Below, piece by piece: positions 1 to 64,000 of a stretch of DNA of 64,000 nt. The stretch is taken from positions 16,174 through 80,173 of the IMG/VR virus record IMGVR_UViG_3300035698_020096; one strand, 5' to 3'. Source of the stretch: a virus. The notes below the pieces were generated by a model. It made no database searches. It worked only from the letters and a program-made list of their open reading frames with translations, and was not told the origin of the DNA. The position numbers were made by a program, and so were the translations under genes. Positions within the stretch are counted from its first letter, which is position 1. Each line of letters begins with the position of its first letter.

Positions 1-3000
1 CTGACTCCCTATTCCTTTATCACTAATCCATGAATCTTCAAATCCCATCATTAGAGAAGCTATTAGTCCCTTACCTGTAATACCTCCCTGTTGCGTTTCT
101 AAACTACCTATAAGGGGTTCAAGGTACTTCTTATTACGAATAATAGTAGAACCATGAGAATAGAAATAGCTCTTGAGGTTAGAAGGACTGAATAAACCAA
201 AGACTTGACCTACATCTATATCCCCAGTAGCCCCTGCTTTATTCCTATTTAATTGTTCAGTTACATAAGAGAAGAAGTCTGTCTTACTTCCTGGTACTTG
301 ATATAGCTCCTCTAGACCAGTAAATTTAAGTACAGCTTTAGGTAGTCCTCCAGTACCTTCAACTCTCTTACCTCCACCTACCATAATGGAACGTAAATAT
401 ACCATTTCCCATAACAACTGGTTATTATCAGCATTACCCATCAGTTGTTTAGAATCAAGTACATACTCGACACTATTCTCTGAGGCTCTATACCAGGCCT
501 GTCTATCTAGTTTAGATACGTTAGGTAAATCATTAATAGTTCTAAAGTTATCGATAACTTCTGTGAGTGCCCCTACTTGGTCTCTAGAGTCAACTACTGA
601 TTTAGTAACATAATTACCTTCAGTATCTGAATAGGTATAGTATCTATCAAAACTATCTCCAAGAGTAGCCCTTACTAGCTCTAACTTAGCTTCTCCTGTA
701 AGCTTATCCATACTTACTATTTCTTTAGGAATACCTCCCCCTTGCTTCATCATTTCCTCAGCAGAACCCCAAACTAATACTCTATTAGTATCAGAGTCAA
801 AGGTAACTATATCTCCTCTATTTGCTAACATTACCCCTTTATGGCTCCATTCCTCTGATAGTTTAGAAGACTTCTGTCTCTTCTCACTCTTATCTATAAA
901 GCCACTCATAGTACCCATACGTCCTATTACCTCAGCTTGAGACACCTTATCTAATCTCTTCCAGTCATAGCCTACAGACCTTAATTTAGATTTAACGAAT
1001 TCTCTATCATCTGTACTAGAACCATATAAAGGATTAGCCCAAGCGTAGTCACTATAGTCCCCAGTGAGTTGAACTAAAACTATAGGGTCAAATCCTTCCT
1101 TATTACCAGTAAAACCTTTAATACCCCCAGCCATAGAGTCAGCTAATTTAGCTCTAGTTAAAAGTAGCTTTCTAGCTATAGAAGTAGACCCTGGTAGAAA
1201 CTCATTATCTAAGAATCCAAATTCATCCTTAAGTTCTTTCTTAGCTTCCTCAATTAGATTAGCTATTTCGCTATTAACAACTGTTCTAAAGCCTGCATCA
1301 CTAACTACCGCTGTATTTAAATCAGTACCTACAGTCGTCTCCACCCTACTCCACATAGTTCTAAGACTACCCATTAATTCTTCACTGTTTACAGATAGTC
1401 TTTCTAAGGAAGCCCTTTCAACTACTTTCTCAATAACTCTAGAAGGATTGTACATCCCTAGATTACTAGTACCCACTACATCCCTAAGTATTTCTACAGC
1501 TCGTTTAATTCCCCATGATTCCTTCTTAGCTAATTGAGACATTAGGTCTACTTTAATACCTGTAACTCTTTCATTAATTAGACCTGATACATCTCCTTTA
1601 GTAGTAAGACGATAAGATAGTTCTCTATCTAACTCAAACATAGGTCTACCTCCCAGAACATTCTTTAAACGTTGAGGTATCTGTGAAGCTTTCTTTGCTA
1701 CATTAAACGTATAGTTTATTGACTCATTTACAGTCTCATCTTTAAATGGAGTAGCATCTATTAAATCTTTAAAGTCTTTATTTAATCCATTAGGTAAAGC
1801 TTCCCCAGATTGGATTCTATCTACTAGTTCATCCGTATTAGCTATACCCAACGTTCTTAAAGATGACGAATATTTATCATACAGCAGTTCACTTATATAA
1901 GTAACATATTGGTCTCTAGTGTTTATATAACCCACCCCTGCAAATGAGGCCAGTTGCACTGAGCTTACATCTCCAGTAGGAGTTTTATTAATACCATACA
2001 CACTAAGTCCAGTAGTTTCTTGACTAGCTGATATACCACTACCGTCTGCTACTCCTCTAATAGCCCCTTCAGTTCCCTTACCTGTAGTATTAGCAGGACC
2101 AAAGATATAAGATTGAGCTAGAGCATATCTATAAAAAGCTTCACCTTTATTCAATTTATCTATAAATATTTGTTGATTATTATTAATACCGTATAAGGGA
2201 TTTTTAAACCATGCTTGAGATGTTCCATAGGTAGAAGCTCCAGATTGAGTAATAAAGGGTTCTAACATCCCGGCCTTTACTTCTTTAATATCTGACTTTA
2301 ATTTAGTGGCATATAGAAAGTCTTTTCTACTCTCTAATATCCCTAATGCAATATCGGATTGGAAGGTACTTACACTTTCCAATCCCATGTATCTATCGAA
2401 GGTTTCTCTAATAGCGCCTACAGCATCTTTCTTAAGTGACTCAAGAGCCGATCTTCTTTCGCGACTAACTTTAGGGTCAGTTATCTCTCTATTAACATCT
2501 CTAATTAACTCAAGATGACTTAGTACTGAACGTCTAAGAGCTAAGTCAGTATCTCCATATATTTGCTCCTTAGTAAGCCCTCTATTAGCTAATCCTTCCC
2601 CTTTAGCTAACTTATCATATATACCCCCTCCAGTAAGTTCAAGAGCTCTTTTAGAAGTACCACTTACCCTCTCTCCTAAATGTTTAGTAGTAAAAGTGGA
2701 TATAAGTTTAGATATTTCATAATCACTTAATGAATTATCTAATAGGAAAGTACCAGCACTTGAATCAGTACCTCCTGAAGCTATATGACCTCTAGATAGA
2801 TATTCTAGGTAGCCTAATCCAGCAGTAGCTAATCTAGTAGTTTGAGCATCGTACTGGCTTTCCTTTAGAGCTTTCATATAAGCCATCGGCTCAGCTACTA
2901 AAGTTCTATAAGTAGTCTCTGCTGCTAATGTACTAACTACATTTATTAACGAATCTACTGGACTTAATCTCAAAGCTTCTTTAGATTTAACTACTCGGGG

Positions 3001-6000
3001 GTTTAATTCATACTCCCCAGTTTCATCATTACGAACAAAGGAACCTTCTCCATAAGGTATTCCCCCTATATCTGTGTCAGTATTATTAACAAAGAGAGAG
3101 TTACCTATTACTTTATTCTGGTCAATCAAATATACAAAGCCCTGATTAGTTCCCATCCCTCCTTTTAAACTAGTTAGTCTAAACTTAATAGGATTAAATC
3201 CAACATTAGTATCTTGGAATCCTCTATATCCAACCATATCCGCTGGATTAATAGTGAGTTCCAACGCTAGTAAACTTCCTCCTTGTCCATATATATTCTT
3301 AACTCCCAGTCCCCCTGTATCTAAACCCATATCCTTATTTAATTGTTTAACTCTAGCTGTTATTTCAGCTATACCCAGAGCATTAACTTTATTCTCCCAA
3401 CTAGCTCTAGTTCCTTCAAGAGAAGTGTCAACATTACCTACAGTAGTTTGAGTCAATCTTCTCCATTCTCTTTCTCTATCCGTACCTTGCTGAGCATAGA
3501 AGTTCTCCAAATCTGCACCTAAATTCTCCTCTTCATTTCTATATAAGATTCCTTTAGATTTAGCATGCTCTCTCATCTCTCTAGCTAAGGCAATAACTCC
3601 TACTTCAGAACTAACAGCTTCCTTATCATCTCGACTAAATGCCATTGATTCAGAACCAAAGTTAGAGCTTCCAGTAATACTAGCTATATGTCTATATGTA
3701 TCTTCTCCAAGACCCATACCAGTTCTTTCAATAGCAAATACATTTTTAACGTGAGACATAGTTTCAGTAACACCGATAATGTTACCTCTAGTCATAGCAA
3801 GTAATTGCTTAACTGTTCTATCTGCTGCCTTACTAGCTACTGCTTTAGATTTAAACTTAGACCCTAAACCTAAACTATATTTCTCTTCTATGTTGCTAAG
3901 ACTATCTCTAGAATTAACCCCGGTTTCATCTAGTCCTAATACTTTGAGTAAACTATTTCTATTACCATGCTTACTAGTGAGTTCTTGAAGACTGCTATTA
4001 TATTCGGTCTCCATTCTCAGAGAACCAATCCTCCTATAATCTTCATTAGTAAAGTCAGATAAAGAGGGTCTTCCTTCTGTCCATCCTTTAGGTTTATATC
4101 TTCCATTTCCACTATCTACAGCAGCTTTACCTAATAGGTAATGAACCCTTTCTGTCATAGGCTCTAAGACTTTATCCCTATAGTTCCTAATATCAACAGA
4201 GATATAAGCTTGATTATTAATTAGTAAATCAAATAGATTCTCTTGTATTTCATTTCTATATATAGACCTTCTATTTGATTCTCTTTTACCTGTTAGTTCA
4301 TTAAGAGAAGTTTGCCGACTATTATCAGGTCCAAACTCCCCTCCAAAGTCTCCTCCCTTACCGTAGTACAAGTCATTGTCATATTGAAGTAACCATACTT
4401 GGTTTAGGTTCATATAGACTTCTACTCTTTTATCTGAACCCATCCCCCTCTTACCCTGAGCATAAGAAAGTATAGACCGTAAACCCTGACCTATGTCCCC
4501 CGCTAGTCCTACTTGGCCCCCAGTAAAAGCTTCACCCCCTGTTGCTCTTCTAATCCCTCCAATAGCTAATCCTCTAGTTTGGAGGAATAGATGAGTATCA
4601 ACATATTCCTTAGCTTTTTCTTCCTCTATAGAATCACTCTTTTTAGATAAACCTTTAGATTCAAGAGTACCTACATCTCTCATACTCATATAATCTCTAA
4701 GGTCAGCTCCAGTATCTCTATAGTTTTTATTTATAAGTCTTATCTTCTCAGTAATAGAAGCAGTACTATCAAATCCACTGGATACAGGGTTTAATATACT
4801 TCTCATTCGATTATGAAAGATAACTATTTCTTCATAGTTAGACCCTGCTTGCACTACTGAGTTACCTACTGGGGAAGTTAAGTTAAACGAACCCAACATT
4901 GCATATCTTTCAGTGGTATATGCCTTAGGGTGATACATGCCTTCTGACATCATCTCCAAGGTAAAAGAGGGAAGAAGTTTAGCTATCTTACTATTTATAT
5001 CTAAAGCCCTTTCTTCACTAGATATAGCAATCTTATTAGAAGCTGTAGCGCTTGCCTCTAAATCAAACTCTTTATCTAATATCTTCTTTTGAAGAATATA
5101 TAGTCTTTCCATAACCACTATATTAGGCCCTAGAATCTGGTGTCCTACCATATTTCTTCTATCCCCTTCAGTAGGGCCAGCTAGTCTTAATTGAAACTTA
5201 AACTCACCTCTAGCTATACGCCCACTTTCCCTTTCTAATTTCTTAACTAGTACATCAGCTACCGCTTTATTCTGCAGTTGAAATAAATCAATAGTTAATT
5301 CTTTCTCAGCACTTTCAATAAAGGCTACAGCTGAACGTATACCTGGTTTAGCTACATAATCTGTCTCTGTAAGTATCTGATTAGATACTTCTCTAACCCT
5401 CTCAGTTATATCGGTAAACTTCCCATATTGTCTATTAAGATTAGAAGACTCTCTACTTCTTATTAATTCTTGATGATATTCAGATACACGTCTAGTAGCT
5501 CCTACTTCTTCGGTAACTAATACATTATTCATTAACCAATTACCTGAAGCTATAGTTACTCTATCTCCACCCCATTGGTGTGAGTTATACCATCCCATTG
5601 GTTTAGTAACATATAACCCTCCATATAAAGATTTATTCCCTACTTGAGTCACATCATGTTTAAATAGATGTTGGTATGTTCCGGAAGAAACATAGCCTTC
5701 CCATTCTTCTCTTCTTCTATCCTGTTCTTTACTACTGAGAGTATCATCAAAGAAGCCTTTATCTAATCCAATATTAAAGTTACCTATAACTCTATTTATA
5801 ACCTTAGTACCACTTAAGGTCAAGTCAAACACATCCTGAGAGAAAGAAGAAAATGCGTTCCTACCTAAAGCTCTAAGGACTTCAGTCTGAGGGTCTATAT
5901 TACCTGTACTAACTGATTCAGTAGATAGCTTCTTCTGCCAACCCTTTCTATTTACTTCTCTCTTTTCACTAGTTAAACCTCTATATGAGCTTTGATATCC

Positions 6001-6135
6001 AACAATTAAATTACCAGATTCGTATGTATCTGTTCTTTCTTTATTCCATGAAAGATGGAAGTTAACCGCACCTCTAAGAGCATCATCAACCCCCATATTT
6101 CTAAATGCTGAATCATAATTCTGTATCAATGCCAT
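1..6135 (-). CDS. Giant (>2045 aa, runs off the left edge) multidomain protein: tandem PLD/HKD domains plus a putative two-barrel RNA polymerase beta-like region
   Basis: Hand translation from ATG at 6135 (MALIQNYDSAFRNMG...) finds no stop down to position 1. It contains FIESAEKELTIDLFQLQNKAVADVL, H402-PKAYTTE...GSFNLT...SNYEE and H795-VKNVFAIE...GSSNFG. The confidence value is for the ORF and PLD call; the RNAP assignment is weaker. Confidence 0.9.
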   Translation of the reverse strand, partial: MALIQNYDSAFRNMGVDDALRGAVNFHLSWNKERTDTYESGNLIVGYQSSYRGLTSEKREVNRKGWQKKLSTESVSTGNIDPQTEVLRALGRNAFSSFSQDVFDLTLSGTKVINRVIGNFNIGLDKGFFDDTLSSKEQDRRREEWEGYVSSGTYQHLFKHDVTQVGNKSLYGGLYVTKPMGWYNSHQWGGDRVTIASGNWLMNNVLVTEEVGATRRVSEYHQELIRSRESSNLNRQYGKFTDITERVREVSNQILTETDYVAKPGIRSAVAFIESAEKELTIDLFQLQNKAVADVLVKKLERESGRIARGEFKFQLRLAGPTEGDRRNMVGHQILGPNIVVMERLYILQKKILDKEFDLEASATASNKIAISSEERALDINSKIAKLLPSFTLEMMSEGMYHPKAYTTERYAMLGSFNLTSPVGNSVVQAGSNYEEIVIFHNRMRSILNPVSSGFDSTASITEKIRLINKNYRDTGADLRDYMSMRDVGTLESKGLSKKSDSIEEEKAKEYVDTHLFLQTRGLAIGGIRRATGGEAFTGGQVGLAGDIGQGLRSILSYAQGKRGMGSDKRVEVYMNLNQVWLLQYDNDLYYGKGGDFGGEFGPDNSRQTSLNELTGKRESNRRSIYRNEIQENLFDLLINNQAYISVDIRNYRDKVLEPMTERVHYLLGKAAVDSGNGRYKPKGWTEGRPSLSDFTNEDYRRIGSLRMETEYNSSLQELTSKHGNRNSLLKVLGLDETGVNSRDSLSNIEEKYSLGLGSKFKSKAVASKAADRTVKQLLAMTRGNIIGVTETMSHVKNVFAIERTGMGLGEDTYRHIASITGSSNFGSESMAFSRDDKEAVSSEVGVIALAREMREHAKSKGILYRNEEENLGADLENFYAQQGTDREREWRRLTQTTVGNVDTSLEGTRASWENKVNALGIAEITARVKQLNKDMGLDTGGLGVKNIYGQGGSLLALELTINPADMVGYRGFQDTNVGFNPIKFRLTSLKGGMGTNQGFVYLIDQNKVIGNSLFVNNTDTDIGGIPYGEGSFVRNDETGEYELNPRVVKSKEALRLSPVDSLINVVSTLAAETTYRTLVAEPMAYMKALKESQYDAQTTRLATAGLGYLEYLSRGHIASGGTDSSAGTFLLDNSLSDYEISKLISTFTTKHLGERVSGTSKRALELTGGGIYDKLAKGEGLANRGLTKEQIYGDTDLALRRSVLSHLELIRDVNREITDPKVSRERRSALESLKKDAVGAIRETFDRYMGLESVSTFQSDIALGILESRKDFLYATKLKSDIKEVKAGMLEPFITQSGASTYGTSQAWFKNPLYGINNNQQIFIDKLNKGEAFYRYALAQSYIFGPANTTGKGTEGAIRGVADGSGISASQETTGLSVYGINKTPTGDVSSVQLASFAGVGYINTRDQYVTYISELLYDKYSSSLRTLGIANTDELVDRIQSGEALPNGLNKDFKDLIDATPFKDETVNESINYTFNVAKKASQIPQRLKNVLGGRPMFELDRELSYRLTTKGDVSGLINERVTGIKVDLMSQLAKKESWGIKRAVEILRDVVGTSNLGMYNPSRVIEKVVERASLERLSVNSEELMGSLRTMWSRVETTVGTDLNTAVVSDAGFRTVVNSEIANLIEEAKKELKDEFGFLDNEFLPGSTSIARKLLLTRAKLADSMAGGIKGFTGNKEGFDPIVLVQLTGDYSDYAWANPLYGSSTDDREFVKSKLRSVGYDWKRLDKVSQAEVIGRMGTMSGFIDKSEKRQKSSKLSEEWSHKGVMLANRGDIVTFDSDTNRVLVWGSAEEMMKQGGGIPKEIVSMDKLTGEAKLELVRATLGDSFDRYYTYSDTEGNYVTKSVVDSRDQVGALTEVIDNFRTINDLPNVSKLDRQAWYRASENSVEYVLDSKQLMGNADNNQLLWEMVYLRSIMVGGGKRVEGTGGLPKAVLKFTGLEELYQVPGSKTDFFSYVTEQLNRNKAGATGDIDVGQVFGLFSPSNLKSYFYSHGSTIIRNKKYLEPLIGSLETQQGGITGKGLIASLMMGFEDSWISDKGIGSQ

Positions 6136-6196
6136 ATTCTATATCTCTCTAAATCTTTAATATATTCTCGTTTAATCTAAAGGGACTTTCTCATGC

Positions 6197-6281
6197 ATAA
6201 CATGAATTTAGTTAACTAGTCACCTACATTCACCCATTTTATATCCCACGGCTAAAGCACATGGGTTTTACTGTGCTTTCT
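6197..6281 (-). mobile_element. Orphan IS200/IS605-family left-end remnant
   Basis: Minus strand reads TTAT|AGAAAGCACAGT-AAAA-CCCATGTGCTTTAGCCGTGGG (bulged hairpin). It is an 84-bp inverted homolog of 63760-63843, with the first 43 bp identical. No transposase or right end is nearby. Confidence 0.7.
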
Positions 6282-6472
6282 ATAATTCCATATAGCCATA
6301 TCAAGCCACCATTAGTTCAACATGAGAGTCTGAGTCTTAGTTCCTTTTTCAATTAATATTTAATATTCTTCCCAATCTTTCATTCATATAAATGATTTTA
6401 ATACTTCCCACATATATTTAATAACATCTGTTATATTTAAATAGACCAATCAATTATTTATCAAACAACATT

Positions 6473-6919
6473 ATGGCACCAGAACGTTCAAATCTATTAA
6501 CTATTGAATTCCCTGAGTTTACTCTACCTTCTGGTAAAGTAGTAGCATTTCGTTCCATTACCTTCCGAGAACGTCGAAAGTTAATGAAAGATTATAAAGG
6601 TAGAGAGGAAGGTTATGCAGCAGAAGACTTGTTTGCTGCGTATGCTTTATCTAAAGAAGATGGTATGCCTGTAGCAGACGATTGGGCTATTGATGGTGGA
6701 GTTATTGCTAGATTAGACCATTGGTCTATGAAAGACTTTGCTTATTATCTTGAAGTATTTGTTAGAACCATTGGTTTAGAAGAAGACGAACGTACTAGTG
6801 CTGAATCCGCAGCAAAAAAGATGGTGGCAGCAAGTGGTACTCAGCAAGTGAATACTACCAATCAATCTTTACCCAAGGGGCTCAAAGTACAACCATCTGG
6901 TGGTACTACCGGTTTATAA
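6473..6919 (+). CDS. Tail assembly chaperone (G-type, short form)
   Basis: FTLPSGKVVAFRSITFRERRKL N-terminus resembles myophage tail chaperones; in-frame slippery heptamer A AAA AAG at 6814-6820. Confidence 0.65.
   Translation: MAPERSNLLTIEFPEFTLPSGKVVAFRSITFRERRKLMKDYKGREEGYAAEDLFAAYALSKEDGMPVADDWAIDGGVIARLDHWSMKDFAYYLEVFVRTIGLEEDERTSAESAAKKMVAASGTQQVNTTNQSLPKGLKVQPSGGTTGL
6814..6858 (+). other. Programmed -1 ribosomal frameshift site with a downstream hairpin
   Basis: GCA AAA AAG. The -1 frame opens just after TGA 6802-6804 and stays open to 7440. Imperfect stem GTGGTA-C-TCA/TGA-A-TACTAC at 6834-6858. Confidence 0.75.
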
Positions 6920-7440
6920 ATCCTTCATTAATATATAATCAATCCACAAGGTTAGGCGGTATTTTAGATTACTCATTTGAACCTAAGAATCTAAGTCGAT
7001 ATCTAAGCTGCCCTTATCTAGCTAAATACATATCTGTACTACATATATCCGATAATACTTATGTAACTGCTATACGAAAGCTAGGCTTAATTCCTAATAT
7101 CCTATTCTTCTCTAGAAGATATATATCAGCTGAGTTCTATGTTATGAAAGCATTAATTATAGATGCTATAGCAGATAATATTAGGAAGCAAGCCCATCTT
7201 GATGATTGGATAAGAGTAGCTAATATCTGTAATATTGGCTTACTAGATGGGTTTGGATTCTTAGACCTCTGTGAGTTCTGGAGAACCGCTCTATTAAAGA
7301 GTATTAATGATTATATTAAACAACAGAATGATTCTCAGAAGGAGGTAATGAGATCTATAGAAAGTAAGATGGATAAAGATATTTCACATAATAGTGTTTT
7401 CTCTAGTATTCCTAGTACTAAACACATGTTAGGTAATTAG
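6820..7440 (+). CDS. Frameshifted extension of the tail chaperone (GT-type fusion, about 322 aa); includes track ORF 7144..7440
   Basis: Frame reads DGGSKWYSASEYYQS...AEFYVMKALIID with no stop, and with no ATG until 7144. Confidence 0.75.
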   Translation, partial: DGGSKWYSASEYYQSIFTQGAQSTTIWWYYRFINPSLIYNQSTRLGGILDYSFEPKNLSRYLSCPYLAKYISVLHISDNTYVTAIRKLGLIPNILFFSRRYISAEFYVMKALIIDAIADNIRKQAHLDDWIRVANICNIGLLDGFGFLDLCEFWRTALLKSINDYIKQQNDSQKEVMRSIESKMDKDISHNSVFSSIPSTKHMLGN

Positions 7441-7477
7441 ACTCATTGCCTTGTGATTGAAACTTATCTTTACTTAC

Positions 7478-7516
7478 GAATGGAGTATGTTCCGTATATA
7501 TATATATACTCCATTC
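7478..7516. terminator. Intergenic hairpin before the portal gene
   Basis: 11-bp stem GAATGGAGTAT/ATACTCCATTC with a (TA)n-containing loop. Confidence 0.45.
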
Positions 7517-7545
7517 TCTATAGTTGATAAACAAATATATTTAAT

Positions 7546-8934
7546 ATGGATAAAAGTCCTTCAGAAGAATCTAATTCCACAATAGTCACATTACCCCCTA
7601 TTGAGATATCTCCTAGATATAGAAGGAGACCTATATATCTAGGGCAGATGGGTAAGGCTATATCTTATATAGCAAATGACAACGATATATTTACAACTTG
7701 TGTAAGGCCTAGTACAGAGCAATTGGCTCTATGGGATTCAGCTACTAGGAAAGAACCTATTATCTTTGATGGTCTACAAAAGATGACCTTAGCTATTAAA
7801 GCTAAGCTAGGTACTTACACGCATCCTACACACCCTGAGATTACTAAGTTTGTCAGGGCTAATACAAAAAGATTAAAGAAATGGATAGGAGATGCAGCTC
7901 ATATGGCTTTATGGTCAGGTTCTGCTACTGGTGAAATAGTTCATGAGAGAAGAAAAGGACCTAATGGGGAATGGCAAGTATGGGTCAAGGATATAGTATT
8001 CTATCATCCTTTAGACCCCTTATTTATAGTTAATCAAAACGGTGCTTTAACGCATGGGGAGAAGTTGATTAATAGTCCTTTTCTAACGGGAGTATGGGTT
8101 CCTTGTTCTCAATCTCTTATTAATAGAGGTAGGAGTCTCGGTCCTTCCTTCAGTGGCTCTCATGTTAGATTACCTAAGACCAAGGTATTTCATACTACTC
8201 TTAATGGTCAAAGTAATAATCCTTATGGTATATCTCAATTAGAGGCAGCTATTAAATATCATATATATAAAGAAGCCTTCCTTGAAATGCAAGGGGCTGC
8301 CTTAGATAGGTATGGTACTCCTCTTATATATGCAGTAGTTCCAATGCAACCTACTAAGGATGATATTGAAGAGCCTGATGGAACTACTAGAAAGAAATGG
8401 TATCACGAGTTAGCTACTGAGTTACTATCTGATTTAAGAGGGCAACAATCTATTGTTCTAACTCAGATGGACAAAGACCATCCAGTTAAATTAGAAACCC
8501 TTACTACAGGTAATAACTTTAGTGATGCTTTTAATCAAGCCATTGACCTATGTGATGATAACATAATGATTGCTATGGGTATACCCAACCTAATTCTTAA
8601 AGATAAGAATCAAGGCTTAGGTACTGGGGGTGCAGCTGAAAGACAGATGGAAGCCTACCATATGTTCATAGGAGAGATATATGAGACTATTACTGATGCA
8701 ATACTTGAACAGGTTATATCTCCTTTAATCCTATGGAACTTTGATTATCAAGTCTATACTGAAGCTTATGACCACGGAGGCTTTGGTAGTAAGGCTATTA
8801 GAACTTCAGAGAATGCAGTTCAAGCTACATATATTGAGAAGTTAGTAAACATGGGAATTGTTGACCCAACTGATTCCCGAGATAGAGACTGGGTAAGGGA
8901 TTTATTTAATGCTCCTATTACAAGAGATGAATAA
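7546..8934 (+). CDS. Portal protein (Mu gp29/DUF935-like)
   Basis: NPYGISQL...DRYGTPLIYAV...IDLCDDNIMIAMG motifs, 462 aa, upstream of the protease and capsid genes. Confidence 0.8.
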   Translation: MDKSPSEESNSTIVTLPPIEISPRYRRRPIYLGQMGKAISYIANDNDIFTTCVRPSTEQLALWDSATRKEPIIFDGLQKMTLAIKAKLGTYTHPTHPEITKFVRANTKRLKKWIGDAAHMALWSGSATGEIVHERRKGPNGEWQVWVKDIVFYHPLDPLFIVNQNGALTHGEKLINSPFLTGVWVPCSQSLINRGRSLGPSFSGSHVRLPKTKVFHTTLNGQSNNPYGISQLEAAIKYHIYKEAFLEMQGAALDRYGTPLIYAVVPMQPTKDDIEEPDGTTRKKWYHELATELLSDLRGQQSIVLTQMDKDHPVKLETLTTGNNFSDAFNQAIDLCDDNIMIAMGIPNLILKDKNQGLGTGGAAERQMEAYHMFIGEIYETITDAILEQVISPLILWNFDYQVYTEAYDHGGFGSKAIRTSENAVQATYIEKLVNMGIVDPTDSRDRDWVRDLFNAPITRDE

Positions 8935-8972
8935 GATTCCTATTTAATAAGTTATGAAACAAAGGAGGTAAT

Positions 8973-10004
8973 TTGACTCACCATAAAGATTTAATAACAA
9001 AGGATATTCATGCTCCCTATTCTTTCCTATATCAAACTTCATTTGAAAGAACTAATAGTATTGGGTTTACAAATGATGATATAGGAAAGTTAGCCCGTCA
9101 GCTAAGTGATGATTCTATATGGATATTAGTAGATACCAGTCCTAGTTGGTTAAAAGTATTAGTACAAGGGGATTCAACTACACCTATCGGAATAGCTGGA
9201 GGTCATCTTACAGGCTTATATCCTAATCCTACAGTTCTTCCAGACACCCATATTCATACCCCTGGTATTACCATTCCTCCTTATCCTGTAACATTACCTC
9301 CTTCTGGGCAAGCAGGTGGGGACTTATTAGGGGATTATCCTAATCCTCTTTTAAGTCCCACTGGAGTGATAGAAGGTTATTACACAGCTCCCACATTAAG
9401 AGTAGATACTAAAGGTAGGATAATACATATAGAATCTAATACTATAGGAGAAACTAATGAAGGTAATAACTTAGGCAATGGAGTAGGAATATATTCCCAT
9501 AAGTTAAACCATTTACTTAATTTCAAGACTTTAATATCTAATGGCACAGGTATTACATTAAGTTTCAGTCCTAATGAGATATTAATAGGCCAAGAAGGGT
9601 TAGCTAAATTAACTGGAGCGAGTTTCCTAGGCTTAGTTTCTACCCCTCAATTAGAAGTAGAAACATCTTTAGTAAATAAAGGTAGAACTACTTACACTGT
9701 ATTTCAACCTGGGCCTTCTATTAGTTGGGCCCCAAATCCAGACAAAGGTACTATTCAATATATAGAAGTAGGAGCCAACTTTCATATAAGCTCAGTTATT
9801 AACCCTCAACCTGGGACCATTCTTAAGTTATATATAAAACAAAGTTCTATTGGGGGGCATATAATCTCTTTCGATACAGAATATAAGTTTCCTTCGGGAA
9901 TGAATAATATACCTTCTTCAACTCCTAACTCTTTAAATCTATTAGAAGTGGATATATTGAGTACCAACTTCTATTCTTGTAGACTATATACTGATATTAA
10001 GTAA
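8973..10004 (+). CDS. Fibre-like virion protein
   Basis: GG(H/D)LxGxYPNP repeats, LRVDTKGRI, and one NLGNGVGIY...LNFKTL unit shared with the long fibres. TTG start preceded by AAAGGAGGT. Confidence 0.6.
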   Translation: MTHHKDLITKDIHAPYSFLYQTSFERTNSIGFTNDDIGKLARQLSDDSIWILVDTSPSWLKVLVQGDSTTPIGIAGGHLTGLYPNPTVLPDTHIHTPGITIPPYPVTLPPSGQAGGDLLGDYPNPLLSPTGVIEGYYTAPTLRVDTKGRIIHIESNTIGETNEGNNLGNGVGIYSHKLNHLLNFKTLISNGTGITLSFSPNEILIGQEGLAKLTGASFLGLVSTPQLEVETSLVNKGRTTYTVFQPGPSISWAPNPDKGTIQYIEVGANFHISSVINPQPGTILKLYIKQSSIGGHIISFDTEYKFPSGMNNIPSSTPNSLNLLEVDILSTNFYSCRLYTDIK

Positions 10005-10012
10005 TTCTATAC

Positions 10013-10453
10013 TTAATCCTTAAATCTATTAGATAGATAACTAGCCGCCCTTTTCTTATTTAGTAAAGTCCCCTTCAACATAAGGATATGTTTACAAGGC
10101 CCTCCTTTATTCCTACTTTTCCATTGATAGTTTCCACAAGAACACTGGTAGGGTTCAGTAGATATTTGATACTCATTGCCCTTGGGACTAATACAAAGAA
10201 ATCCATTAGGTATAGGGGCAATAAAATAACCTAGAGTAATCATTTCCCCATACATAAGAATATAAAACATATTCTCAGTGGTCTCCCATAGATGATTACT
10301 AATGTCGATAATTCTTTTTACCCCTGAATTATCCTTCCATACTAAATAAGGTGTATTATTCTCTATCTTTATTTCAACAGTGGATTTCTTATCTAACCTC
10401 ATTTCTTCTGTAAGGATAGATTTAAGTAAGAGATATTCAAATGTAAGATTCAT
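10013..10453 (-). CDS. SWIM zinc-finger protein
   Basis: YQCSC...GPCKHIL matches CxC-xn-CxH. Confidence 0.75.
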   Translation of the reverse strand: MNLTFEYLLLKSILTEEMRLDKKSTVEIKIENNTPYLVWKDNSGVKRIIDISNHLWETTENMFYILMYGEMITLGYFIAPIPNGFLCISPKGNEYQISTEPYQCSCGNYQWKSRNKGGPCKHILMLKGTLLNKKRAASYLSNRFKD

Positions 10454-10583
10454 AAAACTAGATACTTTAAATACTTAATGTCAATATTAGGGAATTAAAT
10501 TAGTTATTAGGGATACTTAAGATGTTCACATGTATAAATCATATATCCAATAAGCTAGGAAATAATCATATATAAATAAGAGC

Positions 10584-12059
10584 ATGTTTCCTAAAAGTCA
10601 CGTATTGTCTCAGAGTGGAGGTGTACTAAAAGTACCTCTAGCTAAATTAGGTAAATGGTTTCATAAAGCATATGGAGTAGTAGAGTTCACAAGAGAAGAC
10701 TTTAAAACTATCATTGATAACTTTAGAGATAATCTCTTAGGCCATAAGCCTTATCTAACCTTCGGTCATCTGCAAGAGGATTTCTCAGTTGACTCACATA
10801 AGAAGAAAGGGGATATGATAGGGTTTGCTGAAGAAACTGATACTCTTTATGGGTTATTCAAGGCCACTGAGGACGCTTATAAGAGTGTACAGTCAGGAGA
10901 ATATGAATTCTCTTCTGGAGAGTTCATAAGAAACTATTTAGATAAGGATTCAGGTGAAACTAAAGGTACCCTTGTTTTAAGAGTTGCTTTAACCAACTCT
11001 CCTTTTATTCCCAATCTAGATAGAGTTCAAGCCTTCTCTCAATCTGAGAAAGAAGAGTCTACCCAAGTATTTACCATGAAGATTGATATGACAGAAGAAA
11101 CCAGTAATAATACAAACCCCAATGTTCCCAATACTGAAGCAGTACCTACTGAACAGAAGATGGATAAAGACTTCGTGGAACAAGTTGATAAAGTTGAAGA
11201 TCCGCTCACTAAGGATGTAGTCTCTGATACTAATCTAGATAATGATAAAGTAACTCCTCATGTAGATGTTAAAGATGAGCCTACAGTCGTTACTCCTGAG
11301 GTATTAAACTCACCTCAAGCTCCTGTTTCCCCGGTTACTGCTAAAGAAAAATCAGTTGTACCTACAGCGGAAAGTCTGTCTGTAGCTTCTACAGAAACTG
11401 AGGATAATAAACAATCAGATGAATCATTAAGCAATCCATCCTCCATTAAAACTCCTGCACCAAATATGAATACAGCTGCTCCCGTTGCCCCTTCCCCGGT
11501 ACTTAATGTACAACAAGGTTTATCTCAATCTCATCTAGATATTGATACTCTTGTTGGAGATATCACTAATAAGCTAGAGAAGCGTTATGAACGTACAGTT
11601 AATGAGTTATCTACTTTAGTTAAAGATTTACAAACTCAATTAGTTGCTAAGCAACAAGACCTAGAGAAAGTAAAGACTGTTACTCAAGCCCAAGCTTTCT
11701 CCTTATCTCAAGCTCAGCAACAAGTACTTACTGCCCAAGAAAAGGTTACTGCAGAATATTTAATGGGAGAAGGAGTATCTCCTGCTCTTATTCAACGATT
11801 CTCTCAAGTTAGAGAAGCTATCATTAGTAATTCTCAAGTAATCCGTTTATCTGATAGTGAAGGTCAAAATGAAAGAGAAATTTCTGTAATTCAAGCTCTT
11901 AGTGATTTAATTGTAGATGCAACTAATACTCCTGCTATCAACTTAAGTCAAGAAGGTACTTCTTACTATCGTCGTCATGATTCTAATGGATTACTAACTA
12001 TTGCAGAAAAGACCATTAGAGAGAATCGTCAAAGAGCTCAACAAATGAGTAAGAAATAA
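10584..12059 (+). CDS. Prohead protease/scaffold fusion (Mu gpI-like)
   Basis: G+W.H...FT, YEFSSGEF and VALTNSPFI motifs, then an acidic Pro-rich linker and coiled coil; directly upstream of the capsid gene. Confidence 0.8.
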   Translation: MFPKSHVLSQSGGVLKVPLAKLGKWFHKAYGVVEFTREDFKTIIDNFRDNLLGHKPYLTFGHLQEDFSVDSHKKKGDMIGFAEETDTLYGLFKATEDAYKSVQSGEYEFSSGEFIRNYLDKDSGETKGTLVLRVALTNSPFIPNLDRVQAFSQSEKEESTQVFTMKIDMTEETSNNTNPNVPNTEAVPTEQKMDKDFVEQVDKVEDPLTKDVVSDTNLDNDKVTPHVDVKDEPTVVTPEVLNSPQAPVSPVTAKEKSVVPTAESLSVASTETEDNKQSDESLSNPSSIKTPAPNMNTAAPVAPSPVLNVQQGLSQSHLDIDTLVGDITNKLEKRYERTVNELSTLVKDLQTQLVAKQQDLEKVKTVTQAQAFSLSQAQQQVLTAQEKVTAEYLMGEGVSPALIQRFSQVREAIISNSQVIRLSDSEGQNEREISVIQALSDLIVDATNTPAINLSQEGTSYYRRHDSNGLLTIAEKTIRENRQRAQQMSKK

Positions 12060-12237
12060 TATTAAGAATAATAGTTAACTTATTATCATTTAATCTTTAA
12101 TATTCTTAAAGTAATAATTAATAAGTTTTATATCTTACTTACTACTTGAATTCCCCTTTAAGTAACTATACTTATAAGTGCTTATTAGGACCCATTGATA
12201 TTTACCAATAATCTTTATATAAAAGTTAATTACGAAT

Positions 12238-13518
12238 ATGCCTATTTCACAAGTACCGAATAACACCAACTTTTCTCCAAACATTACACCTTGGACTTAT
12301 ACCAAGACTGATGGTTTACCGGGAGAAAGAGTATATACAGAATTAGCTCGTTCATTTGTTCCTCTTGTAGGTAATTCTCCTTTAACTGAAATCTTTCCTG
12401 AAGAAGTAATTCCAGAACGAACAGTTATTATCCATCGTTCATTCGAAGCAGCCGCAGGTATCTTTCCTTTAGTTGACTGGGGTAAACCTGATGTAGTCTT
12501 AGGTACTGGTAATGCTGGTGCTATGGCTACTCAAATGATTCAGCCTCTAGTAATTCGACGTACCGCTGCTATATCTTATGGTGAATTAGGTATTCGAGTT
12601 CGTCCTGGTACAGCTAATGAACCCTATAGCCCTCAAGAGCAAATCAATAATGTTATCGAAAACATGGTTCGTGAGCATAACTTAACTTGGGATGTATTCC
12701 GAGCTATGATACTTCTCGGTGGTATCAACTACACTGACCCTCGTACTGGTGCATCTGTTCAAGTAGATGCTCAAATTCCTGCTCATAACTTCTGGGGATG
12801 GAATGTTTCATCTGGTTATAAAGGACGTCCAGAGAATCTTCTATTCTTAAATCTAATGGATAACAACAGCGTAGACGCCACCAGCGCTGGTACTCCTTGG
12901 ACTGACCCTAATGCAGATATTCTAGGAACTATCATGAAGTTCTCTAGTTGGTTTAAAAGCACCAATAAATCTCGTATTACAGCAATGTATATGAGTCCTC
13001 ATTTAGCTCACGTGCTTAGCTTTAACAATCAGGTTAAGATGAGTCGTGGAGCAACTGTCTTTGGTTTAGGTTCTCAACCTATCGTTCCTAACGGTCCTGA
13101 CCCTAGTGTTGAAGGTATGTTTACAATGGCTCAAGAAGGTTTATCTAGTATTGCTGGTATTCCTATTCGTATAGTTGAGACCTCTTATAGAGACCCAGTT
13201 ACCGGTATTTATAAACTCGTATGGCCTAAAAATAAGGTTGTATTCGTATCTGAACTTGGTCCTAACGGTGATTCACAAATGCCGGGTCGTACTCAATTCT
13301 GTGTATCTGAAGAAATGGGTAATACCCCCGGTCTATGGGTGCGTACACAAGACAATACTCAGCCTCCTGCACCTCCAGGAATGTATATTCAAATGGGTAA
13401 TGCCGGTATGCCTTACTTAAAGAATCCATTTAGTGTTGCTCACATGACCGTCGCTAAAGTTAACGATATTAATAAACGAATGGGTGTAGTTGGAGATATG
13501 GGCTTCGGTGTTCTTTAA
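12238..13518 (+). CDS. Major capsid protein (HK97 fold, capsid E-like)
   Basis: Position after protease/scaffold, 426 aa, WTDPNADILG motif, biased codons (many CGT/GGT). Confidence 0.8.
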   Translation: MPISQVPNNTNFSPNITPWTYTKTDGLPGERVYTELARSFVPLVGNSPLTEIFPEEVIPERTVIIHRSFEAAAGIFPLVDWGKPDVVLGTGNAGAMATQMIQPLVIRRTAAISYGELGIRVRPGTANEPYSPQEQINNVIENMVREHNLTWDVFRAMILLGGINYTDPRTGASVQVDAQIPAHNFWGWNVSSGYKGRPENLLFLNLMDNNSVDATSAGTPWTDPNADILGTIMKFSSWFKSTNKSRITAMYMSPHLAHVLSFNNQVKMSRGATVFGLGSQPIVPNGPDPSVEGMFTMAQEGLSSIAGIPIRIVETSYRDPVTGIYKLVWPKNKVVFVSELGPNGDSQMPGRTQFCVSEEMGNTPGLWVRTQDNTQPPAPPGMYIQMGNAGMPYLKNPFSVAHMTVAKVNDINKRMGVVGDMGFGVL

Positions 13519-13691
13519 GTAGATATTAGATATCTCCAATAATTAAGAAAGAATAACTTTGAGAAATAGTTCTAAAGCCTTCCTATTTATAAAGATGTCT
13601 ATAGTTCTATTACTGGTTAGGACCTCTTTTTACTCCTAGTACCTTACTTCCTATAACCCCATTGTCAAACTCTATTATTGAATAAAACAAT

Positions 13692-15206
13692 ATGCCATCT
13701 TTATCAACTGGTTTTATCAACTCAAACCAAATCTTAGCAGGTGCTCGTAGACTCGGTACTATCATGCCTTATGTAGTAGCAGGTGTTTTACAACAACCCC
13801 GTTTTGTACTTCATGATACCGCTACTTTGACCGCAGCTATGGCTGACTATGCTACATGGTTAGCTTCAGCTACTACTTCGGCTGCTCCTCATATCATCTC
13901 TTTAGTTGGGGGTAGTATTGAGTTTGCAGGTAATGTATTTCCTCTAGATACCGGTCCGGGTTCAGGAGCTAATACCTCTGGTAACGTTAATATTGACCTC
14001 GATTATCTATTCTCTCAGCTATGTGTTAATACTGGTGGAGCTCCGGAGTATATACTAGCTGCGGTTCCTCGTTATAACGAACCGATGAGTCAAGCTGAAG
14101 CAGAGGAAATGGGTCTTAACTATTACCTATCCCTTACTGCATCAGGTGAATTTGTAGCCCGTAAGTTCATGGATCCTAAGTGTGCTGCCAACCTTTGTGA
14201 AGTAGGGGGCTGGATGCAGTTAAAACAGCGTATCATTGATGGTTGTGCTTCTTGCGAAGATTACGAATTATTTAATAGCTGCAATGACGATAATTTGTGC
14301 GAACCCTCAATGCTATGTATTCGAGGTGTAGCTTTTATCCTTGTTGAGATTCAACATGTAGGTAATTGCTGCAACCCCTTAGGTAATTACACCAAGTGCG
14401 AATTCGAGAAGCTTAAAGCTACCGTATTCAACCTTGATTCTATCCGTCTATCTCCCGACCCTGTAGCTAACACAGCTGGAACTGATGTTGGATCTACCGA
14501 CCCTGACATATATACTCTTAATGAGTTCTTTGGTTCAGTAGCAGTACCAACTCCATTCCCCTTAGATACAACTGGAGTTGGAGGTACTAATAGTTCCTTC
14601 TACGGTGTCCCTTCTGTGGGTACAGATTATGGAGATGCTAATGGTCCTGGTACTCAACTATGGAAGATCAGTTCTATTACTTTCTATCCCACTTTAGATG
14701 AAGCTCTAAACTGTGGTCAAGGTAGAACTCTTCAATCTCCTGATAGTATGGCAGAGGTTAGAGCTTTCCTTGCTAAGCTTACTTATGAGAATCCAGATGC
14801 TAATCCTTGCGACCCAAATCCATGTGGTCTTGGATGGGATGAAGCAGAGATTCGTCTAGTAGCCAGGGAATATGACTTAAGCTGCTGCACTCAACCTCAA
14901 GCGGATCAAGGTAACTTCCCTCAGATTCGTCGATTTATCACTAAGAGAGATGCAGTAGGTACTCCTTGGTTAGGTCGAGTCAATCCTATTTATAGTGACC
15001 AAGCTGCTATGTCACCTCGACTAGGTATAACAAGTCCTTCCTTTGGTATGCACTTATACGCTAATCCCGTAGCCCTACTTAAATTCTCTATTATGACGAA
15101 AGTAGACCCATTGGCTCCGGCTATTGATGGTGTATCTGACCCGCAAGCTAATGTTATTATTGACCCTGATTCCTTACAAATAGTACCTGGTTCTTTTCTA
15201 GGTTAG
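13692..15206 (+). CDS. Cys-rich second head/decoration protein
   Basis: Follows the capsid gene with similar codon bias; 16 Cys including two CC pairs. Function inferred from position. Confidence 0.55.
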   Translation: MPSLSTGFINSNQILAGARRLGTIMPYVVAGVLQQPRFVLHDTATLTAAMADYATWLASATTSAAPHIISLVGGSIEFAGNVFPLDTGPGSGANTSGNVNIDLDYLFSQLCVNTGGAPEYILAAVPRYNEPMSQAEAEEMGLNYYLSLTASGEFVARKFMDPKCAANLCEVGGWMQLKQRIIDGCASCEDYELFNSCNDDNLCEPSMLCIRGVAFILVEIQHVGNCCNPLGNYTKCEFEKLKATVFNLDSIRLSPDPVANTAGTDVGSTDPDIYTLNEFFGSVAVPTPFPLDTTGVGGTNSSFYGVPSVGTDYGDANGPGTQLWKISSITFYPTLDEALNCGQGRTLQSPDSMAEVRAFLAKLTYENPDANPCDPNPCGLGWDEAEIRLVAREYDLSCCTQPQADQGNFPQIRRFITKRDAVGTPWLGRVNPIYSDQAAMSPRLGITSPSFGMHLYANPVALLKFSIMTKVDPLAPAIDGVSDPQANVIIDPDSLQIVPGSFLG

Positions 15207-15221
15207 AACTACTAATATACA

Positions 15222-15248
15222 GAAAGGATGTATCTAATACATCCTTTC
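15222..15248 (+). terminator. Perfect hairpin (terminator or processing site)
   Basis: GAAAGGATGTAT-CTA-ATACATCCTTTC, 12-bp stem. Confidence 0.55.
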
Positions 15249-15285
15249 CATTCACACATCAAATTACTTCAAATAGAACATTCTT

Positions 15286-15927
15286 ATGGTAAAGATATTT
15301 ATAAATGCTCCATTTACTTATATATTTCAAGGTAGAAGAAAGACCGTTGGTAGTGGTCAAGAATTAGTATTTGATATATCTAAACCTTCACATAGAGAAG
15401 AGTTAAGGTTTCTTTTATCTCCTACTTTTGGATTTAGAAAGTTCATTAGAGCTGATGACAATATAATCCGTATTCTTAATTCAAATAATTATGATGAAGA
15501 CGAGTTATCGATTAGACATCTAGCTGTAACTGAAAGTCCTGCATCCTTCACTCAACCAGCTCAAGAACCAGAAGAGAATCCTTTTGTACCTCAATATAAA
15601 CAAGAGCCAGAGGTATCTAATCCTGTAGTTCCTATAGAAGAACCGGTTTATGTAGAAGAATTAAAGTCAGAGAATGAAGTTCAAGAAGCAGTCATATCAA
15701 CTAATGAATCTAATCCAGTTGTTGAGTCTTCTATACCTGAAGATTACAATCTAAATGAGGAAGTAGAGAAAAGATATGAGGAATTAAATGCTACTCATTG
15801 GTCCAAGGTAAAAACAATGGTGGAAGGTAAGGGTGTGGAGTACACCAATAAACAGGAAGTTATAGAAGCTTTAATTGTATCGGAATTTAATATATCTAAG
15901 GAAACCCTAAGTGGAATACTAGCTTAG
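15286..15927 (+). CDS. Head-associated protein with an N-terminal domain shared with both long fibres
   Basis: N-terminal ~55 aa align by eye with ORFs 52168 and 54669; acidic Glu/Pro linker; small helical C-terminal domain. Confidence 0.55.
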   Translation: MVKIFINAPFTYIFQGRRKTVGSGQELVFDISKPSHREELRFLLSPTFGFRKFIRADDNIIRILNSNNYDEDELSIRHLAVTESPASFTQPAQEPEENPFVPQYKQEPEVSNPVVPIEEPVYVEELKSENEVQEAVISTNESNPVVESSIPEDYNLNEEVEKRYEELNATHWSKVKTMVEGKGVEYTNKQEVIEALIVSEFNISKETLSGILA

Positions 15928-15955
15928 ATACAGGCTCTTCTTATAGCAGGTTTAC

Positions 15956-17623
15956 ATGAATGAATTAAATACTGAACTAAATAACTATATAAACTTAATA
16001 GTTAATACTGACAAATTCATCAATGCAGTAAGAAGAGCCTCTGTCACCCTAAACGACAGAGGCTCTATTTCTGACGAGGTGATTAAGGAAACAACTATAT
16101 ATGACTCCTTTCCTCGAATTGTATTAAGAGTAGCTACAGCTAAGACAAAAGAAGGATTGCCTGTATTTAAAGGTATTGGGTATGGTAATGATTATGCAGA
16201 CCAAGAACGAGAAGTATATAGAGTTATATCTCAAGAGCCCTTTAGTTCAGGGCTAACACGAGTAGCCTCTAGTCTTACTGCTGCCAAGTTAATTAGAAGT
16301 ATTCCTCTTAACACAGACATAAAGTTTCTAGATTCATCTAAGTTTATTGAAGAGCAGGCTATAGACGACCTTGATAGTTTGATAGGGATACTAGTTGATA
16401 ACCCCGAACTTATTGAAAGTCTTATTAAAGAAACTCAGTCCTCTAGCTTCTTCTTCGCTCAGGAAATAGACCTAGCTACTATACCCCCCTACGCCTTTGA
16501 CCGAGTAACAGGTATAGTAGCTAGATTAGATAGTGCTGACTTATATCGTAATGTAAAGATACCTACTAATACTATTGCTGAAATACATATATCTATATCT
16601 AATGCAATTGATATTAAAGAATTAAGATTACCTATTACAGATGGAGAAGATATATCGGATATAGTCAGTAAAATAGCAAATATTATTAATGAAGCTCTCA
16701 TATCTCTAGATGCTAATCTTATAGCTTCTGTAACTATTAATCCTCCTATTAAAACCCCTCTTAAATATTCAAAGAGAGAATTATATGGAGACCTAAATAA
16801 TGGGAATAAAGAGCTTATGTTTACTATTTATCCTACTATTCATAGAATTCAAATAGCAGCTAAGAGTCCAACCATAGAAACAGAGAGACAGTTAATATCT
16901 ATTAGTTCTGTCACAAGAAGTATAGAAGGGGTTGTAATTGGAGGTATTACAGGACTAGTATATAGTACCACTAGTAACTATAAGAATCTAACTAATAAAG
17001 GTCATCATTCCCTACTTGTTGATACCACTCGTATAGCTGTAAAGGATATATCCTCTACCAATAAGATAGACCCTTTAGATATAGATAGCTTTCACTTTAG
17101 ATTAAAGGATGGATATACAAGTACCCAGCCAGGTAGATTCCATGTTCGTATTAGTAATCTACCTGATAGTTCTTATCCTACTGAATGGTATATAGATTTA
17201 CCTAGTTCTCAACCTCATATTATAACTAGCTTAATACATGATTCCTTTTATGAAAGAAGATTAGGTAATCAAGTAGTTACTAGTATGGGTTCCATTAGTA
17301 CCTTGCAAATAATAGCATTTGTTTTATGTCCTAAAGAGATAAAGATAGTAGTTGACCTCTTAGATATACCTGAAGGTCTAGAAGTGGCCACTGGCTCTTT
17401 AACTCAAGTACTTACTAGTTATAGTCAATACTCTAGGTCAGTAACAGTTAAGTCTCAATTAGACTATGTTAACTACGCTAGGTCTACTAATCCTAAACAA
17501 GACCCTGTAGGTATTGGAGGTAAGGTTCCTCCTAGATATTCAGCTATATATCAAGACTTACAAGGTAAGTTAGCTAAGTTAAACAGGTGCAGTGTTCCCT
17601 TCATTAGAGGTCCTATATGTTAG
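15956..17623 (+). CDS. Putative head-tail adaptor/neck protein with C-terminal extension
   Basis: Helical N-terminus (LTRVASSLTAAKL...EQAIDDLDSL) resembling Mu gp36-type adaptors; lies between head and sheath genes. Confidence 0.45.
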   Translation: MNELNTELNNYINLIVNTDKFINAVRRASVTLNDRGSISDEVIKETTIYDSFPRIVLRVATAKTKEGLPVFKGIGYGNDYADQEREVYRVISQEPFSSGLTRVASSLTAAKLIRSIPLNTDIKFLDSSKFIEEQAIDDLDSLIGILVDNPELIESLIKETQSSSFFFAQEIDLATIPPYAFDRVTGIVARLDSADLYRNVKIPTNTIAEIHISISNAIDIKELRLPITDGEDISDIVSKIANIINEALISLDANLIASVTINPPIKTPLKYSKRELYGDLNNGNKELMFTIYPTIHRIQIAAKSPTIETERQLISISSVTRSIEGVVIGGITGLVYSTTSNYKNLTNKGHHSLLVDTTRIAVKDISSTNKIDPLDIDSFHFRLKDGYTSTQPGRFHVRISNLPDSSYPTEWYIDLPSSQPHIITSLIHDSFYERRLGNQVVTSMGSISTLQIIAFVLCPKEIKIVVDLLDIPEGLEVATGSLTQVLTSYSQYSRSVTVKSQLDYVNYARSTNPKQDPVGIGGKVPPRYSAIYQDLQGKLAKLNRCSVPFIRGPIC

Positions 17624-18342
17624 ATAGTTTTCCAGTAGGTCCTCCTTTACCTTCTATTAATTACTTTATAAAATTCATATTAAAGAAGATAACCACGCAT
17701 CCGCTTATTATCAATCCACCTATTAGACACCCTCTAACTAATGAAAGAGTGTTTATCGATAGATGGAGAACTTACTCAGGCATAGAGTTTGGGTCAGGTA
17801 TTACATGTGCAATCTTTCCTCATTCCACGCCGACAGATGGGCTTTCTCTACCTAAACCAGGTGAAACTTCTAACTCTGTACTATTTGAAGAAAGTGATTT
17901 AGGTAGTGATTATGACCATGCTATTTATCATGTAGCTCTTAAGTTACATATGAATGAGTATAAATTAGGGAATAAGGAAGATGACTTAGACCTAATAACT
18001 GTGCCTATAGATGCAGCTATTCATCCATCTCAACAAGGATTTGAAAGTAATCAAACTAGAGAGATTGATATAGAAATTAACCCAGGGCTTATGGTTATAT
18101 CTGACTTTCTTGAACTTATAAGATTAGCAATATTAGATAAAGCTCATCCAGTTAATCTACCTTTAATTCCTCGTAGTATTCAAGTATTGTACTTCAATAT
18201 CAAAGAAGGTCCTTGGGAGAAAGATAAGCATATATATTTTCAAGAAGGAGAGATGTTAATCCGTATAGATTTAAAAGTATCTAAAGGATGGAGAGATAAA
18301 TTCAACACTGGTATCCAACGCTTAGATATTAATATTAATTGA
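17617..18342 (+). CDS. Putative tail completion/terminator protein
   Basis: Position immediately before the sheath; no diagnostic motif. Confidence 0.4.
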   Translation: MLDSFPVGPPLPSINYFIKFILKKITTHPLIINPPIRHPLTNERVFIDRWRTYSGIEFGSGITCAIFPHSTPTDGLSLPKPGETSNSVLFEESDLGSDYDHAIYHVALKLHMNEYKLGNKEDDLDLITVPIDAAIHPSQQGFESNQTREIDIEINPGLMVISDFLELIRLAILDKAHPVNLPLIPRSIQVLYFNIKEGPWEKDKHIYFQEGEMLIRIDLKVSKGWRDKFNTGIQRLDININ

Positions 18343-18427
18343 GACTAATATCGAGAATAATATTTATAACTACTAAGAACCCTTTATATACAGGTATCTT
18401 AAGCATAATTACATAGGTAAGAAATAT

Positions 18428-29316: not shown

Positions 29317-30564
29317 ATGAGTAAGCGAGAAAAGTACGAGAAGTTATTAAATAATGTAAATGTAGTAGCTGCATTACATATGATTAATCAAGTTGAATCT
29401 AATTATGGTTCAGATTCATACGGAGTTATATTTGGGGGTAGTACCCCTCCATTAGGTACAGACCATCCTAGAATAAGCGTACCTAGGAATGATGGTACAG
29501 GGAGAACTAGTAATGCTGCGGGTAGATATCAATTCATGTCTTTCACCTGGGATGAAGTTAATCAAAATATTGGACCTTTAGATTTCTCCAATCCTAGGCA
29601 TCAAGATATAGCTGCTATTGAACGTATAGAGGTAAGAGGAGTATTAGATGCTGTTATTAAAGGAGATATAGAATTCGCTCTTACAGGAGGACATCCTGCT
29701 TCTATGGGAGTAGATGCTTGTTACTTATATCCTTCTGGGATGGCTTGTGAATGGGCTGGTTTAGCCCCTAGTAGGTATGGTCAAGGTGACGCTACTATAG
29801 CTCAGAATATAGCTGACTTCGAGAAGTTTAAAGGAGTACCTTTACCTAAAGGAGGGGGTACTCCCACTGATACAAGCAGTAATGTACCTACTACACCTGG
29901 AGATGGTAATCAAACAGCTATGCAAGCTTTCTCTGCATCAGTAAAGTATGGGGCCTCATCTATCGTTGGATTCTTAGGAGATACTAAACGAGGTATTCTC
30001 TGTCATCAGATAAGGTTATGTAAAGTAGAGGCAGGAAATCCACCTACTTCTGTTATGAAAGTAATGGGAGGTGAAGGTAACTTAACAGGCTTCACTCCTG
30101 GTATGAATAGTACAGCTACAAATGCTAATTCAGGAGGTGCTCTTAAAGCTGGAGAGTTTACACCTAGACCGGGAGCTTATATAAGTTCTGCACCGGGGGT
30201 ACCAGTAAACTCTCCTTTTGGCATGAGAGGGGGACGCATGCACAATGGAGTGGACCAAGCTGCGCCGGAAGGTACTCCCTTACTAGCCTCAGGGGATGGG
30301 ACAGTAACTGTAACTGGATATGAACCAGGTTATGGAAACCATGTTTTTATTAAACACTCCGATGGGCTTACTACTACCTATAACCATATTTTAGATGGAG
30401 GTACTAAAGTAAAGGCAGGTCAAAAAGTAAAACAAGGAGATGTTATTGCTCTAATGGGTACTACAGGTAGAAGTTCAGGACCTCATATTCACTTTGAATT
30501 CTGGAGAGGAGACCCGGATGCTGGTACTCCCATTGACCCTCAAACTATTATTCCCGACCTCTAA
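29317..30564 (+). CDS. Lambda-R-like lysozyme/transglycosylase + M23 endopeptidase
   Basis: VES...AAGRYQFMSFTW...FSNPRHQD; HNGVD, YNH and HIHFE zinc motifs. Confidence 0.9.
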   Translation: MSKREKYEKLLNNVNVVAALHMINQVESNYGSDSYGVIFGGSTPPLGTDHPRISVPRNDGTGRTSNAAGRYQFMSFTWDEVNQNIGPLDFSNPRHQDIAAIERIEVRGVLDAVIKGDIEFALTGGHPASMGVDACYLYPSGMACEWAGLAPSRYGQGDATIAQNIADFEKFKGVPLPKGGGTPTDTSSNVPTTPGDGNQTAMQAFSASVKYGASSIVGFLGDTKRGILCHQIRLCKVEAGNPPTSVMKVMGGEGNLTGFTPGMNSTATNANSGGALKAGEFTPRPGAYISSAPGVPVNSPFGMRGGRMHNGVDQAAPEGTPLLASGDGTVTVTGYEPGYGNHVFIKHSDGLTTTYNHILDGGTKVKAGQKVKQGDVIALMGTTGRSSGPHIHFEFWRGDPDAGTPIDPQTIIPDL

Positions 30565-31193
30565 TGAATTATTCAGATTGTATATATGAAGCAGTAAGAA
30601 AAGAGAATGGTAATAAATATCATGTATCTCTAATATCTATTCTCTTTGAACCTTCTTTTCTATTAGACAATGAAACTATATTACATGACCATAGAGCTCT
30701 TTTTCCTCTATTGAGTTTAGTACCAGTTAACTTAATGATTCTTTTAACTCTTTATCTAAATGAAGATGAGGAAAGATTGTTTAATAGTTATAAGAAATCT
30801 TATGGGGAAAAGAGGGTTATATCTTCTACTCTGGACCCCTTAACTATCATTACCCTTAATCAAAACTTTACTGGTAATCCTCATATAAATCTTCTACCCA
30901 ATATCATTCAAGTATTTAGAACAGACAAAGATAGATACAAATACTTAGGCTTTCTTTTAGGTATTGATAACTTGTTGATAGATGATAGTCTTCCCTTAGT
31001 ACAGAAGTTGGATTCATTAATCACTCAGGTATGCCCTACATGTGATATATCAGTTAAAGACGCTTTGTTAAGTCTGATTAGTACTAATGATAAGAAAAGG
31101 GCATTAGAGATATTAAGTAATCAAATATATAGATATAAAGAAGATACGACTATATTTCTTATTAATAAATTGATAGATGAACTAAATGGCTAA
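30564..31193 (+). CDS. Hypothetical helical protein
   Basis: Translationally coupled ORF (TAATG overlap). Confidence 0.6.
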   Translation: MNYSDCIYEAVRKENGNKYHVSLISILFEPSFLLDNETILHDHRALFPLLSLVPVNLMILLTLYLNEDEERLFNSYKKSYGEKRVISSTLDPLTIITLNQNFTGNPHINLLPNIIQVFRTDKDRYKYLGFLLGIDNLLIDDSLPLVQKLDSLITQVCPTCDISVKDALLSLISTNDKKRALEILSNQIYRYKEDTTIFLINKLIDELNG

Positions 31194-32433
31194 GTTAGAC
31201 AGCAAACCAATATTACATAGATATAGCCATATAGGTGAGGAATTAAATGACCCTTATTATGAAGCTCTATGGGATAAATCAGAAGCCTCCATTCTTAGAT
31301 ATAAACATATACTCTTTACTATTAAATCTAATCTAAGTAATCCTAGAGTAACTAAACTTGAAAGATTAAATAATGTAATCCATTCTTATTTAATAACGCT
31401 TTTAATTAGTTCTTATATAGGAGACCAAGGTAGAACTTCAATAACCCCTCATTTTAATAAGTTAATTAAATATAATCCTGAATTTAATATAAGAAATCTC
31501 TACCCTTCTACCCCCTATGTAAAGTCTTTAGTAGATGATAGATTATGTACCTGGGGAGGACCCTTTGGTACTATTACTTATTTCCTTCATCTAGTTCAAA
31601 TGAAGAAGGAATATTTAACTCCTTCACAAATAACTAGTTTATCTATTAGAACCTGTGTAAAGTTTAATACTCTTAATCCTAAATTTCCTATTGACTCTTT
31701 AACTGAGTACGAGGATTACATCTCTAACTACCCTCTTCAGATATTAGAGATTGAAGATATAAAGAAAGCTTTTAATCTGTTAGATAAATTAGTTAATATC
31801 TTACCCCTTATTCTTAATTGGTATCTAGGCTCATATATGAGTAGAGGAATACCTAATCCCCCTGCTTCTCCTATCCCTAGTAGTAATGAATACGAAGCTT
31901 ATAAGACTCTAGCAGACATAGGTAAACTTTTAATGTCTAGGGGCTTAGATGGAAAGAGTGGTTTAACTTCCTATGATTTAATTCATCAATCCTTACCACC
32001 CATATGGACTTCTACTATTGAAGATGTAATAGCTATTAGAGAAAATACTTTATATGATATTAACTTCAATAATGAAACTCCTCATGAGAATCTATGTAGA
32101 CAATTGATTGGTTCTATATCTAGAGGGAATCAAGGAGTAATAAGAAAAGCTAATTATCAGATACTTAATAATATGTTTCCCCCAGGAGGATATAATCTAT
32201 TACTTCTGATTACAGCTTTAGCCCTGGTTAATAGAGCTTATATACTAACCTTTCCTCCTAATGAACCTACAACCCAAGATATAAATAAAGCCTTGGGTGC
32301 GATATATAAAGCAGGTATATGTTTAAGAAAGAGTAATCTAAATCATTTAATGCTTATTGGTAATAACTTGACTCAACTATCTAATAAGAGCGATAATTCC
32401 CCTATTAATATAAAGGACCCTAGGTATGAATGA
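31186..32433 (+). CDS. Hypothetical helical protein
   Basis: 415-aa ORF overlapping both neighbours. Confidence 0.6.
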   Translation: MAKLDSKPILHRYSHIGEELNDPYYEALWDKSEASILRYKHILFTIKSNLSNPRVTKLERLNNVIHSYLITLLISSYIGDQGRTSITPHFNKLIKYNPEFNIRNLYPSTPYVKSLVDDRLCTWGGPFGTITYFLHLVQMKKEYLTPSQITSLSIRTCVKFNTLNPKFPIDSLTEYEDYISNYPLQILEIEDIKKAFNLLDKLVNILPLILNWYLGSYMSRGIPNPPASPIPSSNEYEAYKTLADIGKLLMSRGLDGKSGLTSYDLIHQSLPPIWTSTIEDVIAIRENTLYDINFNNETPHENLCRQLIGSISRGNQGVIRKANYQILNNMFPPGGYNLLLLITALALVNRAYILTFPPNEPTTQDINKALGAIYKAGICLRKSNLNHLMLIGNNLTQLSNKSDNSPINIKDPRYE

Positions 32434-35400
32434 AGAGAAAGATGATTTACTTGAATCTGTAGATAAAGATTTAAATCAACATATAGCTATGGCTGAAGAG
32501 CTATTGGACTATACAGATAATGTAACTAATAAACAATCCGAAGCCCCCGATTTAAATAGTAAAGATGTAAGTTCAGAGGATTTAATACCAGCTAATATTC
32601 TATCTGAACCTAGATATGCTGCTTTTGGTGCAGGACCAATAGAGACAGCTCAGAATACAGTTACTGAAACTATGACTAAATCAGTAAAGAATACCTCTGA
32701 TAAGGTTGAAACTGTGGCTGCCCTTAGTAGTGATAAAGCTGAGGGTTCTATTGAGGGTTCTATTGAGGATGGTTATAAATCTATACTTGCACAAGTAAAT
32801 AAGGGTACTAATAATAAAGCTGTAGAAGCATTAGAAGAAGCTAAGAATAATGTAGAAGGAAGTAATGGTGTAGCTATTGTATCCAATACTGAAGTACAGG
32901 TATCTTCCTTTAATACATTCTCTATTAATTCAGGTAGAGTAGGAACTATTCAAGCCCCTCTTTTAGTATCCCAAGCTTCTAGTAATATTGATTATTCCGA
33001 AGTAAAGACTATCATCAATAATCTTCAGAATGAGAGAAGCAGATATAGATATGCTGAAAGTGATAGAGATATTAATGTAACTAATAAGGATTTGAGAGTA
33101 GCTCAATCAAGTGAAGAAAGAGTGCTTAGAAAGAGTCTGGAAGCTGTTCAATCCTATGATGAAACCTCCAGTCTTATAGCTAGGAACAGTGAGAAGGATA
33201 CAGTTATTACAGATAACAGAGAATCCTTTGTAACTCAGGATGATATTCAACAGGCTCAGAAAGGAGGTATTCATTTCGTAATAGGTAATAGTGGTACTCC
33301 TGCTAACGCACCTGCACTATTTAGACCCATTCTTCCTGGTGAATTTAATCCTATGCAACAAACTCTATGGTCTATGAAAGGAGGGAAAATAGAGGCTACA
33401 TCTACCCATGAGTTTAATCTTAAGACTGGGAAGAGTAATACCACTGCTAAGAATATAGGTCTTATAGCTAAAGACAATCTTTCCTCTATTGCTTCCAATA
33501 ATGGAGTATATGGGGATATGACAACAATGATTGGTAAGAAAGCTCTTAGTACTGGAACTGACCTTCTATTTATGACTACTATGATTGGTAAGTTTACCTT
33601 TATGGGTGGCTTTTTATCTGTACTTCATCAGATATTAGATAGTGATATATCCCGAGTAGCACAGATAATTCTACCTCGTATTAAACTACCTACTAATTTA
33701 CCTATCCCTCCTTTACCTCCTAAAGCCTCCGCTTATACTGAGATTGACCTAAGAAAGTGTTTACCTAACTATGAAGACGATACCATTGCTGGGTATGAGT
33801 CAGATGATGGGTTAAGTAGACCCTCAGACTCTCTTGACTTTAGCGGTAGTAATGATGGGGGTATAGTAACACCTACATTTGAAGAGTTGGATGACTTAAG
33901 TGGAAATACTCAATCATCTGACGGAGATATTATTACTGGAAGTCAAGGGAATGATATGAACACTAGTAATAGGTCTGTTGGTAATTCACCTAGAGCTGAG
34001 CCTAACGCTTCCATTAATACTCCTCCTACAAGAGCAGAAACAAGGGCTGAGTTGAACAAACAGAAAGCAGTTAATAACGAGATTATTCCTGCTTCGTCTG
34101 ATAGTGGACCTCCTTCTTCTGTTGCCTGGAAGGAAGCTCAAACTAGTACTGAAAGTGTTACTACTGAAACCACTTCTTCTTCTTCTAGTACTTCTACTTC
34201 TTCTTCTAGTACTTCAGCCACCGATACATTTAAACAGAGTCAAGGAGGTGTTGATTTAACTCATAAGACAGCGTTTACTCCTAACACTTACTTAGAGATA
34301 TACCAATTAAAACCTCTTAAGTTTAATAATTTTAATGAACCCCCAGTTGATAATCCAAACTCTACGGTCAAAGAGGGAGTCCAAGCTATTACTATTAACT
34401 TTCTAAATGAAGAATTAAAGAAGGATTCTATTTTAACTGATATAGATAAGAAGATACTTGAAGATAAAGCTAAGAGTATGGAAGTATTTGAAGCTTTACA
34501 AAGAGGTGAGATACCTGAAGATTTAACTGATAATCAAAAAGCATTTCTTAAGAAAGTACTAGAGTCTCTTTCTATAACTGTAGGTATTGGAGCTATATCT
34601 ATCCCTGGAATTATTAAATCTTTAGTGCCTGATACTGTATCTAGATTTATAGATAAAGTTACTCAGGTAGGAGATAAGTTACTAAGTAAGGTTAATACTA
34701 ATACTAATGACCTTATATCTAATTTAAAGGAAGGTAAGAAAGAGGCTCTTATTGGAATAGGTAAATCAGCTTTAAAGGGAATTCAATCAGGAGATATAAC
34801 GGGTATAAAAGCGAAACTTAATGATTTGATGCTAGATATATTTCAAGAACAAGGTGGAATAGTTCCTACATTTCCTAGTGAATCAAATCCTTTAGATGGT
34901 AATGTTCTTAGAGATATAATCATTCCTCCTGATTTATATGGGGATATATCCCCTATTCTAGTTAGTTACATTCTTGAACCTGAAAGTTCTATTGAATCTA
35001 TTGAGTCCTTAGTTAAAACTACTCTTAGAGATTACTTTGGAGATAAGGTTGATAATGCTGAATCTATATATAGGAAGATATCTCCTCTTATTAAGAAGGT
35101 TAAGAATGGAGATATTCTAGACCTAATAAGTAAAGGCAATTTAAGAAATACTGTTTCTACTCTAGGAGGGGATTCTTTAGTCAATCAAGTAGATTCAGTA
35201 ATAGATAATATTGAGTCTATTATTGGTACTACTAGGTCTATTCAAGCTATACCTGCTCTTCTAAAACTAATGAATGAAGAGAAGATACCTACTTTATCTA
35301 AAGTAAGTACTATTCTTTCTTGTTTAGACTTAGCTGATAGAATATCTGATTTAGTAGGTATAGCTAAATCTCCACTTACATATACACCTAAAGCGGATAT

Positions 35401-35842
35401 CCCAGAGGTATTTACTTTCTTTGATGAAATAGAAGCTGTGGATGAAACCCTTTTTAAAGATATAGATACAGAAGAAGGGGCTGTTTCGTCTATCTATAAT
35501 AATTACTCAGCTAAGTTAAATCCTTATATGGATACAGCTTTAGTAACTCAACAACCCACCTGCGCTCCGCCCCAAATAACTAATATTCCTTCTAATGAAA
35601 TAGTTAGAACTACTAATGGGGACAAAGACTCATCCCTAGGTTTTATTACTTATCCCAAACCCAATAAGTCTTTATCTTTAAGTGAGTTTATAACTATGGT
35701 TAAAGAAAGTCTAGTTGATACTCAATTTCTTATTAGTATTAATAGCGATACTAAAGAGCAACTAGCTCCAATAGAAAAGGATTCCTTCTTTATTAATGCT
35801 AAGAAATACCCTGATACATATCAAGTTAACATCTATTACTAA
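32426..35842 (+). CDS. Large baseplate/tail protein with gp5-C-like beta-repeat segments, Ser/Thr linker and helical region
   Basis: GVAIVSNTEVQVSS.NTFSINS and GKIEATSTHEFNLKT ~8-residue periodicity; TSSSSSSTSTSSSSTS tract. Confidence 0.5.
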   Translation: MNEEKDDLLESVDKDLNQHIAMAEELLDYTDNVTNKQSEAPDLNSKDVSSEDLIPANILSEPRYAAFGAGPIETAQNTVTETMTKSVKNTSDKVETVAALSSDKAEGSIEGSIEDGYKSILAQVNKGTNNKAVEALEEAKNNVEGSNGVAIVSNTEVQVSSFNTFSINSGRVGTIQAPLLVSQASSNIDYSEVKTIINNLQNERSRYRYAESDRDINVTNKDLRVAQSSEERVLRKSLEAVQSYDETSSLIARNSEKDTVITDNRESFVTQDDIQQAQKGGIHFVIGNSGTPANAPALFRPILPGEFNPMQQTLWSMKGGKIEATSTHEFNLKTGKSNTTAKNIGLIAKDNLSSIASNNGVYGDMTTMIGKKALSTGTDLLFMTTMIGKFTFMGGFLSVLHQILDSDISRVAQIILPRIKLPTNLPIPPLPPKASAYTEIDLRKCLPNYEDDTIAGYESDDGLSRPSDSLDFSGSNDGGIVTPTFEELDDLSGNTQSSDGDIITGSQGNDMNTSNRSVGNSPRAEPNASINTPPTRAETRAELNKQKAVNNEIIPASSDSGPPSSVAWKEAQTSTESVTTETTSSSSSTSTSSSSTSATDTFKQSQGGVDLTHKTAFTPNTYLEIYQLKPLKFNNFNEPPVDNPNSTVKEGVQAITINFLNEELKKDSILTDIDKKILEDKAKSMEVFEALQRGEIPEDLTDNQKAFLKKVLESLSITVGIGAISIPGIIKSLVPDTVSRFIDKVTQVGDKLLSKVNTNTNDLISNLKEGKKEALIGIGKSALKGIQSGDITGIKAKLNDLMLDIFQEQGGIVPTFPSESNPLDGNVLRDIIIPPDLYGDISPILVSYILEPESSIESIESLVKTTLRDYFGDKVDNAESIYRKISPLIKKVKNGDILDLISKGNLRNTVSTLGGDSLVNQVDSVIDNIESIIGTTRSIQAIPALLKLMNEEKIPTLSKVSTILSCLDLADRISDLVGIAKSPLTYTPKADIPEVFTFFDEIEAVDETLFKDIDTEEGAVSSIYNNYSAKLNPYMDTALVTQQPTCAPPQITNIPSNEIVRTTNGDKDSSLGFITYPKPNKSLSLSEFITMVKESLVDTQFLISINSDTKEQLAPIEKDSFFINAKKYPDTYQVNIYY

Positions 35843-35864
35843 TAAAGGTGAATAAGAGTAAACA

Positions 35865-36482
35865 ATGGAAGATATAAAAGTTCAGGCCTCAGATTTAGAT
35901 TTAACCTCTACTTCTTTATTAGTTAAAGATAAGTCTATACCTTTATCAGAAATACAAACAGTAATCATTACTTCCAGTACAGGGCAACCTTTATATACCT
36001 GGGTATCTCAAGATATACCTCTGACTCAAAGACCTCATGAGATAAAACCTGATGGAACTATGAGTATCACTCCCACTAATATAAGGGAGAGACCTCTTGA
36101 TATCCAAGGAAATATAACTCTTCCTGCCTGTACTTTTCCTATGCTTATCAAGCAATTCCTAGATATAACTTTAGAAGCTCTGCCCATGATTACTTTTATA
36201 GATATAGCCCTAGATAATAAGAAAATGTTGGGCGTAACTCCTTATCAATTCTCAGTTATATCAGATTCTAAATTAGATATAAATGGAAGATTAATAGAGT
36301 TACAAACTATAAGAGGCATTAAGACTTCTAGTTATGAAGGAGATTTGGCCATATGGGTTAAAGAGGGTAATGGGGTTATATGGGAGTTACAAGATGAAGA
36401 AGAAGTTGATTCTTCTATTGAACCATTTATTCTCCAAGCTAAGAAATATAGCAACGACTTCTCTATAAATATTTACTACTAA
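35865..36482 (+). CDS. Hypothetical structural protein (apparent chimera of its neighbours)
   Basis: C-terminus resembles that of ORF 32426; N-terminus resembles that of ORF 36498. Confidence 0.55.
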   Translation: MEDIKVQASDLDLTSTSLLVKDKSIPLSEIQTVIITSSTGQPLYTWVSQDIPLTQRPHEIKPDGTMSITPTNIRERPLDIQGNITLPACTFPMLIKQFLDITLEALPMITFIDIALDNKKMLGVTPYQFSVISDSKLDINGRLIELQTIRGIKTSSYEGDLAIWVKEGNGVIWELQDEEEVDSSIEPFILQAKKYSNDFSINIYY

Positions 36483-36497
36483 AACCTAACTAGAACA

Positions 36498-36992
36498 ATG
36501 AGTGTATCAAAGTTAACTTTAAAACCTTCTGAGTTAAATGTGGAAGGGAGACATCTAGCCCCTTCTAACAAGCCTAAGATATTAATATCTGATATTAAGA
36601 GAATAGAAATTGTGGATAGTAATGGAAATCAAATAGATTCTTGGGGTCCAGATATAAAAGTAAGTAATAAGCTAGAGCCTATTGAATCAAGTCTTATAAC
36701 TCTAAAGCAAGGGTTACATTCTTTTATCACGGTTATATATGAAGATAAAGGCCAGATAGCTTCAGTTAATGTAAACAAAGACCTAGGTAATCTATCCGTA
36801 ATAAGTAAGGATGACGGTTCGGTTTATTTATCTATAAATGATTCTTATCTAGACACTAATAAAGTATTCTATTTAGTTCCTACTATTGATAATAAATCAG
36901 TAGGACAATATATAACTATTACTGAGGCGTCTGTTTGTAATGGTCAGTCTCCTTTTGAGAATGCCAATTGTTATTTAGAGCAATACCTATGA
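36498..36992 (+). CDS. Hypothetical protein
   Basis: 164-aa ORF in the operon. Confidence 0.55.
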   Translation: MSVSKLTLKPSELNVEGRHLAPSNKPKILISDIKRIEIVDSNGNQIDSWGPDIKVSNKLEPIESSLITLKQGLHSFITVIYEDKGQIASVNVNKDLGNLSVISKDDGSVYLSINDSYLDTNKVFYLVPTIDNKSVGQYITITEASVCNGQSPFENANCYLEQYL

Positions 36993-37507
36993 ATTTAAAA
37001 GACATAGCAGAAGTACTAGAAACATTACCTAGATTGATTCAAGTAATGAATACAACTCAAGTCTTATCTGATTCTGATATTAACAGATGTAAACATGCTT
37101 CTATTCTTAGATACTTAAAAGCTAACTATTCCCGTACTTGTTTAAACTTAGATGTTCTAAATTCTCAATTAGAAGTTATTGCGTTATTAGATAGAGGATG
37201 TATTAAATTCTATTCCATTACAGATATATCCATTAATAGTCCGGTTAAAGTATGTATTCCCACTTACTACAGAGTTAGGGATAATAGGCCATTAGTTCCA
37301 TTTAAGTCCGATAGAGAATATACTCCTACTAATTTAGATGCTAAAGTTATAGACTTTTCTATAGACACTAAAGAAGGTATATGTAGAATAAGTCCTTTAC
37401 CCCTTATCCTTAAAGATAGTTCAGATAATGTAAGTTACGAGTATAGTACTAATGACTTAGGAGTCTTATTACTGCCTGATATTAAAGATATATATTTACT
37501 ACAATGA
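36989..37507 (+). CDS. Hypothetical protein
   Basis: ATGA overlap with the upstream stop is preferred over the track start at 36968. Confidence 0.55.
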   Translation: MNLKDIAEVLETLPRLIQVMNTTQVLSDSDINRCKHASILRYLKANYSRTCLNLDVLNSQLEVIALLDRGCIKFYSITDISINSPVKVCIPTYYRVRDNRPLVPFKSDREYTPTNLDAKVIDFSIDTKEGICRISPLPLILKDSSDNVSYEYSTNDLGVLLLPDIKDIYLLQ

Positions 37508-37719
37508 AGATTAAAACATTTCATTTACAAAGAGACTCAGACCCATCAGGGGTGACGGGGCTGGGAATAGTAGCTATAGGAGTACAATTTCCTAATGGTA
37601 GATGTGTAATGTCTTGGGTAGATTACTATAGTGCCATTGGTATCTACGAAAACATTCAGCAACTAACCGCTATTCATGGTCATGGAGGTGATACTAAAGT
37701 AGTATGGCAAGAAGATTAG
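37504..37719 (+). CDS. Small conserved phage protein of unknown function
   Basis: FHLQRDSDPSGVTGLGIVA.GVQF..G...W...IHGHGGDT matches a widespread small phage family I recognise but cannot name. Confidence 0.65.
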   Translation: MKIKTFHLQRDSDPSGVTGLGIVAIGVQFPNGRCVMSWVDYYSAIGIYENIQQLTAIHGHGGDTKVVWQED

Positions 37720-38072
37720 ATTCTATAGCTCCCCCTAATATAGGTGCATCCGGTATAGCTTTTCTTTTATATATAAAGAACTTAACAGTTAAGGATGTAG
37801 GTAAATCGCTTTTAATTAGAGTAATTAGTAAGACTTCTACTCCTTCATTATGTGGAGATAAAGGAATAGAAGTTATTTGGGAGAAATCTATCCCTATAAA
37901 TGATGACCAAATGCTAGTTCTTATAGATAAGAAACTACATAAAGGTATCTATACCATTTCCATCAGGTATAAAAACTCAAGTGTTAATAGAACTATTACC
38001 AAATATGATTCATCTAGATTCACATTAGGTCTACCTTATTCTTCTTATCCTCCTTTTGAACTTCTTCTATAG
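37704..38072 (+). CDS. Hypothetical beta-rich protein
   Basis: ORF overlapping the upstream gene. Confidence 0.5.
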   Translation: MARRLDSIAPPNIGASGIAFLLYIKNLTVKDVGKSLLIRVISKTSTPSLCGDKGIEVIWEKSIPINDDQMLVLIDKKLHKGIYTISIRYKNSSVNRTITKYDSSRFTLGLPYSSYPPFELLL

Positions 38073-38076
38073 AAAT

Positions 38077-38532
38077 ATGATTGATTTAATAATACATAAT
38101 GGAGACCTAGCTCTTCAGCAATCAGACCTTACTGATGGTACTCAAGGAGAGACTAATTATCATAAAGACCTGGCTTTAAAAGGGAGAGAAGCTGTTCTAA
38201 TGAACCTTCTAAGAAGAGCAGTAGAAACCCCTATTACCCATATAGGTAGATATGTAGTAGATAACAAAGGGGTTAGGAAGTTAGACCTTAGCTATGGAAA
38301 TGGTATTTATTTGGAGTTATCTGAACCAGTTACATTAGACTGGGTGAAAAGAGCTGAGGACCATATAAGAAGTGCTGTGTCCTTTCTTCCTACTGACATT
38401 AAGATTACCTCTCTTAATATCAGCCCAGATGGGTTTTATTCAGCTCGTATAGACCTTAGATATCGAATTGATGGAGGGCAAGAAACTACTCTTACATCTA
38501 GAGTTTCATTGGAGAATATAAATGCGAGTTAG
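38077..38532 (+). CDS. Baseplate wedge/sheath initiator (gp25-like)
   Basis: NGDL...L.RAVETP...SYGNGIY..LSEP, directly before baseplate J. ATG at 38077 preferred over the track start. Confidence 0.75.
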   Translation: MIDLIIHNGDLALQQSDLTDGTQGETNYHKDLALKGREAVLMNLLRRAVETPITHIGRYVVDNKGVRKLDLSYGNGIYLELSEPVTLDWVKRAEDHIRSAVSFLPTDIKITSLNISPDGFYSARIDLRYRIDGGQETTLTSRVSLENINAS

Positions 38533-39583
38533 AACAGTTGACGAAGTAGTAGAAGATATAAGAGGAGAGCTTATTAGATTAAGGTCGGAAATGGCTCCTT
38601 TTCTTAAATTCAGTAATCTCTATGCTTTATTTAGAGCTGTATCCTCAGTAATTACCGAACAAGATGCAAAGATACAAAACTTATCTAATGAAGCCTTTAT
38701 CTATACAGCTACCAAAGACTTCCTGGACCGTAAAGCAATGGACTACGGAATCCTTAGATTAGATGGTACTAAAGCCGTAGGTTCTATATTAATCAAGGGA
38801 CCTAGAACTACTATTCCTAAAGGTCTTATATTAGATACTCCTAATCAATATCTTCAATATGAAACTATTGAATCTACTACTAGTTTTAATGATGTAGAAA
38901 TACCAATTAGAATAATGAGTTTAGCTAGAACCTCCCAAGCTAATCTCCCTTCTGGGACTAGATTATATACCTCCTTATTCCCTTCTCATTCCTTTACGGT
39001 AGGAGCATATAGAGATGGAAGCAGTGTTGCTCAAAGGGGGTTTACAGGTGGAAGTGAACTAGAGACAGATGATGAATTCAGAGATAGAATTCTATCTATT
39101 ATTAAGGGACCTAATACAGGTACTATTTCTGCTATAAGAAATAGTTTAAAGACCTTACCCTTTTTAGAACGAGTGTATATAGAAGAACATTCTCCTGTAT
39201 CTGGTTACTTCACAGTAGCTACTGATATTACAGATTTAGAGAATATAAATCAGATGAAGGAACTTATTAATCAAATAAAACCTATAGGAATCTCTTATAA
39301 GATAAGAACACTTTCTTCTCAAATCGTAGATATAAATATAAGACTTAAACTTAATTCTTTAAGTCAAACTTCTACTATAGATAGTCAAATAAAGACTAAT
39401 CTAAGAACACTTAATAGAGTCTTTATACCTAATCAATCCCTAACTAAAGATATGATATCAGGAATAGTTCTTCAAGTCCCAGGAGTTCAAGGATTAGATA
39501 TATTAGCTCCTATATATGATGTAACTCCTTCTAATGGTAATTTATTACAAATAGACAAAGTGGATATAAACTTTTACACCTAA
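38522..39583 (+). CDS. Baseplate J-like protein
   Basis: TATKDFLDRKAMDYGILR, FTGGSELETDDEFRDRI, GTISAI and QVPGV motifs. Confidence 0.9.
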   Translation: MRVRTVDEVVEDIRGELIRLRSEMAPFLKFSNLYALFRAVSSVITEQDAKIQNLSNEAFIYTATKDFLDRKAMDYGILRLDGTKAVGSILIKGPRTTIPKGLILDTPNQYLQYETIESTTSFNDVEIPIRIMSLARTSQANLPSGTRLYTSLFPSHSFTVGAYRDGSSVAQRGFTGGSELETDDEFRDRILSIIKGPNTGTISAIRNSLKTLPFLERVYIEEHSPVSGYFTVATDITDLENINQMKELINQIKPIGISYKIRTLSSQIVDINIRLKLNSLSQTSTIDSQIKTNLRTLNRVFIPNQSLTKDMISGIVLQVPGVQGLDILAPIYDVTPSNGNLLQIDKVDINFYT

Positions 39584-39589
39584 TTAATC

Positions 39590-42500
39590 ATGCTCAAAGA
39601 TACTTGTGCCTCAAGCTTAGTGACTCTAAGTCAACTGAATATAAATACATTTAACTCTGAATACAAACTGGATATTACTGTAGGGCGAGAATATGGACCT
39701 CTTAAGTTAATATCAGGCCATGTTAATATACCCATTTATTTCTCCACTAACCAGGTATTTCATTCTAGTTGCTTTACAGTAGGTTGCTTTGATTCATCAG
39801 GTATATGGAGCACTAAGCCGGTTGATTATAAAGAGGAGTTATCTAATTGTTTAATAGACGGATATGAAACCTGCTTTGAAGAGTATGAAGCTGTATGTTC
39901 TGTTCAAGTACCTTATAGCGAGAATGTGGTTTATGAGCCGGATGTATTCGATTTAGGTATATACCAACTACATAACGGGTATAGAACTGAATATAGGTCA
40001 GGGCTATGCTATGAAGCTCCCCTAATAGAAACTCCATTTCACCCTCTAGAAGAACTGTTTGATATAGATATATTTCCCACTACTTCCTCTATTTGTAATA
40101 AGTTTACTCTTAATAAAGACTATAACTTAAGTATTGCTACTTACACTGCGGATGTATTTGAGGAAGGAGTTTATACTAATTGTGATTATCATTTTGAAAG
40201 GGGTACAGAATTAGTAGTTTGTCTTAATGGTCCTTACGAACCAGGGATATATGAGGATTGCACTTATAATAAAACCTTTCATGTTTCATCCTACAATCCA
40301 TCAAAATGTCTAGATGAATGTGTTATATCTCCTTTAGAACCAATAGCTGCTTATAGTTCTAGTTCCTCTGGGTTAACTTTAGACCAAGCGTACAACTGTG
40401 ATGCTTCTTTTCCTTCCTCTAAAACTTATCTAACAGCTGAAGGAAAGAATCTATTAATACTGGAAGATAACTGTATTAATTCCTATTGTCAAGAAGATGG
40501 GTTATATGAGAAGAGACGTTTCTACTACGACCTAGATATGAAGCCTTATGTAGAAGAGGTGTTTGAGGAAGGTATATATGTTGATAAATGTCTGACTAGT
40601 TCTCATCAAATAGAAACAATATTTAATCCTAACTTTTGCTGTTTGACTAGAGATGATCTATATCCATTAGCTTATCTATCTGCTCAATTAAATGAGTTTC
40701 TACAGGCCCATAATCTTACTCCTAATTCAGAGTATTACCCCTATACCACTACGGAAAGGAAAGAGATTATAGATTGTAGTTCTTGCTACACACCCCTAGT
40801 CAAATCTATAGAAGGAGTAGATAGATTAACTAGATTTAATGGATATCAAGAAGAAGTGTTCTTTAATGGGTTACCCACCCCTTTAGGGGCTCTAGTAGTA
40901 GATATAGGTTATATCTACCCAGGTACTTATGAATTTGTATTACTTAAGAAAGATGTGCCTATTAACAATGATGGTACTTTTTCAAGTGAAGTATTAGCCC
41001 CCAGTGGTATTAAAGCAGTAAGACTTAAAGCTATAACTCGTAACAGAGAAGTAGTATTAGGTATGAGCTTTGGAGATAATCCTCTTTCTCCACTTTTAAT
41101 CAAAACGTATAGTGAGAATACTCCTTTATCCTTTCCTACTAATCATGTAATTTTAGAAGACCTAGCTATTACCCTTACTCTTGTAAGTCTTTCAGGTTAT
41201 AAGTCTACCCTAGATAATTGTCCTACTAATAATATAGGAATGTATTATCTAGAACCTTATATGAAAGCCCTGTTAGAAGATAATCTAACTAAACTTTCCA
41301 CCCTTATAAATAGAGATATAAATAGCCCTATTTATAACGCAATACCATCTAAGTTATATCCTGATAGTACTTATGAATCCTTATATCAGCGGAAGCAATT
41401 AGACAAGTCTTGTTATGTAGAAGGGATATATAAAGCTGAATGTGCACTTATATATGATGACCCCACAATGATAGGGGATGATTTTCTATGTCTAACTGAA
41501 TGCTTTTCTAAAGAAGAGGATATAACCCCTATTCTCCCACTAGATACAGATTTACGCTCTATTGCTTGGTTGATTATTTCTTATACCACATATCTAGATG
41601 TATTTCCTAAATCAGTTCTAGAGGAAGAATATGATACAGCCGCTACTAGATTAGGAGAATATCTAATGAGTAGATTAACCCCTTTCTTAATTGATGAAGG
41701 TAATGAGACCTCTCATACTTCTACTAATATAATGGCTTGTTTAGCCTTTATTAAACTATATGAACTTACAGCTAGTCCTACTTATCTTAATAAAGCTGCT
41801 GATTTATATATAAGCATTAATGATTATTTATATTCTTTTCTAGATAGATCCTTTATTCATGAAGCTTCCACTCAAGTATTCTCTACAGAGGCAACTATTT
41901 ATGGTCTTATATTCTCTTTATGGACTAATCAAGAAGATAAAGTAGAATCTCTACTTACACTCATGAAACTAAGAAGGAAATCTTTTAGAGATGTATATAG
42001 ATTAGCTATTACTAATGAAGAAGGATTGATAACTGATTTAGAAGGAACCCCTATTCTTATTCATCAGACTGATAGCTATGAGTTAATAAAGGAAGGATAC
42101 TTTGACCTTCTAATTCCCTTCTATACTGCACCTCAAGAGGCGGGTTACAGTCTAGCTGATACAGTTAGACTCATGATTCTATCGGATTATGTATTAAAAG
42201 CTACTGAAGCTAAAGGATTTAATATAGGCTTCTCTAATCATATAGATATATATCAAGAAGAAGTCAGAAGTAATCCTAAGTTACAAACATCTACTTGGTT
42301 CGCCTCATGCCTAACCGATATATTTATTAATCATTCTCTTATTACTCCTTCAAGTCTTAAAGATTTACAGACTCTTATATTCAATAGAGAATATGTTACT
42401 GACCAATTGAAAAAGATGATTCCGACTGGATTCGGGTGGTTTCATAAGAATGCTCTAGGTAAACAATCTAATCTAGGTAGAATGCTAAGAAGTTTTTCCT

Positions 42501-43255
42501 ATGGTCTCTCTAGTTTCTACCCTGCTCTCAATAGTATAGCTATGAGCTTTTCTCTTACAGGTAGTAAGCACTTCAACGTAGATAAATGGGAAAAAGAGCT
42601 AGAGATGTCTCGCTGGGATGGAGAATCTCTTTCTACTTATAAAGCTAGAGTTAGAGATTATCTATTAAATAAGACTATAGACAGAATAGGTATTCAAAAC
42701 CTATTTAATTTATACGATATTGATTTAATAAACATATCAGATATTACTCTTCAATCCTTTGATTCCTATACTCAACCCCAAAGTTCTTTTAACTCAGTAA
42801 TTAGAGATAGTAATCTTCTAGTAGCCAGTGAAGTTAGAGATAACTTTATAGCTAATGTACCTACAGTATTTATTACTATTAATAAGCCCGTATTAGATGT
42901 AATAGGTAATGAAGTATCTAGATTAACTCCTGTAGGAGTAATAGTTAAATTCATTGAAAAGGTAGATTATTTATCTTGCTCTAAACCTATTGATATAAAT
43001 AGAAAAGTTTCTTCCCTAGAAATAGCTGTACCTTCCTCAGCTCCAGAAGTATTAGTAGAACCCTTATGCTGTGCGGAGGAAGCCTTATGCGGTCCTATTA
43101 CATATAGAGTTAGACTACAGCACGTATCTGATTCTCCCTTATATTTATATAAGGAAGGAGATTCTTTCTATGCATCTGAATCTAGCCAGATGGGAAATCC
43201 ACTTACTATGATTCCATCTTATACAGCTAACAAATTATTTCTTTATAAACCATGA
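39590..43255 (+). CDS. Large baseplate wedge protein: Cys/acidic repeats, helical middle, C-terminal GpI/gp48-like domain
   Basis: Follows J; LKKMIPTGFGWF, VDKWEKELEMSRWDGESLSTYKARVR and RLTPVGV motifs. Confidence 0.65.
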   Translation: MLKDTCASSLVTLSQLNINTFNSEYKLDITVGREYGPLKLISGHVNIPIYFSTNQVFHSSCFTVGCFDSSGIWSTKPVDYKEELSNCLIDGYETCFEEYEAVCSVQVPYSENVVYEPDVFDLGIYQLHNGYRTEYRSGLCYEAPLIETPFHPLEELFDIDIFPTTSSICNKFTLNKDYNLSIATYTADVFEEGVYTNCDYHFERGTELVVCLNGPYEPGIYEDCTYNKTFHVSSYNPSKCLDECVISPLEPIAAYSSSSSGLTLDQAYNCDASFPSSKTYLTAEGKNLLILEDNCINSYCQEDGLYEKRRFYYDLDMKPYVEEVFEEGIYVDKCLTSSHQIETIFNPNFCCLTRDDLYPLAYLSAQLNEFLQAHNLTPNSEYYPYTTTERKEIIDCSSCYTPLVKSIEGVDRLTRFNGYQEEVFFNGLPTPLGALVVDIGYIYPGTYEFVLLKKDVPINNDGTFSSEVLAPSGIKAVRLKAITRNREVVLGMSFGDNPLSPLLIKTYSENTPLSFPTNHVILEDLAITLTLVSLSGYKSTLDNCPTNNIGMYYLEPYMKALLEDNLTKLSTLINRDINSPIYNAIPSKLYPDSTYESLYQRKQLDKSCYVEGIYKAECALIYDDPTMIGDDFLCLTECFSKEEDITPILPLDTDLRSIAWLIISYTTYLDVFPKSVLEEEYDTAATRLGEYLMSRLTPFLIDEGNETSHTSTNIMACLAFIKLYELTASPTYLNKAADLYISINDYLYSFLDRSFIHEASTQVFSTEATIYGLIFSLWTNQEDKVESLLTLMKLRRKSFRDVYRLAITNEEGLITDLEGTPILIHQTDSYELIKEGYFDLLIPFYTAPQEAGYSLADTVRLMILSDYVLKATEAKGFNIGFSNHIDIYQEEVRSNPKLQTSTWFASCLTDIFINHSLITPSSLKDLQTLIFNREYVTDQLKKMIPTGFGWFHKNALGKQSNLGRMLRSFSYGLSSFYPALNSIAMSFSLTGSKHFNVDKWEKELEMSRWDGESLSTYKARVRDYLLNKTIDRIGIQNLFNLYDIDLINISDITLQSFDSYTQPQSSFNSVIRDSNLLVASEVRDNFIANVPTVFITINKPVLDVIGNEVSRLTPVGVIVKFIEKVDYLSCSKPIDINRKVSSLEIAVPSSAPEVLVEPLCCAEEALCGPITYRVRLQHVSDSPLYLYKEGDSFYASESSQMGNPLTMIPSYTANKLFLYKP

Positions 43256-44367
43256 GTATTCCTAAACTACTAATAGTAGGAGCAGGACCTAGAGGTATAG
43301 GTCTTGCCCTTAGAGCTATTCATAGTGGAATAGAAACCACTATAGTAGACCCCTTCCCTTTAAAGACTTGGACTCCTCCTAATATGCTTATAGATATGAG
43401 TATGAGAAGTCCGATAGGATTTGATTTAGTTACCTTTTGTTCTGACCTTAAAGAATATAGTCTTAGTTATTATCTAGGTTCTTATAATGATATACAAGAA
43501 CAGAAGGAAATAGAGGTTCAGCATCAACCCATAAGTAGAGATATATTTGTTAAATACTTAAATCATATATGGGATTATGTGGGACCAAGAGTTAATTATA
43601 TAGATAAACCTATTACTCAAATAGGGAAGGATTATGTAATAGCAGGGGATAGAAAGATAGTTACTGATAACATAGCTATTGCTCTAGGTTCTCCTTCTAA
43701 ACTTAATGTTCCTAATTACGCTAGACCCTTTGTTTCCTCAGATAATTTATTAGGAACTAAAGAAATAATACTAAATAAACCACTGGGACTAACTATAGCC
43801 GTAATAGGTTCAGGTCAGAGTTCAGCTGAACATGTGGATTACTTAACTCCTGATAATAAGGTTATATGGGTAACCAATAAGGAAACTAAAGTACACCTCT
43901 ACCCGGTTCCCCCTTATTCTATTTGGGGACCAAAGTCAGCTTTAGGAGATTATTTTAGTAGATTAAAGGAAAGTGATAAAAAGGCTGCTTTAAAATATAT
44001 GAAAGAAGTAGCTGGGTGGACTCCTTCTATTACCCCCTCTATAGCTAAATCTCTTGAGGAGAAATCTCACTTAATCACTAAGGTAATGCCTCAAGATATA
44101 AATACCTATATATCAAAAGTAGATAAGGTTCTCCTATGTATTGGATTTAACACCTCTTTAGATAACATCCCCTTTTCTATTCCTATTACTAAGGAAATTG
44201 TTAAATCAGACTATCCTGAATTAAATAACTTTAAGTCTCCTGAAGGTATATATTTTACTGGGGACCTAGCTAAGTTTTATGATGGACCTAGACAAGGTTC
44301 CCTTATTTCTATTGGAATTACATCTAAGACAATAGTAGAAGACATTCTATCAAATCATTATGGATAA
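43252..44367 (+). CDS. FAD/NAD(P)H-dependent Lys/Orn N-monooxygenase-like oxidoreductase
   Basis: IVGAGPRG, W...ML...MRS, ISRDIFVKYL, AVIGSGQSSAE, LCIGF and GIYFTG motifs. Confidence 0.8.
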   Translation: MSIPKLLIVGAGPRGIGLALRAIHSGIETTIVDPFPLKTWTPPNMLIDMSMRSPIGFDLVTFCSDLKEYSLSYYLGSYNDIQEQKEIEVQHQPISRDIFVKYLNHIWDYVGPRVNYIDKPITQIGKDYVIAGDRKIVTDNIAIALGSPSKLNVPNYARPFVSSDNLLGTKEIILNKPLGLTIAVIGSGQSSAEHVDYLTPDNKVIWVTNKETKVHLYPVPPYSIWGPKSALGDYFSRLKESDKKAALKYMKEVAGWTPSITPSIAKSLEEKSHLITKVMPQDINTYISKVDKVLLCIGFNTSLDNIPFSIPITKEIVKSDYPELNNFKSPEGIYFTGDLAKFYDGPRQGSLISIGITSKTIVEDILSNHYG

Positions 44368-44929
44368 ATATACTTTTGTAAGTTACGAAGCTGAAACTTA
44401 TCAATCCAAACAGTATAGAGCTTTACTGTTAGCTAATCAAACCTTCTACTTAGGATTATCTAAAACTAGTCCTTGGGTTGACCCTGTTAATCAATTCATT
44501 AGCGATGAGAACCCCCCTAAACCTCCTATGGCTAATCTCTATATCTTACCGGAGCTAGTGATTATGAAGAGAATTCAAGAGGTTAAGTTAGCTAGAGAGA
44601 CCTCTTGTGGTGAACATATTCTGATGGGTAAGACTTGGAACTTATACGAACCTTTTAATATTCAGTTTCTAGAAGGTAAGCCAGTCCCAGACGTAACTCA
44701 TTTATATCTTAAGATATTACTTAAACCTAACGATTTTACTACAGATGTAATAAGGGTTCTCTCATTACACAGTCATATATCTACTGTTAATAATTATCAG
44801 GAAGAAGTTATTCCTTCTAGTCTCATCAGTAGTCAAGGAATAATTCATTGGGTATCTTATTCCACTCCACTCAAGCGGAGAGACATCACTAACATATATT
44901 CAGAGATTCGTATCTTATTGGAGATTTAA
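44360..44929 (+). CDS. Baseplate wedge protein (T4 gp8-like)
   Basis: FYLGLSKTSPW...DENPPKP...MKRI. Confidence 0.65.
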   Translation: MDKYTFVSYEAETYQSKQYRALLLANQTFYLGLSKTSPWVDPVNQFISDENPPKPPMANLYILPELVIMKRIQEVKLARETSCGEHILMGKTWNLYEPFNIQFLEGKPVPDVTHLYLKILLKPNDFTTDVIRVLSLHSHISTVNNYQEEVIPSSLISSQGIIHWVSYSTPLKRRDITNIYSEIRILLEI

Positions 44930-44930
44930 T

Positions 44931-47900
44931 ATGGAGCTATATTCCTACAAAGATAATCCTTTATATAGGGATAGATACGAACGAAAGAAGAGATGGTTAA
45001 AGGTATTACCTCAACCTGGTAGACCTCTTCAAACTTCAGAGTTAATAGAAATTCAATCATTACTAGCTGACCATCAAAAGCAAGTATTAAACATCATCTA
45101 TAAATCAGGGACTATACTCTCAGGTCTAGCTGTATTTATTAATGAAGTAAATGAAGATAATCTTCAAGTAACGGTCATTGAAGGTCAGTTGTATATAGAA
45201 GGTTTAGTAGTAGACATAGATACTTCTAATCAGATTATTCCTATTACGGGTAATCATTCCATTGGAGTTCTAGTTGAGGAGTTTATTATTGATGAAAACG
45301 ACGACCCCTCTCTAAGGTCTGGCGGCAATGCTTATGGCTTGGAAGGGTCAGCTAGATTAGTATGGGAAGCCTCTATCAGTATTAATAATCCTAATGCTAT
45401 AGAAATAGCTACGGTCGAAGAAGGAGTAGTTATCCAACCCTATGCTAATAGACAAAGTAAGATTGAGGATCAATTAGTTACTTATCTAGCAGATAAAGAT
45501 GGGTCTTTTGTAATAAGAGGCTTAACTGTTGAACATATAGATACTATTGTTCCTAATATTATTACTCCTTTAGCAAATACTAGAGACCAACAATTAGCTG
45601 TAAGGGAACAGACTGTTAATGATTTACAAGCTTCTCTTATAGAAATGGAGGCCCGCATTGTCAGTCTTAGACAGAAGCTTACTAGAGATACCCAAGACTT
45701 AAATAATAATCCTAGTCCTACTAACCTAAGTAAAGTTCAAGCTACTATCGCTGAGATTGAATCTCTTACTACTAATCAAGAGTTAATTAAGGAACAACTA
45801 AATGCTGAGAAGTTGGGCTTAGCTGAATTAACTCTTTCCACTCGCTCTAAGCTTAACCAACAGGTAACTGAGCATTTAAGCGTTACTCCAGGATTAGCTT
45901 ATATATCAGGTCAGAGGGTGTCTTTATCTATTAGCCGTACTATTAATATTCCTAAATCACTTGAAGAGAAATCAGTGGATGGGGTTAAGTTTACCTATAG
46001 GTCCTCTATAACTAGTTTTAATTCTTCATTAATTCTAGGAGTACCTATAGTTCAAGATAGTAACATTACTCTTAACTTTAGAGGATTACCTATAGACAAT
46101 ATCTCCATAGTCTTCACCATTACTAATAATGAAATATCAGTAGAGGACATATTACTTAAACTGATTAGTTTTCTTAATAACCCTGCTTCTTCTATAACCT
46201 CTTCCAATATATCTATTACTTCTATCCCCCTTTCTAGTAATTTACTCTCTCTCTTAAGTAATTACCTAGACTTCTCTATTGGAATAAATAATACTTTGAT
46301 TATTAATCCAAAAGTAACTTTATCTACAGAGGTTCAAGTTAATGTAGCTACTAGTAATAACTCTCTAATCTTCTGGGATGTAAGAACTGGTATAGTTAAG
46401 ACATCTATAGTTAGTAATAATTATCAACTAGATAATAAAGATATAACTAGTATTAATAACTTTATTGCTGACCTTAAGCAAACTAGTTGGCAGATGTCTA
46501 GGAATCCTAATACTGACATAGATTATTTAGGAGAGGATTCTATATTCAGAATTCTTAATGTTATCTCGGGCACCATAGTTTATAGAGAAGGGATTGATTA
46601 TAGATTAGAAGGACAATCCTCTATTATTTGGTTGAATAACTCAAGGCCAATAGGGGGTTCTACTTATTATGTAGATTATATATATACAGATGTACTTATA
46701 GAAGATACTGATTTTACCACTAATAAGTCAACAGGAGTAATTAGATTTACTGATAGAACCCCTGCCCCTGGCTATACCTTTAGTCTTAATTATAAGTATT
46801 CAATATCTAAAACTATTTATATCTACCTAGATAAGAATTCAAGTATTTCTTATAGTGATAATTTAATAAATGAGGAATCTTATTTACTATTAGCTACTGC
46901 TGTTCTATCAGCCCAATCTGTATTTATTACTCAAGTAAATAATAGAGCTTTATCTCCTACTGAACTTTACTCTTTAAACCGAGATATTAAAGAGAATCTA
47001 GCTCTTTTGGCTCAGTTAGAATTAGACCTTGATACATATCAGGATATAGCTGAAGAGAATATAGATAATCCAATAGGTAGTTTCTCTGATGCTTTAGATA
47101 ATCTATCTCGTATTAATTTAGATGAATCAACCTTTAGTATTGCTCCAGCTAGTCGTTCTATTACTCCTTTAATTAGAAGTAAAGCTTTTAAGGTCAAGTA
47201 TATATCGGGAGGTGTACCTCATTATCCTTCTCAACCTTCTAACCATAGTTCTCCTAATTATGTAACCTTACCCTTTTCTACTACTGAATTAATAAGGCAA
47301 ACCAGAGCTACTAGATATAGACCTATAAGTCCTACTCCTAGTTCAAACTATAGAGGGCGCATGTATTTAGATTCAGACTTTCATTCCTTTACTGAATCCA
47401 GATTATATCCAGGAGAAGTAATTACTACTTCTATTTCATCTAATATAAGTAAGAGTTTGAAATATAATACTAGATTTATATACTGCCCTATATATGAAGC
47501 TTTAACTTATTCTCTTGTAGATAATTACTATATAAGTGATAAAGAATTATCCACTCTTTCTACTGATAATAAGTTCCTAGGAAGTCTATCCTTCTTTATT
47601 AAAGTAGAAGGTTTAAAACCTAATGAAGATAATCTAAACTTATATCTTGATAATAAGAAGATAGATATTAGTTATATAGATTCTCTTAGTGGTACGGTTA
47701 AAGGAGTATTAGGATTAAGGTCTAGTGCTACTGGTTCTATTCAAGTGAAAGTACAGTTACTAGACCTAACCTGCGGGACTCACTTATTAGAGTTAAGAGG
47801 ACTTAGTTCTTATTCCAGTTGTAGCTTTGTAGTAGCTGATATACCTTTAATTAATTACTTATCTAATCTATGCGAATCTACTCTTTCATATAATCAAACA

Positions 47901-48992
47901 CCTAGAGATGTAGCTTTACCTTATAGTGCTTTAAATCAACATAGATTCTCCTCTATTATTCAACAATTTATTCCTAATAGAGAAGCTCTTATTACTGGCA
48001 TATCTATAAGGTTCAAGCAAGTAGGAGAAGGGTCTATTACTCTTTCAATTAGAGAAGAAGGGGAGTACGGATTACCTAGTCAAGATATTCTCGTACAGGG
48101 GCAAACAGATACTTATTGGTATGATGAATTCAGTACTCAAAGTACTATCTTTGATTTAGACTATCCTTTATATGTAAGTCCTAATAAGAAATACTTTATT
48201 GATATATCTTCAAATAGTGAAGACTTTCATATATTCACAGCACAAGTAGGCGAAAGAGACCTTTTAGATAGAAGTCGTATAGGTTCTCAGCTGTTAAGTG
48301 CTGGGGGTCTATTAGTGTCTAAAGATGGTTTATCTGTTAGTAACTTTCAGGATGAAGACTTAAGTTATGTAGTTCAAGGAGCTTTCTTTCAGTCTTCTCA
48401 AATGATAACTATAGAGTTAGGTAAGTATGGAATACTTAACAGCTTCTCTGATATAAGCCATTTCTCTTACTTCTCTAAGGATATAAAGCCTATTGGTACT
48501 GACATTAAATATCAATATAGAACTTCTAATAATACACAATGGATTGATTTTAAAGTAGGCACCGTTATCAAGTTAGGTAGTTTAGTTTCCCATGTAGAGG
48601 TTAGGGCTCTTCTTACTAATAGTAGTAATACTTATTTAAGTCCCTTATTAGATACAGCTTCCAATTATATAGTCCTTAGTTCTCCTTCTAATAATAGTAA
48701 GGTAACCTATAAAACTATTGATTATCCTATTATATTCGAGAACTTGAGAGTTTCTATCCAAGCCTTTGAGCCTCCTGGTAGTATTACTAGATGCTATATA
48801 GAAGTGAATAATTCTCTAGTAGAGTTAAGAAAAGATTCTTCTATTCCCCTACAGGATTATCCTTCTATTCATACTATTACCTTTTCAATATCCAATCTAA
48901 GCCTTACTAGGATGAAAGTAGTAATAACTCAATATAGTGATTCTCCTAATCTAATTCCCTTCTATAGAAACTTTAAGTCTTATGTATGGTAA
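44931..48992 (+). CDS. DUF4815-like large baseplate protein
   Basis: YRDRY...LKVLPQPGRPLQTSELIEIQS, VTPGLAYISG and FQDEDLSY motifs; contains an inserted coiled coil. Confidence 0.8.
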   Translation: MELYSYKDNPLYRDRYERKKRWLKVLPQPGRPLQTSELIEIQSLLADHQKQVLNIIYKSGTILSGLAVFINEVNEDNLQVTVIEGQLYIEGLVVDIDTSNQIIPITGNHSIGVLVEEFIIDENDDPSLRSGGNAYGLEGSARLVWEASISINNPNAIEIATVEEGVVIQPYANRQSKIEDQLVTYLADKDGSFVIRGLTVEHIDTIVPNIITPLANTRDQQLAVREQTVNDLQASLIEMEARIVSLRQKLTRDTQDLNNNPSPTNLSKVQATIAEIESLTTNQELIKEQLNAEKLGLAELTLSTRSKLNQQVTEHLSVTPGLAYISGQRVSLSISRTINIPKSLEEKSVDGVKFTYRSSITSFNSSLILGVPIVQDSNITLNFRGLPIDNISIVFTITNNEISVEDILLKLISFLNNPASSITSSNISITSIPLSSNLLSLLSNYLDFSIGINNTLIINPKVTLSTEVQVNVATSNNSLIFWDVRTGIVKTSIVSNNYQLDNKDITSINNFIADLKQTSWQMSRNPNTDIDYLGEDSIFRILNVISGTIVYREGIDYRLEGQSSIIWLNNSRPIGGSTYYVDYIYTDVLIEDTDFTTNKSTGVIRFTDRTPAPGYTFSLNYKYSISKTIYIYLDKNSSISYSDNLINEESYLLLATAVLSAQSVFITQVNNRALSPTELYSLNRDIKENLALLAQLELDLDTYQDIAEENIDNPIGSFSDALDNLSRINLDESTFSIAPASRSITPLIRSKAFKVKYISGGVPHYPSQPSNHSSPNYVTLPFSTTELIRQTRATRYRPISPTPSSNYRGRMYLDSDFHSFTESRLYPGEVITTSISSNISKSLKYNTRFIYCPIYEALTYSLVDNYYISDKELSTLSTDNKFLGSLSFFIKVEGLKPNEDNLNLYLDNKKIDISYIDSLSGTVKGVLGLRSSATGSIQVKVQLLDLTCGTHLLELRGLSSYSSCSFVVADIPLINYLSNLCESTLSYNQTPRDVALPYSALNQHRFSSIIQQFIPNREALITGISIRFKQVGEGSITLSIREEGEYGLPSQDILVQGQTDTYWYDEFSTQSTIFDLDYPLYVSPNKKYFIDISSNSEDFHIFTAQVGERDLLDRSRIGSQLLSAGGLLVSKDGLSVSNFQDEDLSYVVQGAFFQSSQMITIELGKYGILNSFSDISHFSYFSKDIKPIGTDIKYQYRTSNNTQWIDFKVGTVIKLGSLVSHVEVRALLTNSSNTYLSPLLDTASNYIVLSSPSNNSKVTYKTIDYPIIFENLRVSIQAFEPPGSITRCYIEVNNSLVELRKDSSIPLQDYPSIHTITFSISNLSLTRMKVVITQYSDSPNLIPFYRNFKSYVW

Positions 48993-51405
48993 ACTCTTAC
49001 TTCCTAAAACATCAGTACCTCTAGATATATCAATCCTTAATGATGTTCAGTCTATATATTTAAGTAATCTAAGTAGAAATACTAACTATCTCCTATCTTT
49101 CTTTCAAGTAGTTAATGGTTTATCTGTAAGTATTATTAAGAAGAAACCATTAACTATATTTGTTAGTGCGGGTAGAGTATATGCCCATATAGAAGGGAGA
49201 GACTATGTTTTAGATATACCGTCTAGAACAATAGTTTTAAAGGAAGGATTAGATAGTTATTTAATAGGAGTATCCATTGAATTATATGAAGAAGATAACT
49301 TTAAAAACCCTCTTCAAGGTGGAAATGTTCTAGGTTCATTAGGAGCTAAAAGGTTAGTTTATAAAACCCAATTAGTTATCAATGAAGATTCTTTTACTAT
49401 TGGGCTTATAACTAAAGATTTAGAAGTCAGACATATTAATAGTAAGGGAAATATAACTCTTCATCGCAATATTAGTAATGCTTACATTCCTTATCTAGAT
49501 ATATATAAAAAGGATATAGGTAATTATGTATCTAGAGGATTCTCTATTAGTGAAACTGAAGATTCATATATTATCAGTCCAGGGGTAGCTTATATATCAG
49601 GACAAAGAATAAACATACCTAGAGTCACTATTCTAGATAAACCCTTAGATAATAAATCGTTTCATATAGGAGTAAATACTAATGGTGAAATAGCTATAAG
49701 CTCCTCATCAGATACATATGAATACCCCGAGGGCTCCTCAGTAAGTACTGAGGAGGGAGAAGATATATATGTGATTAGAGAGGAAGATGAGATTCTAACT
49801 AATATTTATATTCATGAGGGAATTATAACAACTCCTCCCTTGTTTCTACCACTTGTAATGAATCTATATAAAAATAGTAATAGAGAGATAGAAGAATGTC
49901 CTGTGTTCATGCCTTCTAATTCTGATATTAGGAATATTCAACAGGAGCTATTAGGTATAGAAAGAAGAACCGGGGAGGTAATAAACAGATTGAATCTAAT
50001 CAAAGGTACAAGTAATTTAAACGTATCTAAGTATTTAGTTATTAGCTCTTTTGATATTACTAACTCTGATATAAACTATCCTGGATATTCAGCTTATACA
50101 GATACTACTGGTTTAAACTCCACTACTTCTTTATTAAGTATTGATATCCCTTTTCTAGATGCTAGAGATAACTTATATCCTTACTATTTAGCAGGGGAGC
50201 TTATAACTGCTTATCCTATATGGTATGAACTATATAATATAGAAACCCCTTCTGCTTCTAGTTATATAAATGCTTCTTTATCTCCTACACATATAATCTT
50301 ATTTGAACAATTGAAGTATTTATTTCTAGCAATTAATTCAGAAGGAGGAGTTTCTATAGATAAAGAAGGAAATATAGCTGATACTCCTTTATTAGGTAAT
50401 ACTACGGATAATAGAATATATACAGGTAGTCTAATAGCACTGGTTGGTCCTAAGCCTAATAAGCTCAATGTTAATAATGAAACCTACCGCCAGGGGTTAA
50501 ATCTATCTGTAGGTAGAGGAACTATATCCCAATTAATAAATTTATCTAATCCTATTCTTAGTAACAGAGTATATATCCCTATCACCTCTTCTTGCCTTCT
50601 TTTAGTAACAGGAGACTATTTAGGTAATCCAGATTTAACTAACTTAAAAGCCTGGGGGTACTCTCTTTCATCTACTAATTACATAGAGTTAAATAAACCC
50701 CTTAGTCTATCAGGTAAAGTTCATGTTCTACTTGTCACTACTTTAAATATCCCTATTACTAACAGTTTGAATATTGGAACTGAACCGTCTAGGACTTATA
50801 TGGGGAATAATAGTTGGGTATCTAATACTTACTATTTACCTATTAGATTCAATGAAATAAACTATAGACAAGTAGAGAATAAAGTTCCTCTTACTATCTC
50901 TAGTAATAATCAATTTAATGAGATACGTTTTAACTTCAAAGGGATAAAGAGTCTTAGTTACAGCTATCAATCAGGGTTACAGTCGGGTCCTACTTCAAAT
51001 CTTTATTTAAAGTTAAGTACATATACTCAATCAACTAATATCGAATTAAACTTAGCTAAAGGGGATTATATAGATGTATTAGGTTCATATATAGATTTAG
51101 GATATATAAATCAAACCTTTAATTGGATATCAGTTAACTACTTTATAGAGAAGCCTTATAGAGGTATTCAAGTATTTATAGATGCCGAGGTAATCCTATC
51201 TTTCTCTTCTAACTATGGTCAAGCTTGGACTCTTATTCCTAGATCTAATCTAGGGGAGTATTATATAGAAGATTTAAGTAATACTGTACCTTATGAAGGT
51301 GTAACCGATACTACCACTCTTATTCGTAATAACTTAAAGTTAAGAATACAATCCGATACATTAGATAAACCTATCAGTAATATTCAGATTAAATTAATAC
51401 AATGA
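48982..51405 (+). CDS. Diverged DUF4815-like paralog
   Basis: PLDISILNDVQS, GAKRLV, GNYVSRG and ISPGVAYISGQRI mirror the preceding ORF. Confidence 0.65.
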   Translation: MYGKLLLPKTSVPLDISILNDVQSIYLSNLSRNTNYLLSFFQVVNGLSVSIIKKKPLTIFVSAGRVYAHIEGRDYVLDIPSRTIVLKEGLDSYLIGVSIELYEEDNFKNPLQGGNVLGSLGAKRLVYKTQLVINEDSFTIGLITKDLEVRHINSKGNITLHRNISNAYIPYLDIYKKDIGNYVSRGFSISETEDSYIISPGVAYISGQRINIPRVTILDKPLDNKSFHIGVNTNGEIAISSSSDTYEYPEGSSVSTEEGEDIYVIREEDEILTNIYIHEGIITTPPLFLPLVMNLYKNSNREIEECPVFMPSNSDIRNIQQELLGIERRTGEVINRLNLIKGTSNLNVSKYLVISSFDITNSDINYPGYSAYTDTTGLNSTTSLLSIDIPFLDARDNLYPYYLAGELITAYPIWYELYNIETPSASSYINASLSPTHIILFEQLKYLFLAINSEGGVSIDKEGNIADTPLLGNTTDNRIYTGSLIALVGPKPNKLNVNNETYRQGLNLSVGRGTISQLINLSNPILSNRVYIPITSSCLLLVTGDYLGNPDLTNLKAWGYSLSSTNYIELNKPLSLSGKVHVLLVTTLNIPITNSLNIGTEPSRTYMGNNSWVSNTYYLPIRFNEINYRQVENKVPLTISSNNQFNEIRFNFKGIKSLSYSYQSGLQSGPTSNLYLKLSTYTQSTNIELNLAKGDYIDVLGSYIDLGYINQTFNWISVNYFIEKPYRGIQVFIDAEVILSFSSNYGQAWTLIPRSNLGEYYIEDLSNTVPYEGVTDTTTLIRNNLKLRIQSDTLDKPISNIQIKLIQ

Positions 51406-51599
51406 AAGACCCTAGATTAAACATTCCCGGTGAGTATATAAAACATGGGGCTATTGCGTTCCCCCCTAAGAACAATATTAATAAAGAGCTAGAAGCCCTT
51501 AGAAAGGAGGTTGAGGAGAATAATAAAATAGTCAATCAACTATTACAACTCTTTCAACAACAACTTCAAACTTCTACTAAACTCCCCACTGAGGATTAA
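51402..51599 (+). CDS. Small coiled-coil virion protein
   Basis: GAIAF followed by a heptad run; ATGA overlap with the upstream gene. Confidence 0.55.
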   Translation: MKDPRLNIPGEYIKHGAIAFPPKNNINKELEALRKEVEENNKIVNQLLQLFQQQLQTSTKLPTED

Positions 51600-52109
51600 T
51601 TCTTTATCCAGCAATTGAATACTTTCCTTTTTATATACCCTTAGTCTATTTATAGATTGAGGGTTATTTATTACTAGATTACATTCAATAAGAAACTCTC
51701 GTTTAAGATAATCACGAAGTCCTTGTAGTACTAGTAATTTAGAACTACTTACCTGTAGATAATATTCTCTATGATTAGCTTGATTCCATCCTTTTGTGTA
51801 TATAACTTTACCCTTACACTCCAAGGAACCCGATATGAATCCCCTAATGAATTCTCTATTATCAACTCTATTGAATAGGAGATAATCTATATCTTCTCTC
51901 TTACCTTTAATATGTATTTCATACATCTCTCGTTTATAACCACTTAATAGCCAAGTAGTTAGATTAAAAACTTTACATAGTTCATAGACTTTATCCACTA
52001 TATCTATATCGGAAGTAGTAACTATATACCCTTGTTTCTTCTTTTTATGTCTAAGTAATAGAACAGCAAGGAGCCAGCCTTGATTAAATGATTGACATAC
52101 TAAACTCAT
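51543..52109 (-). CDS. Degenerate double-LAGLIDADG (homing endonuclease/WhiA-like) protein
   Basis: EFIRGFISGSLECKG...LQVSSSKLLVLQGLRDYL...RLRVYKKESI; canonical acidic residues are missing. Confidence 0.55.
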   Translation of the reverse strand: MSLVCQSFNQGWLLAVLLLRHKKKKQGYIVTTSDIDIVDKVYELCKVFNLTTWLLSGYKREMYEIHIKGKREDIDYLLFNRVDNREFIRGFISGSLECKGKVIYTKGWNQANHREYYLQVSSSKLLVLQGLRDYLKREFLIECNLVINNPQSINRLRVYKKESIQLLDKELILSGEFSRSLKLLLKEL

Positions 52110-52167
52110 TCTTCATATCCCTAATATTTACTAAGAGCAACGTTGTCACTAGTAAATATATAGATAT

Positions 52168-54492
52168 ATGGTCAAGATACATGTATTAAGATCTTTCAGG
52201 TTTATTTATGGAGATAAAAATATATATCTTCCAGCAGGTACTATTCATACTTTAGACCCTTCTATCCCTGCACAGAAAGCAGAGATAGATTATATGAAAT
52301 CTCCTTCCTTTCCTTACAGATTCTTTATTAGTATAGAAGAACCTGTAACTCCTACTAATCCGGGTGGTGGGACTGGGGGTAATAACGGAGGATGTAACGG
52401 GGGAGGTACAGGCGGTGGTGGAAATACAGGTGGGGGTTCTACTGGTAATGTAATCCCAGTGTTAGATACACCTCCTACTAATCCTCCTGTAGGTTATATT
52501 TATTATCATTTACCTACAGATAGATTAATGATGTGGGATGGGGCTATGTGGGTTCCTTTAACCGGTGGAGGAACTGGAGGTACAGGTGGTGGTACTTCAG
52601 GAATAATACCTCAAGTGTTTGGGGATATAACTAGTAATGGCTTAACCAATGAATTAACTATTAGACCTGGAACTATTGTAGATAGTGATATATCTCCAAA
52701 CGCTTCTATAGCTCTATCTAAACTGGAAAGGAATCCTCTTGATAGGATGAATCATATAGGAGTACAGCCTGCTTCTACTATTATCGACTTTGATTCCAGA
52801 GTAAGAGCTAATTCCTTAGATAAGTTTGCTCCGGCTCAAAATGATGTATCTATGGGAGGTAATAGATTAATCCATCTAGATTTACCCTGTGAGGATACCG
52901 ATGCGGCTAATAAAGCCTATGTAGATGCAAAGGTTAATAATATAGACCTTTGTAATATTATGGGTCCGACCTGTGATTTTAACTTCAGAGGTTATAAATT
53001 AAATAATCTAGGTGACCCAGTAGACCCTAAAGACGCAGTTAGTAAGAGTTATTTAGAGAGCTTTGTAGCTTCCCAACTTAATACTTTAGGTTCAGTACGT
53101 CTTATAGCAAACAGTGAAATTCCTTCTCTTAGAGGTCTAGATGTAGTTATAGATGGTAGACCTGTACAAGTAGGAGATAGAATCCTATATAACGGAGACA
53201 GAGACCCACGTCTTAACGGGGTTTATCTAGTCTCATCAGGCAACTGGATTAGAGCTCTAGATGCCGATTCAGGTACAGAGTTAAAACCAGGTAGAACCTT
53301 TATGGTTACCGAAGGTACTTCTTACGCTAATACTGCCTTTGTAACTGTATCACCTGATACCAATCCTGTAATGGGTGTAAGTGCTTATTCCTTTAGGCAA
53401 TATACAGGCTCAGGTTCAGTATTAATAGGAGATGGGCTGTGTTACCTCAATAACCGTATAGTAGCTAAAGGTGTACCTGGAGAAGTATTGGTTACTAACA
53501 GTGGTATTGGATTAGACCCAACATGGTCTGGTTCTACTTATCTCTCTATATTAGGTACCGTCACTCATGGTACTTGGAAAGGTAGGCCTATTGAAATAGC
53601 TCATGGGGGTACAGGAGCTAATAATAAAGCAATGGCTAGGTCTAACTTAGGTGCAGCCGCCTCAGGGGTTAATGGAGATATATCTGAACTAGTAGGTTTA
53701 ACCACACCTTTATTTATAGACCAAGGGGGTACTGGTGCTTGTAATCCAGCAGATGCTAGAGTTAATCTTCAAGCTGCTGATTGCATTAATGGAATATCTA
53801 CCTGTATTACTCAATTACCTAACTTTGTTGGTCCTCTAGGAATACATCAAGGTGGTACTGGAGCTATTGAAAAGAATACAGCTAGATTCAATCTATCAGC
53901 AGCTAAGAGTGGTTCTAATTATGATATTACCTCTCTGCATGGATTATCTACCCCACTATCTATCTCTCAAGGAGGAACTAACGCTACTACTGCGCCTGAA
54001 GCTAGAGTAAATCTAGGGGCAGTGGGTACAGGACTTAATCTAGGTACGGGTCAAGGAGTATATTTAGATACAGTTAATCAGAATGCAGATAGAGTAATGA
54101 GATTTAAAACCTTATTACAAGGTACAGGAATTACTTTAACTCCTACCGGTACAGATATTACCTTAGCTGTTAACCCTGCTACTATACCCTTATCTAGTCT
54201 GGCAGGAGTTCTTTCAATAGAGAAAGGGGGTACTAATGCCATTACAAGTACTCAAGCTTTAACTAATCTAAATGGAGTATCTACTGCCATAAATGTAGGA
54301 GCGGGCACAGGTCTAGTCTTTATAGATAAGCAAGGTACTACTTTAAGATTAAGGAGCGTAAGAGCTAATCCAGGAATTAGAGTTGAAACTATAGGGGATG
54401 AAATAGTCATTAGCCCTAATATCACGGCAGGGGCTGGTATTCAATTAAATACAGTAGGAGATATTATTCAAATAGTTAATATGAATCCTTAA
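52168..54492 (+). CDS. Long fibre protein 1
   Basis: Gly-rich linkers, DAANKAYVD/DAVSKSY stalk repeats, IDG...GDRIL...NGVY...WIRALDAD domain, L.I.QGGTGA.....AR.NL repeats. Confidence 0.8.
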   Translation: MVKIHVLRSFRFIYGDKNIYLPAGTIHTLDPSIPAQKAEIDYMKSPSFPYRFFISIEEPVTPTNPGGGTGGNNGGCNGGGTGGGGNTGGGSTGNVIPVLDTPPTNPPVGYIYYHLPTDRLMMWDGAMWVPLTGGGTGGTGGGTSGIIPQVFGDITSNGLTNELTIRPGTIVDSDISPNASIALSKLERNPLDRMNHIGVQPASTIIDFDSRVRANSLDKFAPAQNDVSMGGNRLIHLDLPCEDTDAANKAYVDAKVNNIDLCNIMGPTCDFNFRGYKLNNLGDPVDPKDAVSKSYLESFVASQLNTLGSVRLIANSEIPSLRGLDVVIDGRPVQVGDRILYNGDRDPRLNGVYLVSSGNWIRALDADSGTELKPGRTFMVTEGTSYANTAFVTVSPDTNPVMGVSAYSFRQYTGSGSVLIGDGLCYLNNRIVAKGVPGEVLVTNSGIGLDPTWSGSTYLSILGTVTHGTWKGRPIEIAHGGTGANNKAMARSNLGAAASGVNGDISELVGLTTPLFIDQGGTGACNPADARVNLQAADCINGISTCITQLPNFVGPLGIHQGGTGAIEKNTARFNLSAAKSGSNYDITSLHGLSTPLSISQGGTNATTAPEARVNLGAVGTGLNLGTGQGVYLDTVNQNADRVMRFKTLLQGTGITLTPTGTDITLAVNPATIPLSSLAGVLSIEKGGTNAITSTQALTNLNGVSTAINVGAGTGLVFIDKQGTTLRLRSVRANPGIRVETIGDEIVISPNITAGAGIQLNTVGDIIQIVNMNP

Positions 54493-54526
54493 TATTAATA
54501 AGTCATTTAAATCAAGTAAATAACAC

Positions 54527-54565
54527 AAACAACACAGAGATATATTTCTTATCTCTGTGTTGTTT
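54527..54565 (+). terminator. 16-bp perfect hairpin between the fibre genes
   Basis: AAACAACACAGAGATA/TATCTCTGTGTTGTTT. Confidence 0.55.
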
Positions 54566-54668
54566 ATTATATGCCATACAGTTTTTATATTTACAACCTC
54601 ATTTCCTTACTAGACAATTACTTGAAGCTATTAATAAGTAAAGCTTCAATAATCAGGATTTAAAGTAA

Positions 54669-57600
54669 ATGTCTACTAGAATACCAGTTAATATTCTAAA
54701 GAGCTTCAGACATATTTATGGTAATAAAGACCTTAATCTTCGTAATGGAGGTATTTATTATTTAGATATTGAGAAGCCAGAAGACCGTGATGAACTCATC
54801 TACATGATGTCTGGGTCTTTCCCACACAGACACTTCATTTCAGTAGAGATGTCACCTGCACTAATGCAAGTCTTAGCTCTATCTCAATTCGATGCTAAGG
54901 AAAGACCTCCTACTGCTCCTGCCTTAGCTCAGGTGTATTACAACACTCTTACAGGTAAAGCTTATATATGGGATGGTTCAGCTTGGAGAGATATGACCTG
55001 TTGTGGGGATTCAGGTACAGGGGGTGCAGGTAATGCTACAGTACCTGCATTATTTGGGGATGTAACTTCAGATGGATTCTCTAACGAAGTACAAATTAGT
55101 CCTAATGTAATAGTAGATGCAGACATTTCCCCTTCTGCTGCTATTAAACTTAGTAAGTTAGAAAGGAATCCTGTAGATAGAGCTAATCACACAGGTACTC
55201 AACCGGCCTCTACTATTCACGACTTCCTTCCCACCGTAAGAAGTGTGACGTTAAACCAGATGGCTCCGCCTAATGGTAATGTCACCATGAATAACTTTCG
55301 CATTACTAATCTACAACCTCCAATAGCTGCTACAGATGCAGCTACTAAAGGATATGTAGACCAAGCTATAGCTGGTATGGGTCTAACCTTTCCTATTCCA
55401 CTAAGTCAAGGTGGTACAGGAGTGGCTGCCTCATCCCCTGTAATGGCTCTTAATGCTTTAGAGGGTATCGCTGATGGTAGAAATCTACCTATAGCGGGCA
55501 CACCTCCTGCTAATAGTGGAAGAATATTCTTTGGTAAGAGTACTGGTACTGGAGTAACCCCTTCTTATTTAGACTTTAGAAGAATAGCTGTTACTCCTCC
55601 TCTTACTATTATTGAAAATACAGACCATCTTCTTATAGGTTTTAGTAATACGGGGGGTGCTGGTCTTGATATTAATACAGCATTGGTAGGTTATCCTCTT
55701 GCTATTAATAGAGGAGGTACTGGTGCTACTACCGCTCCTAACGCTCGTATAAACCTAGGTGCAGTGGGAAGAGGGGAAAATTCATTAGGAGATAGTACGA
55801 CTACTGGTAATGTTTACAGAGATGTAATCAACTCCAGTGGTGATATCACCATGAGATTCCGTTCTCTAGTTGAAGTGCCAATGGGTGCTATTGATATTAG
55901 TCAAATAGGGAATGGGGTCCACTTCTCCGTTAAACAAGGAGAGTTGAACCTAGCCAATATAGGAGGTTCTATTGACCTTGCTACTAACCAAGCTACCGGA
56001 ATTCTTCCTATTAGTAAGGGTGGTACTAACGCTACTACAGTACCGGCAGCTAGAGATAATCTAGATATTATTTATGATGCTCGTCTAATAACAGGAGCCA
56101 CGGGGCAATCCCCTCTTGCTTCTCCTGCTGTTGTTCAAACTCCTGGAGATGGTGGAGTTATTCAAGTTAAAGGTATTAGAGCTGGTAACAATATTACCAT
56201 TGTTTCTACTGGTACTGATATAGAAATTAGTGCTAATGCTGCCACTGTTTCTACTGGTATGAATATTGGTACTGGAGTAGGTAAAGTATATGCTAATAAC
56301 AATGGTCCTGTACTTAACTTTAAATCTATAGCTGCTGGTCCTGGTATAGGTATAGTAAATGGTACTACTGATGTAACTATTAGTGCTAGAGCCGAGAATC
56401 TTCCGGGGGCAGGGGCTATGGTTCTAAATACCCCCTTACCTGTAGTGGCTGGAGCTCCTATTCAATTCCGTACTATTGCACCAGGAGCAGGAATAACTGT
56501 AGTTCAAAATACTAATGATATTACCATTTCCTCTCTAGCTCCTACTTCAGTAACTAATGTAGGTAGTAAAGCAGGTCAAGTATATAAAGATATAACTGCT
56601 GGAACTATTAACCTTAGAACTATTGGAGGCACCACAGGTGTATTAGCCGCCGATGGTATTCAAGCCATAACTGTAGGAGATGAAATCCATCTTTCTACTC
56701 TGATTGCAAATGCAGCTAATATTGGTACGGCTCAACCCATTTTAGCGACAGCTACTCCTATTAGTGCCACTGGAACTGTTCTTCAGTTTAAGGGTATTAG
56801 AGCGGGTAGGGGTACTAGCTTAACTACTAGTACCGCTACTGATGTAGTTGTTGATACCCTACTTGTGGGTTTAGGTTCAGGAGAACCAATTTTAATATCA
56901 GAAACCCCCGCAGCAGGCGCTCCTTACCAATTAAAACATATCTTAGGTGGTACAGGTATTACTGTAACTACTGTTGCTAATGATATGGTTATTAGCTATG
57001 CTGGAACCACTGCTGTGGCTTTGAATGGTGGTTATGGTATAACCGTAACTGGTGCAGATATAGTAGCTCATGCAGCTAACCTAGGGGGACAGCAGGTTAT
57101 ATTAGCTAATCCTACTGGAGCAGCTACTGACCCAATGAACTTCAAAGGTATCACTGCTGGTACTAATGTAAGTCTTGCTAACTCCACAGCTACTGAGGTA
57201 ATTATAGATGTTACAGGGGTGATAAGTGCAGCCGCTAACATTACTGCTCCTCCTGCACTAACTGGTACATATACCCCTGGTACTTTCTATAGAGATATAA
57301 TATCTCCTACTATTAACTTTAAGACCTTACATGTAGGTTCACCCCTAGCCTCTTTCCCTGGAGCTACTGTTACAAATAGTGCAAGTGATGTAGTAGTAGA
57401 CTTACATATAGTTAATGCAGAAAGCTTAGGTACTAGTGCACATATATATACTACTGGCCCTGTAACCGCCCCTGGCACCACTCTACAGTTCAAAGGTATT
57501 ACGGCTGGTACTGGTATATCACTAGCTAACACTACAGCTACCGATATTGTTATTGATGCTTTACCCTTCAATGGAGTTAATGTAGGTGCTGGTCCTGGTC

Positions 57601-58604
57601 AATCATTAGTTACTCCCTTAGTAGCTGGAGGTCCAGTACAATTCCGCAGTATCTTAGGTACTAGTGGTATTACCGTTACCCAGACAGCTACTGAAATAAC
57701 AATAGCTGGACCTGCTACTGTAGCTAATACCCCCATTTCTATTGGTACTGGTGTTCCTGTATATAAAGGATTAAATGGTACTAGTGAAGAGCATAGAAGT
57801 ATTCTAGGCGGTTATGGTATTACTGCCGAACTTTCTACTTCTACTAATGAAGTTAATGTTAGAGCCCATGCTGAGAACTTACCAGGTACAGGTCAGCTAA
57901 TTCTATCTACTACTAGTCAGTTAGATGCAGACCCCCTACGCTTTAGAACTATTGCTCCTGCTATCACTAATCCTGGTATTGCTGTAACTAGTGATGCTAA
58001 TAACATATATCTCCAAGCTACATTAGCTGGTGTGACTGTGGTAGGTACTGGTGTAAGTCTAACTACTTCTACTCTACCTTTAACCCCTGGTTCTACTCTT
58101 GCCCTTAAGACTGTCCTAGGTGGTCATGGTATTACTGCTGAAAATAGTCTAAGTGGTAATGAAATTAATGTTAGAGCACATGCTGCTAGTGTAGGTACTG
58201 GGGTTCCTGTATTAGCTAATCCTACTGGGGCGGATGCGGACCCATTAAACTTTAGAAGTGTTCTAGCTGAACTAAATTCAGGTATAGATGTAACTTTAGT
58301 TGGCAATGATGTAGTTATTGGTTATACTCCTCCAGTACCTATCTCACCTAATGGTTTCTCTACTACTGCTCCTTTATCTCCTGTAACTAGTGCAGGTATC
58401 CATACTTGGACAGTCACTCATAATCTTGGACTACCTGCACCATTCACTCAGTTTACTTATATGGGTTATGATTCCGGAACTGGAGATGGTATATTAGTGG
58501 CTAATATTACTCCTGTTGATGGCAATACCGTACAATTCACTGTTGTTAATGGAGGGGCTGCCCCTTCTACTTCTACTCATTTCCGTCTAGTTAAAGCTCT
58601 TTAA
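54669..58604 (+). CDS. Long fibre protein 2 (paralog of fibre 1)
   Basis: Shares FGD.TS.G..NE...LSKLERNP.DR.NH.G.QPASTI with fibre 1; more than 15 N.G.G...(L/I).F(K/R).I..G.GI repeats; C-terminal VTHNLG. Confidence 0.8.
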   Translation: MSTRIPVNILKSFRHIYGNKDLNLRNGGIYYLDIEKPEDRDELIYMMSGSFPHRHFISVEMSPALMQVLALSQFDAKERPPTAPALAQVYYNTLTGKAYIWDGSAWRDMTCCGDSGTGGAGNATVPALFGDVTSDGFSNEVQISPNVIVDADISPSAAIKLSKLERNPVDRANHTGTQPASTIHDFLPTVRSVTLNQMAPPNGNVTMNNFRITNLQPPIAATDAATKGYVDQAIAGMGLTFPIPLSQGGTGVAASSPVMALNALEGIADGRNLPIAGTPPANSGRIFFGKSTGTGVTPSYLDFRRIAVTPPLTIIENTDHLLIGFSNTGGAGLDINTALVGYPLAINRGGTGATTAPNARINLGAVGRGENSLGDSTTTGNVYRDVINSSGDITMRFRSLVEVPMGAIDISQIGNGVHFSVKQGELNLANIGGSIDLATNQATGILPISKGGTNATTVPAARDNLDIIYDARLITGATGQSPLASPAVVQTPGDGGVIQVKGIRAGNNITIVSTGTDIEISANAATVSTGMNIGTGVGKVYANNNGPVLNFKSIAAGPGIGIVNGTTDVTISARAENLPGAGAMVLNTPLPVVAGAPIQFRTIAPGAGITVVQNTNDITISSLAPTSVTNVGSKAGQVYKDITAGTINLRTIGGTTGVLAADGIQAITVGDEIHLSTLIANAANIGTAQPILATATPISATGTVLQFKGIRAGRGTSLTTSTATDVVVDTLLVGLGSGEPILISETPAAGAPYQLKHILGGTGITVTTVANDMVISYAGTTAVALNGGYGITVTGADIVAHAANLGGQQVILANPTGAATDPMNFKGITAGTNVSLANSTATEVIIDVTGVISAAANITAPPALTGTYTPGTFYRDIISPTINFKTLHVGSPLASFPGATVTNSASDVVVDLHIVNAESLGTSAHIYTTGPVTAPGTTLQFKGITAGTGISLANTTATDIVIDALPFNGVNVGAGPGQSLVTPLVAGGPVQFRSILGTSGITVTQTATEITIAGPATVANTPISIGTGVPVYKGLNGTSEEHRSILGGYGITAELSTSTNEVNVRAHAENLPGTGQLILSTTSQLDADPLRFRTIAPAITNPGIAVTSDANNIYLQATLAGVTVVGTGVSLTTSTLPLTPGSTLALKTVLGGHGITAENSLSGNEINVRAHAASVGTGVPVLANPTGADADPLNFRSVLAELNSGIDVTLVGNDVVIGYTPPVPISPNGFSTTAPLSPVTSAGIHTWTVTHNLGLPAPFTQFTYMGYDSGTGDGILVANITPVDGNTVQFTVVNGGAAPSTSTHFRLVKAL

Positions 58605-58611
58605 TTAGATT

Positions 58612-58683
58612 GATATCTTCAATAATTAAGAAAGATTCTAAATCTTAAGTCCAAAGTGATTGTCTTTAATTATTGAAGATATC
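58612..58683. promoter_or_regulatory. Long hairpin whose 5' arm recurs after the capsid gene
   Basis: 18-bp perfect stem GATATCTTCAATAATTAA/TTAATTATTGAAGATATC; 58612-58635 matches 13529-13552 at 23/24 positions. Confidence 0.5.
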
Positions 58684-58722
58684 TATTCTTATCTTTTAAG
58701 TTCTATTATTTAATAAAATATT

Positions 58723-58941
58723 ATGGCAAGTCCAATAATCCAAGTAATGCGACATTATGCTTCAGAGCAAGGTGTAACAATGGACCGTGTAGGTGTATAT
58801 CGATATGAAGAAGGGGCTGAACACTTTAAACAATCAGAGTGGGATGCTCTTAAGTCCTATCCTACCTTTGAAGAGATAGAGGCTTATATTGCTGGTTTAG
58901 GTCAAGTCTTCATAATTGGATTCTATGTAAAACCCGAATAG
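58723..58941 (+). CDS. Hypothetical protein (possible fibre chaperone)
   Basis: 72-aa ORF after the fibres. Confidence 0.55.
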   Translation: MASPIIQVMRHYASEQGVTMDRVGVYRYEEGAEHFKQSEWDALKSYPTFEEIEAYIAGLGQVFIIGFYVKPE

Positions 58942-58980
58942 CTTACTAAATAAACCTAACTTTCCTCCAACTTATGCAAA

Positions 58981-59013
58981 GAGCATCCTATTTAATAGGA
59001 TGTTCTTTTGATT
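58981..59013 (+). terminator. Rho-independent terminator
   Basis: GAGCATCCTAT-TTA-ATAGGATGTTC followed by TTTTGATT. Confidence 0.6.
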
Positions 59014-59031
59014 TATATCCATCAAACTTAT

Positions 59032-59445
59032 ATGAATGAAGATTTGTTTACATTCCTTCAAAAGATAAATCCATTAAAAGAAAGTTTGCCTCTTAGATCA
59101 GGGGGGTCTCTTGTAGATAATAATAAGAATTACTTATTAAAGATGTTACCTGAGCTACCAGACTATAAAGTTTATTTATTATCGATTCTTCTTCAACATC
59201 AAAATATAAGAGTCTTTACTAAAGATGAATTAGTAACAGTAGCTAGTTTAAGACTTGAACTCCTTAATGATTATAGTAATGCCACAGTACCTACAGTTAT
59301 AACTAATGATGACCCTTTATTTGATACTGGTTCTAATCGAGTTAATAGATTGATAAGTAACAAAGGTCTAGCTTCATTACAAATAAATTACATGAATGCT
59401 CGTAAGATTAAATCAGTTAAAGGATTTATAGAGGAAATTATATGA
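59032..59445 (+). CDS. Hypothetical protein
   Basis: ATG at 59032 preferred because the track start (TTG 59008) lies in the terminator tail. Confidence 0.55.
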   Translation: MNEDLFTFLQKINPLKESLPLRSGGSLVDNNKNYLLKMLPELPDYKVYLLSILLQHQNIRVFTKDELVTVASLRLELLNDYSNATVPTVITNDDPLFDTGSNRVNRLISNKGLASLQINYMNARKIKSVKGFIEEII

Positions 59446-62400
59446 AGAGTAAAGAAGCCGATGCTAAATGTGTAGCCAGTGTAAAACGAATTTATAACTT
59501 ACTCCGTAGGCTAACTTTAACTTTACCTGATACTGAAACTAGAAAAGCTATACAAGAATTAGAACCAATAAAGCCTGATACAGATTTGGTTGATTATATT
59601 CAATCTTTAGATGATTTACTTAATAGAGCTATATCCGCTTTAAACTTCAGACTTATCTTTACTTACGAGTCGAATGATAATCCCAATTTAGAAAGTCAAG
59701 TAAAACAATTAATAGAGAGTCGAACCGAGCTATATCAAATAGCTGATTCTTGTATTAGCGAAGTAGTGCCTACCGATTCTATTGGGTTAGATACAGGTCA
59801 ACCCTGTAAAGAATTACTCAACACTATGTATGACTTATTCTTAGTTCATTTAGCTGCTTCTTCTTCTTATACTGGTTATACCCCTGAAGAGCTAGTTAGT
59901 AACTCATTAGGTAAAACCTTATTAGATAAAAAGGATTCTCTTCAAGATAAAGCAGAAGACAGTATAAATTATATTAATGAAGCTGAAGAACTTTATAAGA
60001 TTATTGAGTCTTTTAAAGTAAAAGCAAATACAACTACTGATAAAAAGGCTTTACCTAAACTTAATGTTTGGTTAGAGGAGTTAAAGAAGAAAGACTGGAA
60101 AACATGTTTAGACGGAACTAAGGCTCTTACGGAATTAGAAGAAGCCGATGCTAAATGTGTAGCCAGTGTAAAACGAATTTATAACTTACTCCGTAGACTA
60201 ACTTTACCTAATACTGAAACTAGAAAAGCTGTACAAGAATTAGAACCAATAAAGCCTGATACAGATTTGGTTGATTATATTCAATCTTTAGATGATTTAA
60301 TCAATAGAGCTATATCCATTTTAAAGTCGAATGATAGTCCCAATGTAGAAAGTCAAGTAAAGCAATTAATACAGAGTCAAACCGAGCTATCTCAAATAGC
60401 TGATTCTTGTATTGCAGGTAGAAAATCTTTAAATTCATATAAAGAAACTGGTCAACTTAATCCAGTAGTACCAGAACCAGTGGTACCTTCACCTGATAAT
60501 CCTGAGATTAGAAATAATATATGTACTAAACCTAGTCCTGATAGATGGGGAGTAAAGTTTAAATATACAGTAAATGGAGATGGAGGGAACTACGGTTGCC
60601 CTTCATCTGATGGTCCAGCCTCTAGTGAATTCGCTACTCGCCATGAATGGTTCCTTACTCTATTACCTGCCATGCGTTCAGTAATGCCCGCTAACGGGGG
60701 AATGGATACTCCAGGAGCTCTCCCTGGTTTACAGTTCCAAATAAGAAGTAATGTAGCTAAACATAAAGTACCAGGATTCCAACCTATATTTCAACATATG
60801 GGAGTTGATAGTATTATTATTACTATGGTAGGTACATTTACTGGAGATGGAGGATTAGGGGGAATATATTCACTTAAACCTCCTGAACCTAAGGAAGAGG
60901 AGCCCCAAGTTGTTAATGCTGAGTTAGTTGAAGATGTCCCTGATAACTTACAGAAGTTAGAATATGTCCCTTGGGCTAGACAAGGTAAGCAACACTATTT
61001 ATCTTCTGATACTATTAATCCTTTATGGAATAAAACCATACCTACACATAATAGAGCTCTAAGACCTGCTACTGGTTATACCAAGGAAGGGGGTGTTACT
61101 AGAGCTAATTGGAATCCATATAACTCTCCTAATGCTGGATGGGAGAATGGAATAGACCCCAATGCTGTTAAAACTAGTGATGAGATACCTTGGGAGAATC
61201 CTGATATATACATGACTAAGAATTTATTAAGGGCAGGTATGTTCGATAGAGATGGTTGCCCTGGTACTTGCCCTAGTCCTGAACTAGGTGATAATAGTTA
61301 TGATATGTACACAGGTGGATTAAATATAGTTCAAGAACAAAGATTAATAGGTCAGGATTCAGATGTTTCCTCTGCTTATACCTTAAGAGAACTTTCTGCT
61401 TATCTAGACGCTTATCATGAATTCACTTCTTTCTATAAAGTAGCTATTCATGAATCTAGAGAAATGGAGATAGAAATTAATCTAAGAAAGAATCATGATG
61501 GTCTTAATCCTCAAGTAAATCACTTCCCTAAGTACGCTAGGTCGGCTCTTGGTATGCTTCGTAATGATAATGGTAATCCAGCATTTAAAGGTATAGTTAG
61601 AGATTTAAGAGTATTTCAAGCTAGGTCTGATAGAACTTGGTACATGATGGATATAGAGGTAAGTGATTATGGTATGGCTGGTAAAGAACCTATTAATCTA
61701 ACTAATGATCTAGAAGAAAGGACTAAAGTTGCCTTAGATGAATTACAAAAGATAAGGAAAGAAGAAAATAAACAAGATATTCGTAATGATAGTGATGAAT
61801 GCGGGGAAGCTATTATTAAAGCTGCTGATATTAAGATTAGATTAAGGAGTTCTTCTCTCGGTTCAAAAGGAGACTTCTTCGTAATAGATACTAAAAGTGG
61901 ATATTCTACTTATGCTATCAGTACAAAAAGGGGGAACTTAGAATATAACGGGAATAATCCAGTAAATGGCTCTATTACAGATCCTAGGTCTACCCTCAAA
62001 CATTTACTTAATGAGGTAAATGCTGCCGGGATAATAAGTGGCGGAAGTGCAGTTTATAATGCTTTAAAGAAGTTTATAAAAGAATTATTTGCAAGTAACC
62101 GTATCCAACCTAAAGTTAAATATGAAGAAAAACATTACTATGGTAAAGAATTGCAGGACCTTAATCTAGAAAGATTAACCGGATTTTATATTCTATTAGT
62201 AAACTGGAGAGCTTATCTGGATAAAGACACGGGTTATGGTATAAAGACAAAGAGTGGATTAAGGGGTTTAGTTATACCCGACAGCTTTGAATTGATAAGC
62301 CCTGGAACCCTCTTCTATGAAGAGGTATTAGTCCCTGCTAACAATAGATGGAAAGTAGATGCTCTGATGTTAATTAATAATCCCAGTATTGATTTTATCG

Positions 62401-62885
62401 GAGATAACTCGGCTGTTACCGACTGCAGTGGTATCTCTAGTGAAACACAGAGTACTAATACCTCTAATGCCAGTGGAGGTATTCAAGCTCCACCTGTACG
62501 GAATAAGTCATCTCGAGTTTCCGATTTAACTAAGCGAACACTTGTAAATTCTTTTGTTGATAAGTTAATTGGTCATAGTAGGTCAAATGGTAATCATACA
62601 GATTGGACAAATGTATTAACCGAAGATGCGGCTAACTCTCTTGCCGTAGGTACTGATTTACCTGGTTATAACATCATAGTACTTAGGTCAAGCTTTGAAG
62701 GAGACCGATTAATAACCCGAGAAGAGCATAGCTGGAATGCTATTGGAGGATTTAAGAAATGCTTTATAAAGGTTTATTTCTTTGTTAAAGAAGACCACGG
62801 GAGTATAATCAAGAATCTTATTAGTAACATAAAGAGTGGGGAAGAAGATTGTTTCTTAAAACCCCCCGAGAAGATTGTTTCTTAA
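59442..62885 (+). CDS. Large protein with a duplicated helical N-terminal module and a tube-initiator (GpU-like) segment; truncated by a 26-bp duplication
   Basis: KHKVPGFQPIFQHMGVDSIIITMVGTFTG resembles GpU-type motifs; internal repeat; frameshift at 62843-62898. Confidence 0.55.
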   Translation: MKSKEADAKCVASVKRIYNLLRRLTLTLPDTETRKAIQELEPIKPDTDLVDYIQSLDDLLNRAISALNFRLIFTYESNDNPNLESQVKQLIESRTELYQIADSCISEVVPTDSIGLDTGQPCKELLNTMYDLFLVHLAASSSYTGYTPEELVSNSLGKTLLDKKDSLQDKAEDSINYINEAEELYKIIESFKVKANTTTDKKALPKLNVWLEELKKKDWKTCLDGTKALTELEEADAKCVASVKRIYNLLRRLTLPNTETRKAVQELEPIKPDTDLVDYIQSLDDLINRAISILKSNDSPNVESQVKQLIQSQTELSQIADSCIAGRKSLNSYKETGQLNPVVPEPVVPSPDNPEIRNNICTKPSPDRWGVKFKYTVNGDGGNYGCPSSDGPASSEFATRHEWFLTLLPAMRSVMPANGGMDTPGALPGLQFQIRSNVAKHKVPGFQPIFQHMGVDSIIITMVGTFTGDGGLGGIYSLKPPEPKEEEPQVVNAELVEDVPDNLQKLEYVPWARQGKQHYLSSDTINPLWNKTIPTHNRALRPATGYTKEGGVTRANWNPYNSPNAGWENGIDPNAVKTSDEIPWENPDIYMTKNLLRAGMFDRDGCPGTCPSPELGDNSYDMYTGGLNIVQEQRLIGQDSDVSSAYTLRELSAYLDAYHEFTSFYKVAIHESREMEIEINLRKNHDGLNPQVNHFPKYARSALGMLRNDNGNPAFKGIVRDLRVFQARSDRTWYMMDIEVSDYGMAGKEPINLTNDLEERTKVALDELQKIRKEENKQDIRNDSDECGEAIIKAADIKIRLRSSSLGSKGDFFVIDTKSGYSTYAISTKRGNLEYNGNNPVNGSITDPRSTLKHLLNEVNAAGIISGGSAVYNALKKFIKELFASNRIQPKVKYEEKHYYGKELQDLNLERLTGFYILLVNWRAYLDKDTGYGIKTKSGLRGLVIPDSFELISPGTLFYEEVLVPANNRWKVDALMLINNPSIDFIGDNSAVTDCSGISSETQSTNTSNASGGIQAPPVRNKSSRVSDLTKRTLVNSFVDKLIGHSRSNGNHTDWTNVLTEDAANSLAVGTDLPGYNIIVLRSSFEGDRLITREEHSWNAIGGFKKCFIKVYFFVKEDHGSIIKNLISNIKSGEEDCFLKPPEKIVS
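59452..60413 (+). repeat. Direct repeat pair 59452-59756 and 60139-60413
   Basis: Near-identical DNA encoding EADAKCVASVKRIYNLLRRL...QIADSCI, with in-frame indels. Confidence 0.95.
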
Positions 62886-62898
62886 AACCCCCCGAGAA
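62843..62898 (+). repeat. 26-bp perfect tandem duplication
   Basis: AGAAGATTGTTTCTTAAAACCCCCCG x2 plus AGAA. Confidence 0.95.
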
Positions 62899-63301
62899 TA
62901 TTGGTGCTCCTAGAGAAACTTCAAATGGTCTTAGACCCTTAACCGAAGAAGAGAAATGTAATATCAGAAAAGAAGTAGCAAGAAAATGGGTTGAGAGAAT
63001 GAGAGAGTATCGGGTATCAAAGTTTACTCCTGTTAATTGGCAGGATATAGGTACTTGGAGACCTTCCGTTACTTTAGAAAAGGAATATGACTCTTGCACA
63101 ATAGAAATAAAGGATATAAAATGTATAGGCGATAAGGTAATATTGGTTACAAATAATTATGGTGTAAAGGGGGGAACTCTTGTCCCACCAACCTGTATAG
63201 AAACAACTCTTTCATTTGACGAAGTTATGACACCTGATGGTCCAACTTATCCTTTAAAGATGATGTTCGGCACCATTATTTCCTCTAGCTCCTGCGATTA
63301 A
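62849..63301 (+). pseudogene. Out-of-frame C-terminal portion of ORF 59442
   Basis: EDCFLKPPE occurs in both frames; removing one repeat unit yields a single 1277-aa ORF. Confidence 0.75.
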
Positions 63302-63310
63302 CGTTTACCT

Positions 63311-63712
63311 TTAATTACCTTTAATTACCGAATCGTTAAATAATCCTATATCAAATCTATCTATATCTAGAATCAATCCTTTAACATCTCTATTAATAAG
63401 TCTTTCTCTTATCTGATTGAACTCTTCTCCTTTACTCCATAAGTAATTAGTAATAGATGTAGGTAATCCACTATAATTTTTCTTAGTAACAGTTAATAGT
63501 TCGTTAGTAATCCTTAACCTTCTAATAGATATATCAACCTGATAGTTCCAGTAGTAATTAGGCAATAAACTCGAGCTAGTATTAGACTTAATCTCAGGTT
63601 TCCTTACTCTTTTAACCAAGTATAAGTAGTTATTACTCTCTACTAACTTATCTAGATATTGGAATATATCCGTATATGATTTAGATTTGAAATATATATT
63701 AAAGTCTTTCAT
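63311..63712 (-). CDS. Hypothetical protein
   Basis: 133-aa ORF convergent with the structural operon. Confidence 0.55.
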   Translation of the reverse strand: MKDFNIYFKSKSYTDIFQYLDKLVESNNYLYLVKRVRKPEIKSNTSSSLLPNYYWNYQVDISIRRLRITNELLTVTKKNYSGLPTSITNYLWSKGEEFNQIRERLINRDVKGLILDIDRFDIGLFNDSVIKGN

Positions 63713-63758
63713 TAGCCATTCTTATTAATTTAACTACTGGAACAAAGAAGGAACTTAT

Positions 63759-64000
63759 GGAAAGCACAGTAAAACCCATGTGCTTTAGCCGTGGGATATA
63801 AAGTGGTTTAACGTAGGTAAGTAATTAACCAAATTCATGTTATAATTAACACAACTGATTAATCTAAGCTAATTCAAGTAGGCGTATCGACTACACGTTG
63901 AAATACCCTAGGTCGGTGAAACTCCCGCCAGAAAGAAACTACCAGCCATGCTGGAAAAGACTAAGGAACAGGCAAGCAAAGACAGGATATCGAGTGTACC
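63759..64000 (+). mobile_element. Left end of an IS200/IS605-superfamily element (continues past the window)
   Basis: TTAT (63755-63758), then GGAAAGCACAGT-AAAA and a bulged hairpin CCCATG-T-GC-TTTA-GC-CGTGGG; extended -10-like TGTTATAAT at 63838-63846. Confidence 0.7.
63874..64000 (+). ncRNA. Possible omega-RNA-like leader of an IscB/IsrB (RRXRR) element, partial
   Basis: GC-richer non-coding segment with a CCAGC-CAT-GCTGG stem inside the IS end. It resembles leaders I recall upstream of cyanobacterial RRXRR genes; not verified. Confidence 0.4.

Follow-up and report, generated by a model that had tools for sequence, protein, structure and literature searches.

The locus analysed here raises the question of whether a giant protein of a Microcystis-phage-like, contractile-tailed virus conceals an RNA polymerase (RNAP). 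Its gene lies at one end of our window, a stretch of 64,000 nucleotides (positions 16,174 to 80,173 of IMG/VR virus record IMGVR_UViG_3300035698_020096; contig coordinates equal window coordinates plus 16173). The open reading frame (ORF; locus L003) runs beyond the window edge and spans 4,789 codons at contig 7939-22308, with its stop at contig position 7939, 8,234 bases to the left of where the window begins. An original prediction, made from the window, had read four short motifs as the beta-like barrel of a highly diverged single-chain virion RNAP. Our analysis indicates that the giant protein very probably contains a complete but cryptic two-barrel RNA polymerase.

A family of giant phage proteins

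The giant protein belongs to a family that forms, at 50% identity, at least 38 clusters, with members mostly of 3,400-5,400 aa. When 1.84 billion proteins were searched by phmmer with only aa 1640-2060 as query, 38 representatives came back, almost all of them within this length range. All but three of them carry GD[FYWL]DGD 1,000-1,900 aa downstream of the query region, the three exceptions (384, 1,869 and 2,381 aa) being probably cut, and in most representatives GK[TS]YN follows about 300 aa later. In a family alignment of 43 sequences, 73 of the 4,789 positions (1.5%) are at least 90% conserved; 15 of these 73 fall within aa 1692-1995, and the four predicted motifs are within the most conserved blocks of the family.

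Known relatives are found in the phages Ma-LMM01 and MaMV and in a Microcoleus phage. Ma-LMM01 gp080 (YP_851094, 3,562 aa) and its MaMV and Microcoleus-phage homologues are true family members, with all motifs present and the gene likewise beside head and tail genes, though their identity to the giant protein is only 26-31% over the catalytic part. They are labelled hypothetical in GenBank, while the UniProt-derived label of gp080 is PLD phosphodiesterase domain protein, and we found no RNAP role for gp080 or its homologues in the papers on these phages that we consulted. Among PHROGs the sole real match of the giant protein was phrog_31006, a family of unknown function with a profile as long as gp080. 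A tblastn search of 50,697 phage records gave no match with aa 1640-2060, whereas the catalytic part does find family members there. Querying viral contigs for related loci with aa 1640-2060 was likewise negative, no usable match came from the ESM Atlas, and a BFVD structure search returned only a gp080 fragment (E 7e-8).

Beta-like motifs at aa 1690-1995

All four predicted motifs were recovered where the original prediction had put them, on the minus strand and in the frame of the ORF starting at window 6135 (Table 1). The first consists of a hydrophobic strand followed by G1692-x-Y-S-D1696-Y...N1701-P1702, in which G1692, D1696 and N1701 are invariant (43/43) and P1702 nearly so (41/43); we propose that D1696 is the counterpart of E. 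coli beta D814 and Rpb2 D837. The second, compared with GDILVGK of beta, is a G1774-D1775 turn between two predicted strands (G1774 in 34/43; D1775 in 33/43, with Glu in four more), placed by the AlphaFold2 model between strands at model residues 129-132 and 137-141. The third has the pattern GG(R/K)R1924-x-E...L-x-K1933-(G/A)-V, compared with GDKMAGRHGNKGV of beta, and here R1924, L1931 and K1933 are each found in 42/42 sequences and E1926 in 36/43. The original prediction had taken K1923 as the first basic residue, a choice that did not survive the alignment (Arg in 29 sequences, Lys in 2, another residue in 12), unlike the neighbouring, invariant R1924. The fourth, G-L-x-(N/S)-P-S-N1986-L-K1988-S...H1994-G1995, was compared with LNPLGVPSRMN of beta and is conserved at P1984 (27/43), N1986 (39/43), K1988 (42/42), S1989 (40/43) and both H1994 and G1995 (42/42).

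Table 1. Positions of the giant ORF, its neighbour and the motifs discussed in the text.
Feature	Residues (aa)	Window	Contig	Strand	Remark
Giant ORF, first 2,045 codons		1..6135		-	start codon side at 6135
148-aa ORF, homologue of Ma-LMM01 gp081		6473..6919		+	abuts giant gene, divergent
First PLD HKD-type motif, H402-x-K404 ... G-S-x-N-L-T		4876..4932		-	
Second PLD HKD-type motif, H795-x-K797 ... G-S-S-N825		3646..3753		-	
Beta-like motif 1, PIVLVQLTGDYSDYAWANPLYG	1684-1705	1021-1086		-	D1696 = 1048-1050
Beta-like motif 2, LANRGDIVTFD	1770-1780	796-828		-	D1775 = 811-813
Beta-like motif 3, basic loop, RSIMVGGGKRVEGTGGLPKAVLK	1915-1937	325-393		-	K1923, R1924 = 364-366, K1933 = 337-339
Beta-like motif 4, VFGLFSPSNLKSYFYSHG	1978-1995	151-204		-	P1984, K1988 = 172-174
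Switch-2-like motif	2664-2700		14209-14319		
Arg upstream of DFDGD	3470		11899-11901		
DFDGD	3531-3535		11704-11718		
Bridge-helix-like LGKTYN	3834-3839		10792-10809		
Trigger-loop-like QLLRDGIKPK	3917-3926		10531-10560		

The E. coli motif order on which the original prediction relied holds on the real sequence (GYNFED 809-814, GDILVGK 880-886, GDKMAGRHGNKGV 1063-1075, DIVLNP 1095-1100), as do its gap lengths from the acidic motif to the first Lys, which are 251 aa in E. coli (D814-K1065) and 227 aa here (D1696-K1923). Spacing is similar from the acidic motif to the GD turn (D814-D881, 67 aa; D1696-D1775, 79 aa), from the GD turn to the first basic residue (D881-K1065, 184 aa; D1775-R1924, 149 aa) and between the two basic residues (K1065-K1073, 8 aa; R1924-K1933, 9 aa), the second of which is followed by (G/A)-V as in E. 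coli K1073-G-V. The basic pair is expected to lie 5-8 aa apart (Rpb2 K979 and K987; QDE-1 R738 and K743).

The ordered pattern of D, 29-300 aa, K/R, 5-10 aa, K, 20-70 aa and K/R arose in 1.0% of permutations when residue types were shuffled over the same conserved positions and in 0.1% with uniform placement, percentages that are only indicative since the windows were picked after the fact. Upstream of DFDGD, no other site has an Asp invariant across the family with an invariant basic pair after it at the canonical spacing and in the canonical order, and this stretch is the best candidate for the beta-like half.

About 200 aa ahead of D1696, a further motif, K-x-S-Q-I-P-Q-R-L-K-N-x-x-G-x-R, occupies window 1645..1692 on the minus strand, with K1482, Q1485, Q1488, R1489, K1491, N1492 and G1495 each at least 90% conserved. 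Any relation to the NMQRQAVP region of beta is speculative.

Beta'-like motifs beyond the window

The original prediction had proposed, as a check, that DxDGD be sought in the rest of the same ORF, and it is indeed present outside the window as NLGDFDGDQ. Each of its D, D, G and D residues is unchanged in 40/40 aligned relatives, with NLG preceding, and DFDGD is invariant in every full-length relative. R3470, also kept in 40/40, lies 61 aa upstream of D3531, where an Arg/Pro pair would be expected 35-60 aa ahead of DxDGD; P3472 is found in 25/43 sequences and P3473 in 37/43, placing the invariant Pro at R+3, not R+2. Assigned by eye against E. coli were a switch-2-like motif, only partly conserved (G-x-R-x-Q...G-x-K at aa 2670-2685), a conserved bridge-helix-like LGKTYN, a conserved trigger-loop-like motif (QLLRDxIKPK in the family) and K1988 as the proposed counterpart of the funnel Arg (beta R1106, Rpb2 R1020). 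From DxDGD to the bridge-helix Lys there are 329 aa in E. coli beta' (D460-K789) and 305 aa here (D3531-K3836). A helical insertion of about 700 aa, variable in length among relatives, lies inside the proposed beta'-like barrel. A hydrophobic segment is found near aa 4492, and C-terminal hydrophobic segments are present.

Eight residues are common to every two-barrel RNAP, namely Rpb2 D837, K979 and K987 and Rpb1 R446, P448 and three Asp (Ruprich-Robert and Thuriaux, PMC2919709); by residue matching, the giant protein appears to account for all eight. It resembles E. coli RpoB/RpoC in how its motifs are ordered and spaced, from the acidic motif, GD turn, basic loop and NP...basic motif to the switch-2-like motif, R-x-P, NxDFDGDQ and bridge-helix-like KTxN, all of them co-occurring in one family. 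It differs in that the family has S/T/N-D for E-D, the canonical Glu before the Asp being missing, in the Arg that replaces Lys at the K1065 place, and in a Pro shifted by one residue away from the Arg. A single chain holds both halves, no alpha or omega partners are known, and there is no Pfam/HMMER match.

Similarity searches and structure models

Profile searches gave no RNAP assignment. No RNAP family of Pfam was found on the giant protein (E up to 10) or on 12 relatives (E up to 1), no RNAP family of PHROGs on the giant protein, and nothing with PF00562 (RNA_pol_Rpb2_6) against the whole virus record. PDB sequences compared with the giant protein and with a 12-member family profile yielded no RNAP at E up to 10, barring an insignificant archaeal clamp construct (E 3.3). 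With HHalign, family regions were compared with 45-sequence gammaproteobacterial RpoB/RpoC alignments, target profiles so narrow (Neff about 2.2) that the comparison has little power; only the DFDGD patch aligned (P 0.005), and the beta-like stretch gave nothing. HHalign against phi14:2 gp66 gave nothing, even at DFDID. Phage single-chain RNAPs usually go unmatched by the curated RNAP families.

The AlphaFold2 model of aa 1640-2060 (pLDDT 62) has a strand pattern compatible with a double-psi beta-barrel, the fold that we suppose for aa 1690-1995. A Foldseek search of this weak model against 350,542 PDB chains placed bacterial RNAP beta at all of ranks 1-11 (E 0.1-0.3, TM about 0.13), with alignments spanning 308-417 columns. 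Re-checking these matches with VIA-align gave no support: no match of the model reaches Z 5, and the list is filled by a small insert domain (model residues 104-283). Residues 914-1066 of phi14:2 gp66 scored Z 3.3 over 83 residues (rmsd 3.9), an alignment that ends 29 residues before the gp66 Connector at 1095. In a second AlphaFold2 model (aa 2655-3854) the insertion is built as helical bundles and pLDDT is below 50 over aa 3465-3541, leaving the DFDGD region unfolded, so that the models have little power either way; Foldseek on this model returned generic helical proteins only. A predicted complex of the beta-like stretch with two beta'-like barrel pieces and Mg scored 0.01 against a mark of 0.32 and speaks neither for nor against the pairing, the partner's own fold being uncertain.

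Genome context and accessory domains

The giant gene adjoins the portal, capsid and sheath module and is divergent from it, as in Ma-LMM01. In that phage gp080 shows no expression at 0-1 h and is switched on together with the structural genes (PMC5780444 Table S3). Sigma-70-like promoter motifs stand ahead of all Ma-LMM01 gene classes (PMC5780444), which counts against a polymerase of its own. No virion proteome of any relative came to light.

The N-terminal part carries the two HxK(x)4D...GSxN motifs of the PLD (HKD) superfamily, with H402/K404...N and H795/K797...S823-x-N825 conserved. Of 12 relatives, 4 are matched by PLDc_2 (best E 9e-7) and 3 by PLDc, while the giant protein itself has Glu at the Asp place of the HKD motif and no Pfam match.

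The giant protein may in addition include, by fusion, a part for tape measure or ejection. No helical ORF was found between the tube and hub genes; the giant protein matches no tape-measure family, and its PHROG matches are only to families of unknown function. The 693-aa ORF at 22695-24776 was considered as tape measure and rejected, its sequence not being helical-looking and its place being that of the expected hub protein. The neighbouring 148-aa ORF, with an in-frame A_AAA_AAG heptamer at 6814-6820 and a -1 frame open from 6805 to 7440, is possibly a G/GT-type tail assembly chaperone.

Comparison with known phage polymerases

A close parallel is gp96 of Thermus phage P23-45, a tape-measure-fused virion RNAP of 5,002 aa that was recognised only by DFDGD, with no other detectable RNAP similarity, and that is delivered with the DNA and reads pre-early genes (PMC10770324). 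Both are giant tailed-phage proteins with a cryptic two-barrel RNAP (here a probable one), a conserved DFDGD and membrane-type segments in the chain. The polymerase of gp96 is compact and N-terminal (aa 327-1124), whereas the motifs here are spread over about 2,300 aa, with a 700-aa insertion in the beta'-like barrel. The present virus further differs in its contractile tail, its PLD domain and a tape-measure role that is only suspected, and no sequence similarity between the two proteins was detected.

The gp66 protein of crAss-like phage phi14:2 (PDB 6VR4; bioRxiv 10.1101/2020.03.07.982082) is likewise a single-chain two-barrel RNAP in a large protein, packaged in the virion, with remaining domains that lack known homologues. 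Its motif reads DFDID in place of DFDGD, a connector of about 140 aa joins its barrels, and its phage is short-tailed. The virion RNAP of coliphage N4 (about 3,500 aa; PMC13434306) is similarly giant and is capsid-packed and ejected for early transcription, but it is a T7-like right-hand polymerase of unrelated fold. We read the giant protein as a probable, previously undescribed variant of the phage single-chain virion RNAPs. The reading of the original prediction is supported by DFDGD and the invariant motifs, though the layout resembles a beta-beta' tandem and is unlike the compact crAss or QDE-1 form.

Alternative explanations

It is unlikely that the protein is a two-barrel polymerase in which aa 1690-1995 does another job, the second barrel lying elsewhere (for example at aa 2198-2320) or in a separate protein. 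Such an arrangement would fit the weak fold support for this stretch (pLDDT 62, Foldseek E about 0.1, no VIA-align Z of 5), the distance between the barrels (about 1,500-1,550 aa, against about 140 aa in known single-chain enzymes) and a second conserved patch comprising R2198, D2208 and Q2212, then S2302-x-S-K2305...E2317-x-Q. Yet each of the four residues to be expected occurs in aa 1690-1995, canonically ordered and spaced, the top Foldseek matches of its model, for all their E of about 0.1, are RNAP beta, and some 1,500 aa fits a beta-beta' tandem after the variable 700-aa insertion is discounted. The patch at aa 2198-2320 was rejected as second barrel, having one invariant basic residue only (K2311 varies) and an acid-to-base order that misfits.

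We think it very improbable that the enzyme has two barrels but is no DNA-dependent transcriptase, being instead a QDE-1/YonO-type RNA-dependent polymerase, a primase-like enzyme or a PolD-type DNA polymerase. The Glu beside the beta-side Asp is absent from the family, as in QDE-1 and YonO-like proteins (PMC2919709), but the switch-2-like motif (partly conserved) and the funnel-Arg-like motif are of kinds that the same work ties to DNA-dependent enzymes, and bridge-helix KTxN together with the beta/beta'-like spacing indicates the multisubunit-type clade. An active RNAP that stays unpackaged, serving middle or late genes inside the cell, would agree with the 'middle' expression class of Ma-LMM01 gp080. 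We hold this to be distinctly unlikely: a non-virion enzyme for middle genes should appear early, yet gp080 had no reads at 0-1 h, the known giant fusion polymerases (N4, crAss gp66, P23-45 gp96) are virion proteins, the giant gene lies within the structural module, and C-terminal hydrophobic segments and a PLD domain are typical of ejected proteins.

Proposed function and implications

The reading that we prefer, and consider likely, is that the giant ORF encodes a single-chain two-barrel RNAP laid out like beta fused to beta', packaged in the virion and transcribing early genes. In such an enzyme aa 1690-1995 would form the beta-like double-psi barrel, where D1696 would assist in binding the second catalytic Mg, while R1924 and K1933 would make up the basic loop touching the 3' end of the RNA as well as the incoming NTP, and K1988 would stand in for the funnel Arg. 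The beta'-like barrel would extend over aa 2664-3540, opening with the switch-2-like G-x-R-x-Q...G-x-K, continuing through the helical insertion of about 700 aa and ending with R3470-S-P-P and the Mg-binding D3531-F-D-G-D3535, after which would come the bridge-helix-like LGKTYN (aa 3834) and the trigger-loop-like QLLRDxIKPK (aa 3917). The PLD-type phosphodiesterase domain at the N-terminus and the hydrophobic segments at the C-terminus would flank the polymerase. The protein would be produced alongside the structural genes, packed in the virion and delivered with the DNA, and in the cell it would presumably act as a catalytically active RNAP, transcribing the first phage genes with no need of the host polymerase.

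A bolder version, which we offer tentatively and regard as somewhat doubtful, is that Ma-LMM01-type phages inject a protein of about 0.5 MDa combining PLD, beta-beta' RNAP and tape-measure/membrane-pore parts, which would thread through the tail along with the DNA and start transcription independently of the host enzyme. Such a protein would overturn the published view of bloom-controlling cyanophages as wholly dependent on host sigma-70 transcription, and would mean that a multisubunit-type beta-beta' layout is possible as a single ejected chain.

To our knowledge, virion-borne single-chain two-barrel RNAPs have so far been established only in crAss-like phages and Thermus phage P23-45. If our reading is true, the family would add a third lineage, independent of these two; no earlier case would come from contractile-tailed phages, and none would have motif spacing that mirrors a full beta-beta' tandem. 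Papers on Ma-LMM01-type phages assume or state that transcription is host-reliant, one stating that the Ma-LMM01/MaMV-type genome is without an RNA polymerase (PMC9927357) and another concluding that all Ma-LMM01 gene classes use host sigma-70 (PMC5780444). Ma-LMM01 and MaMV are model phages of toxic Microcystis blooms, and the family comprises more than 40 sequences of wide diversity, with at least one phage in culture; a packaged polymerase would alter the understanding of their early program and of their escape from host defences.

Conservation of a beta-like stretch and a catalytic loop in the giant protein

The flagged bases (window 180-1100) encode approximately aa 1679-1985 of P0002, a giant minus-strand protein (4,789 aa, locus L003) for which a single-chain two-barrel RNA polymerase had been proposed. 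Its ORF starts at window 6135 and has no stop within the window; on the contig, a virus record of 80,173 bases with an estimated completeness of 47% (CheckV) whose positions 16174-80173 make up the window, it runs from 22308 to 7939. All four motifs listed in the original prediction are present in frame at the residues named, confirming that observation. The E. coli motifs quoted with them lie at beta 809-814, 880-886, 1063-1075 and 1095-1100, with 251 aa from D814 to K1065, and the gap between D1696 and K1923 is indeed 227 aa. K1923, taken to be the conserved first basic residue, turned out to be variable (R in 29 sequences, K in 2, others in 12), while the adjacent R1924 is invariant.

Only 73 of the 4,789 positions are conserved at 90% or more in a 43-sequence alignment, and those in the flagged stretch are G1692, D1696, N1701, P1702, S1757, N1905, R1924, L1931, K1933, G1980, N1986, K1988, S1989, H1994 and G1995. 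G1774 and D1775 are retained in about three quarters of family sequences. At key places the residue classes of the family motifs (see table) match those of E. coli WNGYNFEDSILV, GDILVGK, GDKMAGRHGNKGV and LNPLGVPSRMN, with motif spacings of 79 versus 67 aa, 149 versus 184, 9 versus 8, and 51 versus 27 in the giant protein and E. coli respectively.

The catalytic DxDGD, sought in the same ORF beyond the window, was found as LTMNLGDFDGDQYT (DFDGD, aa 3531-3535), resembling NADFDGDQM of E. coli beta'. Both DFDGD and R3470, the latter followed by P3472 or P3473, are conserved in 40 of 40 sequences of the family alignment. Further along, L-G-K3836-T-Y-N resembles the bridge-helix LKTANSGY (305 aa from the first Asp of DFDGD to K3836, versus 329 aa in E. 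coli) and Q3917-L-L-R3920-D-x-I-K3924-x-K resembles the trigger-loop QLTMRTFH. A switch 2-like motif, G-x-R-x-Q-x-x-x-G-x-K...G-x-V...AASFxVP (aa 2670-2700), was matched by eye and is less conserved.

The residues common to all two-barrel polymerases are D837, K979 and K987 of Rpb2, and R446, P448 and three Asp of Rpb1 (PMC2919709). Judged from the alignment, each of these eight has a putative invariant counterpart in the giant-protein family, in the correct order. The family deviates at three points: the first Lys is replaced by Arg, as it is in QDE-1 (R738); its invariant Pro stands one place further from the Arg than in Rpb1; and the beta-side Asp has no preceding Glu, a trait shared with QDE-1 and YonO. 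No set of conserved charged residues upstream of R3470 other than D1696/R1924/K1933/K1988 fits the pattern, which, with windows set post hoc, arises in 1.0% of trials when residue types are permuted over the same conserved positions.

A different site for the second barrel, within aa 2000-3440, was weighed and rejected. Positions conserved at 80% or more there include R2198, D2208, Q2212, S2302, S2304, K2305, E2317 and Q2319. Just one basic residue is invariant, and the expected order of an acid followed by a basic pair is absent.

Features of the giant protein, its family and other genes of the window
Feature	Position	Strand	Description
Family motif 1			hhhhQ(L/M)xGx(Y/F)(S/T)D(Y/T)xxxNPx(Y/F)G
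Family motif 2			GD(I/V)hx(F/Y)D
Family motif 3			RSxxxGG(R)RxE(G/S)xxxxLxK(G/A)V
Family motif 4			G(L/I)xNPSN(L/F)KS(Y/F)xxxHG
Two PLD-superfamily HKD-type motifs	window 3646-4932, aa 402-830	-	H402-x-K404...GSFNLT; H795-x-K797...GSSN; conserved
Helical segment, ~700 aa	aa 2720-3440; L003 about 2800-6400, outside window	-	Inside beta'-like barrel, between switch-2-like motif and R3470
148-aa ORF	window 6473-7440, including -1 frame	+	Homologous to Ma-LMM01 gp081 (E 6e-12); divergent from giant gene
415-aa protein	window 29317-30564	+	Lysozyme-like and M23 peptidase-like parts
371-aa flavoprotein	window 43252-44367	+	Lysine/ornithine N-monooxygenase type (PF13434, E 1e-10)

Fold and profile comparisons

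An AlphaFold2 model of aa 1640-2060 built from a 22-row alignment has a mean pLDDT of 62, with local values of 70-87 near D1696 and 60-83 near R1924-K1988. In this model G1692...D1696 joins strands 46-49 and 58-61, the GD turn is flanked by strands 129-132 and 137-141, R1924 falls within strand 283-287 and K1933 begins strand 293-299. In a Foldseek search of the PDB, ranks 1-11 were all taken by RNAP beta chains of bacteria and plastids (308-417 columns, E 0.1-0.3, TM ~0.13); since these chains are mutual homologues, they count as one weak match, which is to the protein family predicted beforehand. VIA-align gave no match at Z 5 or more among 48,161 representatives, and paired the model with residues 914-1066 of phi14:2 gp66 (6VR4) at Z 3.3 (83 residues, rmsd 3.9), a region that ends 29 residues short of the Connector at 1095 linking the two barrels of gp66. 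Realigning the Foldseek matches with VIA-align lent no support, the list being dominated by a small insert domain (model residues 104-283). No match to known RNAP families was obtained in sequence and profile tests (Pfam, PF00562 against the genome, PDB sequences, and HHalign against RpoB/RpoC and gp66); beyond the DxDxD region, many RNAP families lack significant similarity (PMC10770324). In a second model (aa 2655-3854) pLDDT is below 50 at the catalytic loop. As even this loop is left unfolded, a poor model from a shallow alignment is no argument against a barrel.

Distribution of the family

Ten phage records match aa 3300-4000 by tblastn, all of them Ma-LMM01/MaMV-group Microcystis phages plus the Microcoleus phage My-WqHQDG. 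These ten records, and no others, are also matched by the window's capsid protein (42-48% identity). The window, which carries sheath, portal and capsid genes, is therefore placed in the same lineage of phages with contractile tails. The gene of the Ma-LMM01 homologue, gp080 (3,562 aa), diverges from the tail and head genes, the arrangement also seen in the window. Six full-length relatives came from a word-indexed search, and exhaustive phmmer with aa 1640-2060 alone returned 38 representatives, nearly all of 3,400-5,400 aa. Much of this size range is accounted for by the ~700-aa segment, which is predicted to be helical and differs in length among relatives. GD[FYWL]DGD occurs 1,000-1,900 aa past the matched stretch in all but three representatives (384, 1,869 and 2,381 aa, probably cut), with GK[TS]YN ~300 aa beyond it in most. 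This co-occurrence ties the flagged stretch to the catalytic loop, both being fixed parts of a single protein family. P0029 (1,869 aa) and P0042 (2,381 aa), which are matched by the beta-like stretch and have no DFDGD, may be truncated where their contigs end, or may represent true split forms in which the beta-like half is a protein of its own.

Tail-module genes and possible further roles

We consider it possible, if somewhat unlikely, that the giant protein is also the tape measure. No helical tape-measure-like gene was seen between the tube-like gene (window 21457-22245) and the hub/spike genes (interval 21457-26901, +). This interval offers just two candidates, a 94-aa ORF and a 693-aa protein that has no family match and, judged by sequence, does not appear helical. 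The 148-aa ORF has an in-frame slippery heptamer, A_AAA_AAG, at 6814-6820 and a -1 frame open over 6805-7440. Such a combination characterises G/GT tail chaperones, whose genes usually adjoin that of the tape measure, and from its sequence this ORF looks like a chaperone pair beside the giant gene. Against a tape measure, the giant gene does not follow the chaperone-like ORF downstream but points away from it, and PHROG matches of the giant protein are to families of unknown function only, with no tape measure among them.

In the spike gene a full Amidase_3 domain (E 1e-42) is combined with a weak match to Phage_base_V. The 415-aa protein has hits to many PHROG families, of endolysins and of tape-measure tips, and belongs to a set of several cell-wall enzymes clustered near the tail tip. 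The flavoprotein lies amid baseplate/fibre genes, an odd location for such an enzyme.

Near the N-terminus of the giant protein, the HKD-type motifs point to a candidate nuclease or phospholipase of PLD type. Four of 12 relatives have a Pfam PLDc_2 hit (best E 9e-7), P0002 has a Glu in place of Asp in its motif, and the family profile aligns the PLD motif with the vaccinia K4 nicking-joining enzyme and the PLD4 exonuclease.

A putative packaged RNA polymerase

Homologues of the giant protein are labelled hypothetical in GenBank, and the UniProt-derived label of gp080 names the PLD domain only. The Ma-LMM01 transcriptome paper has all gene classes depend on host sigma-70 (PMC5780444), and the MaMV-DH01 genome is said to lack an RNA polymerase (PMC9927357). 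Ma-LMM01-group phages are unmentioned in the P23-45 paper and the supplements consulted (PMC10770324). We found no description of this enzyme in the literature searched, outside which most subscription journals fall; an earlier description is possible.

DFDGD and the invariant motifs support the interpretation of the giant protein as a single-chain two-barrel RNA polymerase, with a barrel fold that we infer. Two particulars of the original prediction did not hold: the layout appears to be a beta-beta' tandem and not crAss-like, and R1924 takes the place of K1923. The beta-like half would come first and the beta'-like half second, spaced like the cellular subunits, with the polymerase flanked by the PLD-type domain on its N-terminal side and by hydrophobic segments towards the C-terminus, the latter at a relative position conserved in five members. 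The giant gene adjoins the structural module. For gp080 of Ma-LMM01 there are no reads at 0-1 h, and its expression coincides with that of most structural genes (PMC5780444). Gene position and expression timing both fit a packaged, ejected enzyme. Ejection with the DNA and reading of the first genes have been shown for crAss gp66 and P23-45 gp96; the giant protein would likewise be packaged, enter the host with the DNA and read the first genes.
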